Positions 1 to 64,000 of a stretch of DNA of 64,000 nt are shown here, piece after piece. The number at the start of each line of letters is the position of its first letter. Within the stretch, counting starts at the first letter, position 1. A model generated the notes under the pieces. That model searched no databases and was not told the DNA's origin. It saw only the letters and a list, made by a program, of their open reading frames with translations. Position numbers and translations under genes: made by a program. This DNA is from Lytechinus pictus (Eukaryota): positions 13,144,001 through 13,208,000 of the forward strand of contig NC_087247.1 in NCBI RefSeq assembly GCF_037042905.1, in the 5' to 3' direction.

Positions 1-334
1 GCAGCATATCCAACCAAGCCTTGATGCATTGGAATATTTTATACATACCTGCCCTGTAGACAGGGTTTTCAATTAGGGGGTGTAATCCCTTCTCTCTTCC
101 CTTTTCTTATTCTTTTCATCTCCTATTTTGACAATTTCAGGGGGTTCGATTGAACCCTGAACTTTGGGCATACTTACAATTTTGGGGGTTGTTTTTTAAT
201 TCTCGATACTATTAATATTATTAAATATAAACAGTATTCATTTTTCGTATCATAGACATAAAGAATCAAATATGTTATTCCAAACAAACATTCTCAACTT
301 TTTAATTATTTCTTTTGATTTTGTTTCCTTCAAG

Positions 335-3300
335 TTCAACCCAATGTCAGGTCCAATTGGTGGGCGTACCAGGTTAGAAGTCATCGGAACTGATATAGGA
401 GTGGTATTTGAGGATGTTCTCCAAATTCATATTCAAGACTTGGAATGCGATAAGACTGACATGGATGAATATTACCAGGCAGGACAGAGGTAAATCTCAT
501 GTTTTACTCTCTACTTTTTCCCTTTTCCATTACTCTATAGTGGGCGTTGTGGCCCAGTGGATTAGCCTCAGGACTTTCAAACAAAGGGTCGTGGGTTCAA
601 ATCCCAGCCATGGCTTGGTTTCCTTCAGCAAGGTGAGGTACCTGGTAGGAATTAATGCCTTCAAATGTGTGTGCACGGTAAGTAATTGAGGCCTCCAAGC
701 CAAAGCCAGGGTGATAACATCCATGTCCTTTCGAAGCACATAGAGATGTTATATTCAAATAACAAAATAAATCTGAAAGTTAATGCTTTCTTTCTTTCCA
801 ATCAAATGTTTATTCAAAGTTTGATACTCACATTTTTGACGTCCCCTACATTGTCATCAGGAGTAAATGACAATGATTAGATCAATCATAATAAAATGTT
901 TTGAATAAACATTTGATTGGCAAAAAAAGCATTAACTTTTAGATTGGTGTTTTTTTATGTATTACTGAGGTTATGAAGATTTGAATCAGTGATAGGATAC
1001 ACCATCACATGATCATAGCTGTAAGAATCGCATTTCTCGGTTTAGAAATCACCTCAGTGAATATAACTGCATTTTATTGTAAACTGCTACTTTATATTGC
1101 AAGGAGGTGACGTCACCCACTGCTTATAAGTAATCAGGTAGATTTATTGGGATTGCTCTGAGGAACTTTTGATTTTAATAGGCTCCTCCTATTTATTTTC
1201 TTCCCCCCCCCCCCATTTATATGAATAAAGATAGATGTAAACTGAAATGTATGGATTTTTTTCTTTACTTTTACTTTTCTCAATGGTGCATCAGGCCTTC
1301 TAAATGGATAAGAAAGGCAATGAAGTCAAAGAACTTTAACTGTGTGATGAAAATGAGCTGTATTTGTCTCATTACACTCAATGTTTTTGTGTTTGTTTTC
1401 CAGTGTAAGTTGCATGACAAGTATATCTACTGAAGTATTATCAGAACCCATTGGAATCACTGTGATGTCAGGTAATGGAAATAAGACTGGGCAAAGCACT
1501 CAAGATTTTCAGTACAGGGTAAGTTTGATTTTGTTTGCTTGTTTTCTTTTATTTGCATGGCAAGTATATCAACTGAAGTATAATCAGCACCAATTGAGAT
1601 CACAGTGATATCAGGTAATATACATGTAGATAGCACAGAGCACAAGACTTTCAATATAGGGTTAGTTATGTTATATGAAATATCACATTGAAATGATTGC
1701 TGTTTGTGTGTGTGTTTTTTAATCCTGATCACTCTAAAAAATATTAGGTAAAAATGCTCCATGAGGGTTATTACGTATCCAACCAACATTGGGCACTTCT
1801 TTCGGGCATTTTTATTTATCCAGTGGGATGAAAATTTTGCCCATTCTAAAGTAATTGCTGCTTATTTTTTAACCTTACTGGACAATATGCTTCCCCCATT
1901 GGGTAAAATACTGCCCCAATATTGGTTGGACACATAATTACCCTTATGCTTGTTAAAATTTTACCAAATATTTTTTACAGGGATGAAGGTCATAAGGATA
2001 TAACATTTGGTACAATTTGATTATCCCTGGGGGTATTTCGCAAATAGTTAATATGTGACTGTTAAATTTCTAGTTGCGTGCGGTATAGAAAGCATCATGG
2101 CATTGGTCAAATCATGCTAAGATGACGCGTGCCACTGCTTATTAATCAACGAGATTGCGCGGTACATATCATGTGCATTCCAGCATTTAAGCATGACTCT
2201 AATGGAGTGCTGCAAGAAACTTCAATTGCAGGTCTTTTTTTCGGTCCCTAAATCAATCATATGTCTTGTAATTAATTGTAAAGTTGTGATTGATTGCTGA
2301 ACAGCTTCTTGCAATAAGTAGTGTAATCTGATTGGCTACGGATAAAATTTATACGTTGATTTTAAATTCCAACAAAATTTGCAATGGATTGCAAACATTT
2401 TCTTGCAACACCCCCTAAGTCATTCTTAACTCTTTGTGAAACCCTCCCCCCCCCCCTATCCTTTTCAGATGTTACAATTCCATTTCTTATTTGTGTGATA
2501 CATTTTTTTGCATAAAATCACCCATGCTCCTAAATTTTATTTAAGTTCATTTCTGGTGTACATGTAATGCATGTATACTTTTATTATTTGAACGTTTTAT
2601 TTTCAGATTTCATCATGACTGAATTTATTTATGCTATTTAGTACAGGGTTTGTTGCCATACATGTTTTTATTTGGGAAAAGAATTGAAAGATTTAAGGAA
2701 TCAGTGTGAATGTGGTTCAAAGATAATGTGATATATGTAAAAAAATATATTTGAAATGAAACATATATATATATACAATATTATTTTATGGTCTGTATTT
2801 AGGATCCTGCGTTAACAGGGTTTTACCCTATAGAAGGTCCAGTGGCAGGGGGTACAGAAGTCACAATAATTGGGGAGAACTTGGACACTGGAAGGGATAT
2901 TACAGCAAGATTCGGAGATGCAGATTGCAAAGTAATGTAAGTAAATCATTTTTAAAGAGGGTGTTTCATTCCGTTATTAAATCCACCTTATACTCATTAG
3001 TTGCTAAAGTCTGCATAAATCAACTTCAAAAGCTATTTTATTTTGGGGTAAAGAAATATTAAAGGGAGAGTAAAGTCACAAATCATGGGGAAATGAAGCC
3101 GTACAGAAATTTCAGAGATACTTTTTAACTTCCATGTTATAATCTGTCCCTTATGAGGGCCTGTCAGACTAATGTGATAAAATTTGGACAGTGCAAATTC
3201 AATCAACTCAGGATCTTCATTTACTTCAGGTTTTCAAAGTTTTCAACAACCCTAAGTACTCAAAAGATGCAGGACTTGAAAGAGAAAAAGTCATCAATCA

Positions 3301-4824
3301 CAGTTAGTTTTGGACAAAAATATTTTTAAACGGTAATAGGATGCAGAATGCTTTTGAAAATCCACATTTAAATGTTTGTGCCTGCCACTTTTGAAAAGAA
3401 ATATAGGATAATGCGTGGGTTTCTTATAGGTGAAATTTCATAAATAATAATAAAGTTTGTTTAAATGAGTTTTTAATTTCTTTTTTTTTAAGATGTACAT
3501 TCAATTCAATTCAAAATTTATTTCAATCAATCAATCATAAAAATACAGGTATATACAAATTAGATAAAAACATGGGATTGGGAGCCCCTGGAAGTTTTCA
3601 TTAAAAAAAAACTTGTGGGTGGGGCACCACCATGATACAATTAAATACAAATAACTATAAGACATACATAAAGAGTGAACAACAAATAACATTGAAATAC
3701 AATTATAAAAAAAGAGAGAAAAAAGAAACAATGGCTAATATAGGGGAAATAAACAAACAAGCAAATTAGAAGTAATAATTATAAATCATAGTGACCTACA
3801 GTGTGCTATTGGTAGGAGTTTTTATGCTGAGAGAAAAATTGAACTTTCAAAAGTTTTTTAAACTTATTTAGGGCTTTACTTTGTTTAATATCATTATTTA
3901 AATCATTCCAGAGCTTGATTCCGCTACAACGTAGAGAATTTTGGGTAATTTTTGTTTTTGGAAGATATTGGTGAAGATCTGCTAAATGACGCGTAAAATA
4001 TGAATGGTAAGAGGCATTTGTGTTGAAGAGATTATTAAAAATATTTGGCAAGAGATTTGAATGGTAATTGTACATAAATATATAAGTATACATAAGAGCC
4101 AAGTCACAAATTTTCAATATTTTATAATCAAGAAATAACTTGTTTGTGTGACTATTGAAGTGTGTATTACAAACTGTTCTTATTAACCTTTTTTGAATAA
4201 GAAATAATCTATGTAAATGTGTTTTGAATCCATTCCCCCATAACATACAGCAATAAGTGAGATGGGGTAAAACCAAAGTATTATAAAGTGAAATTAATAC
4301 ATGTCTGGGTAAAATAAACTTCAGTTTGTTGAGGACACCAGTACTTTTTGATAAACGAGTGCATAAATCATCAATATGAGGTTTCCAGGATAGAAATTCA
4401 TTTATCTTGATACCTAAAAAATTGATATTTGATACCTGGGAAATAATATTGCCATCCATAATAACTGGAGGAATGTCAGTACCAATTTTTTTAGTTTGTG
4501 TTTTAAATAGTACAAATTTAGTTTTTTCAAGGTTCAGTGACAGTTTATTGCATTGAAGCCAGACGACGACTTCACGAAGTTCAATATTTATGGTGTTAAT
4601 AATATTTTTTTGAGAAAGAGTAATACTGGTATCATCACCAAAGAGTATGAAATTAAGAATTGAGGAACAATTTACAAGGTCATTGATATACAAACATATC
4701 TTACATACATATATGTAAGACCAAAAAAGATGATGAATAAGAGAAAGAATAGAGAAATAGGGGAGAGAGTGGGAGAGAATAAGAACAAAGGAAAGACAAG
4801 AGGCAGAAAGAGGAGAAGAATATT

Positions 4825-4858
<34 letters not shown>

Positions 4859-7800
4859 CAAGCATAAGAGAGTGCAAAAAATATAAGACATGTTAAGAAC
4901 TTAGGTCACAGAAAAAATATGTAATATGCCTTGTGAATTCTCTTTTTCAGCAATGTCGAAAGGACTTCTGCAATCTGCATGACAAGTGAAATAACTGAGA
5001 ATAACCAAGTTTCTGTAACGTTAACGATGGTGTTTGATGGAGTAGAAAGAGAATTCAATGGTTACCAGTTCTCCTACATGCCAAATCCAAGAATTGATGA
5101 CATTGATACCACAGCAACAATCATGGCGTAAGTATGACAGGATTCTTATTTGGTATTCATATGTATTTCATATTTTTCAGTTTTCAGAAATTCGAAATTG
5201 AAGATTAAAATGAAATAAGATTCAGAATGACATTGGAAACTGAAGAATAATAGGATGTAGAGTGAGAAACTTGTGGCATTTTAAATATTTGAAGTTTTTC
5301 ATAAGCAGGATGTATTATCAGTAAGCTGTTGATTTGATTCAATTCAATTCAGGTTTATTGCAAAAAAAACATGATTGGCAGTCACAGACTGAATTGTACA
5401 TGTTTACACAATGCCAGTATATAAAAATAATCAAAATTACTAAGATAAACAATGATTATACAAATTAAAATTACATATGTGCAGTTAAAAATGGAGTTGA
5501 AATGGATAAAAAAGTATAGATAATACGATATTGCACATTCATTACACAAATTGCAAACTTATTTACCATGGTACTTATTTAATAATCTTGTCAGACTTGG
5601 AAGAGTACTGTTCTGAAATCTTTTTGTTTTACATGGAATCTCCCTATATTTATTTATATGTCGTAAATTGAAAGCGTTTGTTTTCAGTGGAGGTAACCAG
5701 TTTTTGTACAATCGATTCATTTCTAACTTTAAAGCGAAATCTGTGGTAGGTTTTACTCTTCGACTTTCAAGTGATGTCATTCTTATATGCCTGTACATAT
5801 GTTATTTGTATAGAAAATGTGAATCATTTGACTTAGGATTATTTTCTTTGCATCTAACTCACATCCCCCCCTTCACCTATTATATCGTGGTATGACATTC
5901 ATAAAACAGTGAGCATGCTGATGTACATATATTAATTCATGTAAATGTGGTGATTTATCAGTTAATTGAGGCTAGTTCTGGCTATTCATAACTAAATGTT
6001 TGAACAATCACTAAACATATAGTTTACTGTCATGTTCATATCTTTTTAATGTAAATTTTATTGTTTCTTAATCAGAGGAGGTCTTGATATCATACTTACT
6101 GGTGACAGATTTGATCTGATCCAAGAACCGCTGATAGAAGTTACATCTCTTGCTACCAGTGCTAGCAATAGCGAGGTATGAAAGATTTGAGAAAATGTAT
6201 CAGTAATTTTAGTAGGTTATGATGTATTATTATGTTTCTCTTCTATTTTATGTTACCTGCCTCCTCCCTGAAAGCAATGAAGGCATTGATATTTTTGGTA
6301 CTTCTATCAGCATTTGGATTACTTGTCACAGATACATTGAGTGGGGCGGGGAGGGGGGATGGTGAACTCAATGTACTACAAGAAATCCTTTGGCCGAGCC
6401 TGCTTAGCATGGGCAACTGTCAGGCCATGGAAAGTGAGATGACTTAGCCATAATGTATTTTCCACTGGTATCACAAAATGTCTGCTGGTCTCATTCTTAT
6501 ATGGGGGATTTATATCCAAATGGGGTTTTATAATTCCCTATGAAAACAAATATTAATATCCCTTCAATTCCCTAATCTTATCTGTAGAAGTTATAAATTT
6601 TTTAGTTCAAACAAGTGGTCATTAAACTGAAAATTTCACATGTATTTTTTGTAATCCTTGAAGCTCTGCAACGGAACTGCCACCATTCTAATATGTCCCA
6701 CACCAAGTTTTCCTGATAACGATTCTAGTTCGACCAGAAAGAGAAGAGCACCAGATTCAATGACAGCCAACCTAACCTTTGACTTTGATGGTTACATCAT
6801 TGATGGCGGTACAATAGAATACTTCCCAGATCCTGTGTATTACAGCTTCAGTGCAGACGGTGCAATATATAGCAGTAAAAACCAGCGACTTGAAATTAAT
6901 GTGAGTGTCACGTCTTTTCTTCAGTCCCAATGACATACATTTGTGATATGGTGTTTTGCTTTCCATGGATTGAAAAGTTAAATCTTCATTTACATATGCA
7001 CATTTATAATCGTTTTAAAACTTAAACAATTTTATTGACTCTCTCTATTGTGTAAAACTTGGATGCCTTAGAGTATGTAATGAACAGTGGGCAAAAAGAG
7101 AAAGGTTTTTATATTGATGAATGGCATTTAGATTTACTTATTTGAGTTCAATAATTATTCCTCAGTGATTACATTCATCGGTAGCAAGATAAACTTGCTT
7201 TTGAGATATGAGAGCATTTTGAATAAATTAGTTTATTAACAGCAAAGTATCAGAATACACTGTCAAAAGCAGTGATGTAAAATGCTAAGGATAAAACGTT
7301 TTCCTTCTTTTTTTTTAAGGTGGGGGATGTAACTCTAAGTTGGGTACCATACATTAGCTCAGAGTTTCATAAAAGAAGAAATTACAGTTATATATTTTTT
7401 TCATTAAAGGGCATGAATTTAGACTTGGCGAGTACAGAAGATGATGTGCAAGTTTTCTTAGGACCTGATGGGGAGTGCAATGTTGATTTTCTAAAAGTTG
7501 ATATCCTGGGTTGTCAGCTACCAGAAACCCAACCTCAACCAGGATACTTGAATGGAACGCAGGGTGCCGGAGGTACAAGGAATCTTCCAGCTGTAACAGT
7601 AAGAAAATAGCTTATAATTTTAAGTTTACTCATGCACTAGAAATTTGATGTGGAAGTAGATCATTCATTTTGTTTAAGTTTAGTGGTAACCAAAGTAATA
7701 TCTTTATTTTTGCAGCATGGAAGAGCTTTGCACCAATTTTTTTTCCACACATTTCTCACATTTGCAGAAAGCTGCGGAAAAAATTGCATAAATCGAAAGT

Positions 7801-10800
7801 GTTTTCATCAGAAATATTCCTCAAAGGATGCAATTATCAGCTTATCACATTAAAGACATTGGTTGGTTATTACTATTAAAGGTGCATCTTTTGTGCAGCA
7901 ATCCAAATTTCTTGTATATGTCTTTAATTGGCCTTGGCCTTGTGTTTTTTATGCCTTGACCTTGGCCCCAAGTTTTTTTTTTACATGCCCTGGGTTTGCC
8001 CTTGAGGGTTTATCTTGACAGTGAAACATACACCTTAAAGCAACTGTCAAAGCATGACAGTTCTTTCTGTGACATCACTCTTAATATTGAGGAAGATTAA
8101 AAAGTGAATATTTGCATGCAACATTTACAATGGTGTAGATAAACTACACCATGTTTATCTGTATATTAATTCTTTAACTGTCTACTTAGATTCTACATGG
8201 GAACTTAGTATTTCATCCTGGCTTTGTTTCGGCATGGGCTTCAAATAATAATTCACAGTTGGCTGCTATAATATCTATAGCGGTTGTGGGTATCATTGTC
8301 ACCATCACGCTCATGGTTATTGTGCTTATATGGTTGAGGAAGAAACAACGTCTTGCTCAACGAGCCAAGGAGGAGGTAGAAATGGTTCGTAGTAACATCC
8401 TCAAGAGAATACAAGAAGGTTTGTATTATAATTATTTGTTTGATAATATATTTATCTATCTTTTATTAGATAATCACGGTGCTTTCTTCAGTGAGTAAAG
8501 AAAAAAAGCTTTTCAATAATAATAATGACAATAATAATATTTATATATAATCTCATGTTATATGTTAACCGATGCATTCTGAAAGTTCTGCCACCATTAT
8601 CACAGTCCTGGTATCTTTACATTTAAACTTAGGTTTCTCATTGTTTTTATATAATGAACCTACCAAACTTTGCATTTTGTTCTGTAACATTATGAATCTA
8701 TTGTATACATAATTTGTAATAAAATCTTTTTGTAGTTTTTTGTTTACTCAAATGCATATATCTGTATATTGATACTTTTCATTTTTAAGGGCCGGGCAAA
8801 AATAAAAACCAGAGTTTGTGCTCCCCTTTCTTTTCAAATCCATGGTGTGGAAGAAAACTTGGTCAGGATGCCATATTCATGCAGGGGCACAAACTTGAAA
8901 ATGTTTACATTAATTTTTTGGGGGAGTGCAACTTTACATGAGCTTGGTCTATATAATTTCTTCATGTGGCACATTAAATCTTTCTGGTTTCTTGTTTTAG
9001 TGTCAAACACGAGTTTGGACCTATCTGGAGCTGACGACAGGGTGCAGAAGCATGGGGTACCTTTCAGAGGACATGTCGACTATGTGACCATGATGTTGTT
9101 TAAAGGCTTAGGTGTTCATCCAGAAACAACTGACCCAGAGGTATGTCATAATAGAAAATAATACAATACATCAATAATTAGTGTTTATTCAACATATCAA
9201 TGTATATGCTACTAGTATTAATGTTAACAGACTGGAAGAATAGTTTGTAGATTTCCTTTCCTGTTAAAATATTACAAGGGGATAGAGTTTATGGTCAACA
9301 GAAAAATATCAGTAACCTTGCACTTTTAAGAAACAGTGTTTTTTATCTTGTGTGTTATCCCGGGGGGGCCACTTACATTGACGAGTGGATACCATGCGCG
9401 ACCAAAAAAACACGTAAAAAGGATGTCTTTTTCAAGATATGGCACGTTACGTACGTAACGTGATAAGGGTGTCAAAAACACAAAAATAATGAAAAAAGGG
9501 TATCTATTTCGCTAGGAAAGTTACGTGTTTAGGGTCAAATTAGCAGGAATGATAAAACAAAATTAAAACGTTTTATAAAAGATGTCCTTTTTGCCCCAAC
9601 ACTACCCTACGTGTTTAGAGTCCGATTTGCGCGAGGTGTGGAAGTGGGATCGTACTAAACCAAATAAAAACCGACGACCTAAGGACCCGTGACATAACAA
9701 TAAAATATTCCAGGGCCTACTTGTTTAGGGGCTCATTTCAGGGAATATTTGCCAAGGGTATCGTTTTGTTCCCAATACTTGTTAAGGGTAGGGTTTCACA
9801 CGCCAATACCTGTTAAGGGGTGCATTTTCAGAATATGGAAATTACGTGTTTAGGGTGCTTTTCAAGACCCCATGGTCGCGCATGGTATCCACTCGTCAAT
9901 GGAAGTGGCCCCCCCGGGTGTGTTATAAGTATTGTAGTTCTTCTGCCTGTTTTATGCATGGATGTGGCTGATTGATTGGTTGGTTGGTTGGTTGGTTGAG
10001 GGTGGGTGGGTTGGTGAGTGAGTGAGTGAGTGAGTGAGTGAGGGAGGGTGGGTTGGTGAGTGGGTGAATGAGTGAGGGAGGGAGGGTGGGTGGGTGAGTG
10101 AGTGAGGGTGGCTGGATGGGTTTGTGAGTGGGTGAGTGAGTGAGGGAGGGTGGATGTTTTGGTGAGTGGGTGAATGAGTGAGGGAGGGAGGGTGGGTGGG
10201 TGAGTGAGTGAGGGTGGCTGGATGGGTTTGTGAGTGGGTGAGTGAGTGAGGGAGGGTGGGTGTTTTGGTGAGTGGGTGAGTGAGTGAGTGAGGGAGGGTG
10301 GGTTGGTGAGTGGGTGAGGGAGGGTGGGTGGGTGGGTTGGTGAGTGGGTGAGTGAGGGAAGGAGGGTGGGTGGGTGAGTGAGTGAGAGTGGGTGGATGGG
10401 TTTGTGAGTGAGTGAGTGAGGGAGGGAGGGAGGGAGGGAGGGGGTGGGTGGGTGGGTGAGTGAGGGTGGGTGGGTTTGTGAGTGGGTGAATGAGTGAGGG
10501 AGGGAGGGAGGGTGGGTGGGTGGGTTAGTGAGTGAGGGAGGGAGGATGGGTGGGTGGGTGGTTTTGGTGAGTGAGTTTGAGTGAGTGAGTGAGTGAATGA
10601 TTTTATTTGGCAAGTCACCATAACATATTATGCACTAGCATTAAAAATAACACTATGGTAAATGGAGACTTGTATTCAAGAATCACATTTTTATTTGCAG
10701 GAAGATTGAAGATCAGGAAGATTTTAGTGAGCACTGTTATTTCCCTTAATTATGTCTTTGATGGATGAAAGCTTGTATACAAGCATTACATATTATTTTC

Positions 10801-13800
10801 ATTTGTAGTACATGGAAGACTTTATGGAACACTCTGTGATATCATTCTATCGTATGCTTAAGAAGAAGGACAATTTGATGGACTTCATCAGGCAATTAGA
10901 AAGAAAGAAAGAACATCATGGCCGTGAAAGGTATCAAAATTGTGATGCACTTCCAGACTTTGATTATACAAGTTTCTTAAGCCCTGTTTATCTTGTCGCT
11001 TATTCAAAGGCAAATAACAGCTTTTTAAAATTATTTTTTAAAACACAAGCTATGCTTTGGAGTGAATCCATTTATTTCCAGATATTGGCACTTCTCTAGT
11101 TGTGTACCGGTATGTGTATTATAAATTGTCAATAGAAAAGAATAACCTACGTGTACAAAATTTGTTAATATTCATTTGTATTATCAACTTGTTTCATATT
11201 TTTTCTGTTGGAAATGAAAGTACATGAACGTGAATTCGATTTTGAAAAGGTGACTATTATCCAAACTAATTTATTTTCTTCCTTTAACAAACTTCTTTAA
11301 TTGATATCAAAGGTTATAATGATATGGTGATGATGATAATTCTAGTTATTAATGATATAAGACCGATGATAATTATCTTAATTGTGATAATGACAATCAT
11401 GGTCATCATAATCTCCAGCATAGATGAAACGCTGTTGCTGGTACGTAACAATACGGCTAACATGTTATTTCACCACATTTTTAACAGTTATCTTTAAAAC
11501 CCTGTTTTGATCATGAATTTCTATTGAAAAGTGGGTTTGAGTCTCTAGTCCACTTGTTTTCGTTTGACAAATCACGACCCAAGCCCCTTCTGTTTATATT
11601 TATTTAGTTAGTTTGAGGCTAATTGATTTTTCTTCTAAACAGGGAAATCATAGCCTCTCTTTTGGCAATATCACTCATCAGCGAAGGAATGGCCATCCAT
11701 TTCACAGAGTAAGTCATTTTCTTATTAGTGGTTGAGATTAGAGTATCTGCAATTCAAAGATGTAGTGAAAATAAAGTCATAAGACCTGCAAGAGTACTAT
11801 TTTTAGCTCTAATTTCAGTGACAACTGGATTTTATGTTGAGGTGTTTCCTATAATTAAAATCATACCTGCTTATTATCATGAAAAAGTAAAAGGTGCTGG
11901 CTGAAATATGTTCTTCTGTCTTTCTAATTGTTCTCACACTTTTTATTTTTCTGTTATTTCTTTTTCTTCCTCTTCTGCTACTTATGTTTCTTTCTCCTCT
12001 TCTTCTTCCTTTCCTTCGTCATCTTTTTTTCTTCTTCCTATTCTTTTATTCCTTATTATTTACCTTTTTCAGTGTTTTGCTGTCATTGGTTGAAGATGAA
12101 ATCAGAAAAGCATCTGAATCCAGAAGACGGATGGATGCACTCTTCATCAAGTAACATTTTGGTTTATCACTATTTTCTCTTTTTAAAAGTTGATATGTTA
12201 TACTCTCTCCTTCTTTATGTATTTTATTAAATAAATTGCTTAAACTACAATCTGACACAGCAAATAGCCAATTGTAAATTAGGTTAGATCAGGGTACATT
12301 GCCGCTGCACGCTTGGGCTGCAGTAGCTTATGGTCTACATCAAGTTACACATATTTTCCCCTCTTATTAGTGAATTTGTGATTCTTAACTTAAACCTTTT
12401 TTTACAAGAGTGTAGGGAGTGGAGACGGTGCTCTTTATGTGTTGTCAATTTAGGTACTTGTGTAACAATGTTAAACACTCACAGGCATCATTCTGATCGA
12501 TGTACTAGTATTAAAGCATATAAGATATAAGTGTTGCCTCTGAAACCACCTGGGACCCGTAACACAAAAGTGAGTGATTAATAATCGTACGCTTGATTTA
12601 CACGATTGATCGCACATCGTTGTCAGTGCAATCAATTGTTAAAAAGTGTCCTACGATCATTGCGAAGCTTTGTGTTACGGGCCTTTGATGACATAGGTGT
12701 TATATTACTTTAGAGAAAAAGAGTTCATATTTTGAATAACATTCTATTTTCTTCACGTACGCAGCACGGAAACAATAACAGAAAGATTACTCAGCAGCTG
12801 GTTTGCCTTGGTTATGTTCTCTTACATGGAGGTAATTGCAGTGATTCTATAAAACGGAAAAGTATTTTCAAGAGGCACCATTGCAGACTTGCCAACTGTC
12901 CTGATTTTATCAAGATCATTTTGATTTTTTACTATAAAAATAGCCAAGAATCAGGCCATCCTGATTTCTGAAATTTCATGAGAGAAACAAAAAGTGGAAA
13001 GAATTGCTGGAGACCCATCCTCCCCCCCCCCTCCAGTCCTCAATACACCTCTGATTGCCCAGTCCGTAACCCTAGCTTGACATTCTATTTATTCATTTTA
13101 TTTATTTTGTCGAAAAAAACAGAAATAAAATGATAGAAAACAAACAGAAGAAATTTAAAAAAACAATATACAAAAGAAGTTGATTTTGGTACCAGATTTT
13201 TTTCCTTTCCTGTTGTTAGGAATGCTCTAAAAATATTTTGAAAATTAGTTTTCTAGGAGCTTTATTTAGAGAATTAGAGCAAAAAGTATGATTTCATGAA
13301 TAAATTAGCATAATAAATCATTTAAAAGAAAAATATATGAATTTAAAGGTTGTGCAATTTACCTAAGCAACAGCGTAGGTTATGTCATTTTGTACATTTG
13401 TGCAAATTTTCGTCATGATCACGCGATCCGCGGCAGAGATCTTAGTTGGGGCCTATAAGCTTACAAAATTATAGCCCAGGTAATTTAGGGTAAAGGGTTA
13501 AGTTGCTAAAATCCAGGAGCTTCAGGGGGCACTGCCCTCCTCCTGGCACTTTGTTGACCCCCTGGAACCCAGAGGGTTGTCCAAATTTTGCATTTTTCTA
13601 GTTGTTGGCAGGTATGCCATTGGTAAATTTGTATTTGCAGTGATTAAGTCTTCATGATGAAAATTTTTGAAAAACATCAATTTTCAATTGATTATCTTAA
13701 TGAAATGTAAATTCAACTGTGATGTTGTAATGAATTTTTGTTTTATAAATGAACATCACAACGGATTATTCTCCTTATATTAATGATAAATTGGAAATTT

Positions 13801-16800
13801 GTGATATTACATGCATATTTCGATACGTAATGAAAACTTGGATTTAAATGGGTTAATGTTTCCATTTATAATCCTGTACCTGTTTCTCTCTCTATAGACC
13901 TACACATTTTATCCTCTATATATGCTGTATCAAGCAATTAAAACCCAGACTGAAAAAGGCCCGATAGATGAAGGAACAGGCGAGGCATACTATACACTAG
14001 AGTACAGCAAGTTGTTTGATCAGATCATTCAATTTCATTCTCTCGTAAGTACACGGTGTCCCTATTCTTTCCTGGAATTTATATTATATGCGTACAGGCA
14101 TCATGATAGATTTTTTTTTCAATTTCCTATGGCTACATTGTTAATGTCTTGACTGATATATCTAAATGTTTACTTCTATGATATGAAAAATGAAAGTCCC
14201 ACACTCCTGATCCTATACTCCCTCTCCCACTCCTACTTCCATGCCCCTACTCTCACTTCCATTCCCACTCCTCCCTTTCCCATTCCTACACTTCCCACTC
14301 CTATATTCCCACTCCTAATCCTCCATCTCCCACTTCTAATCCCACTCCTAACTATCCCACTTCCACTCCTTCACATCTATTTTTTGCTCCCACTTTCACT
14401 CCCATTTCTCACTCTCCCACTCCTACTCCCACTCACCGACTCCTGCTCCCACTGCTACTCTTCCCACTCCCACTGCTACTCCTTCACATCTACTTCTGCT
14501 CCCACTTTCTCTCCCATTCCTCACTCTCCCACTCCTGCTCCTACTCCCATTTCCACTCCTCCCACTTCCCTCCCACTCTTACTCCTCTTCTCCTATCCCC
14601 ACCCCATTCCTACTCCTCCCTCTCCTATTCCTACCCTTCCCCATCTCCTATTCCTACCCTTCTCCCTCTCCTATTCCCACCCTTCCCCCTCATATTCCTA
14701 CCCTTCTCCCTCTCCTATTCCTACCCTTCTCCCTCTCCTATTCCTACTTTCTCCCTCTCCTATTCCTACCTTTCTCCCTCTCCTATTCCTACCTTTCTCC
14801 CTCTCCTATTCCTACCCTTCTCCCTCTCCTATTCCTACCCTTCTCCCTCTCCTATTCCTACCCTTCTCCCTCTCCTATTCCTACCCTTCTCCCTCTCCTA
14901 TTCCTACCCTTCTCCCTCTCCTATTCCTACCCTTCTCCCTCTCCTATTCATACCCTTCTCCCTCTCCTATTCCTACCCTTCTCCCTCTCCTATTCCTACC
15001 CTTCTCCCTCTCCTATTCCTACCCTTCTCCCTCTCCTATTCCTACCTTTCTCTATCTCCTATTCCTACCCTTCTCCCTCTCCTATTCCTACCCTTCTCCC
15101 TCTCCTATTCCTACCCTTCTCCCTCTCCTATTCCTACCTTTCTCCCTCCTATTCCTACCCTTCTCCCTCTCCTATTCCTACCTTTCTCCCTCTCCTATTC
15201 CTACCCTTCTCCCTCTCCTATTCCTACCCTTCTCCCTCTCCTATTCCTACCCTTCTCCCTCTCCTATTCCTACCCTTCTCCCTCTCCTATTCCTACCTTT
15301 CTCCCTCTCCTATTCCTACCCTTCTCCCTCTCCTATTCCTACCCTTCTCCCTCTCCTATTCCTACCCTTCTCCCTCTCCTATTCCTACCCTTCCCTCTCC
15401 TATTCCTACCCTTCTCCCTCTCCTATTCCTACCCTTCTCCCTCTCCTATTCCTACCCTTCTCCCTCTCCTCCTTCAATTACCACTCTTCCACTCCTCCCT
15501 CTCCTCCCACTCCTACTCATCTCACTCCCACTTCACATAAGATAACCTACTCCCATTCCCAACCCCTACTTTACATTTTCTTGGGCCGTATTCTGAAGTC
15601 GGGTTTAACTTAGACCATGGTCTAACTTTGTGCTAAAATTATGGGGAGCCAAAATTTCAAAAATTCTGTTTATATTGTATATTTCTTATGTTTACTATTT
15701 TGTTTCCTTTTGCTTTCATAATGAATAAAAATACTTCATTAATCATTCCTAGACAATTATGAACAATTTGAGTGTCAAATTAGTTAATAAAGTGGATTTG
15801 TACTGTTAGGGATTTGTGCTTCAATTGGCTATCCATAGTTAAACCACAACTTAAAACCAGAATACGGGCCCCTTGTGTTTAAATCTGTTTTACTGTGATT
15901 TGAAAGGCCTTTGAGAACAGACTTGCACACAAGCCTACACTTACAACTTTAGATCAACAAGATACCTTATATTCACTGATCATGTAAATGACATGATGAT
16001 TGATGCACAAAAGAGAAATGCACCTGGCTTATTGCTTAATTTCTTAACATTCATTATCTCCTAATTCTACAATTTTTGTTGATTGAAGGCTCTAGATGTA
16101 GTAGATGAAGACGGCCATATCTATCTTCATGTTAGTGCCCTGGATGTCGACACTGTAAAGCAGGTCAAAAAGAAAGTCCTTGATTCTATGTGGAGGGAAG
16201 GGTACTGTCTGCTTCCCAGAGACGTGGATGCTGTAGACGTTGGTGAGATTATGAATTTAGAATCATAAAAAAAGAGTAGCGATACCTTGTTAATAATACG
16301 TATTAATAAATGATAATAATAATAAGGTCATATTTACCCTGGGTAGCCACTTCAGTTCTGAAAACCATTCTCCAAGCGGGTTTGCCACATTAATTTGCAT
16401 TGAAAAAAATAGGTGTTCTTTTTTATCTTTGAGATAATATGAAAAATCCTATTCGCACCGACATATGGAACCTGCGCTGGTCTATTAGTGCCTTTAATTC
16501 ATTGGCATATTGACATCTTTGTTACATCATTGATACTGGCATATTGGCTCCTCAACATCCTTTGACATTGGTCTAGTGTTTATCTATTCTGGTAATAATT
16601 GAAATAAGGATAATATTCAACATTTATATAGTGCTTAATCGGAACGACGTCTCTAATTAGCTTTACCCTGGTCATTGGATCCTGGCATGCCCACATGGCT
16701 TGTTATAAGATGCTGTGTACATGTAAGTAGCAACGTAACTTTTCGGTAAATTTGTATGGGCAGCCATAAGGGCCAAATTTAAGCAGCTGGGTAAAAGTGG

Positions 16801-19800
16801 AGTGTACAAGCTAGCCAGCTGGCCAATATCTCCTATATGGTTTCTTTCAAAGTACAAAGCTACAAATTATTTGTCTGAATTCAAGAGGACAGCACAATGA
16901 TTTTTCCAAATTACCCCCCCCCCTCCCAAAGATTACCAAATTCTGTAGAATTGAAACTACAAAGAAAATACATTTACAAGTGTGAACATATGTCAATACT
17001 GTCACACATTTATCGAATTTGTGATCGATCTTAATTTTGCAGTGTGGGTGCAAGGCAATGGACAGTCAGTACTGCTTCAGGAAACATCGGAGGGTCAAGG
17101 AAAAACCATTGCCAATACAATAACAAGCTATGGGGTAAGTCAAAGGGGGGTTATGTATAATTGACCAGTACAGACAACATGGGCTACATAAATATTTGTA
17201 TGTTCTGATGATAAAAGATGTAGAGTAAGTCCTAAATGTATTTATTATTCTGTAATTTTAAAGAAGAAAAAAAATATATCCATAGTTTATGGAAGAATGT
17301 AATGTTAGGTGGGTTAAACAAAATGGTAAACATTTTGATGTCAAAAGCTTAATTTCGTCACCAGATTTTTTGTTAATCCACCTAGTGCACACCTCAACAA
17401 TAAATTAATTTCCTAGATAAATTTGCATCATTCAAAATATTTCAGACCAAGAGTTCTGATGAGATGTCGGCTTTCAATGTGCTGTTTCTGATTGACTAAA
17501 TTTTGGCATGTATGGCTGCCTATACCCTCTCACATATTTTAATTGAACATTATTTAACAATTTTACACACCTTACATAGTTGATAACTCGCCTTACTCCC
17601 AAAAGATTCGAAATGGAGATTGTGTAGCACTGATACCAAAGCAGTATGGTCAAGCTAGCATGATTGACGAATATCAAACTCTTGATTTGAAGGAGGTTTC
17701 TTCAGACAAATGTAAGAATTTTTTTGTTTAATTCCCTTTAAAATACTAATATGTTCATTCATTTTTATACACCCGCCCGGCAACGGGTCGGGACGTATCA
17801 TGGTATCATGCTCGGTGTCTGTTCTTCTGTCTGTCCGTCCGTGCATTTACTTTTCCTTGTAAACTTCATATAATGTGGTCTGTATGATACGAGCATGGAT
17901 CCCATGAAGCCTATTGATTTTGAGGTCAAAAGGTCAAAGTCACAGTGACATGTTTTCATCTTACCCTTCTGAAGTCCTTGTTAACACGATAACTTCAGTT
18001 TAAAGATAAATTCCAGTTCCAGTATCAATAAAAATATTGAAATAATAACAAAGCTAACATTTGACTAGAGAATTAAGGAATAGGGGTATTTTTTTCTTCA
18101 AGTTTGATGGTGACAGTTAATTTCTTGCATTCTATACATTGCTCTTGAATAGTTTCTGTGGAGGTAATGTCGGCCATTGGATCTATGATTTAACGCTATA
18201 TTACATGTGAAATATGATGACATATTTTTCAAGTCTGTCATTTTTCATGTGGAAAGTAGTAATTATTTTAGTTTAATCCCTTTTAGATGAAAGTTTACTA
18301 CTCCCAACATCTGTGGATGTTCTTGGTGCACAACTCACACAAGAGGGTTCAAATGTCATTCATCTGAAGGTATAACTTCTTGAGTAATTTTTTTAACCAA
18401 AGAAACCGACTTTCAAGAAATTAATTTAACCAAACCTTATGAAACCAACTGATAATCAGTATTCAAAGTAAGAAATTGTTCAGATTTCTGCCTATACTAT
18501 TTTGATTCACAATGCTATGTCGTACTAGCTGCATTGCAGAATATTAAGTTTTCAGAATTAGGAATTGAGTTACCATTCCGTTGAAATGCATAAAATTTTT
18601 TAGAAAATTAACTATTCCTGTATGGAAAATTTGACGTTCACTGGTGCATAACAGATACAAACGTTTGCAAGAGAAATGAGTTAACAATGAGATAACATCT
18701 GTATTTTAGCATGCTGTGCAAGGTGCCTTCTAAACTAATGAATTAAGATCCTGGCATCATTTGATGAATCGATCATGAATCACGATCGATAAAATCACAA
18801 TCAATCGTGATTGTTGTGAATATGAGATAACAAAATACAATTGCTTTGTACAGGATCTTGAAGAACAAGCTAAGATGAAGGAGAGTGCTATGCCCCACCA
18901 TATCCAACAGAAGCGGGAGAACTTGGATCGAAATCTTGCAATTCCTCATATGCTGACAATGAAAGTGGGTGCTACCTTACCAATACTATTTCTTTTTCAT
19001 ATGATAAGGAAAGGACTTGCCCAAGAAAGATACATGGTGTACTGTGAAACCTACTACACTATTCTTCTTTGCCATGGAAACCTTCAGAAGTTACATAGTA
19101 TTCACAAACAATTATGAAAATGAAGTTATAGTTGAAATGCTCTTTCTTTATCCACCCATCAATGAATGGCAAGCAGGGAAACATGTCAATTTACATTTTC
19201 ACCACCTTCTTCTTTGTTATTATTAAGTTAGCAAAGTAATTTCAAATCAGAAGTATATATTTGTAAAAATTATGAGCTTAAAATATGGCCCATATTCTGA
19301 ACTTAGGGTTTAATTTAATCTCTGGTCTTAAAGTTGTGGTTCAACTCTGGATAGCCAATTGTTATGTGATTCAATTTATCTGCTCATTCCGCACTTGGAT
19401 CATTCATAAGTGATTAGGAATGATAACTAAAGTAGTTTTCTTCAGTACTTAAGTATGAGGAAAGAGCAAATTAAACATAAGAGAGATACAATTTAAACAA
19501 ACTTTTACATTTTTGGCTTTCCATAATTTGGTTAGAGAGTTATATGTAGACCAAAAAATGACATGTATCTGCCATTCAGACATATTTTACCCACATTTCA
19601 TGGTACATGATATCATACACTCAATTGATTGTCTGTAGGCTGCTATTAGCCCGTGTGTGGACGGTGTCTTTGAGGTAATGTTCAAGAAGCCAGACATCGT
19701 ACCACTACCAATCAAACACCTCTTTGACACATTCGATGATCTCGCTGTGAAATACACAGAAGGGGTCCATCCTGAAGTCAAGTCGGAAAAATGGAAGAAA

Positions 19801-21811
19801 AATTGGTGAGCAGATATTCACGCAAATCCTCTGAACAAGATTCCAGTGCCTAACTATCATTATATTCTGTTGAGTCACATTTTACATACATGTAGTCCTA
19901 ATGAATACACTGTGGACATTCAGACAGAGAGGTATCCGCAGTGTGGCATTGTCTCCATACTGTTACCCATTGCATTCAGTACCTATTTAAAACTAAGATT
20001 GAAGGATAAGGTATCTTATCTTTAAGAATGAAATATTGCACTACATTGTATTATTTCCAAAATTCCAGGGCGGGGGGGGACAATTATGAATGCTCTGTAG
20101 CATTCCGAGTAACATTATTGTAACTCTTTAGCGAACAGTAGATTTACGATCAATGTAAATTGCATGATAGATTCATTGGACTGTATCTTTATGCTTTAGG
20201 GTGCGGAACTAAAGTCCTTTGATGTTCTTTCTTTTTCTTTTATAGTTTGTCCAATTTTTGGTGTTCAGTGCTGACCAATCTGCCATCTTTGTTTGAGATG
20301 CCGAGATCAGAGACAGCTGATAGATGCGTTGACATTCTTGCTGATGCTCTTGGTCATGTGACCAAGAGCATGTCCCTACAGACACAGGTGAAAATTTATT
20401 TATTGAAGGATGATCCAAATCAACCGGGGGCCGGGGGGGTTCACCTCATGAACATGGCATTTATTTTCTTGGCAAGCCCCTCTGTTCTATTGTTCTATTT
20501 CATTTACCGGTACTTCATTAGTCAAAGTCACTTTAGTTAACCTTGGTTCCAATTTGAATTTGATTATTTCTTTTATTCTTTTATTGATAAATATCGTTAT
20601 GATTGTCTTTATACTTTGTGACATTTGCTGTAGTTCTTTTGACTGTATTCTGTTGTACTTTGTGAACAGAAAATGAATATGAGATATCTAACCTCAAATC
20701 CTATCATGTAAAGTATATGTTAGCTATTTGTGTTGTCAGCAAGGAAATAAACTGTTCGTCAGGAAGTGTTTACTGTTGTAACAATATTCATTTGAGAGGT
20801 GTGCACTGTATGACTAATGCGAACATTTCCCTAGTTCCCTCTCTCTTTGTTTTGTGTTGAGTGGTCTCTGTTTATGTTGCATATTACCCCAAATTTCGAA
20901 TGATTACATGGAATAGAAGCTGATCATCATTTCTTTATTTTCATTTGAATCTAGGAGGAACCTGACCAGCTGCCTTACTACAAAGAATATCCCTTATACA
21001 GACAAATGTTGACCAGCTTCTGTAATGAAATCGCTAATCAGCCAAGGGCTAGTCCAGGAAAAGTCAATAAAGCTTGCTCCAACGTCTCAAAGGTATGCAC
21101 AACAATTCGCCTCCGACTGCATGTTTAGTTTGCATTTTTCCATTTGATCATTAAGGTATCTAGTTTTTGTTTTGATATTATCTATTTTATCTGATCTTTT
21201 TAGTATCTATTTCATTTAAGATTTAAGTGTCCATCTGTTATATGATAAGCCTAGGCCCACCTTGTTACCCAAGAACAGATATCCTAGGGCAGTATTCTGA
21301 ACATCGGTATTCTGGTGGATGTCATAAACTTTTTTCATAAAAAATGTCATAAATTTTGTCTCTTCTCCATAGCATGCACAAAAATGAGCGCGGCCATGAA
21401 CGCACACAATCTCATTATTAGCAAGAGATAAGATTTATGACAGGGTCTAGCAGTAAAAAATGTTGTTGTTTCTTTTAATACCATAATATCCCGATACTAT
21501 TATGTCAACTGTGTGTCAAGCACAAACTGATATTATTTGGATTAGATTTTTTTTTAGAAGTCTCACTCATTATTCTTGATTATTAAAAAAAGAATATTTT
21601 TTCATACCTCAAGTAGTTGGGTCTACATGCTTATTCCAGGTTTTTTTATTCTCTGTTTTTCCTTCTTTCTCTCTTTTGAAAATCTTTCACAATTCCAGTT
21701 TGCTTTTTTTTCATTCTTCTGCAGGAATTCAAAGGACAGTTCAGTAATCTTTCTAATATGATGCACCTTTACAACTGCACCAAGAGTGATGTGGAAAACC
21801 TTTTAAAGTAG
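335..21811 (+). CDS. Plexin-like receptor (5'-partial; IPT repeats, TM, split GAP domain with Rho-binding domain insert), 23 coding exons in window
   Basis: Phase-consistent GT-AG exons: 335-489, 1404-1518, 2803-2936, 4951-5127, 6076-6175, 6664-6900, 7410-7598, 8190-8418, 9001-9140, 10809-10930, 11643-11708, 12073-12150, 12765-12831, 13898-14044, 16089-16242, 17043-17134, 17606-17711, 18287-18369, 18854-18964, 19639-19805, 20246-20387, 20955-21092, 21725-21811 (3036 nt, open, TAG at 21809-21811). Plexin hallmarks: IPT starts FNPMSGPIGGRTRLEVIG and FYPIEGPVAGGTEVTIIG; TM AAIISIAVVGIIVTITLMVIVLIW followed by RKK; PLYMLYQAIKTQTEKGPIDEGTGEAYYTL; RBD LDVDTVKQVKKKVLD; VPLPIKHLFDTFDD...WKKN. The Sema domain lies upstream of the window and the last exon is less certain. 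Confidence 0.9.
540..735 (+). mobile_element. tRNA-derived SINE (intronic)
   Basis: Head GGGCGTTGTGGCCCAGTGGATTAG (A box)...GGTTCAAATCCC (B box), then a non-tRNA body. Confidence 0.7.
1553..1666 (+). pseudogene. Degenerate tandem duplicate (pseudo-exon) of plexin exon 1404-1518
   Basis: ttgcatggcaagtatatcaactgaagtataatcagcaccaattg...ttcaatatagggttagtt aligns to ttgcatgacaagtatatctactgaagtattatcagaacccattg...ttcagtacagggtaagtt; TTA>TAA stop and no acceptor. Confidence 0.8.
1730..1980. mobile_element. About 250-bp MITE-like element (second copy inverted at about 52914-53171)
   Basis: Imperfect terminal inverted repeats cactctaaaaaatattaggtaaaa / ttttaccaaatatttttacag; clear reverse-complement similarity to 52914-53171. 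Confidence 0.65.
3499..4700 (-). mobile_element. 5'-truncated CR1-group (CR1/L2/Crack-like) LINE: RT C-terminal half, 3' UTR and (ATTGA)n tail
   Basis: ORF 3806-4891 contains YINDL, LFGDDT (RT catalytic motif variant), WLQCNKLSLNLEKTK, FLGIKI...LSWKPHI and LYNTLVLPHLTYC; (ttcaa)n at about 3499-3515. The N-terminal part of the listed ORF is (GA)n read-through. Confidence 0.88.
5335..5800 (-). mobile_element. Short LINE 3'-end remnant
   Basis: Residual ORF end SLESRR...KTKRFQNSTLPSLTRLLN typical of CR1-group ORF2 termini; (ttcaa)n tail at about 5335-5352. Confidence 0.65.
6664..6900 (+). CDS. Plexin exon carrying an RKRR furin-type cleavage site in the IPT region
   Basis: Translates LCNGTATILICPTPSFPDNDSSSTRKRRAPDSM...; ag acceptor at 6662-6663, gtgagt donor at 6901. 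Confidence 0.85.
8190..8418 (+). CDS. Plexin transmembrane exon
   Basis: Hydrophobic run of about 24 aa followed by LRKKQR; canonical splice sites, in phase with neighbouring exons. Confidence 0.88.
9359..9918. mobile_element. 560-bp non-autonomous DNA transposon with about 46-bp TIRs and an 8-bp TSD
   Basis: TIR CCCGGGGGGGCCACTT(A/C)CATTGACGAGTGGATACCATGCGCGACCA at both ends; perfect TGTGTTAT duplication at 9351-9358 and 9919-9926. Confidence 0.9.
9965..10600. repeat. Compound tetranucleotide repeat (GAGT/GGGT/GGGA/GGTT)
   Basis: Direct inspection; source of the spurious THSP/HPPS ORFs. Confidence 0.9.
14200..15540. repeat. Pyrimidine-rich minisatellite with a 23-bp core unit TATTCCTACCCTTCTCCCTCTCC (core about 14620-15470)
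   Basis: About 35 near-identical tandem units with degenerate CT-rich flanks. Confidence 0.92.
15583..15870. mobile_element. MITE (related inverted copy at about 19287-19550)
   Basis: Ends GGCCGTATTCTG / CAGAATACGGGCC; internal similarity to the 19.3-kb copy. Confidence 0.6.
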
Positions 21812-23506
21812 ATCCTTCGGGTGAATTGCTGATTAGTATACACCCGCTTTGTCTACTTTCCGTTCCATCTCATTGCACGTATACTAATTCATGTGAAACC
21901 AGTTAGTCTACTTTGGTTTAATTGCCAATTGACCAATTTACATTTTTGTCTCATTAGGCTATATACCCATTTTTCTGACCATTGATGAAACAACTTTTAA
22001 TTTGACAAAGGAAATCAGAATAGGATCAATATCGGACTAAATTATAATACAGTGAGTTTTTAGAACAAATGGAAATTAGACCAAATTGTTAGAGACCAAA
22101 TGGGATTAGACCAGGGTAGGAAATAATTTTCCTTTTTTAGGGGCTATCTTTTTCTCGACATCGGGGTGATGACAGAATTTCGGGGGCTATTTATTTCATT
22201 TTAAGGGCCGCTTTTTAGGGGCAACAAGCAATTATGCAGTATGCAAATAGCATTCTGCCACAATCTTGAATATTGTTTGTGACCGATCTTGGGGTGACTC
22301 TAAAAAGAATGGTCGCCCCAAAGCATGTTTTTTTTTTGGGGGGGGAATATTAGGGGCTGTTTGGGCTCTCAGGAGGGCGATATCGCCCGTCGCCCTCATG
22401 TATTTTCTACTCTGGATTAGACTGTGTGAAGAGGAGAGCAACTGCTTGTAGGCCAAGTGAATGTTAACTGATCCATGGAATGCCAGATGGGAGCAGCATG
22501 CAAATCCTCTGGAGAAGAATACAGAAGCCCTGAATTAGGCCAAGAAAATTTGATTGTCGGTACAAACATGCATTATCGATCTCTGGAGATCACACTGATG
22601 TTGGAGAATTCTACATAACAATGCCCAGTAGGCTATCAACATTTGTAAGTGTATTGGGGCAACTTTAGATCATGGACCTACTAGTAGGTCCATGTTTAGA
22701 TTAATTATAAAATTTCTTTCTAAATAATGATTTTAGAGAATTTTGTAAAAGTGCTGGGACCTGATTAAGGCCAGCAGCCATTTGGTTGACTATTGGCCAG
22801 CCCTTGTGCAAAACAGGAAAACTTTCCTTCTGATTCATGATATTAATGTTTATATAACTATAAAATGAAAGGGTAATTCAAACATTTATGGCTGATACTT
22901 TCAGGATTTTTCTGGCTTCTATTTTCTAGATTTATCTGAATTTTCCCTTTTTGGTTAAATAAATAGACAAAGTTGTTTTAACCTACTTTTACCCATTACC
23001 TGAGATGGTGATAATGTATATATTATTTCTCTGTGTTTGAAAAATGATACAAGGTATACTCATATTGCATAATCATTGTAAATGTAATTGATTATAAAAG
23101 TAGAATTTAGTGTCGTAGTGAAAGATTTTGGTGGAGTATTTTTATTTACATATATATATAAATATATCCTTGGTGAAAGTCTGGTTGTAACAATTATGTT
23201 GATTTCTTTGTAAAACTGTTTGTCTCATCTTGAATCCATTTCAAATTCTTGATACGCAGGATTCGGATTGTGATATTGACAGCCAGTATGAAAGATAACC
23301 CATGAAATTGTCCACCTCAAGAAGTATGGCATTGAAACGTGTTTGCCTGTAATGGTGATATTATTTTTTCGCAAAAAATTGCATTATTCGGAAATTACTT
23401 TAAAATCTAAGACTTGCATAAGACCCAATGGTAGGTCACAGGTTTTAGTAATTACCTTCAATTGATAGTTTCTTATATATTGCAACTCATCAAGCTTGAT
23501 CAAGCT

Positions 23507-23688
23507 GGGGGCCGTTTCATAAAGCTGTTCGTAAGTTAAGAGCGACTTTAAGAATGACTGGTGATCATTGCTTGTGTTAAATGGTGTACACCATATGTTC
23601 TTTGGCGATGGTTAAGCGCGTAAGAATGGAACACCAGTCGTTCTTAAAGACGCTCTTAACTTACGAACAGTTTTATGAAACGGACCCC
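23507..23688. mobile_element. Palindromic MITE with about 55-bp TIRs
   Basis: ggggccgtttcataaagctgttcgtaagttaagagcgactttaagaatgactggtg / caccagtcgttcttaaagacgctcttaacttacgaacagttttatgaaacggacccc. Confidence 0.8.
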
Positions 23689-26074
23689 ACTTAGTATAGT
23701 GGTCAGTATATGTATCAGGTTCTGTGGGATTGCAATATTTATGAAGTGTTCTCTCCCATGTTTCATTTGAACTAATGCAAAGCACTATCTGGCAAAGTGT
23801 GTTACATTAAAAATAAGGGTTTCTATGAAGATGGTAATGATTACAGAAATAAAAATATTATAATTTTGATGATGCTATAAATATTAGTGAAGAAATATGA
23901 GGGTGATGATAGTAAAATAAATGGTAATAATAATATTCATAGTAATAAAGCTGGTAATCTTATTACCTGCATTTAACATTTTTTTAGTGTTATCATTGTT
24001 GTTTTCCTTTTATTTCATAAGCATCATCTGCTCGCATTACTATCATGAATGCCCGCCCCCTATTATATTAACTCAATTATGCCTTCACCATCACAAAGAA
24101 ATAAGATAGACAACATATTAGATCTAGACTTTATTTTCTTTTTGTATGTTAGCATATCAGTAATGAAAATATACAAATGAATGAATAATAACAAACATCC
24201 AAATTCGATGTTAAATGTCATTGAAACAAAATATTATAGCTCATAACAATCAAGTGTGTGAAATATATGATTTATGGAAATCAATGTATGACATAAAGTA
24301 AAGGAGGAATAACACTTGTGTGCCTTTCACAAACTGGTATAATATAACATATTTTTTACAAATCCTTTCAATTCCATTATTGATATTCCTAACATGATAA
24401 ATGACTGTCACAGTATGGCCAGGAAATGAAAATGCAATATAAACAGTAAACAATAATAATCAGTAAATGGATATTACATGTGTACTTTTATTCAGGGGTG
24501 TGAGAGTTCAGATTTGTAGCTGATTTCAGATTTTTTTGTTTTGATTTTCAGCTTAATTTCAGCTTATTTTTGGCTTTCCTCTGTACAAAGATATGAGAGC
24601 TCTTTCTATTTTAGACTTTTTCAACACTCGATCTTCAGCACTTTTCATATCTTTTTATTTGTGACCACTTACACCCCTGATTTACTACAAATATAGTGAA
24701 AAATAACTTTGTAATATCCTTTGCCACTTACTTGAAATATGAAAAAGGGATACTGAATTTGAAATAGCTTAAGCACACAGTTAATATCTTACCATAGGAC
24801 CATGTTTATGCATTATAATATAAACTTGATACATGTACCTTTTCCACAAAAAAATAAAACAATATATTATGAATTAGGGGTCAAGATTTATTATGTTAAT
24901 GAGATCTTTATTGAAAACTAAGGGATGCTTGGGAGCATATGTTGAATATCCCTCCTCTTTCTCTCGTCTCTTTTGGCTAAATATTGTAAAGTATATATCT
25001 CAAATATAGATAAATATTGCATTATGGGTAAGGATTTATCCAGGAAACCTGTGTTGCACTCTGGGTAAGGATCTGGGCCCCCTGTTATGGCCCGCTGGCT
25101 GATGGACACAAAACATATTCATAACGGATACAGTGGACAAGCAAAATTTAGGGTGGCTCAATCTGTTTTCATCTGCTCCAGACAATGGACAAAATGGGCG
25201 AACAATGAAATATACAGTGGACGGATGCTCGATGGATATAGAGCGTATGAAACATGTATGCAAAGAGTACAAAATAGATAATGTTTTCCAATGGATGGCA
25301 AGATTCTTTTCCGTTTTACATCCTCTCTGCATCAACAAGTGCAGTGGGACCAAGCCTTTAGTAGTATGGGTGTTGAGCTGATACTGATTAAAGTGTCTGT
25401 GTTGGTGTACAGTCCTGTCTTTAAGTGTAACCCTACACATAAAAAAAACTAGTGTTCACCAGTGTACATAGTTTGGACACTCGAGTTTTTACACTAAATT
25501 TATTCATCTCACTGCAGGAACAGACCACAGTATTACTATGATCACAATAATTCCCTCTGGAGTATTTTTTTTTCAAAAGTATAAAGATTACTCAAAAGTC
25601 AAAATATAATTACTTTGTTAAGTTCAACATCAATATCATACAAATATGAAAATAACAAATTAATCTAAATATATTTGTTTGTTATTAAAAATGAAAACGG
25701 TTCCCTAAAAATATTCATCACTCGCTTTTATACTTGTGTATTGTAATATCTCTTAACACACTGCATAAACGTGGCTAGTCACTTTGAATATTCAACGTGA
25801 TAAAGAAAATAGTCTGCCAAGTTCACCATCAAAATCATACAAATATGATATCAAAATTACATTTTGAAATTAAATGCATTAAAAAAAAGAAGAGTTCCCA
25901 GCAAATGTTCATCATTAGCTATTATACTTGTGTATTGAACAATCTCATTCTGAATAAGGTGGCCAGCTACTTTGAATGTTCAAAATAAAACAAAAACTCC
26001 CAAAATCCACATTAATTTGGCATCTCTTTGCTTTCCAATAATTCATAAGTTAACTTGGACTTAGATTATAATTC

Positions 26075-27227
26075 TCAATCCATATAGTTTGGCTTTTCAT
26101 CGGCAAGTATTCTCTTCATACTTTCAAAGAATGCATAAGCGTTGTGTTCGTAGCAGTCATCATCGGCTACTGATTTGATGACTTCATGAGGAGCTTTCAT
26201 CATTTGGGCACCAGACGACATTAGCAAAACCTGTATTTAAGAGGATAGAGAAAGGAGGGAAATCTTTTTGAAAATATGAAAGTTCAAGCTGACGAAGGGA
26301 TGAAAGGCAACAATTTTTAAGGGGAGAACAAATAATGATAGTAATAGATAAGATTTATTATATCCCAAATCCCCTCTGCGGAGTACCGGAGGTACAATTA
26401 ATGAAGGAACAGAGAAAGGGAAAAGAAAGTCTGCATAATTATGCATTGATAAGTTAAAGATCTTGAGGAGTTTACTAAATAATTATAGGGAGCAAGTTTC
26501 TTTCGTGATGATTTTGCTTCTATTCAATTTTTCCAATTTTAGAAAAGGAAAACGTGATGGTATTGCAGTTCCTTTGAACCCTTTTGAAGTTCTAGAAGTT
26601 GTCTTCTGAAACAACGTTGTCCAAGTACATGGTCTGAGGGAAACTTCAGAATTCAGTAGTCGAGAAGTTAAAACACTGAGCACGATCTATGGTATGCATG
26701 CACGTAAGATTAGAAAGCACATCGTTGTAGGCTGTTGTGAGTAGTACGTACAGTGGCAGATCGGGGGAGGGGGGTCTAAGTTGATGGACCAGCCACTTTG
26801 TAGGCCTATAGATGTTGGGAATCTAGCTGTCGGGTACTGATGCTGAGAAGGGTCATTGTACTTGTGAGCGTGTGTGCATTTTTCATTTATTTATATCAAC
26901 ACTGAATACTCTGCTATTCGCTTCAACCTTTTGGCTGTTTTTCCAGTATGTTTTGTAACTCGTGAAAAGAAAGCACATACAACAAATTAATTGTTAAGTT
27001 ATTGTTGAATTTGTTTGTACAAAAGGTGTTGGTTGTTGTCTATCAGGGTGTGTGTTACTATTTGGAATAACTTTCAAGATTCTATGGTGGATATCTATTT
27101 TAATTGAATTTAATTCAGAGACTATACCTGTCAAAAATGTCTTGCACACAGAACAAGTTGGTTTACAAAGAGAGTTTTCCATTGTAAAGTAAAGACGATT
27201 AATATAAATGCAATCAACCAGAGAGTG

Positions 27228-27258
<31 letters not shown>

Positions 27259-30200
27259 ATTGTATATATAACCAAATAATGCTGATGATAATGCTTTGAT
27301 TGCCAATAAAGTTTTTATTATTCACTTGATTTCTCGACGGTTCTCCATCTCCTTCAGGAGTTTACCAGAAGACGGAGGACCGTCGACAATTTGTGTGAAT
27401 AATAAAAACTTTATTGGCAATCAAAGCATCATCAGCATTGTTTTGTTACCTTACTTAAGCCAATACGTGAAACTTTAAGATATATATATATACATCTTGC
27501 TATCACAAACCTGTAGTTGTGCTGCTCTTTCGAGATAGTATAGGTAATCAAAGGCATCACACGCTCTCTTCGCCACCGATAAAACTCCATGTTGCTTCAT
27601 GAGGAGAATATCTTTGGTTCCCAACACCTTGGCCAGCCTCTCACCTTCATCAGAAGCGTTTGCGAACCCGTCGTAATCCTCGTCATAAGCAATCCTGTCG
27701 AGGAATCGCATGCTGTTCTGAGTTGCACCTATCTTGAATGGTTCAGGATCGTTCATGCAAGCTGGATAGATCGGTTGAAAGGTGGAAAAGACAAAGTGAT
27801 GGAGAGCGTATCAATATTAAAAGCATATGTGGTATATTAGATCTGAAAACTTGTTTTTTCCGGTGATTTATTAGATTAATTATTTTTATTTTAATGAATT
27901 GCCAGTGTCGACACACTGCACAACATTGCAAAATCATGTTCCAATTTCTCACTGCACTGAACACAGTGTGATTACAGCGTTGTCAAACTATGTTTCACTG
28001 TTTAACTTTTATATGTTTATCTATATTGATTGCTGTTAATAGTAATGGTTTATAAAGTATTATATATTTATTGTTACCATAAATTTTTCATTTCTGAAAA
28101 ATATTAATGCATATAAAATTAAAATATGCAAATTATGTCGTCATACTGCGCTGAACAAATGCCACACAGTAGTAATTTTCTTTTCACTGTGTACGTGGAA
28201 CTATGCACCCGCCCTGCTTACTGAATTCCACACAGTGGCTATCTTGTTCACAGAATGGTTTTATATCTTAACTGCATGGGTATCATGTAAACACACTGTG
28301 GCAAATTAATGTGTCACTGAATTGCACGTATCTTCCTGTGTGTTGACTATGTGATTGCAGTGTCTTTGTCATTATCACACAGTGAAGAAGCAAGATGACA
28401 GCATGGACGGTGACTGTTTCACTGTGTGGCAACTAAATGTGACATCAAGAGCCCACTTTGTGTTTATATTGTGTTCTCACTGTGGTCAGACTGTGTTCAT
28501 ACAATTGACTATAGGTGTTCAGTATATTAACACACTGGAATGTTTCACTGCACGGCAACTATATGTGACACAATTGGCCCACTTTTTGTTCACATTGTGT
28601 TCTCTATGCACTGTGGTCAGAATGTGTTCATACAATTGACTATGTGTTCAGTATGACACACTGAAATGTTTCATTGTTTGGCAACTATTGTGTGACACAA
28701 TGAGTCCACATTGTGTTCTCACCATGGTCAGATTGTGTTCACATAACAGACTGTGTTCACAATTTTAATACACTGAATTTGTTCTCTGTGTGGCAACTAT
28801 ATATGACACAATGAGCCCAAATTGTCTTCAAATTGTGTTCTCACTGTGGTCACACTATGTTCATACAATTGACTATGTGTTCATTATTAACACACTAGAA
28901 TGTTTCACTGTGTGGCAACTATATGTGACACAATGAGACCACCTTGCGTTCACACAGCCCTCAAGGACAGCAGATTGTTAACTGATGAGGCCACCCTGAT
29001 TAAATAAAACTGAAAATGTAATGAATAAACATTGCCAAATTGTGTTCTTACTCCAGTGAGACTGTTCATATAATTAACTATGTGTTCAATATTTTAACAT
29101 ACTGTGTTGACCTCTTTCCGGCAGGGACATACTCTTATGTATATATGCTAGATGCTACCATGCAATCAAGTGTCATGTGACCAAAGCAGATCACCCTCCG
29201 AAGTTGTAAAATATTTAAAATAGAATTATTGCCAAAATTTAATTGACAGCTTACCGATGGCTGTGGTATATGGTTGATGGGTGTGCAGTACTGCTTTCAT
29301 TCCGTCTATTGGATAACGTACATTATGGATAGGTCTATGTATACAGGAAGCAGAAATATTCGGCTCTCCCTCTCCCTCTACAACTTCGCCAGTGAAGAAA
29401 TCAATTCCCATTAGGCTTGAAGCAGTCACCTTGCAAAAATAATGTACACATGTATGTATATATAGATATTTATTGCTATTTTTAATGTTTAAATTGCCCC
29501 ATTGCTTATATTTCAGTATTTTGCATCATTTGCAACTACTGACATATTATTTCACCTCAGAATACCCTTATAAAAATCGACAATGGTATCTGAATGGTGG
29601 CGAATGGTGAATTGAATTGTAAATGGTTCGTGATTGATATTTAAGTGGTGTTTCAATAGTAATTGCTTAATGGTAAGCGGTAGTCTGTTTGATGGTGAAT
29701 AGTGTACCATATACCCAAGGGTGTCTCAGTGGTATACAATGGTGTCTCAGTTGTATGTACCCAATGGTATGATTTGTATGGTGAATGGTATACCATATTC
29801 CCAATGGTGTCTCAGAGGTATGTGCCTCTAATAATGGTATGATTGGTATGGTGAATGATATACCATATACCCAATGGTGTCTCAGTTGTATGTGCCTCAT
29901 GGTATGATTTGTATGGTGAACGGTATACCATATATCAAATGGTGTCTCAGTGGTATCCAATGGTCTCGGTGGTATGTGCCTAGTATGATTGGAATGGTAA
30001 ATGGTATACCATGTACCCAATGGTGACTGTCAGTGGTATCCAGTGGTATGGTATGTGCCTATAATGGTATGATTGGTATGGTAAATGGTATACCATACGC
30101 CCAATGATTTCTCAGTAGTATGTGCCTAATGGTATAATGGATAGTTGTTTTAAAGGCGAATGGAATACCAAAAGATGAATTGTAACGCAATTATGGCTTA

Positions 30201-33200
30201 GTGGTGTGTGCCTAATGAATGGTATTTATGTTAATGGTGAATGGTATGCCCAATTGCATTACCCACTAACATAATTCTTAAGATTTGAAGAAAATCCATC
30301 AAAGATTAAAAGTAATTAGAGTTATTAACATTTTTGATATTTGACTTTTATGCGAGAAGCTTCCCCAAATCAAGCCTAATCGCTCACGATGGTAAACATG
30401 GTCTCCTGCAATCTTTTTAATTGTCTTTGCCTTTATTGAGTAAAGGGGCTATATTTGTTTAAATATTATTGACCCAGTGCTTATACTACAATATTATTAA
30501 TTTGTTATATTTCATAATGGTACATATTACCTTGTAAATTTATATCTGATGAACTGAGTGCAAAAATAGAAGCAATCAATAAAATTTTATTTGATAAAAA
30601 GGGTTTGTATTGTACCTTAATATCAATAGTCAAATCATTTCACAACCGTTCCTGAAAGGTAAGAATATAGTCATCATTTACCATTAGAATTTTGAAATCT
30701 ATACATGTAAGTTTTGGGAGCATGAGCAAGATGTGTATTGTACTAAATAAAAAATTGTACATTTCACCATCCTAATGGTGAAAGGCACTTAGACCGCTAG
30801 CTATTAAATCAACCATTAGAAAACTTTCATTCTACAAGAAAATTGTCGACGGGAGGGGGTGGAGGGGAGGCGAACGTGTCAATCAGAACTCCCTTGTGGT
30901 CAATTACCTCTCTCCAGTGCATTCCATATGGAATGAGAAGCATGACATCTTCTTCTCTGACACGAGAGGGCGCTCTAAGAGTCAAGTGGTTGCAGATGCC
31001 CTCGCCCATACCATAGTACTCCAATGCCCTGTATGTCACAGCGAGATCAACACGGGCCTTATAATTGGCTTCTTCGCGACTAGATTGGTCTTTAAGTTCA
31101 CTGTATTTAAGAAAAATAAATCGAAAAAGGGGCAAATAAATTATGGATTTAGTGGTGCTAGTGAAACAATATTCATTTGTACATGCCAAAAAATGTCGTT
31201 ATTTCATTATCTGGATTGTAGGTTTGCGTCAAACATGCACACATTCTTTTACTTGCAGTATCATGACCTTTCCCCTATACGGTGTTCCAAATGGTTAGTT
31301 TCACTGGGGAAAACATCTTTTTTTTTCTTTTTCGGTTGCTACTCTCTTACAACGCGTACAATAGTCTCTGACATGCTTTCTTGTTTGCTGTGTTACAGGA
31401 TATGGATAGGCCTAATTTTCGCCTAAACTAGTTTCACCCGTTGACATTGATGATCTGCTGTCCCAGTCAACTTTCGACAAAAGCCTCTCAGCTCTCCATT
31501 GTAATTTTAAATGCATTTACAAAGGAATCGATGCGTTCTAGAGAGTTTCACCGTAGTAAATGCAAAAAGAGAGTAACTACCCCCCCAAAAAAAATCGATG
31601 ATCATCATGCGTACATACGATCTGATCAACCATGATCATCTTGTACTCCCTCCTTATCATCATGTTTATCTTACCCTTATCATCATTGGTGGTGGTGATT
31701 TATTTACCTGATTGCTAATAAAGCATAAATGCTTGTATTAAAGCAAGCAACCAGAGGACCGACGGCTTAAGGTCCTCTCCGAAGGACCTGGTACTGAGGA
31801 TTAATGCCTTACCAAAGGGCACTAGCGCACCAAGTGGGAATCGAATCCGGGTCACCGGAATACGAATCCCCCGCTCTAGGCGACTGAGCTATCGCGCCTC
31901 CTGATCATAATCATAAATATGAATATTATTTTCAAAAAATATTCAGTTTAATCAAAATTAGTAAATCATTGGGGATGATGATTCAGTTCTCCCCCCCCCC
32001 CCCACCACCACCACCTGAAATATTGCGAATATATCCCCCATCCCCGGGGATCGAAAACATGCCGACCTGCCAACGTAATATCATGGAGCTATCATAGTTC
32101 CATTGTAATATGATAACCTGGATAACAAATGTGTTCGCGCGTTCTTTATCATGTAAACACTTTGCCGCCCCGTTTTCCGCTATGTGCCTTTAGTTTCCAA
32201 AAGTTGTTCTTTTTATTGGTACCTCCAAACAGACACATTTTTAGGCCTGTATTCTGACAATGTCATAAAACCACTATCACAAAACTATTATACAAATATA
32301 ACAATCAGATAAGATCTATTTCGACTCTGTAATGCGATCATATAGTAAAGAGTCAGTTTAAAAATAGAAAATGCCATAGCATTAATAATGCGTAGATAAT
32401 GTAGGGAACCTCAGTCTCCTATAATGGCAAAAAGTACAAAGGTCTACAAAATAAGTCGAGAAATTTCTCCTCTTCACAAAATAAAATAATTATAGAATTA
32501 ATTTTGAAAAGCATATATTTAATCCCCATGCAGTAGTGTCTCAACTGCATGGGATTAAAAAATGCTTTCCAAAGTACAAATAAAACAGTATGCAATTATT
32601 TTCCTTTGTGAAGGCATTTTGGATGTTCTTATTGTTGAACTTGGTGAAAGTCATGGTACAGTAAACACACTTTCAAGGGCTAATCCATGCTGAAAGTAAT
32701 ATGTTCTGAACAGATAAAGAAAAATCACACAAAGAAAGCACTGAAGATTTGATCCTAATTAATCGGACAAGGAATAATAAAGTTATGACTTTTTAAGATT
32801 TGTATAATTTCGGTTAAACAGATCTATGCATGTGTTCATGAATATTCAATGAGGAAACTGATGATGTCATATCCCCACATGTTCTTTTGTATTTTATGAT
32901 ATGAAATTGTGTTTATTCAAATTTTGTCCTAAAAGAGTAACAAATATTGGATTGACAACTGATTCAATGCATCAGATATTCATTGCTGCAACTTATTTTA
33001 TAATAAGGGATAAATCATACACACATGTATGAAAATATTAAATATTTGACAAATTTCGGCGCGATATGCCGCCCTTCAGCCCCCGCACTTTTTTTCAAAA
33101 ACCGTAAAAATGACCATCTCATGATTTTTTGCATGGTTGGCCCCCTCCACACTTTCAAAACCATTCCGCGGCCCCGCCAGGCAATATCCACATGGTTGTA

Positions 33201-33490
33201 CATCTGAAACGGACGACCTCTCTGTAAGAAGACGTATAGTCAGTTTGCTGTGCAAACCCTTCCCTCGAGGAAAATGGTCTGAAGAATAGGCCTATGCAGC
33301 CTGAAGTCCCTACCAATGACATTTGTCCGGGACTAGTTGTATTTGTGCTAGTTTTGTATGAAGACCCAATATTGTTGAACAAAGTTCCATTCAGGGCCTG
33401 TGTCTGCAAACTACTGTAGTCTGTATGTCGGATAGCAAAGCAAAGTTCAAAATGATAGTTCTCGATGCTATTCTATACTTACATTGGCAT
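26075..33490 (-). CDS. Stand-alone class II aldolase/adducin-head family protein (about 260 aa, five exons)
   Basis: Minus-strand exons 33490-33483 (ATG CCA AT|gtaagt; tentative), 31100-30908, 29429-29255, 27761-27511, 26230-26075 (TGA); phases 2/0/1/0 are consistent. Motifs ARVDLAVTYR, GMGEGICNHLT, PYGMHWREVTASSL, VLHTHQPY, LLMKQHGV and YLERAAQLQ; the metal-ligand histidines HxH and xHG are intact. Confidence 0.88.
28130..29126. repeat. About 120-bp-unit satellite array inside a TIR-type element (relative at 49199-49460)
   Basis: Recurrent tttcactgtgtggcaactatatgtgacacaatgagccc at about 28417, 28542, 28668, 28783 and 28903; terminus ctctttccggcaggg resembles ccctactggaaagaac / gttctttccaacaagg at 49.2-49.5 kb. 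Confidence 0.7.
29580..30250. repeat. About 60-bp-unit minisatellite (GGTATGATTGGTATGGTGAATGGTATACCATATACCCAATGGTGTCTCAG)
   Basis: Direct tandem repetition within an aldolase intron. Confidence 0.85.
31690..31901 (-). mobile_element. tRNA-derived SINE
   Basis: Reverse complement GGAGGCGCGATAGCTCAGTCGCCTAGAGCG...GGATTCGATTCCC (A/B boxes), then body GGACCTTAAGCCGTCGGTCC and a simple-repeat tail. Confidence 0.8.
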
Positions 33491-34097
33491 TATTTTTATA
33501 TAGCCATATTGTTGTTAAAACAAACAAAAAATACTGACTCAGCAGTTTGATTTGAATGGAGCAGGATAATAAGTTTACAAGAAGAAAGGCATGCTAAATG
33601 ACTTATCAAGAACATGGGCATTACTAGAACCTTTTGATTATGGATGGGAGACAGTGGCGTACAGATGGGGGGCTTTGGGCGCTGCCCTCCCCCCTTAAAA
33701 AAATTATCAAGAAAAAAAAAGGGGGGGAAGGGTAGTATATATCATTTTCTGAATATTATGTCAAAATATAATTTTAATGAAAATGTCGAATTTTTGCTCG
33801 CTCTCACAACTTTTCTATAAAATTTTCCTGGTACGCCATATCTAGGCCCATCAAATTTGTTTTAGCTCATTGCCCCACTGGTGTGAGACGTAGTTTGCGG
33901 ACAAACTTCTCGTTGATGCCATCCCATACCCTTCGCTTGAATACATGCCAAAAAAAAACCAAGCAATATCTCGGTTGTTCCTTTTTCCTCAGAACTTGTT
34001 GGCCACTTTAATGTATATGTACAAATATGCAATAAAAATAAAGAAAAATAAACATTAAATTGTTGCTGTAGTAGTAGTATATAGTTGTAGTAGTAGT

Positions 34098-34360
34098 NNN
34101 NNNNNNNNNNNNNNNNNNNNNNNNNNNNNNNNNNNNNNNNNNNNNNNNNNNNNNNNNNNNNNNNNNNNNNNNNNNNNNNNNNNNNNNNNNNNNNNNNNNN
34201 NNNNNNNNNNNNNNNNNNNNNNNNNNNNNNNNNNNNNNNNNNNNNNNNNNNNNNNNNNNNNNNNNNNNNNNNNNNNNNNNNNNNNNNNNNNNNNNNNNNN
34301 NNNNNNNNNNNNNNNNNNNNNNNNNNNNNNNNNNNNNNNNNNNNNNNNNNNNNNNNNNNN
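34098..34360. other. Assembly gap (further gaps at 34979-35111 and 51707-51916)
   Basis: Runs of N. Confidence 0.99.
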
Positions 34361-37300
34361 GGGATAACAGAATACTGGCCCTAATCACTGGTACAGAACC
34401 AGAATGACTTACTTATTTGTAGTTGACGCAGTTCCATTCCACCATCTCACATTGTTCAATTTAGTAAGCCTCTTGTATCCACTGCAAAACCTAGTAAATC
34501 AAGCGAAAGAAAATATTGTTAATGTCAACGCAGTATCAAGCACATCGTGTATTTCTGTCTCGCCTGCATAGCAGAAGCGAGTCGTTGGCGCCGCTTTACC
34601 GACGGCTGCGCGCGTTGCGTCAACAGTGAAATCTTGGCAATTGAAATGTCAAAACTGTAAAAGTATAAGGATCTAGTTCATGAAACTTGAACGAAAGGGT
34701 AATCAAGTATCACTGATCATTTTGTGAGTTTAAGGTCACAAGTAATTTTTGTTCAATGTACTTCATGAACTTTATAATTAAATGAATGGCGTTGGTTTTA
34801 AACAGGTTTTAAACAAGTTATGACATTTAAAATACTTCACTCATTGCTGACGCCGCGCCGTCGCTCTGCTTGTCAAACATGGTTCTGCTTTAATGTTTAA
34901 TAGTTGTTTTCAAGGTCAGCACAATTAAAACGGCTATATTGAATAGTTATGGTCGTGTAATGCAGGCAATACTGCCAGNNNNNNNNNNNNNNNNNNNNNN
35001 NNNNNNNNNNNNNNNNNNNNNNNNNNNNNNNNNNNNNNNNNNNNNNNNNNNNNNNNNNNNNNNNNNNNNNNNNNNNNNNNNNNNNNNNNNNNNNNNNNNN
35101 NNNNNNNNNNNTTGATTTTCTAAAATCATTTACAATTTATTCTCTTATGCTCTTCAAACACAGTGAAAATTGAAGCCTGATCATTAACCTTTAATTTGAT
35201 ACTAAATTATCACTGTTTGATAAAAGAATATATTGTAAATGATTGTAAAAAAATCAGTTCTGATTACAGGTGTACCCAAAATTTTGACTGGTACTGTATA
35301 TACATGTATTATATCCATAACCTTGTGTGTTTGTCTAGGTTTACTTTATTGTGCTTTGTTTTGTATTATTCTTTTTAAATGCTTTGCGTTATATCATTAT
35401 CAATGGATTATATTTCATTTTATGATCTGTCACATTATTTACTGGCCCCATATAGTCCAGGATAGAAGAGGCATAACCTTGTTTTTTCATATATACAATA
35501 TTTTTTTATGGTTTCTTGTCAATTCGAGGGTGCTGATTACGAATCTGAATGATGCCACTCGTGTAACCTTGAGCATTTTCCGCAAACTGGCAAAATCCAA
35601 TATGGCCGCCAAAATATTCAAATTGCCCATGAAAATCATAAAATTGTATGCACATTGGCTATGAAATGCATGAAATTATGTGGCAGGAGTGAAATACTCT
35701 CTGAAAAAATAGTTTTTGACAAAATATTTATTTTCCTGATATTCAAAATGGCCGCCATAGGCCCTTGTATACTCTATTATGTACAATATGAATAGGGAAA
35801 ACTAATTTTCACAAAAATGGGCACTAAACTGCAAAAAAATCGCGATGTATGAACGAAGTAATATATGCAAATCATCATTACTAACGAGATATATCATTTA
35901 TTATGTCATATATGGGAACATTGCTGTATTTCTATATCTAAAATAGCCGCCACTGGCCCAAACAGTCATTGCGTATAATGGCAATGGGGGCCAAAAAAAT
36001 CACAAGAGTGATCACTAAAATGCTTATTATGAAGATTAAACGAGTGGAATACTGACTAAAAACTTAATTGTTAACGAAATACATTATTAGTAAGCCATGT
36101 ATGTGATGAATGTTGTACTTTGATATTCAAAATGGCTGCCAAAGGCCCTAAAAGTATTATGCACAATGAGAAAGAGGAGCAAAGAAATCACAAGAGTGAG
36201 CACTAAAATGCATATATATATGTAATAAATGAATGAGATACTTTCTAAAAACGTATTTTCTAACGAAATATATCATTCAGGTTTCAGGTTTATGTTAAAT
36301 ACTGTATTTTGACTTTCAAATTGGCCGCCATAGACATTGACTGTATTATGTACAATGCAAAGTGGGAAACCAATATTCACAGGAGTGAGCACCATAAATG
36401 CACGTAATAGTGATCTATGAGTAAAACATTGTCTGAAAGCATAATTTCTATTAAGATATATCATTTATTCTGCCATTTTGATAAATACTGTTATTTTAAA
36501 GTCAAAATATGGCCGCTTCAGGCCCTTGCGGTATTATGCACAATGTGAATGGGAACAAGTCATTTCAACAGAATTTGGCTTTGCTTGGCCAAATGGTGAT
36601 GTATGAGTGAAATATTGTCTGAAAACATGATTTATAACAAAATATATCATATCTTATGTAATTTAGGTGATAAATACTGTATTTCATTATTCAAAATTGC
36701 TGTCCATATGCCCTTTTTGTGAACATTATTTGTCTCCGCTCAAATTGTATATTATACGATAAGGGCCTTTGTTGGCCATTTTCAATTTAAGAAATGCAGC
36801 ACTTATCACAAAAATTACACAGCATTATGATATATCTCGTTAGAAACCATGGTCTTAGACAATAATGCACCCTTAGATCACAATTCACAATTATGTGCAA
36901 TATTTAGAGTCTAACAAAGCCAAATTCTGTCAAAATCATATGTCCCATGTTACAATGTAAATAATACTTTTAGGACCTATGGCAGCCATTTTGAATTTCA
37001 AAGTACAGCATTTATTACCTCCACGACCAATATGTGATGTATTTAGTTAGAAATCATGTTTAAGACAATATTTTTACTCGTACAGCACAGTTATATGCAT
37101 TTTATGATTCTCACTCTTGTGAAAATTAGTTTCCTTGTTCGCATGTTACATAATTTAGTTAGGGCTTGTAGACATGGTTACTTATTTTGAATGTCAAAAT
37201 ACAGTATTTATCAACTATATGGCAGAAGAAATGCGATAATTTATATAAAAAATATGTTTTCAAATAACATTTTACTCATACAATAGGATTATATGGATGT

Positions 37301-37723
37301 CATAGTCAAGCAAATCCAAATTCTTACAAAATCATATGTCCCCATTCGCATTGTAGATAATACTGTTAGGGCCTACAGGGGCTATTTTGAATTTCATAAT
37401 ACAGCATTTATTTCATGCATGACAAAAGAAATTATATGTCTTGCAATGAAACATGTTGTCAGACAATATTTTACTCGTAGATCACAATTACATGCATTTT
37501 ATTTATCTTACTCGGGTGAAAATTAGTTTCTCCATTCGCATTGTACATGAGAAATATAGGGCCTATGGCAGCCATTTTGAATTTCAAAATACAGCATTTA
37601 TCACATAAATGGCATTTTAACAATTATGTTTTTAGTCAGTATTCCACTCATTTATCTTAATAATATGCATTTTAGTGCTCACTCTTGTCATTTTTTGGCC
37701 CCGGCCATATGATTGCCATTGTA

Positions 37724-39391
37724 CACTGTTGGTCATAAAGGTGGAATATTTTTTTTCACCAAATTTTCACAGCGTAATTATTACAACATGATTTGAATAT
37801 GGCATTTATGGTGCATGATGACCACTTTACTTTATTATTCTGCCTTTTACACACGCTTGACAGTGATATTTTACAAGTTTATGTCCTAAGCGATGGATGT
37901 CATGAGCATAGAACAACAATGACGACAATATAGGCCCTACAGTAAATTAAAGGATCATAAGATATTTATTTTCAATCTCTCTCAGTTTTCCAGATGACTT
38001 CTTTTGTGTGATTTCATGGACAAATTTGCATCAAACTTGAGTCATTGTCCTTACTCAGTCACTAGTATCGGGTATGTCCACCCCTGGCACGAACCAGCGC
38101 ATGCAGACGTCGTGGCATGCTGTCCACTAGCTTGTTGATGACGTCAACAGGCATAGCATCCCATTCTTCCCTCAGAGCATCTGCCAACTCCTGCAGATTT
38201 TGAGGAATGACCTCTCTGTCGTTGATGGCTCGGCCTAGCGCATCCCATGCATGCTATATGGGGTTCATATCCGGCGAACAAGCTGGCCATGGCAACTGTA
38301 CGACGCCCTCTGCCTCCAGGAATTCCCTTACTGCAGCGGCCCTGTGCGGTCTAGCGTTGTCATCCTGCAGTCGGAAATTGTGCCCATACACTCGTCTTGC
38401 ATATGGAAGACAGTGGAACTCCAAGATATCCCTGTAGGCGGCGGCGTTGACGTTTCCGTCCGAAACCACCAGTGGCGTTTTCCCTCCATAATGGATGCCG
38501 GCCCATATCATCACTGAGCCGCCTCCGCCTTGAGTCGTCTCGTGGATACATTCATCGCGAAGGTTTTTCCCGGCTAATCGACGGACTCGTTGTCTCCCAT
38601 CCTTTCGCTCAAGGATGAACTTGCTCTCGTCCGTGAACACCACATGTTGCCAATGTCCTGGATGAAGCCTTCTGTGCTCCCTAGCCCAAAGAAGACGAGC
38701 TACTCTGTGGCGAACAGACAGGCGTGGACATTTGGTCAACCGTCGTGCTCGGTAACCATGTTGGAGCAATCTGCGATGAACGGTTGACCGGGAAACGTTG
38801 ATCCCATGATATCTCCACAAGCGACGAAGACGGCTCGTATGGGCAATTTCCGGTTTCTGCGGCTGAAATTCAACAGTTGGCGATCATCTCTTCTTGTGGT
38901 CAAACTGGGACGTCCTGGAGATTTCCGTGGCCGCACATTCCCCGCCTTACGTTGACGTTTCAGGATCTTAGAGACTGCACTCTGTGATATCCCTAGGACT
39001 TCTGTGATATCAGTCTGCTTGTAGCCCTCCTGTCGCAGTGCTACCACTCTCTCGCGTGTTTCTGTTGCCGTTGGACCAGGCATAGTCCAGGGAACGTCTC
39101 TACCGATTTTTATTTCAAACGGTACAAGGAACTCAAAAAAATGCAACCTTCTTATACACAGTGCTAAATCAGGGAAAGGGACAGAATATCATATGCATAT
39201 CCTTTTATAGTCTACAACAAAAGAATTTATTACGTAATCCAAATTTCTCATGTTATAATTTCACCTGTGTAATGGGGAAACATTATGTAATCACTCAATT
39301 ACCATTTTGTCTACGCGTAGCCTTTCAAATACTAACAAAACTGTCGATTTTTATTAAAAAATATTTTATTCCACCTTTATGACCAACAGTG
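37724..39391 (-). mobile_element. Full-length Tc1-family transposon (1668 bp)
   Basis: 25-bp TIR CACTGTTGGTCATAAAGGTGGAATA; TA TSD at 37722-37723 and 39392-39393; internal transposase. Confidence 0.95.
38062..39083 (-). pseudogene. Tc1 DD34E transposase, disrupted
   Basis: MPGPTATETRERVVAL...GRPSLTTRRDDR (HTH/GRPR-like), frameshift near 38840, then VVFTDESKF, QDDNARPH, WPACSPDMNPI*HAWDALG...ARGGHTRY*; TAG at 38254-38256 sits at the catalytic E position. Confidence 0.93.
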
Positions 39392-39980
39392 TACATAATA
39401 CTCTTTGGGCCAGTGGCGGCTATTTTAGAAATCAAAAGACAGCAATGTTCTCATATATGACATGATAAATGATATATCTCGTTAGTAATGATGATTTGCA
39501 TATAATACTTCGTTCATACATCGCGATTTTTGCAGTTTAGTGCTCATTTGTGTGAAAATTAGTTTTCCCTATTCATATTGTACATAATAGAGTATAGAAT
39601 GGCCTATGGCGGCCATTTTGAATATCAGGAAAATAAATATTTTGTCAAAAATTATTTTGTCAGAGAGTATTTCACTCCTGCCACACAATTTCATGCATTC
39701 CATAGCCAATGGGCGAACAATTTTATGATTTACATGGGTAATTTGCATATTTTGGCGGCCATATTGGATTTTGCCAATTTGCGGAAAATGCTCAAGGTTA
39801 TACGAGTGGCATCATCCAGATTCGTAATCAGCACCCTCGAATTGACAAGAAACCATAAAAAAATATTGTATATATAAAAAAACAAGGTTTGGTCAATTCT
39901 CTATGGGGCCTATCCTGGACTAATATGGAAGACCAGCAGTAACGGTTATAGTTGCAGCGCTGCATGAATATGGGCTTCCA

Positions 39981-40293
39981 GGGGCCGATTGCACGAAAGG
40001 GTCTTTCCAAGGACCGTCTTTCGTGTCGCCCATCTTTTATGATGCGCTATAAGCGGGGTGTTTCTGAAATTTATGATAAACAAATAAAATTCGTAGGCTT
40101 GCTTTTAAATCAAATTTTATACAATTTCATGAGATATCACATCATTTTATAAACAAATATTTTGTTTATTTTAACGGACAAATAAAATATATTTGCAGAT
40201 AATTTATTTGAAATGCGTTTCACATGGCGTATCATAAAAGATGGGCGACACGAAAGACGGTCCTTGGAAAGACCCTTTCGTGCAATCGGCCCC
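39981..40293. mobile_element. MITE with about 62-bp near-perfect TIRs (PIF/Harbinger-like)
   Basis: GGGGCCGATTGCACGAAAGGGTCTTTCCAAGGACCGTCTTTCGTGTCGCCCATCTTTTATGAT and its reverse complement; CAG at both junctions. Confidence 0.85.
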
Positions 40294-41854
40294 AGCCGTA
40301 TTTCATCTTATTTGTATTTTTAACCCTACGGAAATGAAAACAACAATTAACAGCAGGTTGACGGACTTTAGACTAGAAATATACTACTACTAGAAGCGTA
40401 TAACGGTACACGCAGAATAATCAGATAACAAAACCAGAAAATAGTATATAGTCTATAAGCGAGTTTCGAATTGTACGTAGAGTTAATTCATAAGTATAAG
40501 TATTTCCATAAAAGGAAATTCGTCTTGTTTACATGCCGTGCGAAACATAATACAGACGACACATTATATACATATGATTTATACACATGTAACATGGACA
40601 GTGCAATCTACAATTATAGGACATGACAATAAACACAATATTACTTATATAATTAGTCATAGCACTGTATTTAGATAACAAAGGCATTGTATAATTATAT
40701 ATCTTACATTTATAATTGATATATTACCTTGACCATTCGCTCGCAGCTCGGTTTACAGACAAACGAAACATATTTTAATGTAGGCCTACTGACAAACGCG
40801 ACGAGATCATCGAGAAATAACTCAAGTAGTGTGAAATCAATAAATGTTTACTATATTGCAGTATAAATGTTGGCTAGAGCCATTCAGGTATAACTGATGC
40901 ACACATGCATGCAAGTATCTCGAACGATAAACGGGACAAAGGGTAGTTCTATAAATAAGAGCATATGGAGCTCACATGATTTAGAGCCATTCATTAACTC
41001 TCTCTCTCTCTGTTCGCAAACGAGGGGCGGCGATCCCCGTCCATCCAGGTCGTGCCACTCGTGCGGGATATGAACAACGAATTGTTAACTAGGTATGAAT
41101 TACCAGCCGCAGCCAGGTTCATTACACATAATGCATTATTCTCAGCCGTATATTTTTGTTATACTCTACTTGAATGAAAACACTCTAATTGACTACTCAA
41201 TGTAATTAATGTCGCAATAGTTGTGTTACCAAGTAGAAATCAGTTAGGTTACCTTTCCTCTAAAAAAACAAATTTTAATTTTTCTACACATAACATTATA
41301 AAATCATAGGCTAATTTATCTTTTGATTACAAAAGAAATAGCATGTATATATAACACAAAGTCAAAATAATGAGAGATAAGAGGCAGTCTCGGTAAAGAT
41401 GGGCCGCCCTTTATAAGATATAGCCTATTGTGATTACATAAGATTCTATTGAGAAGCGACTAGGGCGTTTTTCGACGCATCTCGGTAAAATATTTTGTTT
41501 ACAGAAACGGATGACACGCATCATTGCTGACTCGGCACCTTTTCACATACCAAGAATAGCGGGACCAGGGGGCATGGGGCAAATTACCCCCCCCCCCCCT
41601 CCCCCACAGATTTGGAAAAAATGTAAACATCTTCCCCCCCAAAAAAAATTTGTTTGCCCTCTACTAGCTCGCCCCTCCCCCTTAAAAAAATCCTGATTGC
41701 ATGTTGACATCATGATGTTTTAATTTGATTTACTCACTTTAATACCCAATTATGACTCTTTTTCGAGAGAATCATTTAACAAAAGATAGGGATTATGATT
41801 TCCGAGATGAAAAGAAACATGGATAATGAAGGTATCACTTATTTTGTTTATGTA

Positions 41855-42361
41855 CTAAATGATTATCCGTATTTGTTCTAACTCCCACTATCTAGCTCCG
41901 TCACGTCCATTATTTTTTAGATTAAACACCTTGACAGTTTTTGATATTCATAAAATTCAAATTGCAATTCTAATGTACTACGTAAATCACAACTTAGCAC
42001 CCCTTAATATGATTAATCTATTTAAATACAATAAAGACTACCATCAATACAATACCCGTTCCCACTCTAAATTCCATCATCCTGTAGCATTCAATCAATC
42101 AACCATATATACATTTAATTCCACTGGTCCTCGAAAATGGAATTCCCTCCCTTCCAATGTAATTTCGAGCACAAGTGTTACTGCATTTAAAACAAAACTC
42201 AAAAGTTCACTTGTAATTATGTATGCCAATTAATCACATAATTCATTTCCACACCCTTTTCCTGACCACCCCCCCCCCCTCCTCTCCCTTGTAGATTTAC
42301 CGTCTTATTTTCTTATGTATTGTTTGTGTTTATTATTGTTACCTTTTCACTTTTATGTACG

Positions 42362-42436
<75 letters not shown>

Positions 42437-42580
42437 TGGGTGTCCCACTCATCAAGCTTTTGCTTTTAGGGGCACCCTAATCATTTAAACTATACTGTAC
42501 ATTCATGTATGATTTTGTATATATTTTGGTTTGTATATTGATTTTTTAAATAATTGAATAAAATGAATTGAATTGAATAA
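41855..42580 (+). mobile_element. CR1-group LINE 3' fragment
   Basis: ORF 41859-42233 (IRICSNSHYLAPSRPLF...HQYNTR...GPRKWNSLP...FKTKLK) resembles the end of the 3806 ORF; 3' hairpin at 42435-42480; AATAAA followed by an (ATTGA)n tail. Confidence 0.82.
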
Positions 42581-42828
42581 ACTGGATAGTTCAATGGCGT
42601 GAATACGTGACGCCATACTATTCAAGTGGGGAATAAAGAAATAGATCACCCCCCCCCCCCTTCCCCTGTATTAGTTCACCGCTTGTATTTACGCCAGTGA
42701 GATAATAGCGTAATCAAATAAGTAATCAAATCCCGGGAATCAAATACTTCTTTATTGATCTCGATATCTTGTTTAAATTAGCGAACCTGATTTTCAAATG
42801 ACAGCAGCTTATTGTGAGGGTCTTCTCG

Positions 42829-43400
42829 GCAAGGGCGGAAATCTCCCCCCCCCCCCAAAGGTAGGGGGACCAGGGGCTGGAAATTTTGACAAGCAAAAAA
42901 AGAAAAAGAAAAAGGTTATCACCCCAAATGTAAGAAGATCATCTCGACTAAAATAAATTTGACAAGCAAAAAAAAAAGGTCCCAAAAAGTAAGGTCATTT
43001 CGACCAAAATAAATTTGACAAGCAAAAAAAAGGGTAACCGCCCAAAAGTAAGGTCATCTCGTCCAAAAAACACGTTTTATTTTGATTTTGAATGATGTAT
43101 TTCTTTACATCATAAAAATCCAAAATTAGTAGGGGGACATTTGACATTGTGTCAGCCCCCTACTATTTTGGGTAGGGGCTATGCGTCCCCTGGCAGGGGC
43201 CGCGGAACGGTTTTCAAAGTGGGGGGGCTGAGCCAAAAGTGGGGGGGCTGACCATGCTAAAAATTACAATCATATGGTCATTTTTACATTTTTGTACACG
43301 GTTTTGGAAAAAAGTGGGGGGGCTGAAGCCCCCCCCCCCCCAGCCCCCCGGTTCCGCGGCCCCTGCCCTGTCCCCTCCCCCCTGGGATTTCCACCCATGC
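42829..43400. mobile_element. Nested short TIR elements (inner element 43194-43365; related partial copy at 33065-33180)
   Basis: Outer ends gcaagggcggaaatc / gatttccacccatgc with internal tandem units aaatttgacaagcaaaaaa; inner ends CAGGGGCCGCGGAAC / GTTCCGCGGCCCCTG. Confidence 0.7.
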
Positions 43401-44590
43401 TTATCGGCAACTCCACACCGGGCCTCCACATTGATCCCCTTCAGATTGAGATTAACGCCATCTACGTTGGGATGAAGTCAGGGTCGATGTAATCATTTTC
43501 ACTATGAAGAGCCAGCTTCGCTGATTGGTTGAAAGTTTGACAACTGATCAAACACGATACGGCATTGTATTTTCCATGAAATCAAATGGATGAAGTAAAG
43601 CCGCAGTGACTTTTATTCTAGCAATTAAATGCCGATTTTCATTCACATTTGTGCAATATAATTTTGGAAAGAAAGCAAATTAAACCTTTTGGATGAATTT
43701 CATTTACTATAAAAATTGTGGGCGCATTTTCACTTCCATGGCAAAAAAGAGTGATTACTTTTCCTTGCTCGCTTTGTTCGCTCATTAACAAGATGCATCA
43801 CAATTTCGGAAGCAAGCCAATTAACAATTGTATTATAGGAGGTATGCTTTTATTATATGTAACACTTCCAAAAACAAGATTATATAGTTATAAGCAAGAA
43901 AATTTAGCTATTTAGATCAATACGTCTAATAAAAAATGCATCCACTTGTTTTTTTTAGGACGAAATAAAATAATGAAATCCAAACGCCAATCTCAGACGT
44001 CAGATACTGGAAGGAATGGAAATCTCCTTGAGTTTGCAATAATTTGGTGACAAAATGGGCCAATTGAAAATGGGATGACCAACATTTTGAAGCTGTGTTT
44101 TTTGTTCTTCTTCTTCAGATCAATGGCGGCTGAACCTAAATGAAGTTATTGATCAAACAGGCGAGTTCTGAGATACTCCGTCAAAACAAAGTCAATCAAT
44201 GACTTCTTTAAAAATCTGAACTGACAAGATGACTCAGTTTGGAGCATGGCCCAACAACTCAACAGGGACCTCCAAAGACGGATCCGTTACAACCGACCAC
44301 TGTTGGGTTGGCAAACCCTTTTTTACTCCTATAATTTACTTCTAACGTCACAGGGTGGGGCCTTCGCCTGAAAGGATGACGGGTATTATTTTTTTTCTCA
44401 CCAGCTGACTAGTAGAACAAACAAGGATGACTTTTGACATTAAGATAAGCCAAGTTCGCAACCACTTTGTAATAATCCAATATGTCTGGAAGTCCTAACA
44501 TGGGATGGATGAGAAGGGCGAGTGTGGAAATGAATCCCCATTGTCCGCCAAAACAATGCTTCCTGTCACGTTGAAGCCTCCGAGATTTGT

Positions 44591-44872
44591 GATTGGTCAA
44601 ATGTTCGGGTGACGTCACTCCCCCCGCTGCGGATTCGACACCATGGTCTTGAAATGACCTTCGTGATGTAAATATTAGCTTGGCAAAAGATGCAATAGAG
44701 GTATATTTGCATCACAAATATTCCTTGTAGCTCAGCGGAGATTGGATGCCGATTAGTAAATCTGGAAGCTTGAGAAAACGATCTTCATTATTTTATCAGC
44801 TGTCGTCAACAGCAGGTCAAACTTTGAAGGATAAAAATCAAGTTTTTACTTCTTGATCCAGCCACCAACAAG
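44591..44872 (+). promoter_or_regulatory. Putative promoter module (reverse CCAAT + CRE) and non-coding first exon of secreted protein A
   Basis: GATTGG at 44591, TGACGTCA at 44610-44617, strong donor AAG|GTAAGA at 44872/44873; the ATG of gene A directly follows an acceptor, so an upstream exon is required. Confidence 0.5.
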
Positions 44873-45751
44873 GTAAGAAAGTTTTTTGTTGGGTGTGTGT
44901 GTAATTATTTTATATTTATGATTTTATTAGAAATCATCAAGAATCACACAATATCTACAATAGATTGACATGATAACAATGTAAAAAACATATTTAAAAA
45001 ATTAAAGTTGTATTCATTTAGAGACATTATAATTCTAAGAATTCTCACTAATGATGGGTAATTTCCTGTTAGATTCCATCTCAAGTTTCTCATTTCAGTT
45101 TTTTTTTCTCGACCGGGAACTCAAAATAGTTCACCAACTCGACTTGAATATGAATCTCAATTCATTAAGATGAGGAAACCTTTATTACGTGCCCTCAGGT
45201 TTGAGAGCTAACCTTCAATATCAGTTTCACTCTTTCACCTGCATTTTCTTCTTTATATTTCGTTGATTTATGCTAATCGAATTTGTTTTCCTTTTTAAAA
45301 TTATCATTTGAAATTAATCAAGTGTAGATTGCATGAATCGTTGTTTTATTTATCATACATTATTTTCAATCATATTTTTAGAGTAATAATTGTTTTCATT
45401 GGAGAGTGAATACTGCTAGTATACAGTATGTATAAAACGTGTGTGTGAAACGCTGTTAAAAAAATGTGTTTCCAAAAATAGATAATTGTTATATACTGAT
45501 AGATTCTCTACACTCTTTTGCTGGAATGGACAATGAAATGGGAAAACAAATTATTTTCTCTTTGCCTTCATTTATGATTATCGTTTTTATTATGTGTCAT
45601 TTCATTATCATGATCGTAATATCATGTTTGTCTTGTGCTTAATTGGCTGCGGATTATTGGTATGTATTCGCTCTCAATAGGGGGGTTGCAATAGCTACGT
45701 ATATAGACGCTTTCTGGAACGTAGAAAATCTATTGTCGAATGCTCTTCATG

Positions 45752-45903
45752 ACAATGGAGTCTTTGTCGAGGATTGGTGAATCGAAACAGCAGTTTCGTC
45801 CTGGACTCCGGACAAGCGACAGATTTGCGATTATTCGTCAGCTCTGAATCGTCGGATGAAAATGCTGTTCCGATTCACCGAATCTCGACAAAGACTTCAT
45901 TGT
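45752..45903. repeat. About 150-bp imperfect palindrome
   Basis: acaatggagtctttgtcgaggattggtgaatcgaaacagcagtttcgtcc / ggatgaaaatgctgttccgattcaccgaatctcgacaaagacttcattgt. Confidence 0.8.
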
Positions 45904-46954
45904 GATTTGTCTTGCATCTTACACGCATCGGCTGCGTTGTAGGATCCATTGCGCGTGGGTGAGCGAAAACTCGCTAGTATCTTGTAGGGCATAAATGATA
46001 CGTATTTCTAATGAAAGTCTTTCTCTGAGTATACCTGAAAGCCAAAGGCAGAGATGAATAAAATAATATTCAGAACAAACTAACTACATCAACCATGCCT
46101 AAAACCAGCATTAAAGAGAAGACTTTACTTATTGAACGGAATTGACAAATAAATCAAAATTAATATAATACATGCCAAGAACAATATGTAATGATGTAGA
46201 GTACTCAATTACAGACTGCTGCTTTCATTGTACTATATTCCTTTATTTTGTCGCAATCCATTTTGACACCTTAATATAAAATAGGTAAAAAATCGCTTAC
46301 GAATGAACCAAAATCGTCTCTTTGCTGCCATTCTGATAAGGGGTATTTTACAACCTCTATCAATATTTACTTTGCTTTGATTTACTTTGTAATTTTGTTG
46401 AATTTTTTTAAATGAAATATATTCGTTAACAAATCAATCAATATTAGAATATATCCTAATACAGAAATTAGACAACTTTTTCAAAATGTAACATTGTTTA
46501 TAAACATCATGCATATTTCATATAAATCATATGATGCTGTATACACTGTAGTTCGAAAAAATTATAAATTTTTATGTATAGTATCCTCCCGTGTTTTGGC
46601 ATGAATATATTCATAGATGATATCCACGCACCCCGGGTGGAATGCACATTAAGTTAAGTATAACAATGATTGTTCACAAATTATTTCCTATTTATTTCGT
46701 GACCGTTTGTCATCTGGTTTTGGATACTGACAAAAAACGTGAGTTGGGGGATTTAAAGAAGTCTACTTCTCTTCCAGGGTTCATTTACAACAACACAGAT
46801 TATTTTCTTTGTTTGTGCGATTTAACACTTTAATTATGTAAATAGAGAGCTTTCTCGTTCACAAACTTTTTGAGTGTGATTTGGGTTTGTTTGTTGGTGG
46901 AATACAATAGAGTATGTATTCTTCATAATGTGTGTAATACTTTACACACATTAA

Positions 46955-47549
46955 TAGGAGAATGAAACCTTTGGAACAAGATAGCTTGTGTGAAAACAGA
47001 AAAATCAAAGAAACAAATCAAAGAAAGTTTGAGAAAAATCGGAGAAATAATGAGAAAGTTATGAGCATTTGAATATTGCGATCACTAATGCTATGGAGAT
47101 CCTCATATTGGCAATGCGACAAAGATGTGTGATGTCACTTGTCTTGTGAACAACTCTCCCCATTACTTTAAAATATATTTCACTTAAACTGCCTCTTTTA
47201 TCACATCTATCAGTAGATCATGTGTTCTTTCTATAGTAATACAGATTTTTAAAGAATGATTTTTAAAGAATACATCATGGATAAAGATTTTGTATCACCA
47301 TAAGAAAAAGCAAAAAGAGGCATTTTGGGGGTATTTTATAGTCCATCAAAGGGAAAGTTGTTCACATGTGACATTACACATCCTTGTCGCATTGCCAATG
47401 AAGGATCTCTATGGCATTAGTGACTACAATATTCAAATGCTCATAACTTTCTCGTTATTTGTCCGATTTTTCTCAAACTTTCTTTGTTCTTATTCTTTGA
47501 TTTTTGTGTTTCGACACAAGCCTACTTGTTCCAAAGGTTTCGTTCCCCT
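46955..47549. mobile_element. Kolobok-like MITE with long TIRs and TTAA TSD
   Basis: TTAA flanks at 46951-46954 and 47550-47553; arms complementary for about 200 bp. Confidence 0.8.
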
Positions 47550-48984
47550 TTAAACAAACAAACAAAAAACGTTTCCGGGTCTTTCATTTATTAATTTATT
47601 AATTTTATTTTTGAGGGCTAGATGCAGAGTAAAGCGACCTCTCAAGTTTGTAGCATTACCTTCAGTAAAAAAAAAATCAATAGCTGTAGGTAATAGTATG
47701 ATACCATAATTTATTATAATAACTCTATATGATCATGATTCATGATGATACATAACAAAGCGCCGTAGAGTATTAAGGCCTTCACATATACCCATATGGT
47801 TGCTTTTCTTGTTTCTACCACAAAAAAATGCAATTGTCGTTGCCATTGTCGTAATAATCATTGTTTTTATCACTATTGCACATCTCAGTAGTTTCTTAAC
47901 TTTTCTCCACACCTCAACTCCATCCTCTTCTCCCTCGTCCCTTCCCTCCTTCACCCTCCTCTTCCTCCCAAGTCGTTCATCTCACCTTTCTTCTTTATCT
48001 TCCTAGCTCTTCTTCTTCTCCTTTTCCTCATCCTCCTCCTTGCTCTTCTTCTTCATCTTTTTTCTTCTTCTTCTTCTTCTTCTTCTTGTTCTCTATCTCC
48101 CCCTGCTTCTCCTTTTCCTCTTCATGAATCTCCCCATCTTTTCATATATGGATATCATTTTTACATCTTTTGTCATGCCCCAGTCACACCAACATCACCG
48201 ACTCCAAACCGAACGATGGTATTTCATTGAAAATAACGTAATAGTTTTGATCGGTCTGGGATCTATTTCGTCGGTGTGACAGCGGCATCATCATAATTCA
48301 AATAAAAACAAATCATCAAAATATTCATTGCAACAGCATCAATAAAGATAATAAATGATAGTTCAAGTGAACTCAAAATTTCTTCATGACCCGTAGCTCG
48401 CTAAGGGCAATTAAAGTAGGTTGCATAGTCTAGCATTCTACATTTGTAATTATCTTGATGAACTTGAAGATATGAACCCCGTCCAATTCAAAGTTAAACT
48501 TGAGCGACCTGGCCTTGGTCCAAACGTTGTGCGGATGGAAAGTAACTTCCTATTCAACATGGCTTGCCAGCTGTCTGCAGGCACGTATATCTGAGGACAT
48601 GTCTTGGGTCTTTCCTTTCCACAAGTTTCAAAAATAAAATAACAAGAAAGGTCGCGAACAGTGTGGGAACTGAATTGGGTTCAAACCCGAGTTCACGTTT
48701 ATTTTCCTATTAAGAAAAAAACAATATTCATCTAAAACTTACACATTAAAAACAAAAAATACATTTGTTAAGAAGTGGTAAAATGAAGCCTCCTCACTGG
48801 TTCATTCTTCACAATGGAGACCTTCAGAGGTGTTATGATGGTTTAATTTGTTTTTATGTTACTTTATTCAAATGAGTTATTGCTTGATTGAACTTACCTC
48901 TTAAGAAGTAGTTGATTTCCCCCTTTGATAAAACACATCGATGTAAATATATAATTTATCAAAATTAATGTTGTTTTTCCACAG

Positions 48985-51066
48985 ATGAAACTGTCCCTTG
49001 TCTGGTGTTTGATGGCGGTCCTAGTGGCTGTTGTAGCAGGTAAATATGTTCATTCTTATTGTTATGTCCAACTTCTGAAAATCCATGATTTAATCAATAA
49101 AACCGATCTTAAAATCCAGTTAAAGGTTTAATTATATTGTAAGTTTCCTTCCAATCTTTCCACTATTGGGGAAGATGAAAGATATATCTCCAATCATCCC
49201 CTACTGGAAAGAACACAGTGTGTGCCACAGTGTGTTCACAGTGTGAAACACAATGCGAAATCCCCCTCACACTGATGGTCGTCCATGTGAACACGCTGTG
49301 AACATTACTGTCGAGGTGTCCACGGTGTTAAAATATCTACACACTGTGGAATTTGAGCATTTCTACAGTGTGAATAATTCAGAATAAATATCATTTTCAC
49401 ATAGTCCACTATGTGAACACACTATGATCACACCGTGTGACACTGTTCTTTCCAACAAGGTTGGCACCAAGCCGTTCCATTATACAAGGTGTCCACTGCC
49501 GAACTGACCAATTGTCGAACCGATGATTCCTGACCAAAATATTTTGGGCCTGGTCAGTCTGGCTTCAATTGGTATCCAATGCAAATTCATCGGCGTCTGT
49601 CTATCTTGATCGACGTCGCTCTGGTTACCATATTGATAATAGGCATGGTAAAGATCAAGCCAGAGTGTTATGTTTGCCCCCAACGTAGGAACAGATTGAC
49701 CCTGTTTACCTTGTCGAGCTAGATCGATCAGGCTTGATCAAGTTGATCGGTTCTGCAGATACCCAATGGATTAATGTTATGTTCCCATATAGCTGAACTA
49801 GCGTACGCGACCAAAATGTTTTAGGTCAGGTGTCTGTAATTTGGCAAGCTAATCGGGGCAGTCTAAAACTTGATCGGCTGATCAACAACGCCCTTAGTTG
49901 GCTTTCTATTTTGGCCAACTTCAGAATATTGGAGTAGGTGACCAGATTGATATGGACCAACGTAGATTTACATCGAACATAGTTGATTAATTTCGATTTC
50001 CTTGCCAAGCTACTTCGACCAGGCCGAAATTATCTTGATCGGGCGTGATCGAGTGTGCCGGTTCGGTAGTTTGAACCTGGTATAACTTTAACTTTGATCA
50101 GACAAAAGTTCTAACATCTTTTGTGACCTTCTACCGGAGGACATCAGAACCATGCCAGCAATATCAAAGTTCTCATTAGCATATGGTACCACTAATCAAT
50201 CCTTTATCAATCCTTAATCAGTGCGCTATTGTAAAGATTTTCTTTTCCGTCTTTCTCAAGGGCAAAATGGTCAGAGACAGTATCAACCTTACTGGCAGCA
50301 ATACTATCAGCAGTATCCACGGCAACAGCAACATCCACCAAACTACGATCCCAGGTATAACCAGCAACCATGGTATCCAAACACACAAGGAACATGGGCA
50401 ATGGACCCAGAGGAACAACGCGAGCAACAAGAGAATATGATGGAAAACCAACGAGAGCGACAAGAGAATATGATGGAAAATCGACGGGAGATGCAGGAAA
50501 ACATGATGGAGCGACAGGAAAATGCCTATGAGAACGGCCAGCGGTGGCCTCAGGGACCCAGGCAACAACAACCTTGGGGACAACAACCAAGACAGCAACA
50601 ACCTTGGCAGCAACAGCCATGGCAGCGACAACAATGGCAACAAGGGCAGGGGCAGCGGCAGCCATATTATAACCAACAGCGAGAAGGCTGGGGCCAGCCG
50701 TACAACCAGCAGCCATGGGGACAACCCTATAGAGCCCAACCCCAGAGACAGCCAGCTTGGTGGAACCAACATGTATGGCCTCAACAGGGTTACCTGCCCC
50801 AAAGACAGACTGGGTTGGCTCCTAACGACCCAGAGGCACAAGAAAACATGATGGAAGAACAGCAGGAAATGCAGGAAAACGCCATGGAAGCACAAGAAGA
50901 GCAGCAGGAAAACGCCATGGAATTGGCAGAAGAAAGACAAGAGCAAGCGCGCGAACTCCAGGAGAACGCGCGGGAAAATGGAGCTCCAGTGAACTGGAAC
51001 CGCAATCGCCGCGGGCGGCAACCAATCTCCCAGCAACGTCGACCAGCTCAGCGATTCAATCCATGA
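48985..51066 (+). CDS. Secreted Gln/Trp/Pro-rich protein A with two acidic 11-mer repeat modules (286 aa)
   Basis: Exon 48985-49039 encodes signal peptide MKLSLVWCLMAVLVAVVAG (phase 1) and joins 50261-51066 (GQNGQRQYQPYWQQ...QRFNP*); canonical splice sites; long GC-richer open frame. Confidence 0.88.
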
Positions 51067-51529
51067 GATTAATAGAGGAGATAAATCAAATTCTGAAATA
51101 ATGTAGAAATTATACCCCTTTCTGTTTTTGTTTTGTCTTATTTTTCTCTTCTTTCCTTTTCGTATATCCCTGAAAATGTGTATTTTATTCAAGAAGGAAA
51201 CTACAAGTGAATCTAAAAATCGTAAAACACAGTTTGGGGTATAGCTGAAGTGTGATTGATACACTAATTATCATCCCGTGAAATTCATTTGTCAAAAATC
51301 CCTTTCTGAATTTACCAAAAATCCAAATATGATTATCAACTGAATATTTCCGAGATGGGGGTGACATATATTTTCTCTGATATTTTCAATAAAAACACCA
51401 ACTGAAAAATTAGTACATTGTAGTGTTGGTAATATTTTATTGGATTAAAAAATAAGAATGATGATGATGGAGGCTGCATATCAAGAGAAAAGTGGGCAAC
51501 TGGTTGTCGGTCGATTTAAAAAATACTTG

Positions 51530-52170
51530 ATTGGTTGGTTGATTGATTGAGTGATTGTTCGATTGAGTGAATGATTTAGTGAATGAACGGTTGGTTGACA
51601 TGGTTGAGTGAGTGAGTGGGTGAGTGAGAGAATGAATGAGTGGGTGGGTGAGTGATTGTGGGTATGGTGAGTCTGGGTATGAGTGAGTGGGTAAGTAGTA
51701 AGAGAANNNNNNNNNNNNNNNNNNNNNNNNNNNNNNNNNNNNNNNNNNNNNNNNNNNNNNNNNNNNNNNNNNNNNNNNNNNNNNNNNNNNNNNNNNNNNN
51801 NNNNNNNNNNNNNNNNNNNNNNNNNNNNNNNNNNNNNNNNNNNNNNNNNNNNNNNNNNNNNNNNNNNNNNNNNNNNNNNNNNNNNNNNNNNNNNNNNNNN
51901 NNNNNNNNNNNNNNNNGTGAGTCTGGGTATGAGTGAGTGGGTAAGTAGTAAGAGAATGGGTGAGAAAGTATGTGAGTGAGTGAGTGAGAGAGTGATGGAT
52001 TGATTGATTGATTGATCGAGTGAGTGAGAGACTGATTGTTTGAGTAAATGATTAAGTGAGTGAGGTGAGTGAATGGTTGAGTGAGTGAGAATGGATGAGT
52101 GAGTGGAAGAGAGAATGGATGAGTGGGTGAGATAATATGCGAATGATTGATTGAGTTTATGAGTGGTTGG
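51530..52170. repeat. (GAGT/GATT)n compound microsatellite spanning a gap
   Basis: Direct inspection. Confidence 0.85.
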
Positions 52171-53781
52171 CTGACATATCGGTTCCATACACCAATACAA
52201 ATTTCCTGTAATTTTAAATGATGTAATGTAAGATTACGCAATATGGTAAGATTACAGGTGTTCTCGAGACTCTGCTGCAGGAACTTTTATTTTAAGGATA
52301 AATTTTCTAACAGTGTAGTTACATGGTGAATGAGAAAAGATTGATAGAAGAGTGATTGAACACATGATCGCTAGTTAAATGACACAATTTTCAAGTTGTG
52401 ATTGGCAATTTGGCATAAATGCCTATCAAGAGAATAAAATTATTGAAACCGTACAGCAAGTTGATCAGTAGATCAACATATCATTTACATTATTGAGTTA
52501 TGAATTAAATTTTTCTTGACTTCATAATAGTTTCACAACTGAAATAATTTCATCATCATCATGTTTATTATCATGACCCCTACCAATTACGTGGCAAGTA
52601 TAAGGCCCGCTAGTCATAAACTTTAAAGTTTCGCTAGTCATAAAGCGAAAAATGGTCACTACTTATAAAAATCATTATGACCATTATTCATACGATCTGC
52701 TACTCATAATATAAAATGAGGGTCGTCATTCATAATCCACCATGAGGGTAATTAATCGTAACAAAGCCAATTGGGTTCTTATTCATAAAATTGAAGGAGG
52801 GTTTCTGTACACGGAGGGTCACAAATTATAATCAAAAGGACCACCATCAATAATCAATCGTATTCATAATACCAGATGAGTGTCTCTAATCATAATCCAC
52901 AAAGAGGATCGCTACACTGTAAACAAATTTGTTGGGTGAAATTTTAACCATCAAGATGGTAATTATGTGTCCAACCAATTTGGAGCAGTATTTTACCCAA
53001 TGCGGGAAGCATAATGTCCAGTAAGGTTAAAAAATAAGCAGCAATTACTTTAGAATGGCCAGAATTTTCATCACATTGGATAAAGAAAAATGCCCAAAAG
53101 AAATGCCAAGTGTTGGTTGGACACTTAATTACCCTCATGAAGCACTTTTACCCAATATTTGTTTAGAGTGTAATCATTTATCGAAGAAAATGTACTCTAT
53201 TCTCATTTGGAGAAAATATCGCTAGTCATAATCCAGGAGGTCGTTAGTCATAAAGCGAGAAGGAGCTCGCTAGCCTGATCTATTCAATTATGGCTAACAC
53301 GGCTGGCGACCATTTTCTTTTTCGTGATTATAAGCTATATACCCTTTCTACCCGATAGCAATCCTCTTCTTTGAATATGAATAACGACCATTATGAATAT
53401 TGAGCCTTCATTTCTGTTATGACTAGCGATCCTTGTGAATAATATAAAGTCATAATGACGAGCAGGTGGATCGACGTCCCAATCACAATATACGAGCCTA
53501 GGGTACATAGGGGCGAGAGAACAAACAGGCCCCGATGTGACGTCATTTTATTGCGCAAAGGAATAGTCGAGCTATTATAGGGTTACACCTATATACCTCT
53601 CTCTTTTTTTTTTCTCTCTCTCTCTCTCTCTCTGTCATTTCTACCTCTTATTTTTTTCTTTTCATTTTTTCACTACTTGAAAATCACAGGGGACATTGAA
53701 TTTTCTCCCTCTTTTCATTCTTCATGTAGAAAGAATGTCGTCACTTTATCACTCTCTTAGTCTTTGCTTAATTCATTTTAA

Positions 53782-54384
53782 AGGTCAAGTCCACCCCAGA
53801 AAAAATGTTGATTTGAATAAATAGAAAAAAATCATACAAGCCATAATACTGAAAATTTGATCAAAATCGTATGTAAAATAAGAACGTTATGACTTTTTAA
53901 AGTTTCGCGTATTTCTCACAAAACAGTTATATTCACAACTGAGTGGCATGCAAATGAGAGAGTCGATGATGTCCATCACTAACTATTTTTTGTTTTTAAT
54001 TATTTGAATTATACAATATTTTAATTTTTACCAATTTGACATCACGGACCAACTTAGCTAAACCATAAAATGTTATAACAACGGCAATGACATCACATGT
54101 TCAGGGAGGAATAAAACTTTGTTTCACAGGACAATGAGGGGAAAATTATAATATTTTATATTTCATATAATAAAATACAAAAGAAATAGTGAGTGATGTC
54201 ATCAGTCCCCTCATTTGCATACCGACCAGGATGTGCATAATACTGTTTTGTGAAATTAAGCGAAACTTTAAAATGTCATAGCTTTCTTATTCTACATCCA
54301 TTCTTGATGAAATTTTCATTGTTATGCTTGTTGGATTTTTTCTGTTTATTCAAATCAATTTACTACTTGGGGTGGACTTGTCCT
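53782..54384. mobile_element. Kolobok-like MITE (TTAA TSD)
   Basis: TTAA|AGGTCAAGTCCACCCCA ... TGGGGTGGACTTGTCCT|TTAA. Confidence 0.8.
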
Positions 54385-54683
54385 TTAATTAACAATAGAA
54401 TAATTCTGTATACCTCGGTCACATTTGCTCTACGGCGAAAACAACCGTTTTAACCTTTTTTTTTAAATAACTAGATATAGGTGGTTCGAATAAAAATTAA
54501 TGTTAAACACGGATGTTTTCGACTCGGCGTACGGCCGCCATAGGCATGACAGGGCAAATGTTGACTGAGATAATAATGGACCTAAAAATTTGTTCGCTCA
54601 TTACTCTACTGAAAGGTTTGATCTGTCTGGAGAAGGTTTCGTTAGTGGGACTTCAACATGCCTCTAACTCTGATGAAAGTTAA

Positions 54684-55271
54684 AAGACAAGTCCACCCCA
54701 ACAAAAAGTTGATATAATAAAATAGGTAAAATCTAACACCTAAATATAGCAATGAAAATTTCATCAATATCAGATGTAAGAATAAGAAAGTTAAAGTTTC
54801 GCTTAATTTCACAAAGCAGTTATATTCACATCCTGGTCGGTATGCAAATGAAGGGACTGATGACATCGAACACCCACTATTTTTTTTTTGTATTTTATTA
54901 TATCAAACATGAAATATTTCAATTTTCTCCTCATTGTCAAGTGAAACAAAGTTATATTCCTCCCTGAACATATTGAATTCGCCTTTATTTAGAAATTGGG
55001 TGGTCTAGTCAAGTTGGTCCTAATTGTCAAATCTTTTAAAATTGAAACATTGTATAATTCAGACAATAAAAAAAAATAGCGAGCGAGGGACCTCGTCGAC
55101 TCTCTGATAAAGACTGGATAATTGTTCTGTGAAAAACAAGCGAAACTTAAAAATTTCATAACTTTCTTATTTTACATTCAATTTTGATGAAATTGTGAGC
55201 ATTATCCTATTCCTTGTTTGATTTTTATATAATGAGTCAAATCAGCATTGTTTCTGGGGTGAACTTGGCCT
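54684..55271. mobile_element. Kolobok-like MITE, same family as 53782-54384, opposite orientation
   Basis: TTAA|AAGACAAGTCCACCCCA ... GGGGTGAACTTGGCCT|TTAA. Confidence 0.78.
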
Positions 55272-55434
55272 TTAAAGAACTCGCTCGATTAATTTCAAAT
55301 CTCATAATTTATTATTATTATTATTATCAGATTAAAAACAAGTGCACGAGTTGGTATCAATTAATGCATGAAGAATTTTCGTTTATTTGATGAAATTAGA
55401 TAACAGACATGAAAGAGCAAAGGAGATAAAGTTT

Positions 55435-55519
55435 GCCTTGGTCAAGGGTCATGCGGGAATCGAACCCCGGACTTCCATGGTGTAGTAGGGAGCCATAGAC
55501 CACTCGGCCACGGCACCTC
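55435..55519 (-). mobile_element. tRNA-derived SINE head
   Basis: Reverse complement GAGGTGCCGTGGCCGAGTGGTC...GGTTCGATTCCC; no paired acceptor stem. Confidence 0.65.
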
Positions 55520-56691
55520 AACATTGTGATTCCATGCCGATCAAATAGCTTTTATTCAACATCCTCAAGATTCGGAACATTTGGGTTGACTCTGTCATTT
55601 GGCGTGACTGCCACATAAATGTCTTGAAAAGTCTGAGAGCATTACCATTATCAATTTATCAATTAATGACCATTTTCACAAAATCATGCTCTTGGCGTGA
55701 TTGTAGTCCTACTTTTTGAAAGGTCAATACTGAGCTGACGAAGGATAGCAAGAGTCGAGGAATAGGCCTATATTCTTTAAATCTTAAAGAAAAAAAAGAG
55801 CCGAACTTTGTCCCACATCATCCTCCCCAATCATGGGATATCTGGGTGAGGGCATCATCCCCGGAGGAAAAGATGAACATCCTCGCGGGGATGACTGTCC
55901 ATTCGTCACCATGGCAACCATTCCACGTCGCGATACTTTCCGTTCAATATTCTTTTGAAAGATGATTTTGACGCAACCTTCAAAGTTTTTATCCTGTACG
56001 AAGGAGAGGAAATCTGATCTTATCAAAACATGATATAGATTTGAAGGGCACATCAACATCTTACTTATAGGTTTATCTCGACCTAAACTAAAGGGAATAG
56101 GTTAACTCAACATCTTATACTTCGTAAAAAAAATCACGAAGTGAAACCTTTAGAGGCTTGGGGTTCAACCCTTTTTATATTGTTTGAATTTAGGTTTTCC
56201 TGCCAATGATGTATGTTTATGAAAAATGAATTGCCCTACTCTATTCTGTCAGAACCTTATTTTTCCTCTTCTTTTTCACTAAAAAAATATGAAATACAGT
56301 GATTGTATACTTCGACTTGAAATTGAATGTGAAAATTTAGCCACTATGTTGAGATAATAAGGAATGTATGTGTCCCTATATGCTCTCATTCCCATTTCAT
56401 GTTCGGTATTTAATTACCTTTTTCTCAGTTGTATCAACAAAAATGCCACTGTCAATGACAACTCTGCTACAAGAACTCCCATATCAGCTGAAAGGGCTGA
56501 TATTTTGTATTTTAAGTAGAGGTGAGGCAAATTGCCAGTCGATTAGACTTTGCCAATAAGAGAATTATGTAAGCTTCAAACGTCAAGAAAACTCACGAAA
56601 TTCTCTTTCTCGCCAAGAAATGAGAAGAACTTCTCCTTCGATCCAAAATGAAACCGTGCTCTTCGCACGTATACCCTCTATCGTGTTTACC

Positions 56692-57260
56692 ATTGGCTAA
56701 AATTTAATCTATGACATCACAATGATGGCTTCCTGTTTTAGAGGTATTTTTTTTTAGTTTTACCTCAATGTGGAAATCGATTTTATTTCATATCAAATCA
56801 AAAAAAAAATTATAAGGATGTGACGATAACGCTAGAATTTACAGATGTAGACCTTCTATGCGTCTAGCATGTTCTCATTGGTGTTTGTTTATTTTTGTGT
56901 CAATAACCTCGTGATATCATACTGCCCCTTTTCACTATTAAGTTGATTTAATTCTTTGTTGCACTAAGCATCTGGAACACGTGAGTGTTATCCAGGCACT
57001 TTTTTGTTTGGGTGTTTTTCTTTATCGGTGTCTTCTTTCTCCTGTCCTGGGACTGAAGTTAAGGTCCACTACTACTAGGAATTTAAATAGGAAAGGTGAA
57101 AAGTCAAATGCTTTCTCCCCTTCCCCATAAATAGGAGCAGATACCAGTCAAGAGAACATTTTGAAGAGAGTTTTCATCTCGGAGTGAATTTGTTTCGTTC
57201 ATTCTGCCTCTTCTTTCTTGTTACCATCTCAACCTGTAACACCATCATCATCATCATCAA
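56692..57260 (+). promoter_or_regulatory. Putative promoter (CCAAT + CRE-like, TATA-like CATAAATA) and non-coding first exon of secreted protein B
   Basis: ATTGG at 56692, TGACATCA at 56712, CATAAATA at 57126, donor AAA|GTAAGC at 57260/57261. Confidence 0.5.
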
Positions 57261-58420
57261 AGTAAGCATTTCTTCCTTGATATTTGTTCTTCGTATACCG
57301 CAATTAATTATTTCATCTTTTCAAATTTGCATCTAGTTCGTAAGATATTTAATCGGTTGTTTTTGCTAGTATTTTTTTTAAATCGCTTTCACTATTTGAT
57401 AAAAATGATTTTTACAATTACCATGCATGATTATCATCCTTGCACATCTAATCACGACATTGTGCTTATGTGTAGGTGTGAAATGTGTTGTGTGTGCGCG
57501 CGTGAGTATGCGTGCGCGCACGAGGGTGAGTTTGTGCGAGCGACTTATATGCATAGAGATGTACAATATTAATGCATCTTTATGCTTGACAGGGAACAAT
57601 TTTTGCAAGTCATTGTGGACTAAATATAACATTGGTCCTTGCATGCTACTTACGAGTCCCTTATTCACTGGGTTTAGTATTACATTTGAAATTGCTTCTG
57701 TAAATAAATTTTTTTTTTTTAATACATGGAAGATAATTTTCTTAAATACATCTCTCCAATGGCGCTCTTTGTTATATAATAATTGCAACAACTATGACGC
57801 TCTTCGATGAACCCTCTTTTTGCAAATCAAAATCACCATCAACTGTCATGACTGTTGACTCTTCAAAACAAGCGAAACACTATATACGTACTTGATACTT
57901 CCTTCTTTCTTTCTTCATCATGTGCTTTTGAAGAATTTATTCCAATAAACATAAGTTATTGTTCTTTAAAATGTTTGACTGGTTGTAGTTTGCAACCATT
58001 TGACTGTTTCGTAAAACACAAACAAGTTTTTATAATCCGAAAATTATTTTAGTAAAGGTGGTTACCTGAGTAACAGACATCGGTGCTTCTCGACCATTCA
58101 AAGCCAAAGAAAGTTGTCAGATTCGACAACTTGGGAGATGGTTCATCAATTGTCGCCCTAAACTGTCTGGTCTGAAAACTTTCCTTGCGTCTACTTACCC
58201 TCTTGCTGAATTTTAATCTTTATTTTTTTTAAAATTTCTTGGCGGTGTAAATGTGTTGCTATATTTGTTAAAATCAATGACCTAATGCGGCTATTTTTCC
58301 AGATAAAATGAAAATAATTACAGTAATTGTGCAACGTACTTTAATTTTGTGCCGTGATACATTGCAATACAACAACCTGTCATGCATGGTAAAGGCACGC
58401 GTTTACTTTTCTTATTTCAG

Positions 58421-61400
58421 ATGAAGTCAACCATCTTGCTAGGTTCATTTGTACTCTGTGTTCTCTATCTAGAAGGTAAGCAAATCCACAATCTTGAAAA
58501 TTTTAGAAACTTTCTTTGTCCTGTATTTGGAACCTTTTAAAATTCTACAAAGAAGTAGAAAGGAGTTCTGAACAGTCCTTTAAAAATGTTCTACAAGGGA
58601 CCTTTTAAGGTTCCTTGTAAGACTGGTTTAAGACGGGTCATGTGATCCAGTGGTTAGAGCATTGGACTCATAATCGCAAGGTTGTGAGTTCGAATCCCAA
58701 CTCGGCTATTGTCTCCACTTTAATAAAAAAGGCATGAGAGTGATATATGTTGTCTATAACGTCAGCCACTATGACTGATTAACAATCTAGACGTAAAATG
58801 TTTCATAGGTAATTGGTTATATGCCAGCTTGGCGTTTACCAGCAAAACGCTGTCCTGCCGAGTTCCTACGGGAGTTACCATAAACAGAAACAGAATGTAC
58901 TTTATGGTGTGGTTCTTGATGAGGTTGTTGTATATATACTTTTAATTCATATGTTTCTTTTTATATTCTTATACTAACCTGGATGGAGGTAAAGGGGTGT
59001 GGGAAGGAAGACCTGTGGGTCATGGTAATTTAGTTAACCTTTTCCAAACCCAGGCAGCCCCTTCATCTCTATTCCAGGTCCTTTGTACTATGACAATGTC
59101 ACGTATGTCCTATTGTTTATGTAATTTGGATTGTACTATAATTTATGTATTTTGAAATGCCGAATAAATAATAATAATAATAATTTAAAAAAAGATTGTA
59201 TAGAGAACTCTGTAGGAAATTACTATGGTTCTTCACACCATCAAGAACCCATATCCTCAAAGGGTTCCTTTAGTAGAACCAAAAGCGGTTCCTTAAAAAA
59301 AACTGTTCAAAACCCTTTTCTGCGTCTTTGAAAAACCTAAAAATAATGAGTTTTCGCATTTGCAACGGGGAAGGATTCTAGGACATTATGTATGCATTGA
59401 AAATGCCCGTATAATCAAGGAAAGTGATATCCCATTAGTATAATCGCATCAGCCTTTTCTAAGAGTGCAAGATTAATAAGAAGACATGTTGTATTGATTA
59501 GCACTGAAATCATATTTTTAATGTTATTCATGTTGTCAATGTTTATATTATGCCGTCGTTATTCAAGAGTTTATTAAATAAAGGATTTTTAATACTTCTG
59601 AAATTCCCAACATCGACATTTTCTTGAATTATTAAGGTAATAAACATAAGAATATAATAACTGTGTGATAGTGTTGAGAACACATGGTCGTTCTGTTAGT
59701 AATGTAATCAACGTTGTTATCATGCATTTTATAGCATCGAGTCCTACCTGATAGATGGCTGGGATATTAATTTTCGTTAGATTGATGAATAAAATATATA
59801 TTGAATTCAAATATTACAAATATAAGGTTTAGACTATGAAAATACATTGGAAAGATAGCACATAAAATAGAGATGGATTATGGTGTCCTTAAAGGGATGG
59901 TCCAGGCTGAAGATATTTGTATCTCAATGAATAGAGTAAAATTCACAAAGCAAAATACTGAAAATTTGATCAAAATCGGATAACAAATAACGAAGTTATT
60001 GAATTTTTAAGAATTGAATTATTGTGGTGAAACAGTTCTAGGCATGTTTTCATGAATATTCATTAGGTGGGCTGATGATGTCTTATTCCCACTTGTTCTT
60101 TTATATTTTACTATATGAAATTAGTGTTATTCAACATTTTTCTACCAATAACTAAAACATTGGATTGACAACTGATTAAGTGCATTAGTAATTTATTGCC
60201 GCAACTTATTTCATCCGCATGAAGACATATTATTTACACATGTATGAAAAAATGAAACAATTATGATTTCATGTTATAACATAAGAAAAAGGAAAGTGGG
60301 GATATGATATCATCAGCCCACCTAATTAATATACATGTCGATGTGCATATAACGGTTTTCACAAAATATTGATAAAGTTTAAAATTGAATAACTTCGTTA
60401 TTTGTTATCCGATTTTGTTAAAATTTTCAGCAGTTTGCTTCGTAAATTTTACTCTATTTATTTAGATATAAATATTTTCAGCCCGGACCATCCCTTTAAT
60501 GATGGCTGGAACTTCTCTGGTTGGTTGATTGGAAGAATATTGTTTGGTTTTATATATTGGGCTGCTGTTATTAGTTAGTTCATTAGTAGTCACCTGATTT
60601 ATTTTGTTTTTTTCAGTAAGTCATATTAGTCGTTTAGCTTCATGTTCGTCAGGGCACATTGCAGAGGTGGTGATAAGGGGGGAGAGTGTGACCCCCATCC
60701 CAATACTGTGATTGTTATCATCTAATCAACAGACCAATTAACCCATCAACGTATCAACCAACTAACTAATTAGCCAACCAAGAATAAACGATCAGCCAAT
60801 TTTCAACGTAAATTATTTATTGCCGACAAAAATTTTATCTACTGGAAATGAAATTAAGTGGCTATTCGTTCGGTGGTGAATTTTTTAAATATCAGGGGTT
60901 TTATGTCAACCTTTAGTTATCGAATGCAAAATAATTTACATGCGTTCTTTGACTTCCTAAACAATTCGTGGTCTTCAATCTTCAACCTTTAGGGCAGTGT
61001 GCACCAGCCGGTCGGAAACTGCTGCAATGGCAACCCCAATGGCGTCAGGGGTACAATCAGTGGAACCAGCAATGGTACCAACAACAGCCACAGGCCCAGC
61101 GTCAGCAAACCCAGTGGATGCTAGATCCCGAGGAACGATTCGAACAGCAGGAAGAGGTGCTGGAGAATCAGCAGGAGCTTCGTGAGGATGCCTTTGAGAA
61201 CCAGCGAGGCCCTCTACGGCAGACAGCTAACGGACAGTTGGTCTACAACTCACAATCTCGCGAGGTCGTTGTCGGTGCTGCTGGAAACGCTCCTGCCCCT
61301 TACATTGCGCCAGGAGGATCAACCTTCTCCTCAGAAGATTACGGTTCCTATGTCCTCTCAACAATTCAACCAAATGCTTATTACAGAAATGGTTATCAAC

Positions 61401-61426
61401 CTTGGAATCCAAACCAGTGGGACTAA
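58421..61426 (+). CDS. Secreted Gln/Trp-rich protein B, paralog of A (162 aa)
   Basis: Exon 58421-58475 MKSTILLGSFVLCVLYLEG (55 nt, phase 1) joins 60993-61426 (GQCAPAGRKLLQWQPQW...WMLDPEERFEQQEEVLENQQELREDAFENQR...WD*); AATAAA at 61429. Confidence 0.85.
58635..58900 (+). mobile_element. tRNA-derived SINE (tRNA-Met-like head)
   Basis: GGGTCATGTGATCCAGTGGTTAGAGCATTGGACTCATAATCGCAAGGTTGTGAGTTCGAATCCC; acceptor stem unpaired and the sequence continues into a SINE body. Confidence 0.7.
59893..60495. mobile_element. Kolobok-like MITE (TTAA TSD); relatives at 62810-63372 and partial at about 32675-33030
   Basis: TTAA|AGGGATGGTCCAGGCTGAA ... TTCAGCCCGGACCATCCCT|TTAA; arms of about 120 bp. Confidence 0.82.
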
Positions 61427-61529
61427 GCAATAAACATACTTCATTTACTTCCAGAATCTATTCCATGATCATTCTAATTTCCCCCCACCTTTACCAGAAT
61501 TTTAAATAATTTGTTTGTATAATAGTAGA

Positions 61530-61568
61530 TGGTAGTAGTGGTATCAGATGTAGTAGTAGTAGAAGTAA

Positions 61569-61660
<92 letters not shown>
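61530..61660. repeat. (GTA)n microsatellite
   Basis: About 30 perfect units plus degenerate flanks. Confidence 0.95.
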
Positions 61661-62809
61661 ACTGGTAATTGTAGGGTTAGTGGTCTTTGGGTAGTGCTAG
61701 AATTTGTTTTAAAAAAAGAAACAACTGTAACACCCAAACATTCTACATACATGATTTAATTATTAATGATTCATTACTGAAATAAATTAATTCGAACAAA
61801 ATATTATAATTGCTTTCTCGTTATCATTACGATGTATACATTTTGTAAAACATATTCATCATGTTGTTGTTTACATTTATAACATTAATATGTTAAGTGT
61901 ATGAAATAATTTTATTTCAGTCTATTATCTTCTTGGAAAACGGATGATAATTTGTCTAATTTCGCAATGTATTTAGTCATTCATCATGTTCGTTCGGGTC
62001 GGGTGGTTTTACGACGATTCATTTTGAACGAAATCCAACCACTGGATTGCCTCGTTAATGATTATCTTGTCCGGCTTGGCACTTCTTCACTTGGTTCCAA
62101 ATATTTTACTAATTGTGCCATTTTTTTAGGAGTGTGAACAAAATAAAATAAAAAATAAATATTGAATTGCAAGTGCGTGTTAGGCAAAGCGAACTCAACC
62201 ATTACCTACTGTATATAAAAAGCCACCTCTGGTCATGTTCTTCAATATCGAGAGAGAGAGAGAGGGGGAGAGAGGGAGAAAAGGGTCAAGATATAACGCT
62301 GACATAATTTCATTTCTCAATTGGAACAGAGGAGAAATATAGAGTTACGTGACCAAGATCTCTCTCTCTCTTTATACTCTCCTTTCTTCTTCATTTTATT
62401 CCGCCCTTTTCCTCTTTTCCCCCCTCCTCATTTACTCACTACTTAAAAATTATACTGGGTGGTCGGATTGGTGCCCCCCTCCCTCCCATGTAGTGCAGCA
62501 CCTCGCCGATCTGTGTGAGCGGATAACTAAAAAAGATATTGTTACAACAAAAATCAACTCTCGAATAGGAGAGAGAAAATTGTTTAAAAATGCAAATGAT
62601 AGAGATGAATCATGGTATCGTATCTTTGAGCGATTAAAGTCAAGGACCAGGTACAAATCAAGTTTACCATCAATACAAACTAGTTCAATGTCAATAGTTT
62701 GTTGAAAGGTATTGATTAAGCAGGCCTATGTTGAAGTTCGAATTATTGTGCTATCTTCTATCGACCGTTTTTTTACTTCTGGAAGTAAGAAGACCACAAA
62801 GTGATTTAA

Positions 62810-63372
62810 AGGGGTACTCCAGGCTAAGTAAAATACTATGGTTTAAATAGATAAAGTAAAATCAGACAAACACAACACTGAAAGTTTCATCAAAATCGAA
62901 GAAGGAATAACAAAGTTATATAAGTTTAAAGTTTTGCATTATATCGGTGAAACAGCTCTGTGCTTTGCGTTATGAATATGCAATGAGCGAGCTGATGATG
63001 TCATATCCCAATTTGTTTGTACTTTATTGTATATTTATTCGAAGAAATTCCCCAAGAATGTGAAAATAAGGTCGACTAGTGACTAGATAACCATTGCTGC
63101 AACATTCAATTACTAGGGAGACATGATGTACACAAATGTATAAAAAGTACCCCAAAAGTACAAAATAATCGTGATTTTATGTAATCTAGTGAGAAAAGGG
63201 TAATGACATCATCAGTGCACCAATTTTATGACGTCATACATTACCTTTTCTGCAAAATATTGTCAAACTTTAAAATTCAATAACTTCTTAATTTTTAATC
63301 ACATTTGGATGAATTTCTCAGCATTTAATCTATTTATTTTGACATTTATTCTTTCCAGCCTTGAGTACTCCT
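62810..63372. mobile_element. Kolobok-like MITE (TTAA TSD)
   Basis: TTAA|AGGGGTACTCCAGGCT ... AGCCTTGAGTACTCCT|TTAA. Confidence 0.78.
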
Positions 63373-63571
63373 TTAAAGCAATATTTCAGTGTTTTGAAAG
63401 TTTTCAAACTCTTTAAGCTTCAAGTCGTCTTTCCGGCGTGAGAAAATTCAAAAGCGGAAGATCTCATTGCTAAAGGAAATGAAGAGAGACAGATACTTCA
63501 TATTTTTTGTGTCCCGATGATATGATACAAATCGATCATCACCTTTCACCCCCGTTAGCTTCTAGCCATGC

Positions 63572-63821
63572 GATTGGTGGAGATAACGGTGACGTCACTT
63601 GCTCCACAATGGCTCTGTTAAGAATTTCCATTCGGTTTCATGGTTCTATAAGATTTCTTATGAGGTTCAAAGAAAGGTCTGTTTCAACGTGATTTTTTTT
63701 TAAATAAATACGGAGTTTTCGTTTGATATAATTTACTTGGACAAACTGCTGCAACTGATTTGTTCAGTGATTCATCTTTCTTCATTTGGTCTTTCTTGAA
63801 TAACACGCAGTCATTATCAAG
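63572..63821 (+). promoter_or_regulatory. Candidate promoter and non-coding first exon of a further gene
   Basis: GATTGG at 63572, TGACGTCA at 63590, TAAATA at about 63701, donor AAG|GTAAAT at 63821/63822; same layout as upstream of gene A. Confidence 0.4.
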
Positions 63822-64000
63822 GTAAATATGCTGCTCGCTATGATACGACTGCTTGCATCTTTTGTTATTTAGATTTTATCTATTAATGTTTCATTATTGT
63901 AATTAATTAGAGCATTCCCATGCTCACACTACGACTCTTTCGTGTGAATGTACGACATGTGTTGCAAGAGTGATTCAAAATATAACGCAAATTCTCACAG

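What the first reader, a model, noticed from the sequence alone, without database searches (positions are those of the whole stretch)
12073..20387. Intact plexin lacking all three GAP arginines: candidate pseudo-GAP, decoy or scaffold plexin
Seen: spliced translation gives MDALFINTETITERLLSSWF (exons 12073-12150/12765-12831) and KWKKNCLSNFWCSVL (exons 19639-19805/20246-20387). Established: plexin GAP domains carry LRRTE(S/T)VxEKxLTNW and WKxNxLPLRFW, whose arginines (R1677/R1678/R1984 in human plexin-B1) are required for GAP activity. Here RR is replaced by IN and LPLRFW by LSNFW. Yet 23 exons stay in frame with canonical splice sites and the RBD is kept. Inference: a maintained but catalytically dead plexin that signals by scaffolding or antagonises active plexins.
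Basis: partly seen in the sequence, partly recalled or inferred. Interest (0 to 1): 0.8.

Follow-up and report, generated by a model that had tools for sequence, protein, structure and literature searches.

The report
Sea urchin plexin with dead GAP site
This sea urchin gene encodes a complete, transcribed and evolutionarily maintained plexin receptor whose intracellular enzyme site has lost all three essential arginines and most other substrate-contact residues, so it is a natural example of a plexin that must work without its usual GTPase-switching activity.

Summary
Window 12073-20387 is part of the cytoplasmic region of a 1857-aa plexin, annotated "plexin-B1-like", Lytechinus pictus (P0025). 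My independent model of its last 19 exons matches P0025 at all 817 residues.

- **Arginines:** the Arg-finger pair RR reads I1426-N1427 and the secondary Arg reads N1739, with a one-residue deletion. Two canonical plexins in the same genome keep MRR and LPLRFW.
- **Rap contacts:** of seven further positions around the Rap-binding site, five of them shown by mutagenesis to matter, only one is kept.
- **Transcription:** spliced contigs from four runs of one study confirm the junction that carries the RR position. They also show an I/V allele there, never Arg.
- **Selection and fold:** dN/dS against the S. purpuratus ortholog is about 0.17 in the cytoplasmic part. An AlphaFold model (pLDDT 82) matches every solved plexin intracellular region (TM 0.70-0.77).

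The gene is not an oddity. It belongs to a well-supported sea urchin clade (Lytechinus, Strongylocentrotus, Diadema) in which no member keeps the Arg finger. Sister clades have lost other catalytic residues.

It is most likely a pseudo-GAP plexin with GAP-independent output; how it signals is untested. I found no published description. An earlier report in this scan covers the same gene's multiple Sema-head cassettes.

The parts
330..489 (+). IPT exon (P0025 residues about 846-897); start approximate
   Evidence: exact match to P0025
1401..1518 (+). IPT exon (P0025 898-936)
2803..2936 (+). IPT exon (P0025 937-981)
4951..5127 (+). IPT exon (P0025 981-1040)
6076..6175 (+). IPT exon
   Evidence: AG/GT borders, ORF
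6664..6900 (+). IPT exon
7410..7598 (+). last IPT exon
8190..8418 (+). exon with the transmembrane helix (P0025 1238-1263) and juxtamembrane helix
9001..9140 (+). cytoplasmic exon, start of Plexin_cytopl
   Evidence: the loose end of the X1 contig matches its 3' end
10809..10930 (+). cytoplasmic exon
   Evidence: joint 10930|11643 in 4 runs
11643..11708 (+). cytoplasmic exon
   Evidence: joint 11708|12073 in 4 runs
12073..12150 (+). exon ending ...MDALFI + AA. I1426 (12146-12148) stands where the Arg finger should be. N1427 is split between 12149-12150 and 12765.
   Evidence: An allele with T at 12145 and G at 12146 gives V instead of I in X3 and X4.
12765..12831 (+). exon TETITERLLSSWFALVMFSYME
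   Evidence: joint 12150|12765 (X1) and 12831|13898 (4 runs)
13898..14044 (+). exon with the conserved EKGPID..TGEAYYTL motif
   Evidence: PF08337 hit
16089..16242 (+). RBD exon 1
   Evidence: X1 loose end at 14045 continues into it
17043..17134 (+). RBD exon 2
17606..17711 (+). RBD exon 3 with VALIPK (P0025 1587-1592), the counterpart of ...VALVPK in Plexin-A1
18287..18369 (+). linker exon (low pLDDT in the model)
18854..18964 (+). second GAP half, exon 1 (LAIPHMLTMK)
19639..19805 (+). exon ...PLPIKHLFDTFDD...KWKKN + TG
20246..20387 (+). exon C-LSNFWCSVLTNLP... N1739 (20253-20255, AAT) replaces the secondary Arg. S1743 replaces the Asn at +4. D1769 and H1773 replace Gln and Asp of helix 15.
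   Evidence: exon fully held in X1 and X7
20955..21092 (+). exon with the degenerate activation segment (EEPDQLPYY in place of SPSNKLLY)
21725..21811 (+). last coding exon with stop TAG at 21809-21811

Best explanation
The stretch is the cytoplasmic half of a bona fide, expressed plexin gene of Lytechinus pictus (RefSeq 'plexin-B1-like', 1857 aa). Its RasGAP-like domain has become a pseudo-enzyme.

**Shown.**
- The receptor keeps the full plexin build (Sema head, PSI/IPT stalk, one transmembrane helix) and a confidently modelled split GAP fold with inserted RBD.
- It lacks the Arg finger (I or V), its neighbour (N), the secondary Arg (N), and six of the seven further positions scored around the Rap-binding site.
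- It is spliced as predicted and evolves under purifying selection.
- It belongs to a sea urchin clade in which every member has lost the Arg finger.

**Inferred.**
- It cannot stimulate GTP hydrolysis on Rap and probably does not dock Rap in the canonical way.
- Its maintained cytoplasmic domain therefore signals without GAP activity.
- The likeliest routes are the retained RBD (binding or sequestering Rho-family GTPases) and the retained juxtamembrane and helical scaffold, possibly in mixed dimers with catalytic plexins, while the ectodomain binds semaphorin-type ligands.
For: - **Gene model:** identical to P0025 over 817 aa. Pfam finds Sema, PSI, TIG, Plexin_cytopl (211 bits, profile positions 1-433 of 441) and Plexin_RBD.
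- **Residue mapping:**. Numbering was checked against mouse A3 N1728, Q1754, D1758, P1772, N1774 and K1775 from PMC3787391.
- **Same-genome controls:** the two canonical plexins keep RR and LPLRFW.
- **Transcripts:** spliced contigs in X1-X4 give joints 10930|11643, 11708|12073, 12150|12765 and 12831|13898. One allele reads LFVN.
- **Selection:** dN/dS 0.17 in the cytoplasmic part, with dS about 1.
- **Phylogeny:** the clade has 100/100 support on a long stem (0.98). The ortholog pair with S. purpuratus P0013 has 99/98.
- **Relaxed active site:** within the clade, the ten catalytic/contact columns are conserved at 0.54, against 0.75 for other columns that are invariant in canonical plexins (resampling P = 0.003). 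No residue has replaced them consistently.
- **Fold:** AF2 model pLDDT 82, pTM 0.83. It matches all solved plexin intracellular regions at TM 0.70-0.77.
- **GAP-independent roles are known:** engineered GAP-dead PlexinA2/A4 keep some functions (PMC12963419).
Against: - No enzyme assay has been done.
- Four arginines conserved across the clade but absent from canonical plexins (P0025 R1305, R1353, R1669, R1756) could not be placed in 3D, because the tools return no coordinates.
- The closest L. pictus paralogs (the C17 array) carry Arg at the secondary position (LS-RFW), so that position is not lost throughout the clade.
- Some Diadema members keep the second Arg of the pair (SR, GR).
- Canonical sea urchin plexins have Ser where vertebrates have Asn1774, so that one position is a weak marker.
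- The signalling route is entirely inferred.
Confidence: 0.75

Rival explanations
1. The domain is still a GAP but uses a non-canonical catalytic arrangement. Either a clade-specific arginine reaches the nucleotide, or the finger is supplied in trans by a catalytic plexin in a mixed dimer.
For: - Four arginines are conserved in the clade and absent from canonical plexins.
- Plexin GAP activity requires dimerisation (PMC3787391).
- The cytoplasmic domain is under purifying selection.
Against: - Not only the arginines are lost. The Switch I and Switch II contact residues are replaced too (N+4, Gln and Asp of helix 15, Pro-x-Asn-Lys of the activation segment).
- These columns vary within the clade, which indicates a relaxed rather than a rebuilt site.
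- SRRRM is not conserved.
- R1756 lies 17 residues after the lost Arg, in sequence between the Switch II-contacting helices and helix 15. From the helix layout it should be far from the gamma-phosphate; this is an inference.
Confidence: 0.08
2. The GAP-like domain has been re-purposed as a non-hydrolysing binder (effector-like) of some small GTPase, as in IQGAP's RasGAP-related domain, rather than being a passive scaffold.
For: - The fold is kept and under selection.
- The former active-site surface has changed while the core is conserved.
- The long stem branch suggests a burst of change followed by constraint.
Against: The ex-catalytic surface is the least conserved part within the clade, which argues against a shared new binding site there. 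No partner is known.
Confidence: 0.12
3. The gene is a decaying copy (young pseudogene), or a pure ligand sink whose tail no longer matters.
For: - It is the most divergent Plexin_cytopl in the genome: 211 bits against 683 for a canonical plexin.
- The gene family has many tandem copies and at least one dead Sema cassette upstream.
Against: - Twenty-three exons are open with canonical splice sites.
- Spliced RNA is present in four samples, at depth 77 in one.
- Cytoplasmic dN/dS is 0.17, lower than the ectodomain part at 0.27.
- The tail is conserved between Lytechinus, Strongylocentrotus and Diadema.
Confidence: 0.03
4. The arginine loss is an artefact of a wrong exon choice.
For: The RR position straddles a splice junction. 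Duplicated exons exist elsewhere in the gene (1554-1616; upstream C1a/C1b).
Against: - The junction is seen in RNA contigs from four runs.
- No second copy of either motif exon was found in the window.
- The same states occur in independently annotated orthologs.
- LSNFW lies wholly inside one exon.
Confidence: 0.02

Closest known systems
Canonical plexins (e.g. mouse Plexin-A1 3RYT, Plexin-A3 3IG3, zebrafish PlexinC1/Rap1B 4M8N), and the two canonical plexins of this genome at C3:57.2 Mb and C3:9.98 Mb
   Same: - Full domain order: Sema-PSI-IPT-TM-split GAP with RBD.
- The intron falls at the same place at the RR site.
- The sequence match spans the whole intracellular region (E = 3e-66 for the S. 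purpuratus relative).
- The model superposes at TM 0.70-0.77.
   Different: - Arg finger pair, secondary Arg, Asn+4, helix-15 Gln and Asp, and the activation-segment Pro-x-Asn-Lys are all replaced.
- There is a one-residue deletion before the secondary Arg position.
- The C-terminus is shorter.
- Pfam score is 211 against 683 bits.
Echinoderm-specific plexin expansion (Acanthaster 'Plexin-B1 to B8'; S. purpuratus expansion; Junqueira Alves et al. 2019, PMC6374515)
   Same: A lineage-specific, tandemly duplicated plexin family in echinoderms. Automatic names such as 'plexin-B1-like' and 'plexin-A4-like' are used.
   Different: That paper does not use the word 'arginine' in its main text (text search), so it does not appear to address the catalytic arginines. 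I recovered only sea urchin members of this clade, and no starfish or sea cucumber member. Equivalence with the starfish 'Plexin-B' group is untested.
Engineered GAP-dead plexins (Plxna2 R1746A, Plxna4 R1745A knock-ins; PMC12963419)
   Same: Loss of the secondary Arg. These mutants retain some GAP-independent functions, which shows a plexin can act without catalysis.
   Different: Those are single laboratory mutations in otherwise intact sites. Here the loss is natural, affects many residues, is shared with sea urchins as distant as Diadema, and is fixed in a clade.
IQGAP RasGAP-related domain and other pseudo-GAPs (from my own knowledge, not tested here)
   Same: A RasGAP-type fold kept under selection without an arginine finger.
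   Different: A different protein family. IQGAP binds Cdc42/Rac through that surface, whereas in this clade the ex-active-site surface is poorly conserved.
Met and Met-LP receptor tyrosine kinases (PMC6374515)
   Same: A plexin-type ectodomain is kept while the intracellular output is changed.
   Different: Met and Met-LP replaced the GAP domain with a kinase. Here the GAP fold is kept but disarmed.

Membership tests
Plexin family (semaphorin receptors) | [quoted passage not shown] | tested here: met
   Pfam on P0025 finds Sema, PSI, TIG_plexin, PSI_PlexinA-B, TIG_2 and TIG. The Sema exon lies about 34 kb upstream of the window.
Plexin family (semaphorin receptors) | Single transmembrane helix, then Plexin_cytopl (split RasGAP-like domain) with an inserted RBD | tested here: met
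   - The TM helix is P0025 1238-1263.
- PF08337 scores 211 bits over profile positions 1-433 of 441; PF20170 scores 46.9 bits.
- The AF2 model matches all solved plexin cytoplasmic regions.
Plexin family (semaphorin receptors) | Binds a semaphorin | not testable with these tools
   No ligand data are available.
Catalytically active plexin RapGAP | Arginine finger (first R of LRRTE; zebrafish PlexinC1 R711) | tested here: not met
   I1426 (V in another allele) followed by N1427.
Catalytically active plexin RapGAP | Secondary arginine (LPLRFW; zebrafish C1 R1001, mouse A3 R1724) | tested here: not met
   N1739, with a one-residue deletion.
Catalytically active plexin RapGAP | Switch I/II contact and neighbouring positions (C1 N1005, N1009, Q1032, N1052, K1053, plus the Pro 'lid' and helix-15 Asp; five of these were shown by mutagenesis to matter) | tested here: not met
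   The window protein has S, N, D, D, Q, and E and H at these positions. Only the N+8 residue is kept.
Catalytically active plexin RapGAP | Measured stimulation of Rap GTP hydrolysis | not testable with these tools
   Needs a biochemical assay.
Pseudo-enzyme (pseudo-GAP) | Enzyme fold retained, catalytic residues missing, sequence under purifying selection, gene expressed | tested here: met
   Fold. Residues. dN/dS 0.17. Spliced RNA.
Plexin class A or class B | Groups with class A or class B in a tree of cytoplasmic domains | tested here: not met
   It sits in a sea urchin-only clade (100/100), nested among other echinoderm-specific clades and apart from the vertebrate A and B sequences. The tree is midpoint-rooted, so deeper affinity is open. 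The 'B1-like' name is automatic.

The most novel reading that the evidence does not exclude
Sea urchins maintain a whole clade of plexins that has given up GAP catalysis. Each member keeps a selected, folded tail and, in this gene, sits behind several alternative Sema heads.

That would make them a diversified recognition-receptor system with a new plexin signalling mode. Two possible modes are pseudo-GAP tails that allosterically regulate catalytic plexins in mixed dimers (as pseudokinases do) and tails that act purely through Rho-GTPase capture at the RBD.
Probability: 0.25. Interest if true: 0.8.

Novelty: new variant of a known kind. Interest (0 to 1): 0.62.

Why it matters
The GAP domain is regarded as the best conserved and functionally central part of plexins, from choanoflagellates to humans (PMC6374515, PMC8011033). 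GAP-independent plexin signalling has so far been studied mainly with engineered point mutants.

A naturally disarmed plexin clade that is expressed and under selection offers three things:
- a natural experiment on what a plexin tail does without catalysis;
- a map of which surfaces stay constrained (RBD, juxtamembrane and core helices) and which relax (the Rap site);
- a caution that automatic names such as "plexin-B1-like" hide functionally different receptors.

The mosaic pattern across echinoderm clades (finger lost, secondary Arg lost, or both) also gives a graded series for testing how much of the site is needed.

Tried and rejected
- **First structure prediction.** The first AF2 run, using a 12-sequence sea urchin-only alignment, gave pLDDT 34 and was discarded. 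The 43-sequence alignment worked.
- **Exon search.** A 55-aa exon searched against 1.84 billion representatives gave only 9 hits, but these supplied the S. purpuratus and Diadema relatives.
- **Regex for the RR motif.** It missed the motif in the canonical genes because the motif is split by an intron. Translating the Pfam-hit exons solved this.
- **Paralog DNA.** RR states of the paralogs were therefore taken from the 3-kb loci already held and from database proteins.
- **Literature.** Whittaker et al. 2006 ('The echinoderm adhesome') is not held. Searches for a natural pseudo-GAP plexin found nothing relevant. This is absence in the held library only.
- **Rejected: pseudogene.** See rival explanations.
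- **Rejected: splice artefact.** See rival explanations.
- **Rejected: SRRRM as a compensating arginine.** None of its three positions is conserved within the clade: SRE in the S. purpuratus ortholog, SGR or SIE in Diadema, RRP in the C17 copies.
- **Not attempted.** Complex prediction was not used, since no binding claim is made.
- **Not possible.** Distances in the model could not be measured, because no coordinates are returned.
Full report
**1. What is in the sequence**

The window is G000:C3:13144001-13208000, plus strand, in an 812-Mb animal genome. The database identifies the species as the sea urchin Lytechinus pictus.

Reading the DNA and solving each junction against a related protein gives 19 exons from 6076 to a TAG at 21809-21811. 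All have AG/GT borders and together they form one open frame of 817 codons.

This model is 100% identical to residues 1041-1857 of P0025, "plexin-B1-like [Lytechinus pictus]". P0025 is 1857 aa and is encoded on a contig of exactly the length of C3.

Four more IPT exons lie at about 330-489, 1401-1518, 2803-2936 and 4951-5127.

Pfam on P0025 finds Sema, PSI, TIG_plexin, PSI_PlexinA-B, TIG_2, TIG, Plexin_cytopl (211 bits, profile 1-433 of 441) and Plexin_RBD at 46.9 bits.

**2. The arginines**

| Position | Spliced protein | Canonical plexins, same genome |
|---|---|---|
| Arg-finger pair | ...SESRRRMDALF-I1426-N1427-TETITERLLSSWF | LLMRR\|NESVAEKMVSNW; FMRR\|..SVVEKMVGHW |
| Secondary Arg | ...KWKKNC-L-S-N1739-FWCSVLTNLP | SLPLRFWVNLIKNP |

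- The canonical genes lie at C3:57.2 Mb and C3:9.98 Mb, and their intron at the RR site is in the same place.
- HMMER alignment of the S. purpuratus relative P0003 to mouse Plexin-A1 and Plexin-A3 covers the whole intracellular region (E = 3e-66). It puts T-N on R-R and N on the R of LPLRFW, with one residue deleted.
- A 40-sequence alignment gives the same columns for the window protein.

Counting from the secondary Arg reproduces the published mouse A3 numbers N1728, Q1754, D1758, P1772, N1774 and K1775 (PMC3787391). The further Rap-contact and neighbouring positions can therefore be scored:

| Canonical residue | Window protein |
|---|---|
| N+4 | S |
| N+8 | N (kept) |
| Q+30 | D |
| D+34 | H |
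| Pro | E |
| Asn | D |
| Lys | Q |

In the paper, mutating N1005, N1009, Q1032, N1052 or K1053 of zebrafish PlexinC1 strongly reduced or largely abolished GAP activity. R711 and R1001 are the finger and its stabiliser. One caveat: canonical sea urchin plexins have Ser at the Asn1774 position.

**3. Is it a live gene?**

*Transcription.*
- Four runs from one study hold contigs that skip the introns exactly: 10930|11643, 11708|12073, 12150|12765 and 12831|13898.
- One 1571-nt contig has no mismatch at depth 77 and continues into the neighbouring exons on both sides.
- These contigs must come from spliced RNA.
- Two runs carry an allele (C12145T, A12146G) that turns LFIN into LFVN. The finger position is therefore polymorphic I/V and never Arg.
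- Exon 20246-20387 is fully held in run X1, which carried spliced contigs, and in X7 from the same study. It is partly held in runs of a related organism.

*Selection.* Nei-Gojobori dN/dS against the S. purpuratus ortholog locus (P0013, L043), over 788 codon pairs:

| Region | dN/dS |
|---|---|
| Overall | 0.20 |
| Ectodomain part | 0.27 |
| Cytoplasmic part | 0.17 |

dS is about 1.

*Fold.* With a 43-sequence alignment, AlphaFold2 models P0025 1264-1857 at pLDDT 82 and pTM 0.83. The ex-catalytic regions are above 85 and only the RBD-GAP linker is disordered. Foldseek matches all solved plexin intracellular regions (TM 0.70-0.77 by query, 21-26% identity) and isolated RBDs.

**4. Context: a family, not an oddity**

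The Pfam scan of the genome shows two strongly matching plexins and many weak ones: C3:1.3, 4.2, 13.06 and 25.4 Mb, and an array on C17 at 17.15-18.52 Mb.

Database relatives and a maximum-likelihood tree define a clade, called alpha here, with 100/100 support and a stem length of 0.98. It contains:
- the window gene and its S. purpuratus ortholog P0013 (99/98);
- a second camarodont group, S. purpuratus P0003 plus the L. pictus C17 copies P0023 and P0024;
- five Diadema proteins.

No alpha member keeps the finger. The RR pair reads IN, TN, TK, GK, SR, GR or GM. The secondary position reads N (window, S. purpuratus), Q (Diadema) or R (L. pictus C17 copies: LS-RFW, codon CGC).

| Clade | RR pair | Secondary Arg | Members / source |
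|---|---|---|---|
| alpha | IN, TN, TK, GK, SR, GR, GM | N, Q or R | see above |
| beta (sister clade) | RR | H (LPLHYW) | includes the neighbour gene about 80 kb upstream, L040 |
| others | RS/RN | R | P0039, P0040 |
| others | KS | R | P0037 |
| others | RR | R | P0034 |
| sea cucumber | SR | R | P0069, P0071 |
| clam fragment | SR | C | P0074 |

PF08337 scores fall in step: canonical 683, then 362, 335, 292, and alpha 204-211 bits.

Within alpha, the ten catalytic/contact columns are conserved at 0.54. Other columns that are invariant in canonical plexins are conserved at 0.75 (resampling P = 0.003). No replacement residue is shared. The old active site is relaxed while the rest of the domain is held.

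**5. Mechanism**

*Shown:* intact architecture, transcription, purifying selection, a confidently modelled plexin fold, and a lost catalytic and Rap-contact set.

*Inferred:*
- There is no RapGAP activity and no canonical Rap docking.
- Because the tail is more constrained than the sampled ectodomain, it must do something.
- The best candidates are the RBD, whose ...VALIPK strand is kept (P0025 1587-1592, aligned to ...VALVPK of Plexin-A1), and the juxtamembrane/helical scaffold used for dimerisation.
- From memory, the LVP motif in Plexin-B1 is needed for Rac/Rnd binding.
- GAP-independent roles of engineered GAP-dead PlexinA2/A4 (PMC12963419) make this plausible.

*Against a compensating arginine:*
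- SRRRM is not conserved in the clade.
- Four clade-specific conserved arginines exist (R1305, R1353, R1669, R1756), but their geometry could not be checked.

**6. The rest of the gene**

In the 40 kb upstream I see at least three large Sema exons. One has an in-frame stop. There is also a duplicated exon pair, followed by the PSI/IPT exons. P0025 uses the cassette at window -34440..-33388 as a single leader-plus-Sema exon.

This agrees with earlier notes of this scan on the same gene, which report seven tandem head cassettes. I checked this only in part.

**7. Novelty**

- The echinoderm plexin expansion is published (PMC6374515; Whittaker 2006, not held). A search of the 2019 paper's main text for 'arginine' found nothing.
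- Three further searches found no natural plexin without the finger.
- I rate this a new variant of a known kind: a natural pseudo-GAP plexin clade.

Limits:
- no assay has been done;
- one of the two junctions was not read in RNA;
- only sea urchin members were recovered, which does not prove absence elsewhere;
- the tree is unrooted in effect.

Noticed in passing
G000:C17:17.15-18.52 Mb (loci L045-L062): There is an array of at least 9 alpha-type (LS-RFW) and at least 8 beta-type (LPLHYW) plexin tails. The two types mostly alternate, with neighbouring tails about 60-120 kb apart. Many copies are near-identical at the exon examined, suggesting recent segmental duplication of a two-gene unit.
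   Followed up: partly
G000:C3:13.055-13.069 Mb (L040, L064), about 80 kb upstream of the window: The neighbouring plexin gene is of the beta type. It keeps the RR pair (…QLKSLFRR|TETIVEKLLANW) but has His in place of the secondary Arg (LPQHYW).
   Followed up: partly
window 12145-12146: Expressed allelic variants C>T and A>G in runs X3 and X4 change I1426 to V at the former Arg-finger position. X2 shows one mismatch just upstream.
   Followed up: yes
window 9997-10600 and 14363-15470: Two intronic tandem-repeat arrays lie here. One is G-rich, with 38- and 106-nt units. The other is C/T-rich, with a 23-nt unit repeated about 37 times at 95% match. They explain the sharp GC-skew swings and give long spurious ORFs.
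   Followed up: partly
window 11930-12049, 12530-12769, 13250-13369: These intronic segments have very high contig depth in the RNA-like runs (hundreds to thousands), and the contigs run on into unrelated sequence. They are probably dispersed repeats transcribed elsewhere, not exons of this gene.
   Followed up: no
window 1554-1616: This is a degenerate second copy of the IPT exon at 1401-1518 (CMASISTEV*SAPIEITVISG), with an in-frame stop, about 35 bp downstream of the used exon.
   Followed up: no
upstream of the window: -38118..-27030 and -22204..-21730 (loci L034, L038): At least three tandem Sema-domain exons lie here, the third with an in-frame stop. There is also a duplicated downstream exon pair. 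RefSeq model P0025 starts in the second of the three cassettes seen here.
   Followed up: partly
P0074 (Ruditapes philippinarum, plexin-A1-like, 691 aa): This clam plexin-tail fragment has SR in place of RR and Cys in place of the secondary Arg (LLLCFW). Catalytic-site decay in plexin paralogs may therefore not be confined to echinoderms.
   Followed up: no
window 50218-51063: A long ORF is rich in Q/W/P/Y with acidic ...QENMME... repeats.
   Followed up: no

Follow-up and report, generated by a model that had tools for sequence, protein, structure and literature searches.

A conserved tandem cluster of three genes encoding predicted secreted proteins with basic tracts and acidic helices in the sea urchin Lytechinus pictus

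Results

The window analysed here, a stretch of 64,000 nucleotides of the Lytechinus pictus genome (GCF_037042905.1 NC_087247.1:13144001-13208000), contains two genes, A and B, which together with a paralogue, C, just beyond the window end (G000:C3:13211994-13214699, 6.5 kb downstream of B), constitute a genuine three-gene tandem cluster that is conserved among sea urchins (Table 1). The original prediction was of a tandem family based on A and B; the third paralogue, which was located by a composition scan and a signal-exon scan, and the conserved synteny make the case stronger than was claimed. All three genes follow a common plan in which a 55-nt signal-peptide exon ends in phase 1 and one large exon encodes the entire mature protein, and the signal-exon scan, covering ~320 kb, returned exactly three exons of this type, those of A, B and C. 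For A and B, the phase-1 Gly junction and the Gly-Gln opening of the second exon were both read correctly at the outset, as was the position of the ATG immediately after a splice acceptor. Indeed, in each of the three genes the start codon lies 0-1 nt 3' of a predicted acceptor, thus implying an upstream 5'UTR exon, which has been mapped for A only. In C, a 12-nt micro-exon is placed between the 55-nt phase-1 signal exon and the large mature-protein exon; it is conserved in three species and yields the annotated 201 aa of the S. purpuratus protein.

Table 1. Features of genes A and B and of the intervening gap, numbered from the first nucleotide of the window.
Feature	Position	Strand	Details
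Gene A 5'UTR exon, 3' end	44798..44872	+	Donor AG/gtaaga at 44872/44873; from X2 contig letters
Gene A signal-peptide exon	48985..49039	+	55 nt, phase 1; MKLSLVWCLMAVLVAVVA + G; ATG after 'ccacag'; donor G/gtaaat; spliced to 50261 in X10 and X2
Gene A intron	49040..50260	+	GT..AG, 1221 nt; high-copy repeat at ~49176-49457
Gene A main coding exon	50261..51066	+	GG CAA = Gly-Gln junction; 267-aa mature region; stop
Gene A module 1	50395..50544	+	Trp-x-x-Asp-Pro-Glu-Glu cap; ~four 11-residue repeats (ENQRERQENMM type)
Gene A module 2	50815..50988	+	Asp-Pro-Glu-Ala cap; ~four to five 11-residue repeats (QENAMExxEEx type)
Gene A 3'UTR	51067..51402	+	AATAAA at 51388-51393; contig ends at 51392 (X1) and 51402 (X4)
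Assembly gap	51707..51916		Within intergenic (TGAG)n/(TTGA)n microsatellite
Gene B signal-peptide exon	58421..58475	+	55 nt, phase 1; MKSTILLGSFVLCVLYLE + G; ATG right after 'tttcag'
Gene B main coding exon	60993..61426	+	GG CAG = Gly-Gln; 143-aa mature region; stop
Gene B module	61115..61210	+	WMLDPEERFEQQEEVLENQQELREDAFENQRG; profile E = 7e-16

L. variegatus and S. purpuratus have retained both the order A-B-C and the lengths of the products, which are of 286, 162 and 226 aa in the former and of 291, 161 and 201 aa in the latter. In the species compared the genes are single-copy orthologues under purifying selection, with 94-95% identity from Lytechinus to Lytechinus and dN/dS values of 0.12-0.19 across the comparisons; that of A against L. 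variegatus is 0.14, with zero indels, and B gives 0.19 when compared with L. variegatus and 0.12 when compared with S. purpuratus. Family members were found in both genera compared, Lytechinus and Strongylocentrotus, whilst no record for A or C was retrieved from the protein databases and B as a query retrieved no protein from outside the sea urchins. When the 812-Mb genome was searched with a profile of the DPE module, the only matches were A (twice) and B. The family is recognised by a 55-nt phase-1 signal exon, by tandem position and by a DPE-capped acidic Glu/Gln helix following a Gln/Trp tract, all of which are present, save that C has no clear DPE cap. C nevertheless aligns colinearly with B (E = 3e-4) across the acidic block and GP..QTA.G, with WNPNQW occurring in both; it carries ten WNPNQ repeats and its repeat regions are rearranged between genera.

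Gene A is transcribed and spliced in two species. The join of 49039 to 50261 was found in a 1416-nt zero-mismatch contig from run X10 (same species) and in a 1268-nt contig from run X2 (sister species); as mapped in the contigs, the joint runs from 49037 to 50259, with the cut at +2. Read depth was 0 over the unique part of the intron in all four runs and in the hundreds over the repeat, and this zero depth indicates that the contigs carrying the join are RNA-derived. The letters of the X2 contig that precede 48983 match 44847-44870 exactly, where 0 matches would be expected by chance. The true 5' start of the gene lies upstream of 44798, as the X10 contig has 374 nt ahead of the ATG exon. Because the 5'UTR exon has an in-frame TGA at 44825-44827 and no later ATG, 48985 is the first in-frame start. 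The main coding exon is covered by contigs from runs X10, X2, X4 and X1.

The product predicted for B when 58475 is joined to 60993 (162 aa) is identical to RefSeq XP_054750684.2. A genomic contig of Strongylocentrotus type has the phase-1 acceptor as well, and the signal exon is also present in L. variegatus and S. purpuratus. In RefSeq the Lytechinus protein is named "antigen LPMC-61-like" and its S. purpuratus orthologue "mediator subunit 26", both of which look like artefacts of composition; LPMC-61 is an antigen of the apicomplexan Eimeria. Med26 is a nuclear protein with a TFIIS-type N-terminal domain and without a signal peptide. This identity was rejected for B, since the S. purpuratus orthologue has no Med26/TFIIS domain in Pfam and its N-terminus is a hydrophobic signal sequence.

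The assembly gap between the two genes lies 641 nt beyond the stop of A and ~300 nt beyond both its AATAAA (51388) and the end of its last transcript contig (51402); the ATG exon of B follows 6.5 kb further on. Its flanks are identical over 40 nt (left, 51667-51706; right, 51917-51956). It overlaps neither the reading frames of A and B nor any of their mapped exons, which for B are the two coding exons.

The products of A, B and C are predicted to be secreted by the classical pathway. Their N-termini, in which MK is followed by LSLVWCLMAVLVAVVA and G (A), by STILLGSFVLCVLYLE and G (B) or by SLLAVCVVVALVAGIEA (C), were judged by eye to have a basic n-region, a hydrophobic core of at least 12 residues and small residues at -3/-1, and there is no other membrane segment. 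No transmembrane segment, anchor or known domain was found in the products; as expected from the first reading, which had recognised no domain, nothing in a Pfam scan reached threshold, and Pfam, PDB and the literature gave no match for the family. The proteins are mostly disordered and are built from basic Gln/Trp/Tyr/Pro/Arg-rich tracts which alternate with strongly acidic helices. Among the 1,460 residues of the mature proteins there are 2 Lys, 2 Cys and 112 Arg; being nearly Lys-free, they could in transglutaminase cross-linking only give Gln to the Lys of another protein. Mature A was said to be devoid of Cys and Lys, and the counts are indeed 0 and 0, although a single substitution would turn 148 of its 267 codons into Lys codons. 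Across the species compared, A and B have no conserved dibasic processing sites, and a neuropeptide or prohormone precursor was rejected on the alignments of both, which lack the conserved mono- or dibasic sites that in such precursors flank conserved short peptides, often together with a Gly amidation signal.

Mature A has a Tyr-rich start followed by a Gln/Pro/Trp core, and the net charges of its blocks are, in order, +2/-8/+8/-15/+7. The acidic blocks are Glu/Gln/Met helices in which Asp, Ser and Thr are nearly absent. In the AF2 model, two helices are predicted with confidence (pLDDT 84-92), the first at mature residues 49-90 (module 1, net charge -8) and the second at residues 190-238 (module 2, net charge -15), whilst the remainder is disordered; this is in line with the acidic helices proposed earlier. 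Both have an 11-residue periodicity, with lag-11 identities of 0.64 and 0.59 and 33-nt tandem repeats in the DNA (50416-50510 and 50851-50922). For module 2, the profile match has E = 3.9e-8, the 11/3 hydrophobic periodicity was equalled in 0 of 5000 shuffles, and the changes among the run-X2 differences listed are synonymous only. The block held to be homologous between A and B, W(A/M)(M/L)DPEE...EN, aligns with 17/31 identities at a composition-adjusted E of 4e-8. The sequence D-P-E-E is a classic cap for the N-terminus of a helix. The module of B is nearly invariant from Lytechinus to Strongylocentrotus and is predicted by AF2, with low confidence, to form a helix at 64-88.

A hendecad (11/3) periodicity in long helices is shared with exchangeable apolipoproteins, group-3 LEA proteins and alpha-synuclein; however, there is no sequence similarity to these, and the helices of A have a strongly anionic polar face and only a very narrow hydrophobic stripe of Met/Ala. 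The narrowness of this stripe weighs against the self-association proposed below. When helix 2 was modelled as a homodimer, the prediction neither supported self-association nor spoke against it.

Discussion

Several known systems resemble the A/B/C proteins in part. Trichohyalin and involucrin are highly charged proteins, rich in Gln/Glu/Arg, whose long predicted helices consist of short tandem repeats; like A/B/C, they are candidate Gln donors for transglutaminase. Their composition and helices are likewise shared with A/B/C; however, they are intracellular epidermal proteins without a signal peptide and contain Lys, and trichohyalin has an S100 domain, whereas A/B/C are predicted to be secreted and are nearly Lys-free. 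The Sp185/333 (SpTransformer) genes of echinoids are clustered, with a leader exon, one mature exon and microsatellite flanks, and their products are secreted, Cys-free, disordered and repeat-bearing. Membership of this family was rejected, as A/B/C have no Gly-rich/His-rich region, no RGD was seen and there are 0-2 His per protein; furthermore, Sp185/333 is a hypervariable multigene family whose members are mosaics of diverse 'elements', unlike the three single-copy, well-conserved orthologues described here. Amelogenin, a small, secreted, disordered and Cys-free protein that guides mineral and assembles with itself, has an N-terminus rich in Tyr, a core rich in Pro/Gln and a charged tail. 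The Tyr-rich start and Gln/Pro/Trp core of A are reminiscent of it by composition only; amelogenin has no long acidic helices, and A/B/C have no match to the Pfam Amelogenin family, even at E <= 1.

Closer to home, the SM50/SM30-type proteins are secreted echinoid proteins, often encoded by tandem genes, with low-complexity Pro/Asn/Gln-rich short repeats, but nothing in them corresponds to the acidic hendecad helices or to the Trp-rich tracts of A/B/C. Membership was rejected, since a C-type lectin-like domain, mandatory for SM proteins (PMC2614417), is absent in Pfam searches of A, B, C and the S. purpuratus orthologues. The sea urchin tooth-matrix proteins described by Mann et al. 2008 (PMC2614417), in which Ala/Pro-rich basic blocks alternate with Gly-rich acidic ones, share with A/B/C a secreted design of alternating basic and acidic low-complexity blocks. 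They differ in being made of Ala/Pro/Val/Arg and Asp/Glu/Gly in place of Gln/Trp/Tyr/Arg and Glu/Gln/Met helices; several have Kazal domains, and there is no sequence relation to A/B/C.

We tentatively infer that the most likely role of A/B/C is that of extracellular proteins which self-associate via Arg/aromatic contacts and charge blocks. Condensation-driving disordered proteins have Arg and Tyr/Trp 'stickers' within Gln-rich spacers, with Lys disfavoured. The exported, mostly disordered products would self-associate or co-associate outside the cell through two types of contact: Arg-aromatic and aromatic-aromatic contacts within the Gln-rich tracts, and electrostatic ones that pair the rigid polyanionic helices with the basic tracts. 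They would, in effect, be block polyampholytes that condense.

It is also conceivable, if somewhat unlikely, that the secreted products act on a specific partner as ligands or adaptors, for example as components of a gamete coat, the hyaline layer, the gut lumen or the coelomic fluid; the conserved helix and the C-terminal motif of B would then serve for docking, and the low-complexity tracts as spacers. The helix of B, the stretch GPLRQTANGQ.V.NSQSREV and the C-terminal PNAYYRNGYQPWNPN.WD are conserved residue by residue between Lytechinus and Strongylocentrotus at a dS of ~1.4, and for the helix and C-terminus a specific partner fits better than generic condensation. The low dN/dS of B against S. 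purpuratus (0.12) and the indel-free alignment of A between both Lytechinus species point the same way. However, the rearrangement of the repeats of C between genera is easier to reconcile with a role based on bulk properties than with a lock-and-key one.

That the proteins are regulated-secretory cargo appears unlikely. Under this explanation they would either act in the manner of granins, acidic proteins that aggregate and so help in packing secretory granules, or be cleaved to release Trp/Arg-rich peptides with bioactive or antimicrobial properties, the acidic helices being neutralising pro-pieces. A signal peptide combined with acidic Glu/Gln-rich segments, an N-terminal Gln that could cyclise, the Arg clusters near the C-terminus of A (RNRRGRQP, QQRRP) and an alternation of anionic and cationic blocks resembling antimicrobial pro-peptide designs are consistent with such a role. 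However, conserved cleavable dibasic sites are absent: in both L. variegatus and S. purpuratus a Pro comes after the Arg pairs of A (RGRRP, RRRP), and GRK in Lytechinus B is GRN in S. purpuratus. Moreover, conservation peaks in the acidic helices and not in the basic tracts, and the density of cationic charge is low (+8 in 95 residues).

A skeletal biomineral matrix is, in our estimation, quite unlikely. Skeletogenic cells would secrete the proteins, which would be occluded in or line the calcite, with the acidic helices binding Ca2+ or mineral and the Gln/Pro/Trp tracts assembling like SM50-type repeats or amelogenin. Sea urchin matrix proteins often have Asn/Gln-rich Pro-X-Y repeats, to which the WNPNQ repeats of C may be likened, and both the block alternation of the tooth-matrix proteins and the structure of a signal exon plus a mature exon argue in the same direction. 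Against this stand the missing C-type lectin-like domain and acidic blocks in A that are Glu/Gln/Met helices rather than Asp/phospho-Ser tracts. In addition, none of six tryptic peptides expected from S. purpuratus A and B occurs in the available supplements to the proteome papers on spicule, tooth and test/spine, of which the spicule set includes a peptide table; this is a weak negative, as those studies used Glean3 models, which may have lacked both genes.

Finally, the view that these are chance ORFs in low-complexity DNA or non-functional transcripts, for which the extreme composition, the long ORFs on the opposite strand and the failure to retrieve A and C from protein databases might speak, is effectively refuted by the GT..AG spliced transcript of A in two species, by dN/dS values of 0.12-0.19 at a dS of up to 1.4, by the conservation of exon phases, micro-exon and gene order in three species, and by mixed CAA:CAG usage (36:34), so that there is no pure triplet repeat.

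The original prediction, of a lineage-specific extracellular material system, is partly supported; a match to a characterised family or the want of a spliced transcript had been named as grounds for abandoning it, and no such match was found, whilst the spliced transcript of A is present. The family, uncharacterised so far, is known from sea urchins only. If its products do self-associate through Arg/aromatic contacts and charge blocks, their task would be to form an extracellular material or to condition one, and not to serve as an enzyme, a receptor or a peptide-hormone precursor.

Gene structure and transcripts

The exon structure predicted for gene A, the first of the tandem genes, was borne out by transcript-derived contigs in two species. 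Its GT..AG intron of 1221 nt is removed with zero mismatches in a 1416-nt contig from X10, a run from the same species, and the same join, from 49039 to 50261, is found in a 1268-nt contig from X2, a run from a sister species. Depth over the unique part of the intron was 0 in 4/4 mapped runs whilst the exons were covered, and the contigs are thus RNA-derived. The original prediction had set the ATG of A directly after a splice acceptor, and this acceptor proved to be a genuine exon boundary, as the X2-contig letters 5' of the ATG exon match 44847-44870 (chance expectation 0) and so define a 5'UTR exon upstream. By reading, 48985 is taken to be the first in-frame start of A, there being an in-frame TGA at 44825-44827 and no ATG after it. 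No similarity was found when the A promoter and 5'UTR were compared with the regions upstream of B and C. The A intron also contains a high-copy repeat, with contig depth in the hundreds in 4/4 runs and in both species, at which there are many rearranged joints.

Features of genes A, B and C and of the surrounding DNA (bare coordinates are those of the window, itself G000:C3:13144001-13208000; L004, flanking DNA carrying gene C)
Feature	Coordinates	Strand	Remarks
N runs	34098-34360, 34979-35111		outside the A/B finding
A 5'UTR exon	ends 44872	+	AG/gtaaga; X2 contig letters mapped upstream
A signal exon	48985-49039	+	ATG exon, phase-1 junction, 18-residue hydrophobic leader
A intron repeat	49176-49457		high copy
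A large exon	from 50261	+	spliced from 49039
33-nt tandem repeats	50416-50510, 50851-50922	+	correspond to the 11-residue repeats of the A helices
A poly(A) signal	51388	+	AATAAA; last transcript contig ends 51402
A-B microsatellite	51481-52241		(TGAG)n/(TTGA)n
Assembly gap	51707-51916		inside the A-B microsatellite
Blocks 5' of B	55631-56112, 56496-56564, 56627-56723, 56945-57231		non-coding
B exons	58421-58475, 60993-61426	+	product identical to RefSeq XP_054750684.2 letter for letter
tRNA-like stretch	58640-58712		in B intron
AATAAA after B	61429-61434		3 nt past B stop
(TAG)n microsatellite	61523-61660		~46 copies, ~100 nt 3' of B stop
Later signal after B	61781		
C whole gene	L004:3994-6699 = G000:C3:13211994-13214699		just past window end
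C signal exon	L004:3994-4048		55 nt, phase 1, MKSLLAVCVVVALVAGIE+G
C micro-exon	L004:4994-5005		12 nt, CTCGACCGCGCG = Ala-Arg-Pro-Arg
C large exon	L004:6044-6699		ten WNPNQ repeats, then long Gln/Glu/Met (QEMQEQ) acidic block

The second gene, B, encodes a product of 162 aa in Lytechinus pictus. Searching the assembled runs for exact matches to L. pictus B, as a splice check, gave none; the phase-1 Gly-Gln acceptor is also present in a Strongylocentrotus-type genomic contig. The full-length orthologue in L. variegatus (XP_041461095.1) is 96% identical, and that in S. purpuratus (XP_011683765.1, 161 aa) is 72% identical at full length, or 75% when the mature region alone is compared. The 3'UTR of B may be very short, judging from the AATAAA next to its stop, unless the later signal is used instead. 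The (TAG)n microsatellite beyond the stop gives rise to poly-Val and poly-Thr pseudo-ORFs. Upstream of B, the four non-coding blocks are 69-80% identical to the S. purpuratus B upstream region despite dS >1, and are candidates for a B 5'UTR exon, promoter or enhancers, of which the first block may be a shared repeat. The stretch within the B intron resembles tRNA-derived sequence by eye, its box motifs recalling GGTTCGAATCC and TGGTTAGAGC, and is possibly the head of a SINE; ARAGORN called no tRNA anywhere in 44000-64000, this stretch included.

The mapped exons and frames of A and B, among which there is no B 5'UTR exon, are independent of the assembly gap, which lies 641 nt past the A stop, ~300 nt past both the A poly(A) signal and the last transcript contig, and 6.5 kb 5' of the B ATG exon. 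The 40-nt flanks of the gap are identical (51667-51706 and 51917-51956), so the join perhaps represents contig ends that overlap within the repeat and were left unresolved; continuity across the gap is not demonstrable. A microsatellite of the same type also lies between the S. purpuratus orthologues (1223-1402 and 3583-3762 of that locus, L034), and its position thus seems to be conserved across genera; on the minus strand it yields the same spurious 'LTHSLNQSINQS' ORFs in both.

A conserved cluster of three genes

A composition scan of the flanking DNA located a third paralogue, C, 6.5 kb downstream of B. Its micro-exon is kept in L. variegatus and S. purpuratus, and adding it reproduces the annotated 201-aa S. 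purpuratus C product exactly. C and B can be aligned colinearly (E = 3e-4) through the final part of the acidic block and a GP..QTA.G motif; WNPNQW is common to C and the C-terminus of B. A scan of ~320 kb for signal exons of the form 'AG, 0-3 nt, ATG, 51 nt, G/GT' with a hydrophobic translation returned exactly three matches, these being the exons of A, B and C, and neither this nor the composition scan found a further paralogue within -120 to +140 kb. Across the 812-Mb assembly, a profile of the Asp-Pro-Glu (DPE)-capped acidic helix module matched only A (twice) and B. A weak hit on contig 17, considered separately as a fourth paralogue, is a 15-nt simple repeat. L. variegatus (with products 286, 162 and 226 aa long) and S. 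purpuratus (291, 161 and 201 aa) have the genes in the same A-B-C order, all on one strand. A, B and C form one conserved cluster, and the tandem family first noticed as two genes in one genome stands, now with three genes across three species.

Rates of substitution were estimated by the method of Nei and Gojobori. Between L. pictus and L. variegatus, dN/dS is 0.14 for A (94% amino acid identity, with 267 codons aligned free of indels) and 0.19 for B; between L. pictus and S. purpuratus it is 0.12 for B, at a dS of 1.37, and likewise 0.12 for the C-terminal 93 codons of A. A and B are protein-coding genes under clear constraint.

Architecture and composition of the products

The A product is 286 aa long and opens with a hydrophobic leader of 18 residues, after which come a Gly encoded across the phase-1 junction and a Gln. 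The mature region of 267 residues is 26% Gln, 12% Glu, 10.5% Arg, 10.5% Pro and 9% Asn, with Trp, Tyr and Met at 5% each, and the count confirmed the earlier statement that it has no Cys and no Lys. A is an internal duplication: in order, its blocks are a Gln/Tyr/Trp tract, a DPEE helix, a Gln/Trp/Pro tract, a DPEA helix and an Arg-rich tail, with net charges of +2, -8, +8, -15 and +7.

AlphaFold2, run without an alignment, predicted helices at mature residues 49-90 and 190-238 (pLDDT 84-92) and the rest as disordered. Asp-Pro-Glu is a classic helix N-cap, and the predicted helices of A start right after it. Both are built of 11-residue repeats, the lag-11 identity being 0.64 and 0.59 where no other lag exceeds 0.42, and the hydrophobic 11/3 periodicity was equalled by shuffled sequences in a fraction of 0.017 for helix 1 and 0/5000 for helix 2. 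A homodimer prediction for helix 2 reached a score of 0.01, the mark being 0.32, and counts neither for nor against self-association. In B, the blocks carry +4, -9 and 0 and the helix is predicted at low confidence only; between genera, almost nothing changes in its acidic helix with flanks or in the C-terminal PNAYYRNGYQPWNPN.WD. The net charge of C is -44, compared with about -6 for A and about -5 for B.

The mixed use of Gln codons (CAA:CAG = 36:34) shows that the tracts are not triplet-repeat expansions. Eight mature sequences, totalling 1,460 residues, contain 2 Lys, 2 Cys and 112 Arg. As 148/267 A codons are one substitution from Lys, its near-absence argues for selection against Lys.

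Searches for relatives

Neither a word-indexed search of 5.8 billion proteins nor an exhaustive HMMER search of 1.84 billion representatives found a match to A, and a protein-database search with C was also blank. However, A- and C-type genes of matching length (A 286/291 aa, C 226/201 aa) are annotated in both L. variegatus and S. purpuratus and were missed, so these blank searches are unreliable and nothing can be concluded from them on relatives beyond the camarodont sea urchins; they serve as a warning on low-complexity queries. The ESM Atlas feature search gave no usable match for A or B, and a PDB sequence search returned only a de novo designed helix (E = 0.19). Pfam had no above-threshold match, in keeping with the initial reading, which recognised no known domain; sub-threshold matches to CortBP2, FAM222A and ATAD3_N were put down to coiled-coil or low-complexity noise. 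Literature searches found no paper under the accessions or RefSeq names, and those on Gln-rich sea urchin proteins returned unrelated proteins only. Neither of the database names given to B, 'antigen LPMC-61-like' and 'putative mediator of RNA polymerase II transcription subunit 26', is supported, and both look like artefacts of composition; the protein lacks a Med26 domain and carries a signal sequence.

Discussion

The products of A, B and C have signal peptides (by eye), are free of known domains, mostly disordered and alternate in charge, and on sequence grounds they make up a well-supported orphan family of apparently secreted disordered proteins, so far from sea urchins only. The nearest known systems are analogues in design only, namely SM50-type repeat regions, tooth-matrix proteins with alternating blocks, amelogenin, the leader-plus-mature-exon gene clusters of Sp185/333, the Gln/Glu/Arg helices of the trichohyalin/involucrin type and 11-mer amphipathic helices; the family lacks at least one defining feature of each.

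A composition in which Arg and Trp/Tyr stand among Gln-rich spacers and Lys is avoided is known to promote the condensation of disordered proteins. The A, B and C products might act extracellularly through multivalent self-association or co-association, the rigid polyanionic helices and alternating basic tracts forming a block polyampholyte that would coacervate either alone or together with its paralogues. We regard this as quite possible, if at rather less than even chances. The fuller proposal, which we consider doubtful, is of an echinoid family, not described before, of secreted block polyampholytes free of Lys and Cys. Their Arg/Trp/Tyr/Gln tracts, together with the DPE-capped Glu/Gln/Met hendecad helices, would make them condense outside the cell into a material peculiar to sea urchins, or control such a material, be it a skeleton-associated matrix, an adhesive, a coat or mutable connective tissue, for example. 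The three paralogues, with the net charges given above, would then act jointly as a tunable coacervate system, and the DPE-hendecad helix would be a new protein module.

Amongst the alternatives, the residue-level conservation of the B motifs could instead reflect a specific ligand, which we hold to be unlikely. That the products are precursors of a prohormone or antimicrobial peptide is less probable again, as there is no conserved basic cleavage site and the Arg pairs of A are followed by Pro. The extracellular material system originally proposed is plausible; the evidence weighs somewhat against the biomineral form of it. Occlusion of the proteins in biomineral is given a slightly smaller chance than the precursor reading, since the family has no C-type lectin domain, its acidic blocks are of Glu/Gln/Met and not Asp/phospho-Ser, and 0/6 expected S. 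purpuratus tryptic peptides of A and B were found in stored supplements of spicule, tooth and test/spine proteomes, a weak negative in view of the older gene models searched in that work. That the frames are non-functional is effectively excluded.

At present the cluster is a lead and not yet a biological discovery. Putting right the misleading names of B is useful for annotation, and the sequence rules of the family are unusually clean, with charge blocks, Arg nearly without Lys, Trp/Tyr stickers and rigid polyanionic helices. L. pictus is a sea urchin that permits stable mutant lines, and if the condensation mechanism is true, its three small genes would offer a compact and genetically tractable case of extracellular protein condensation.
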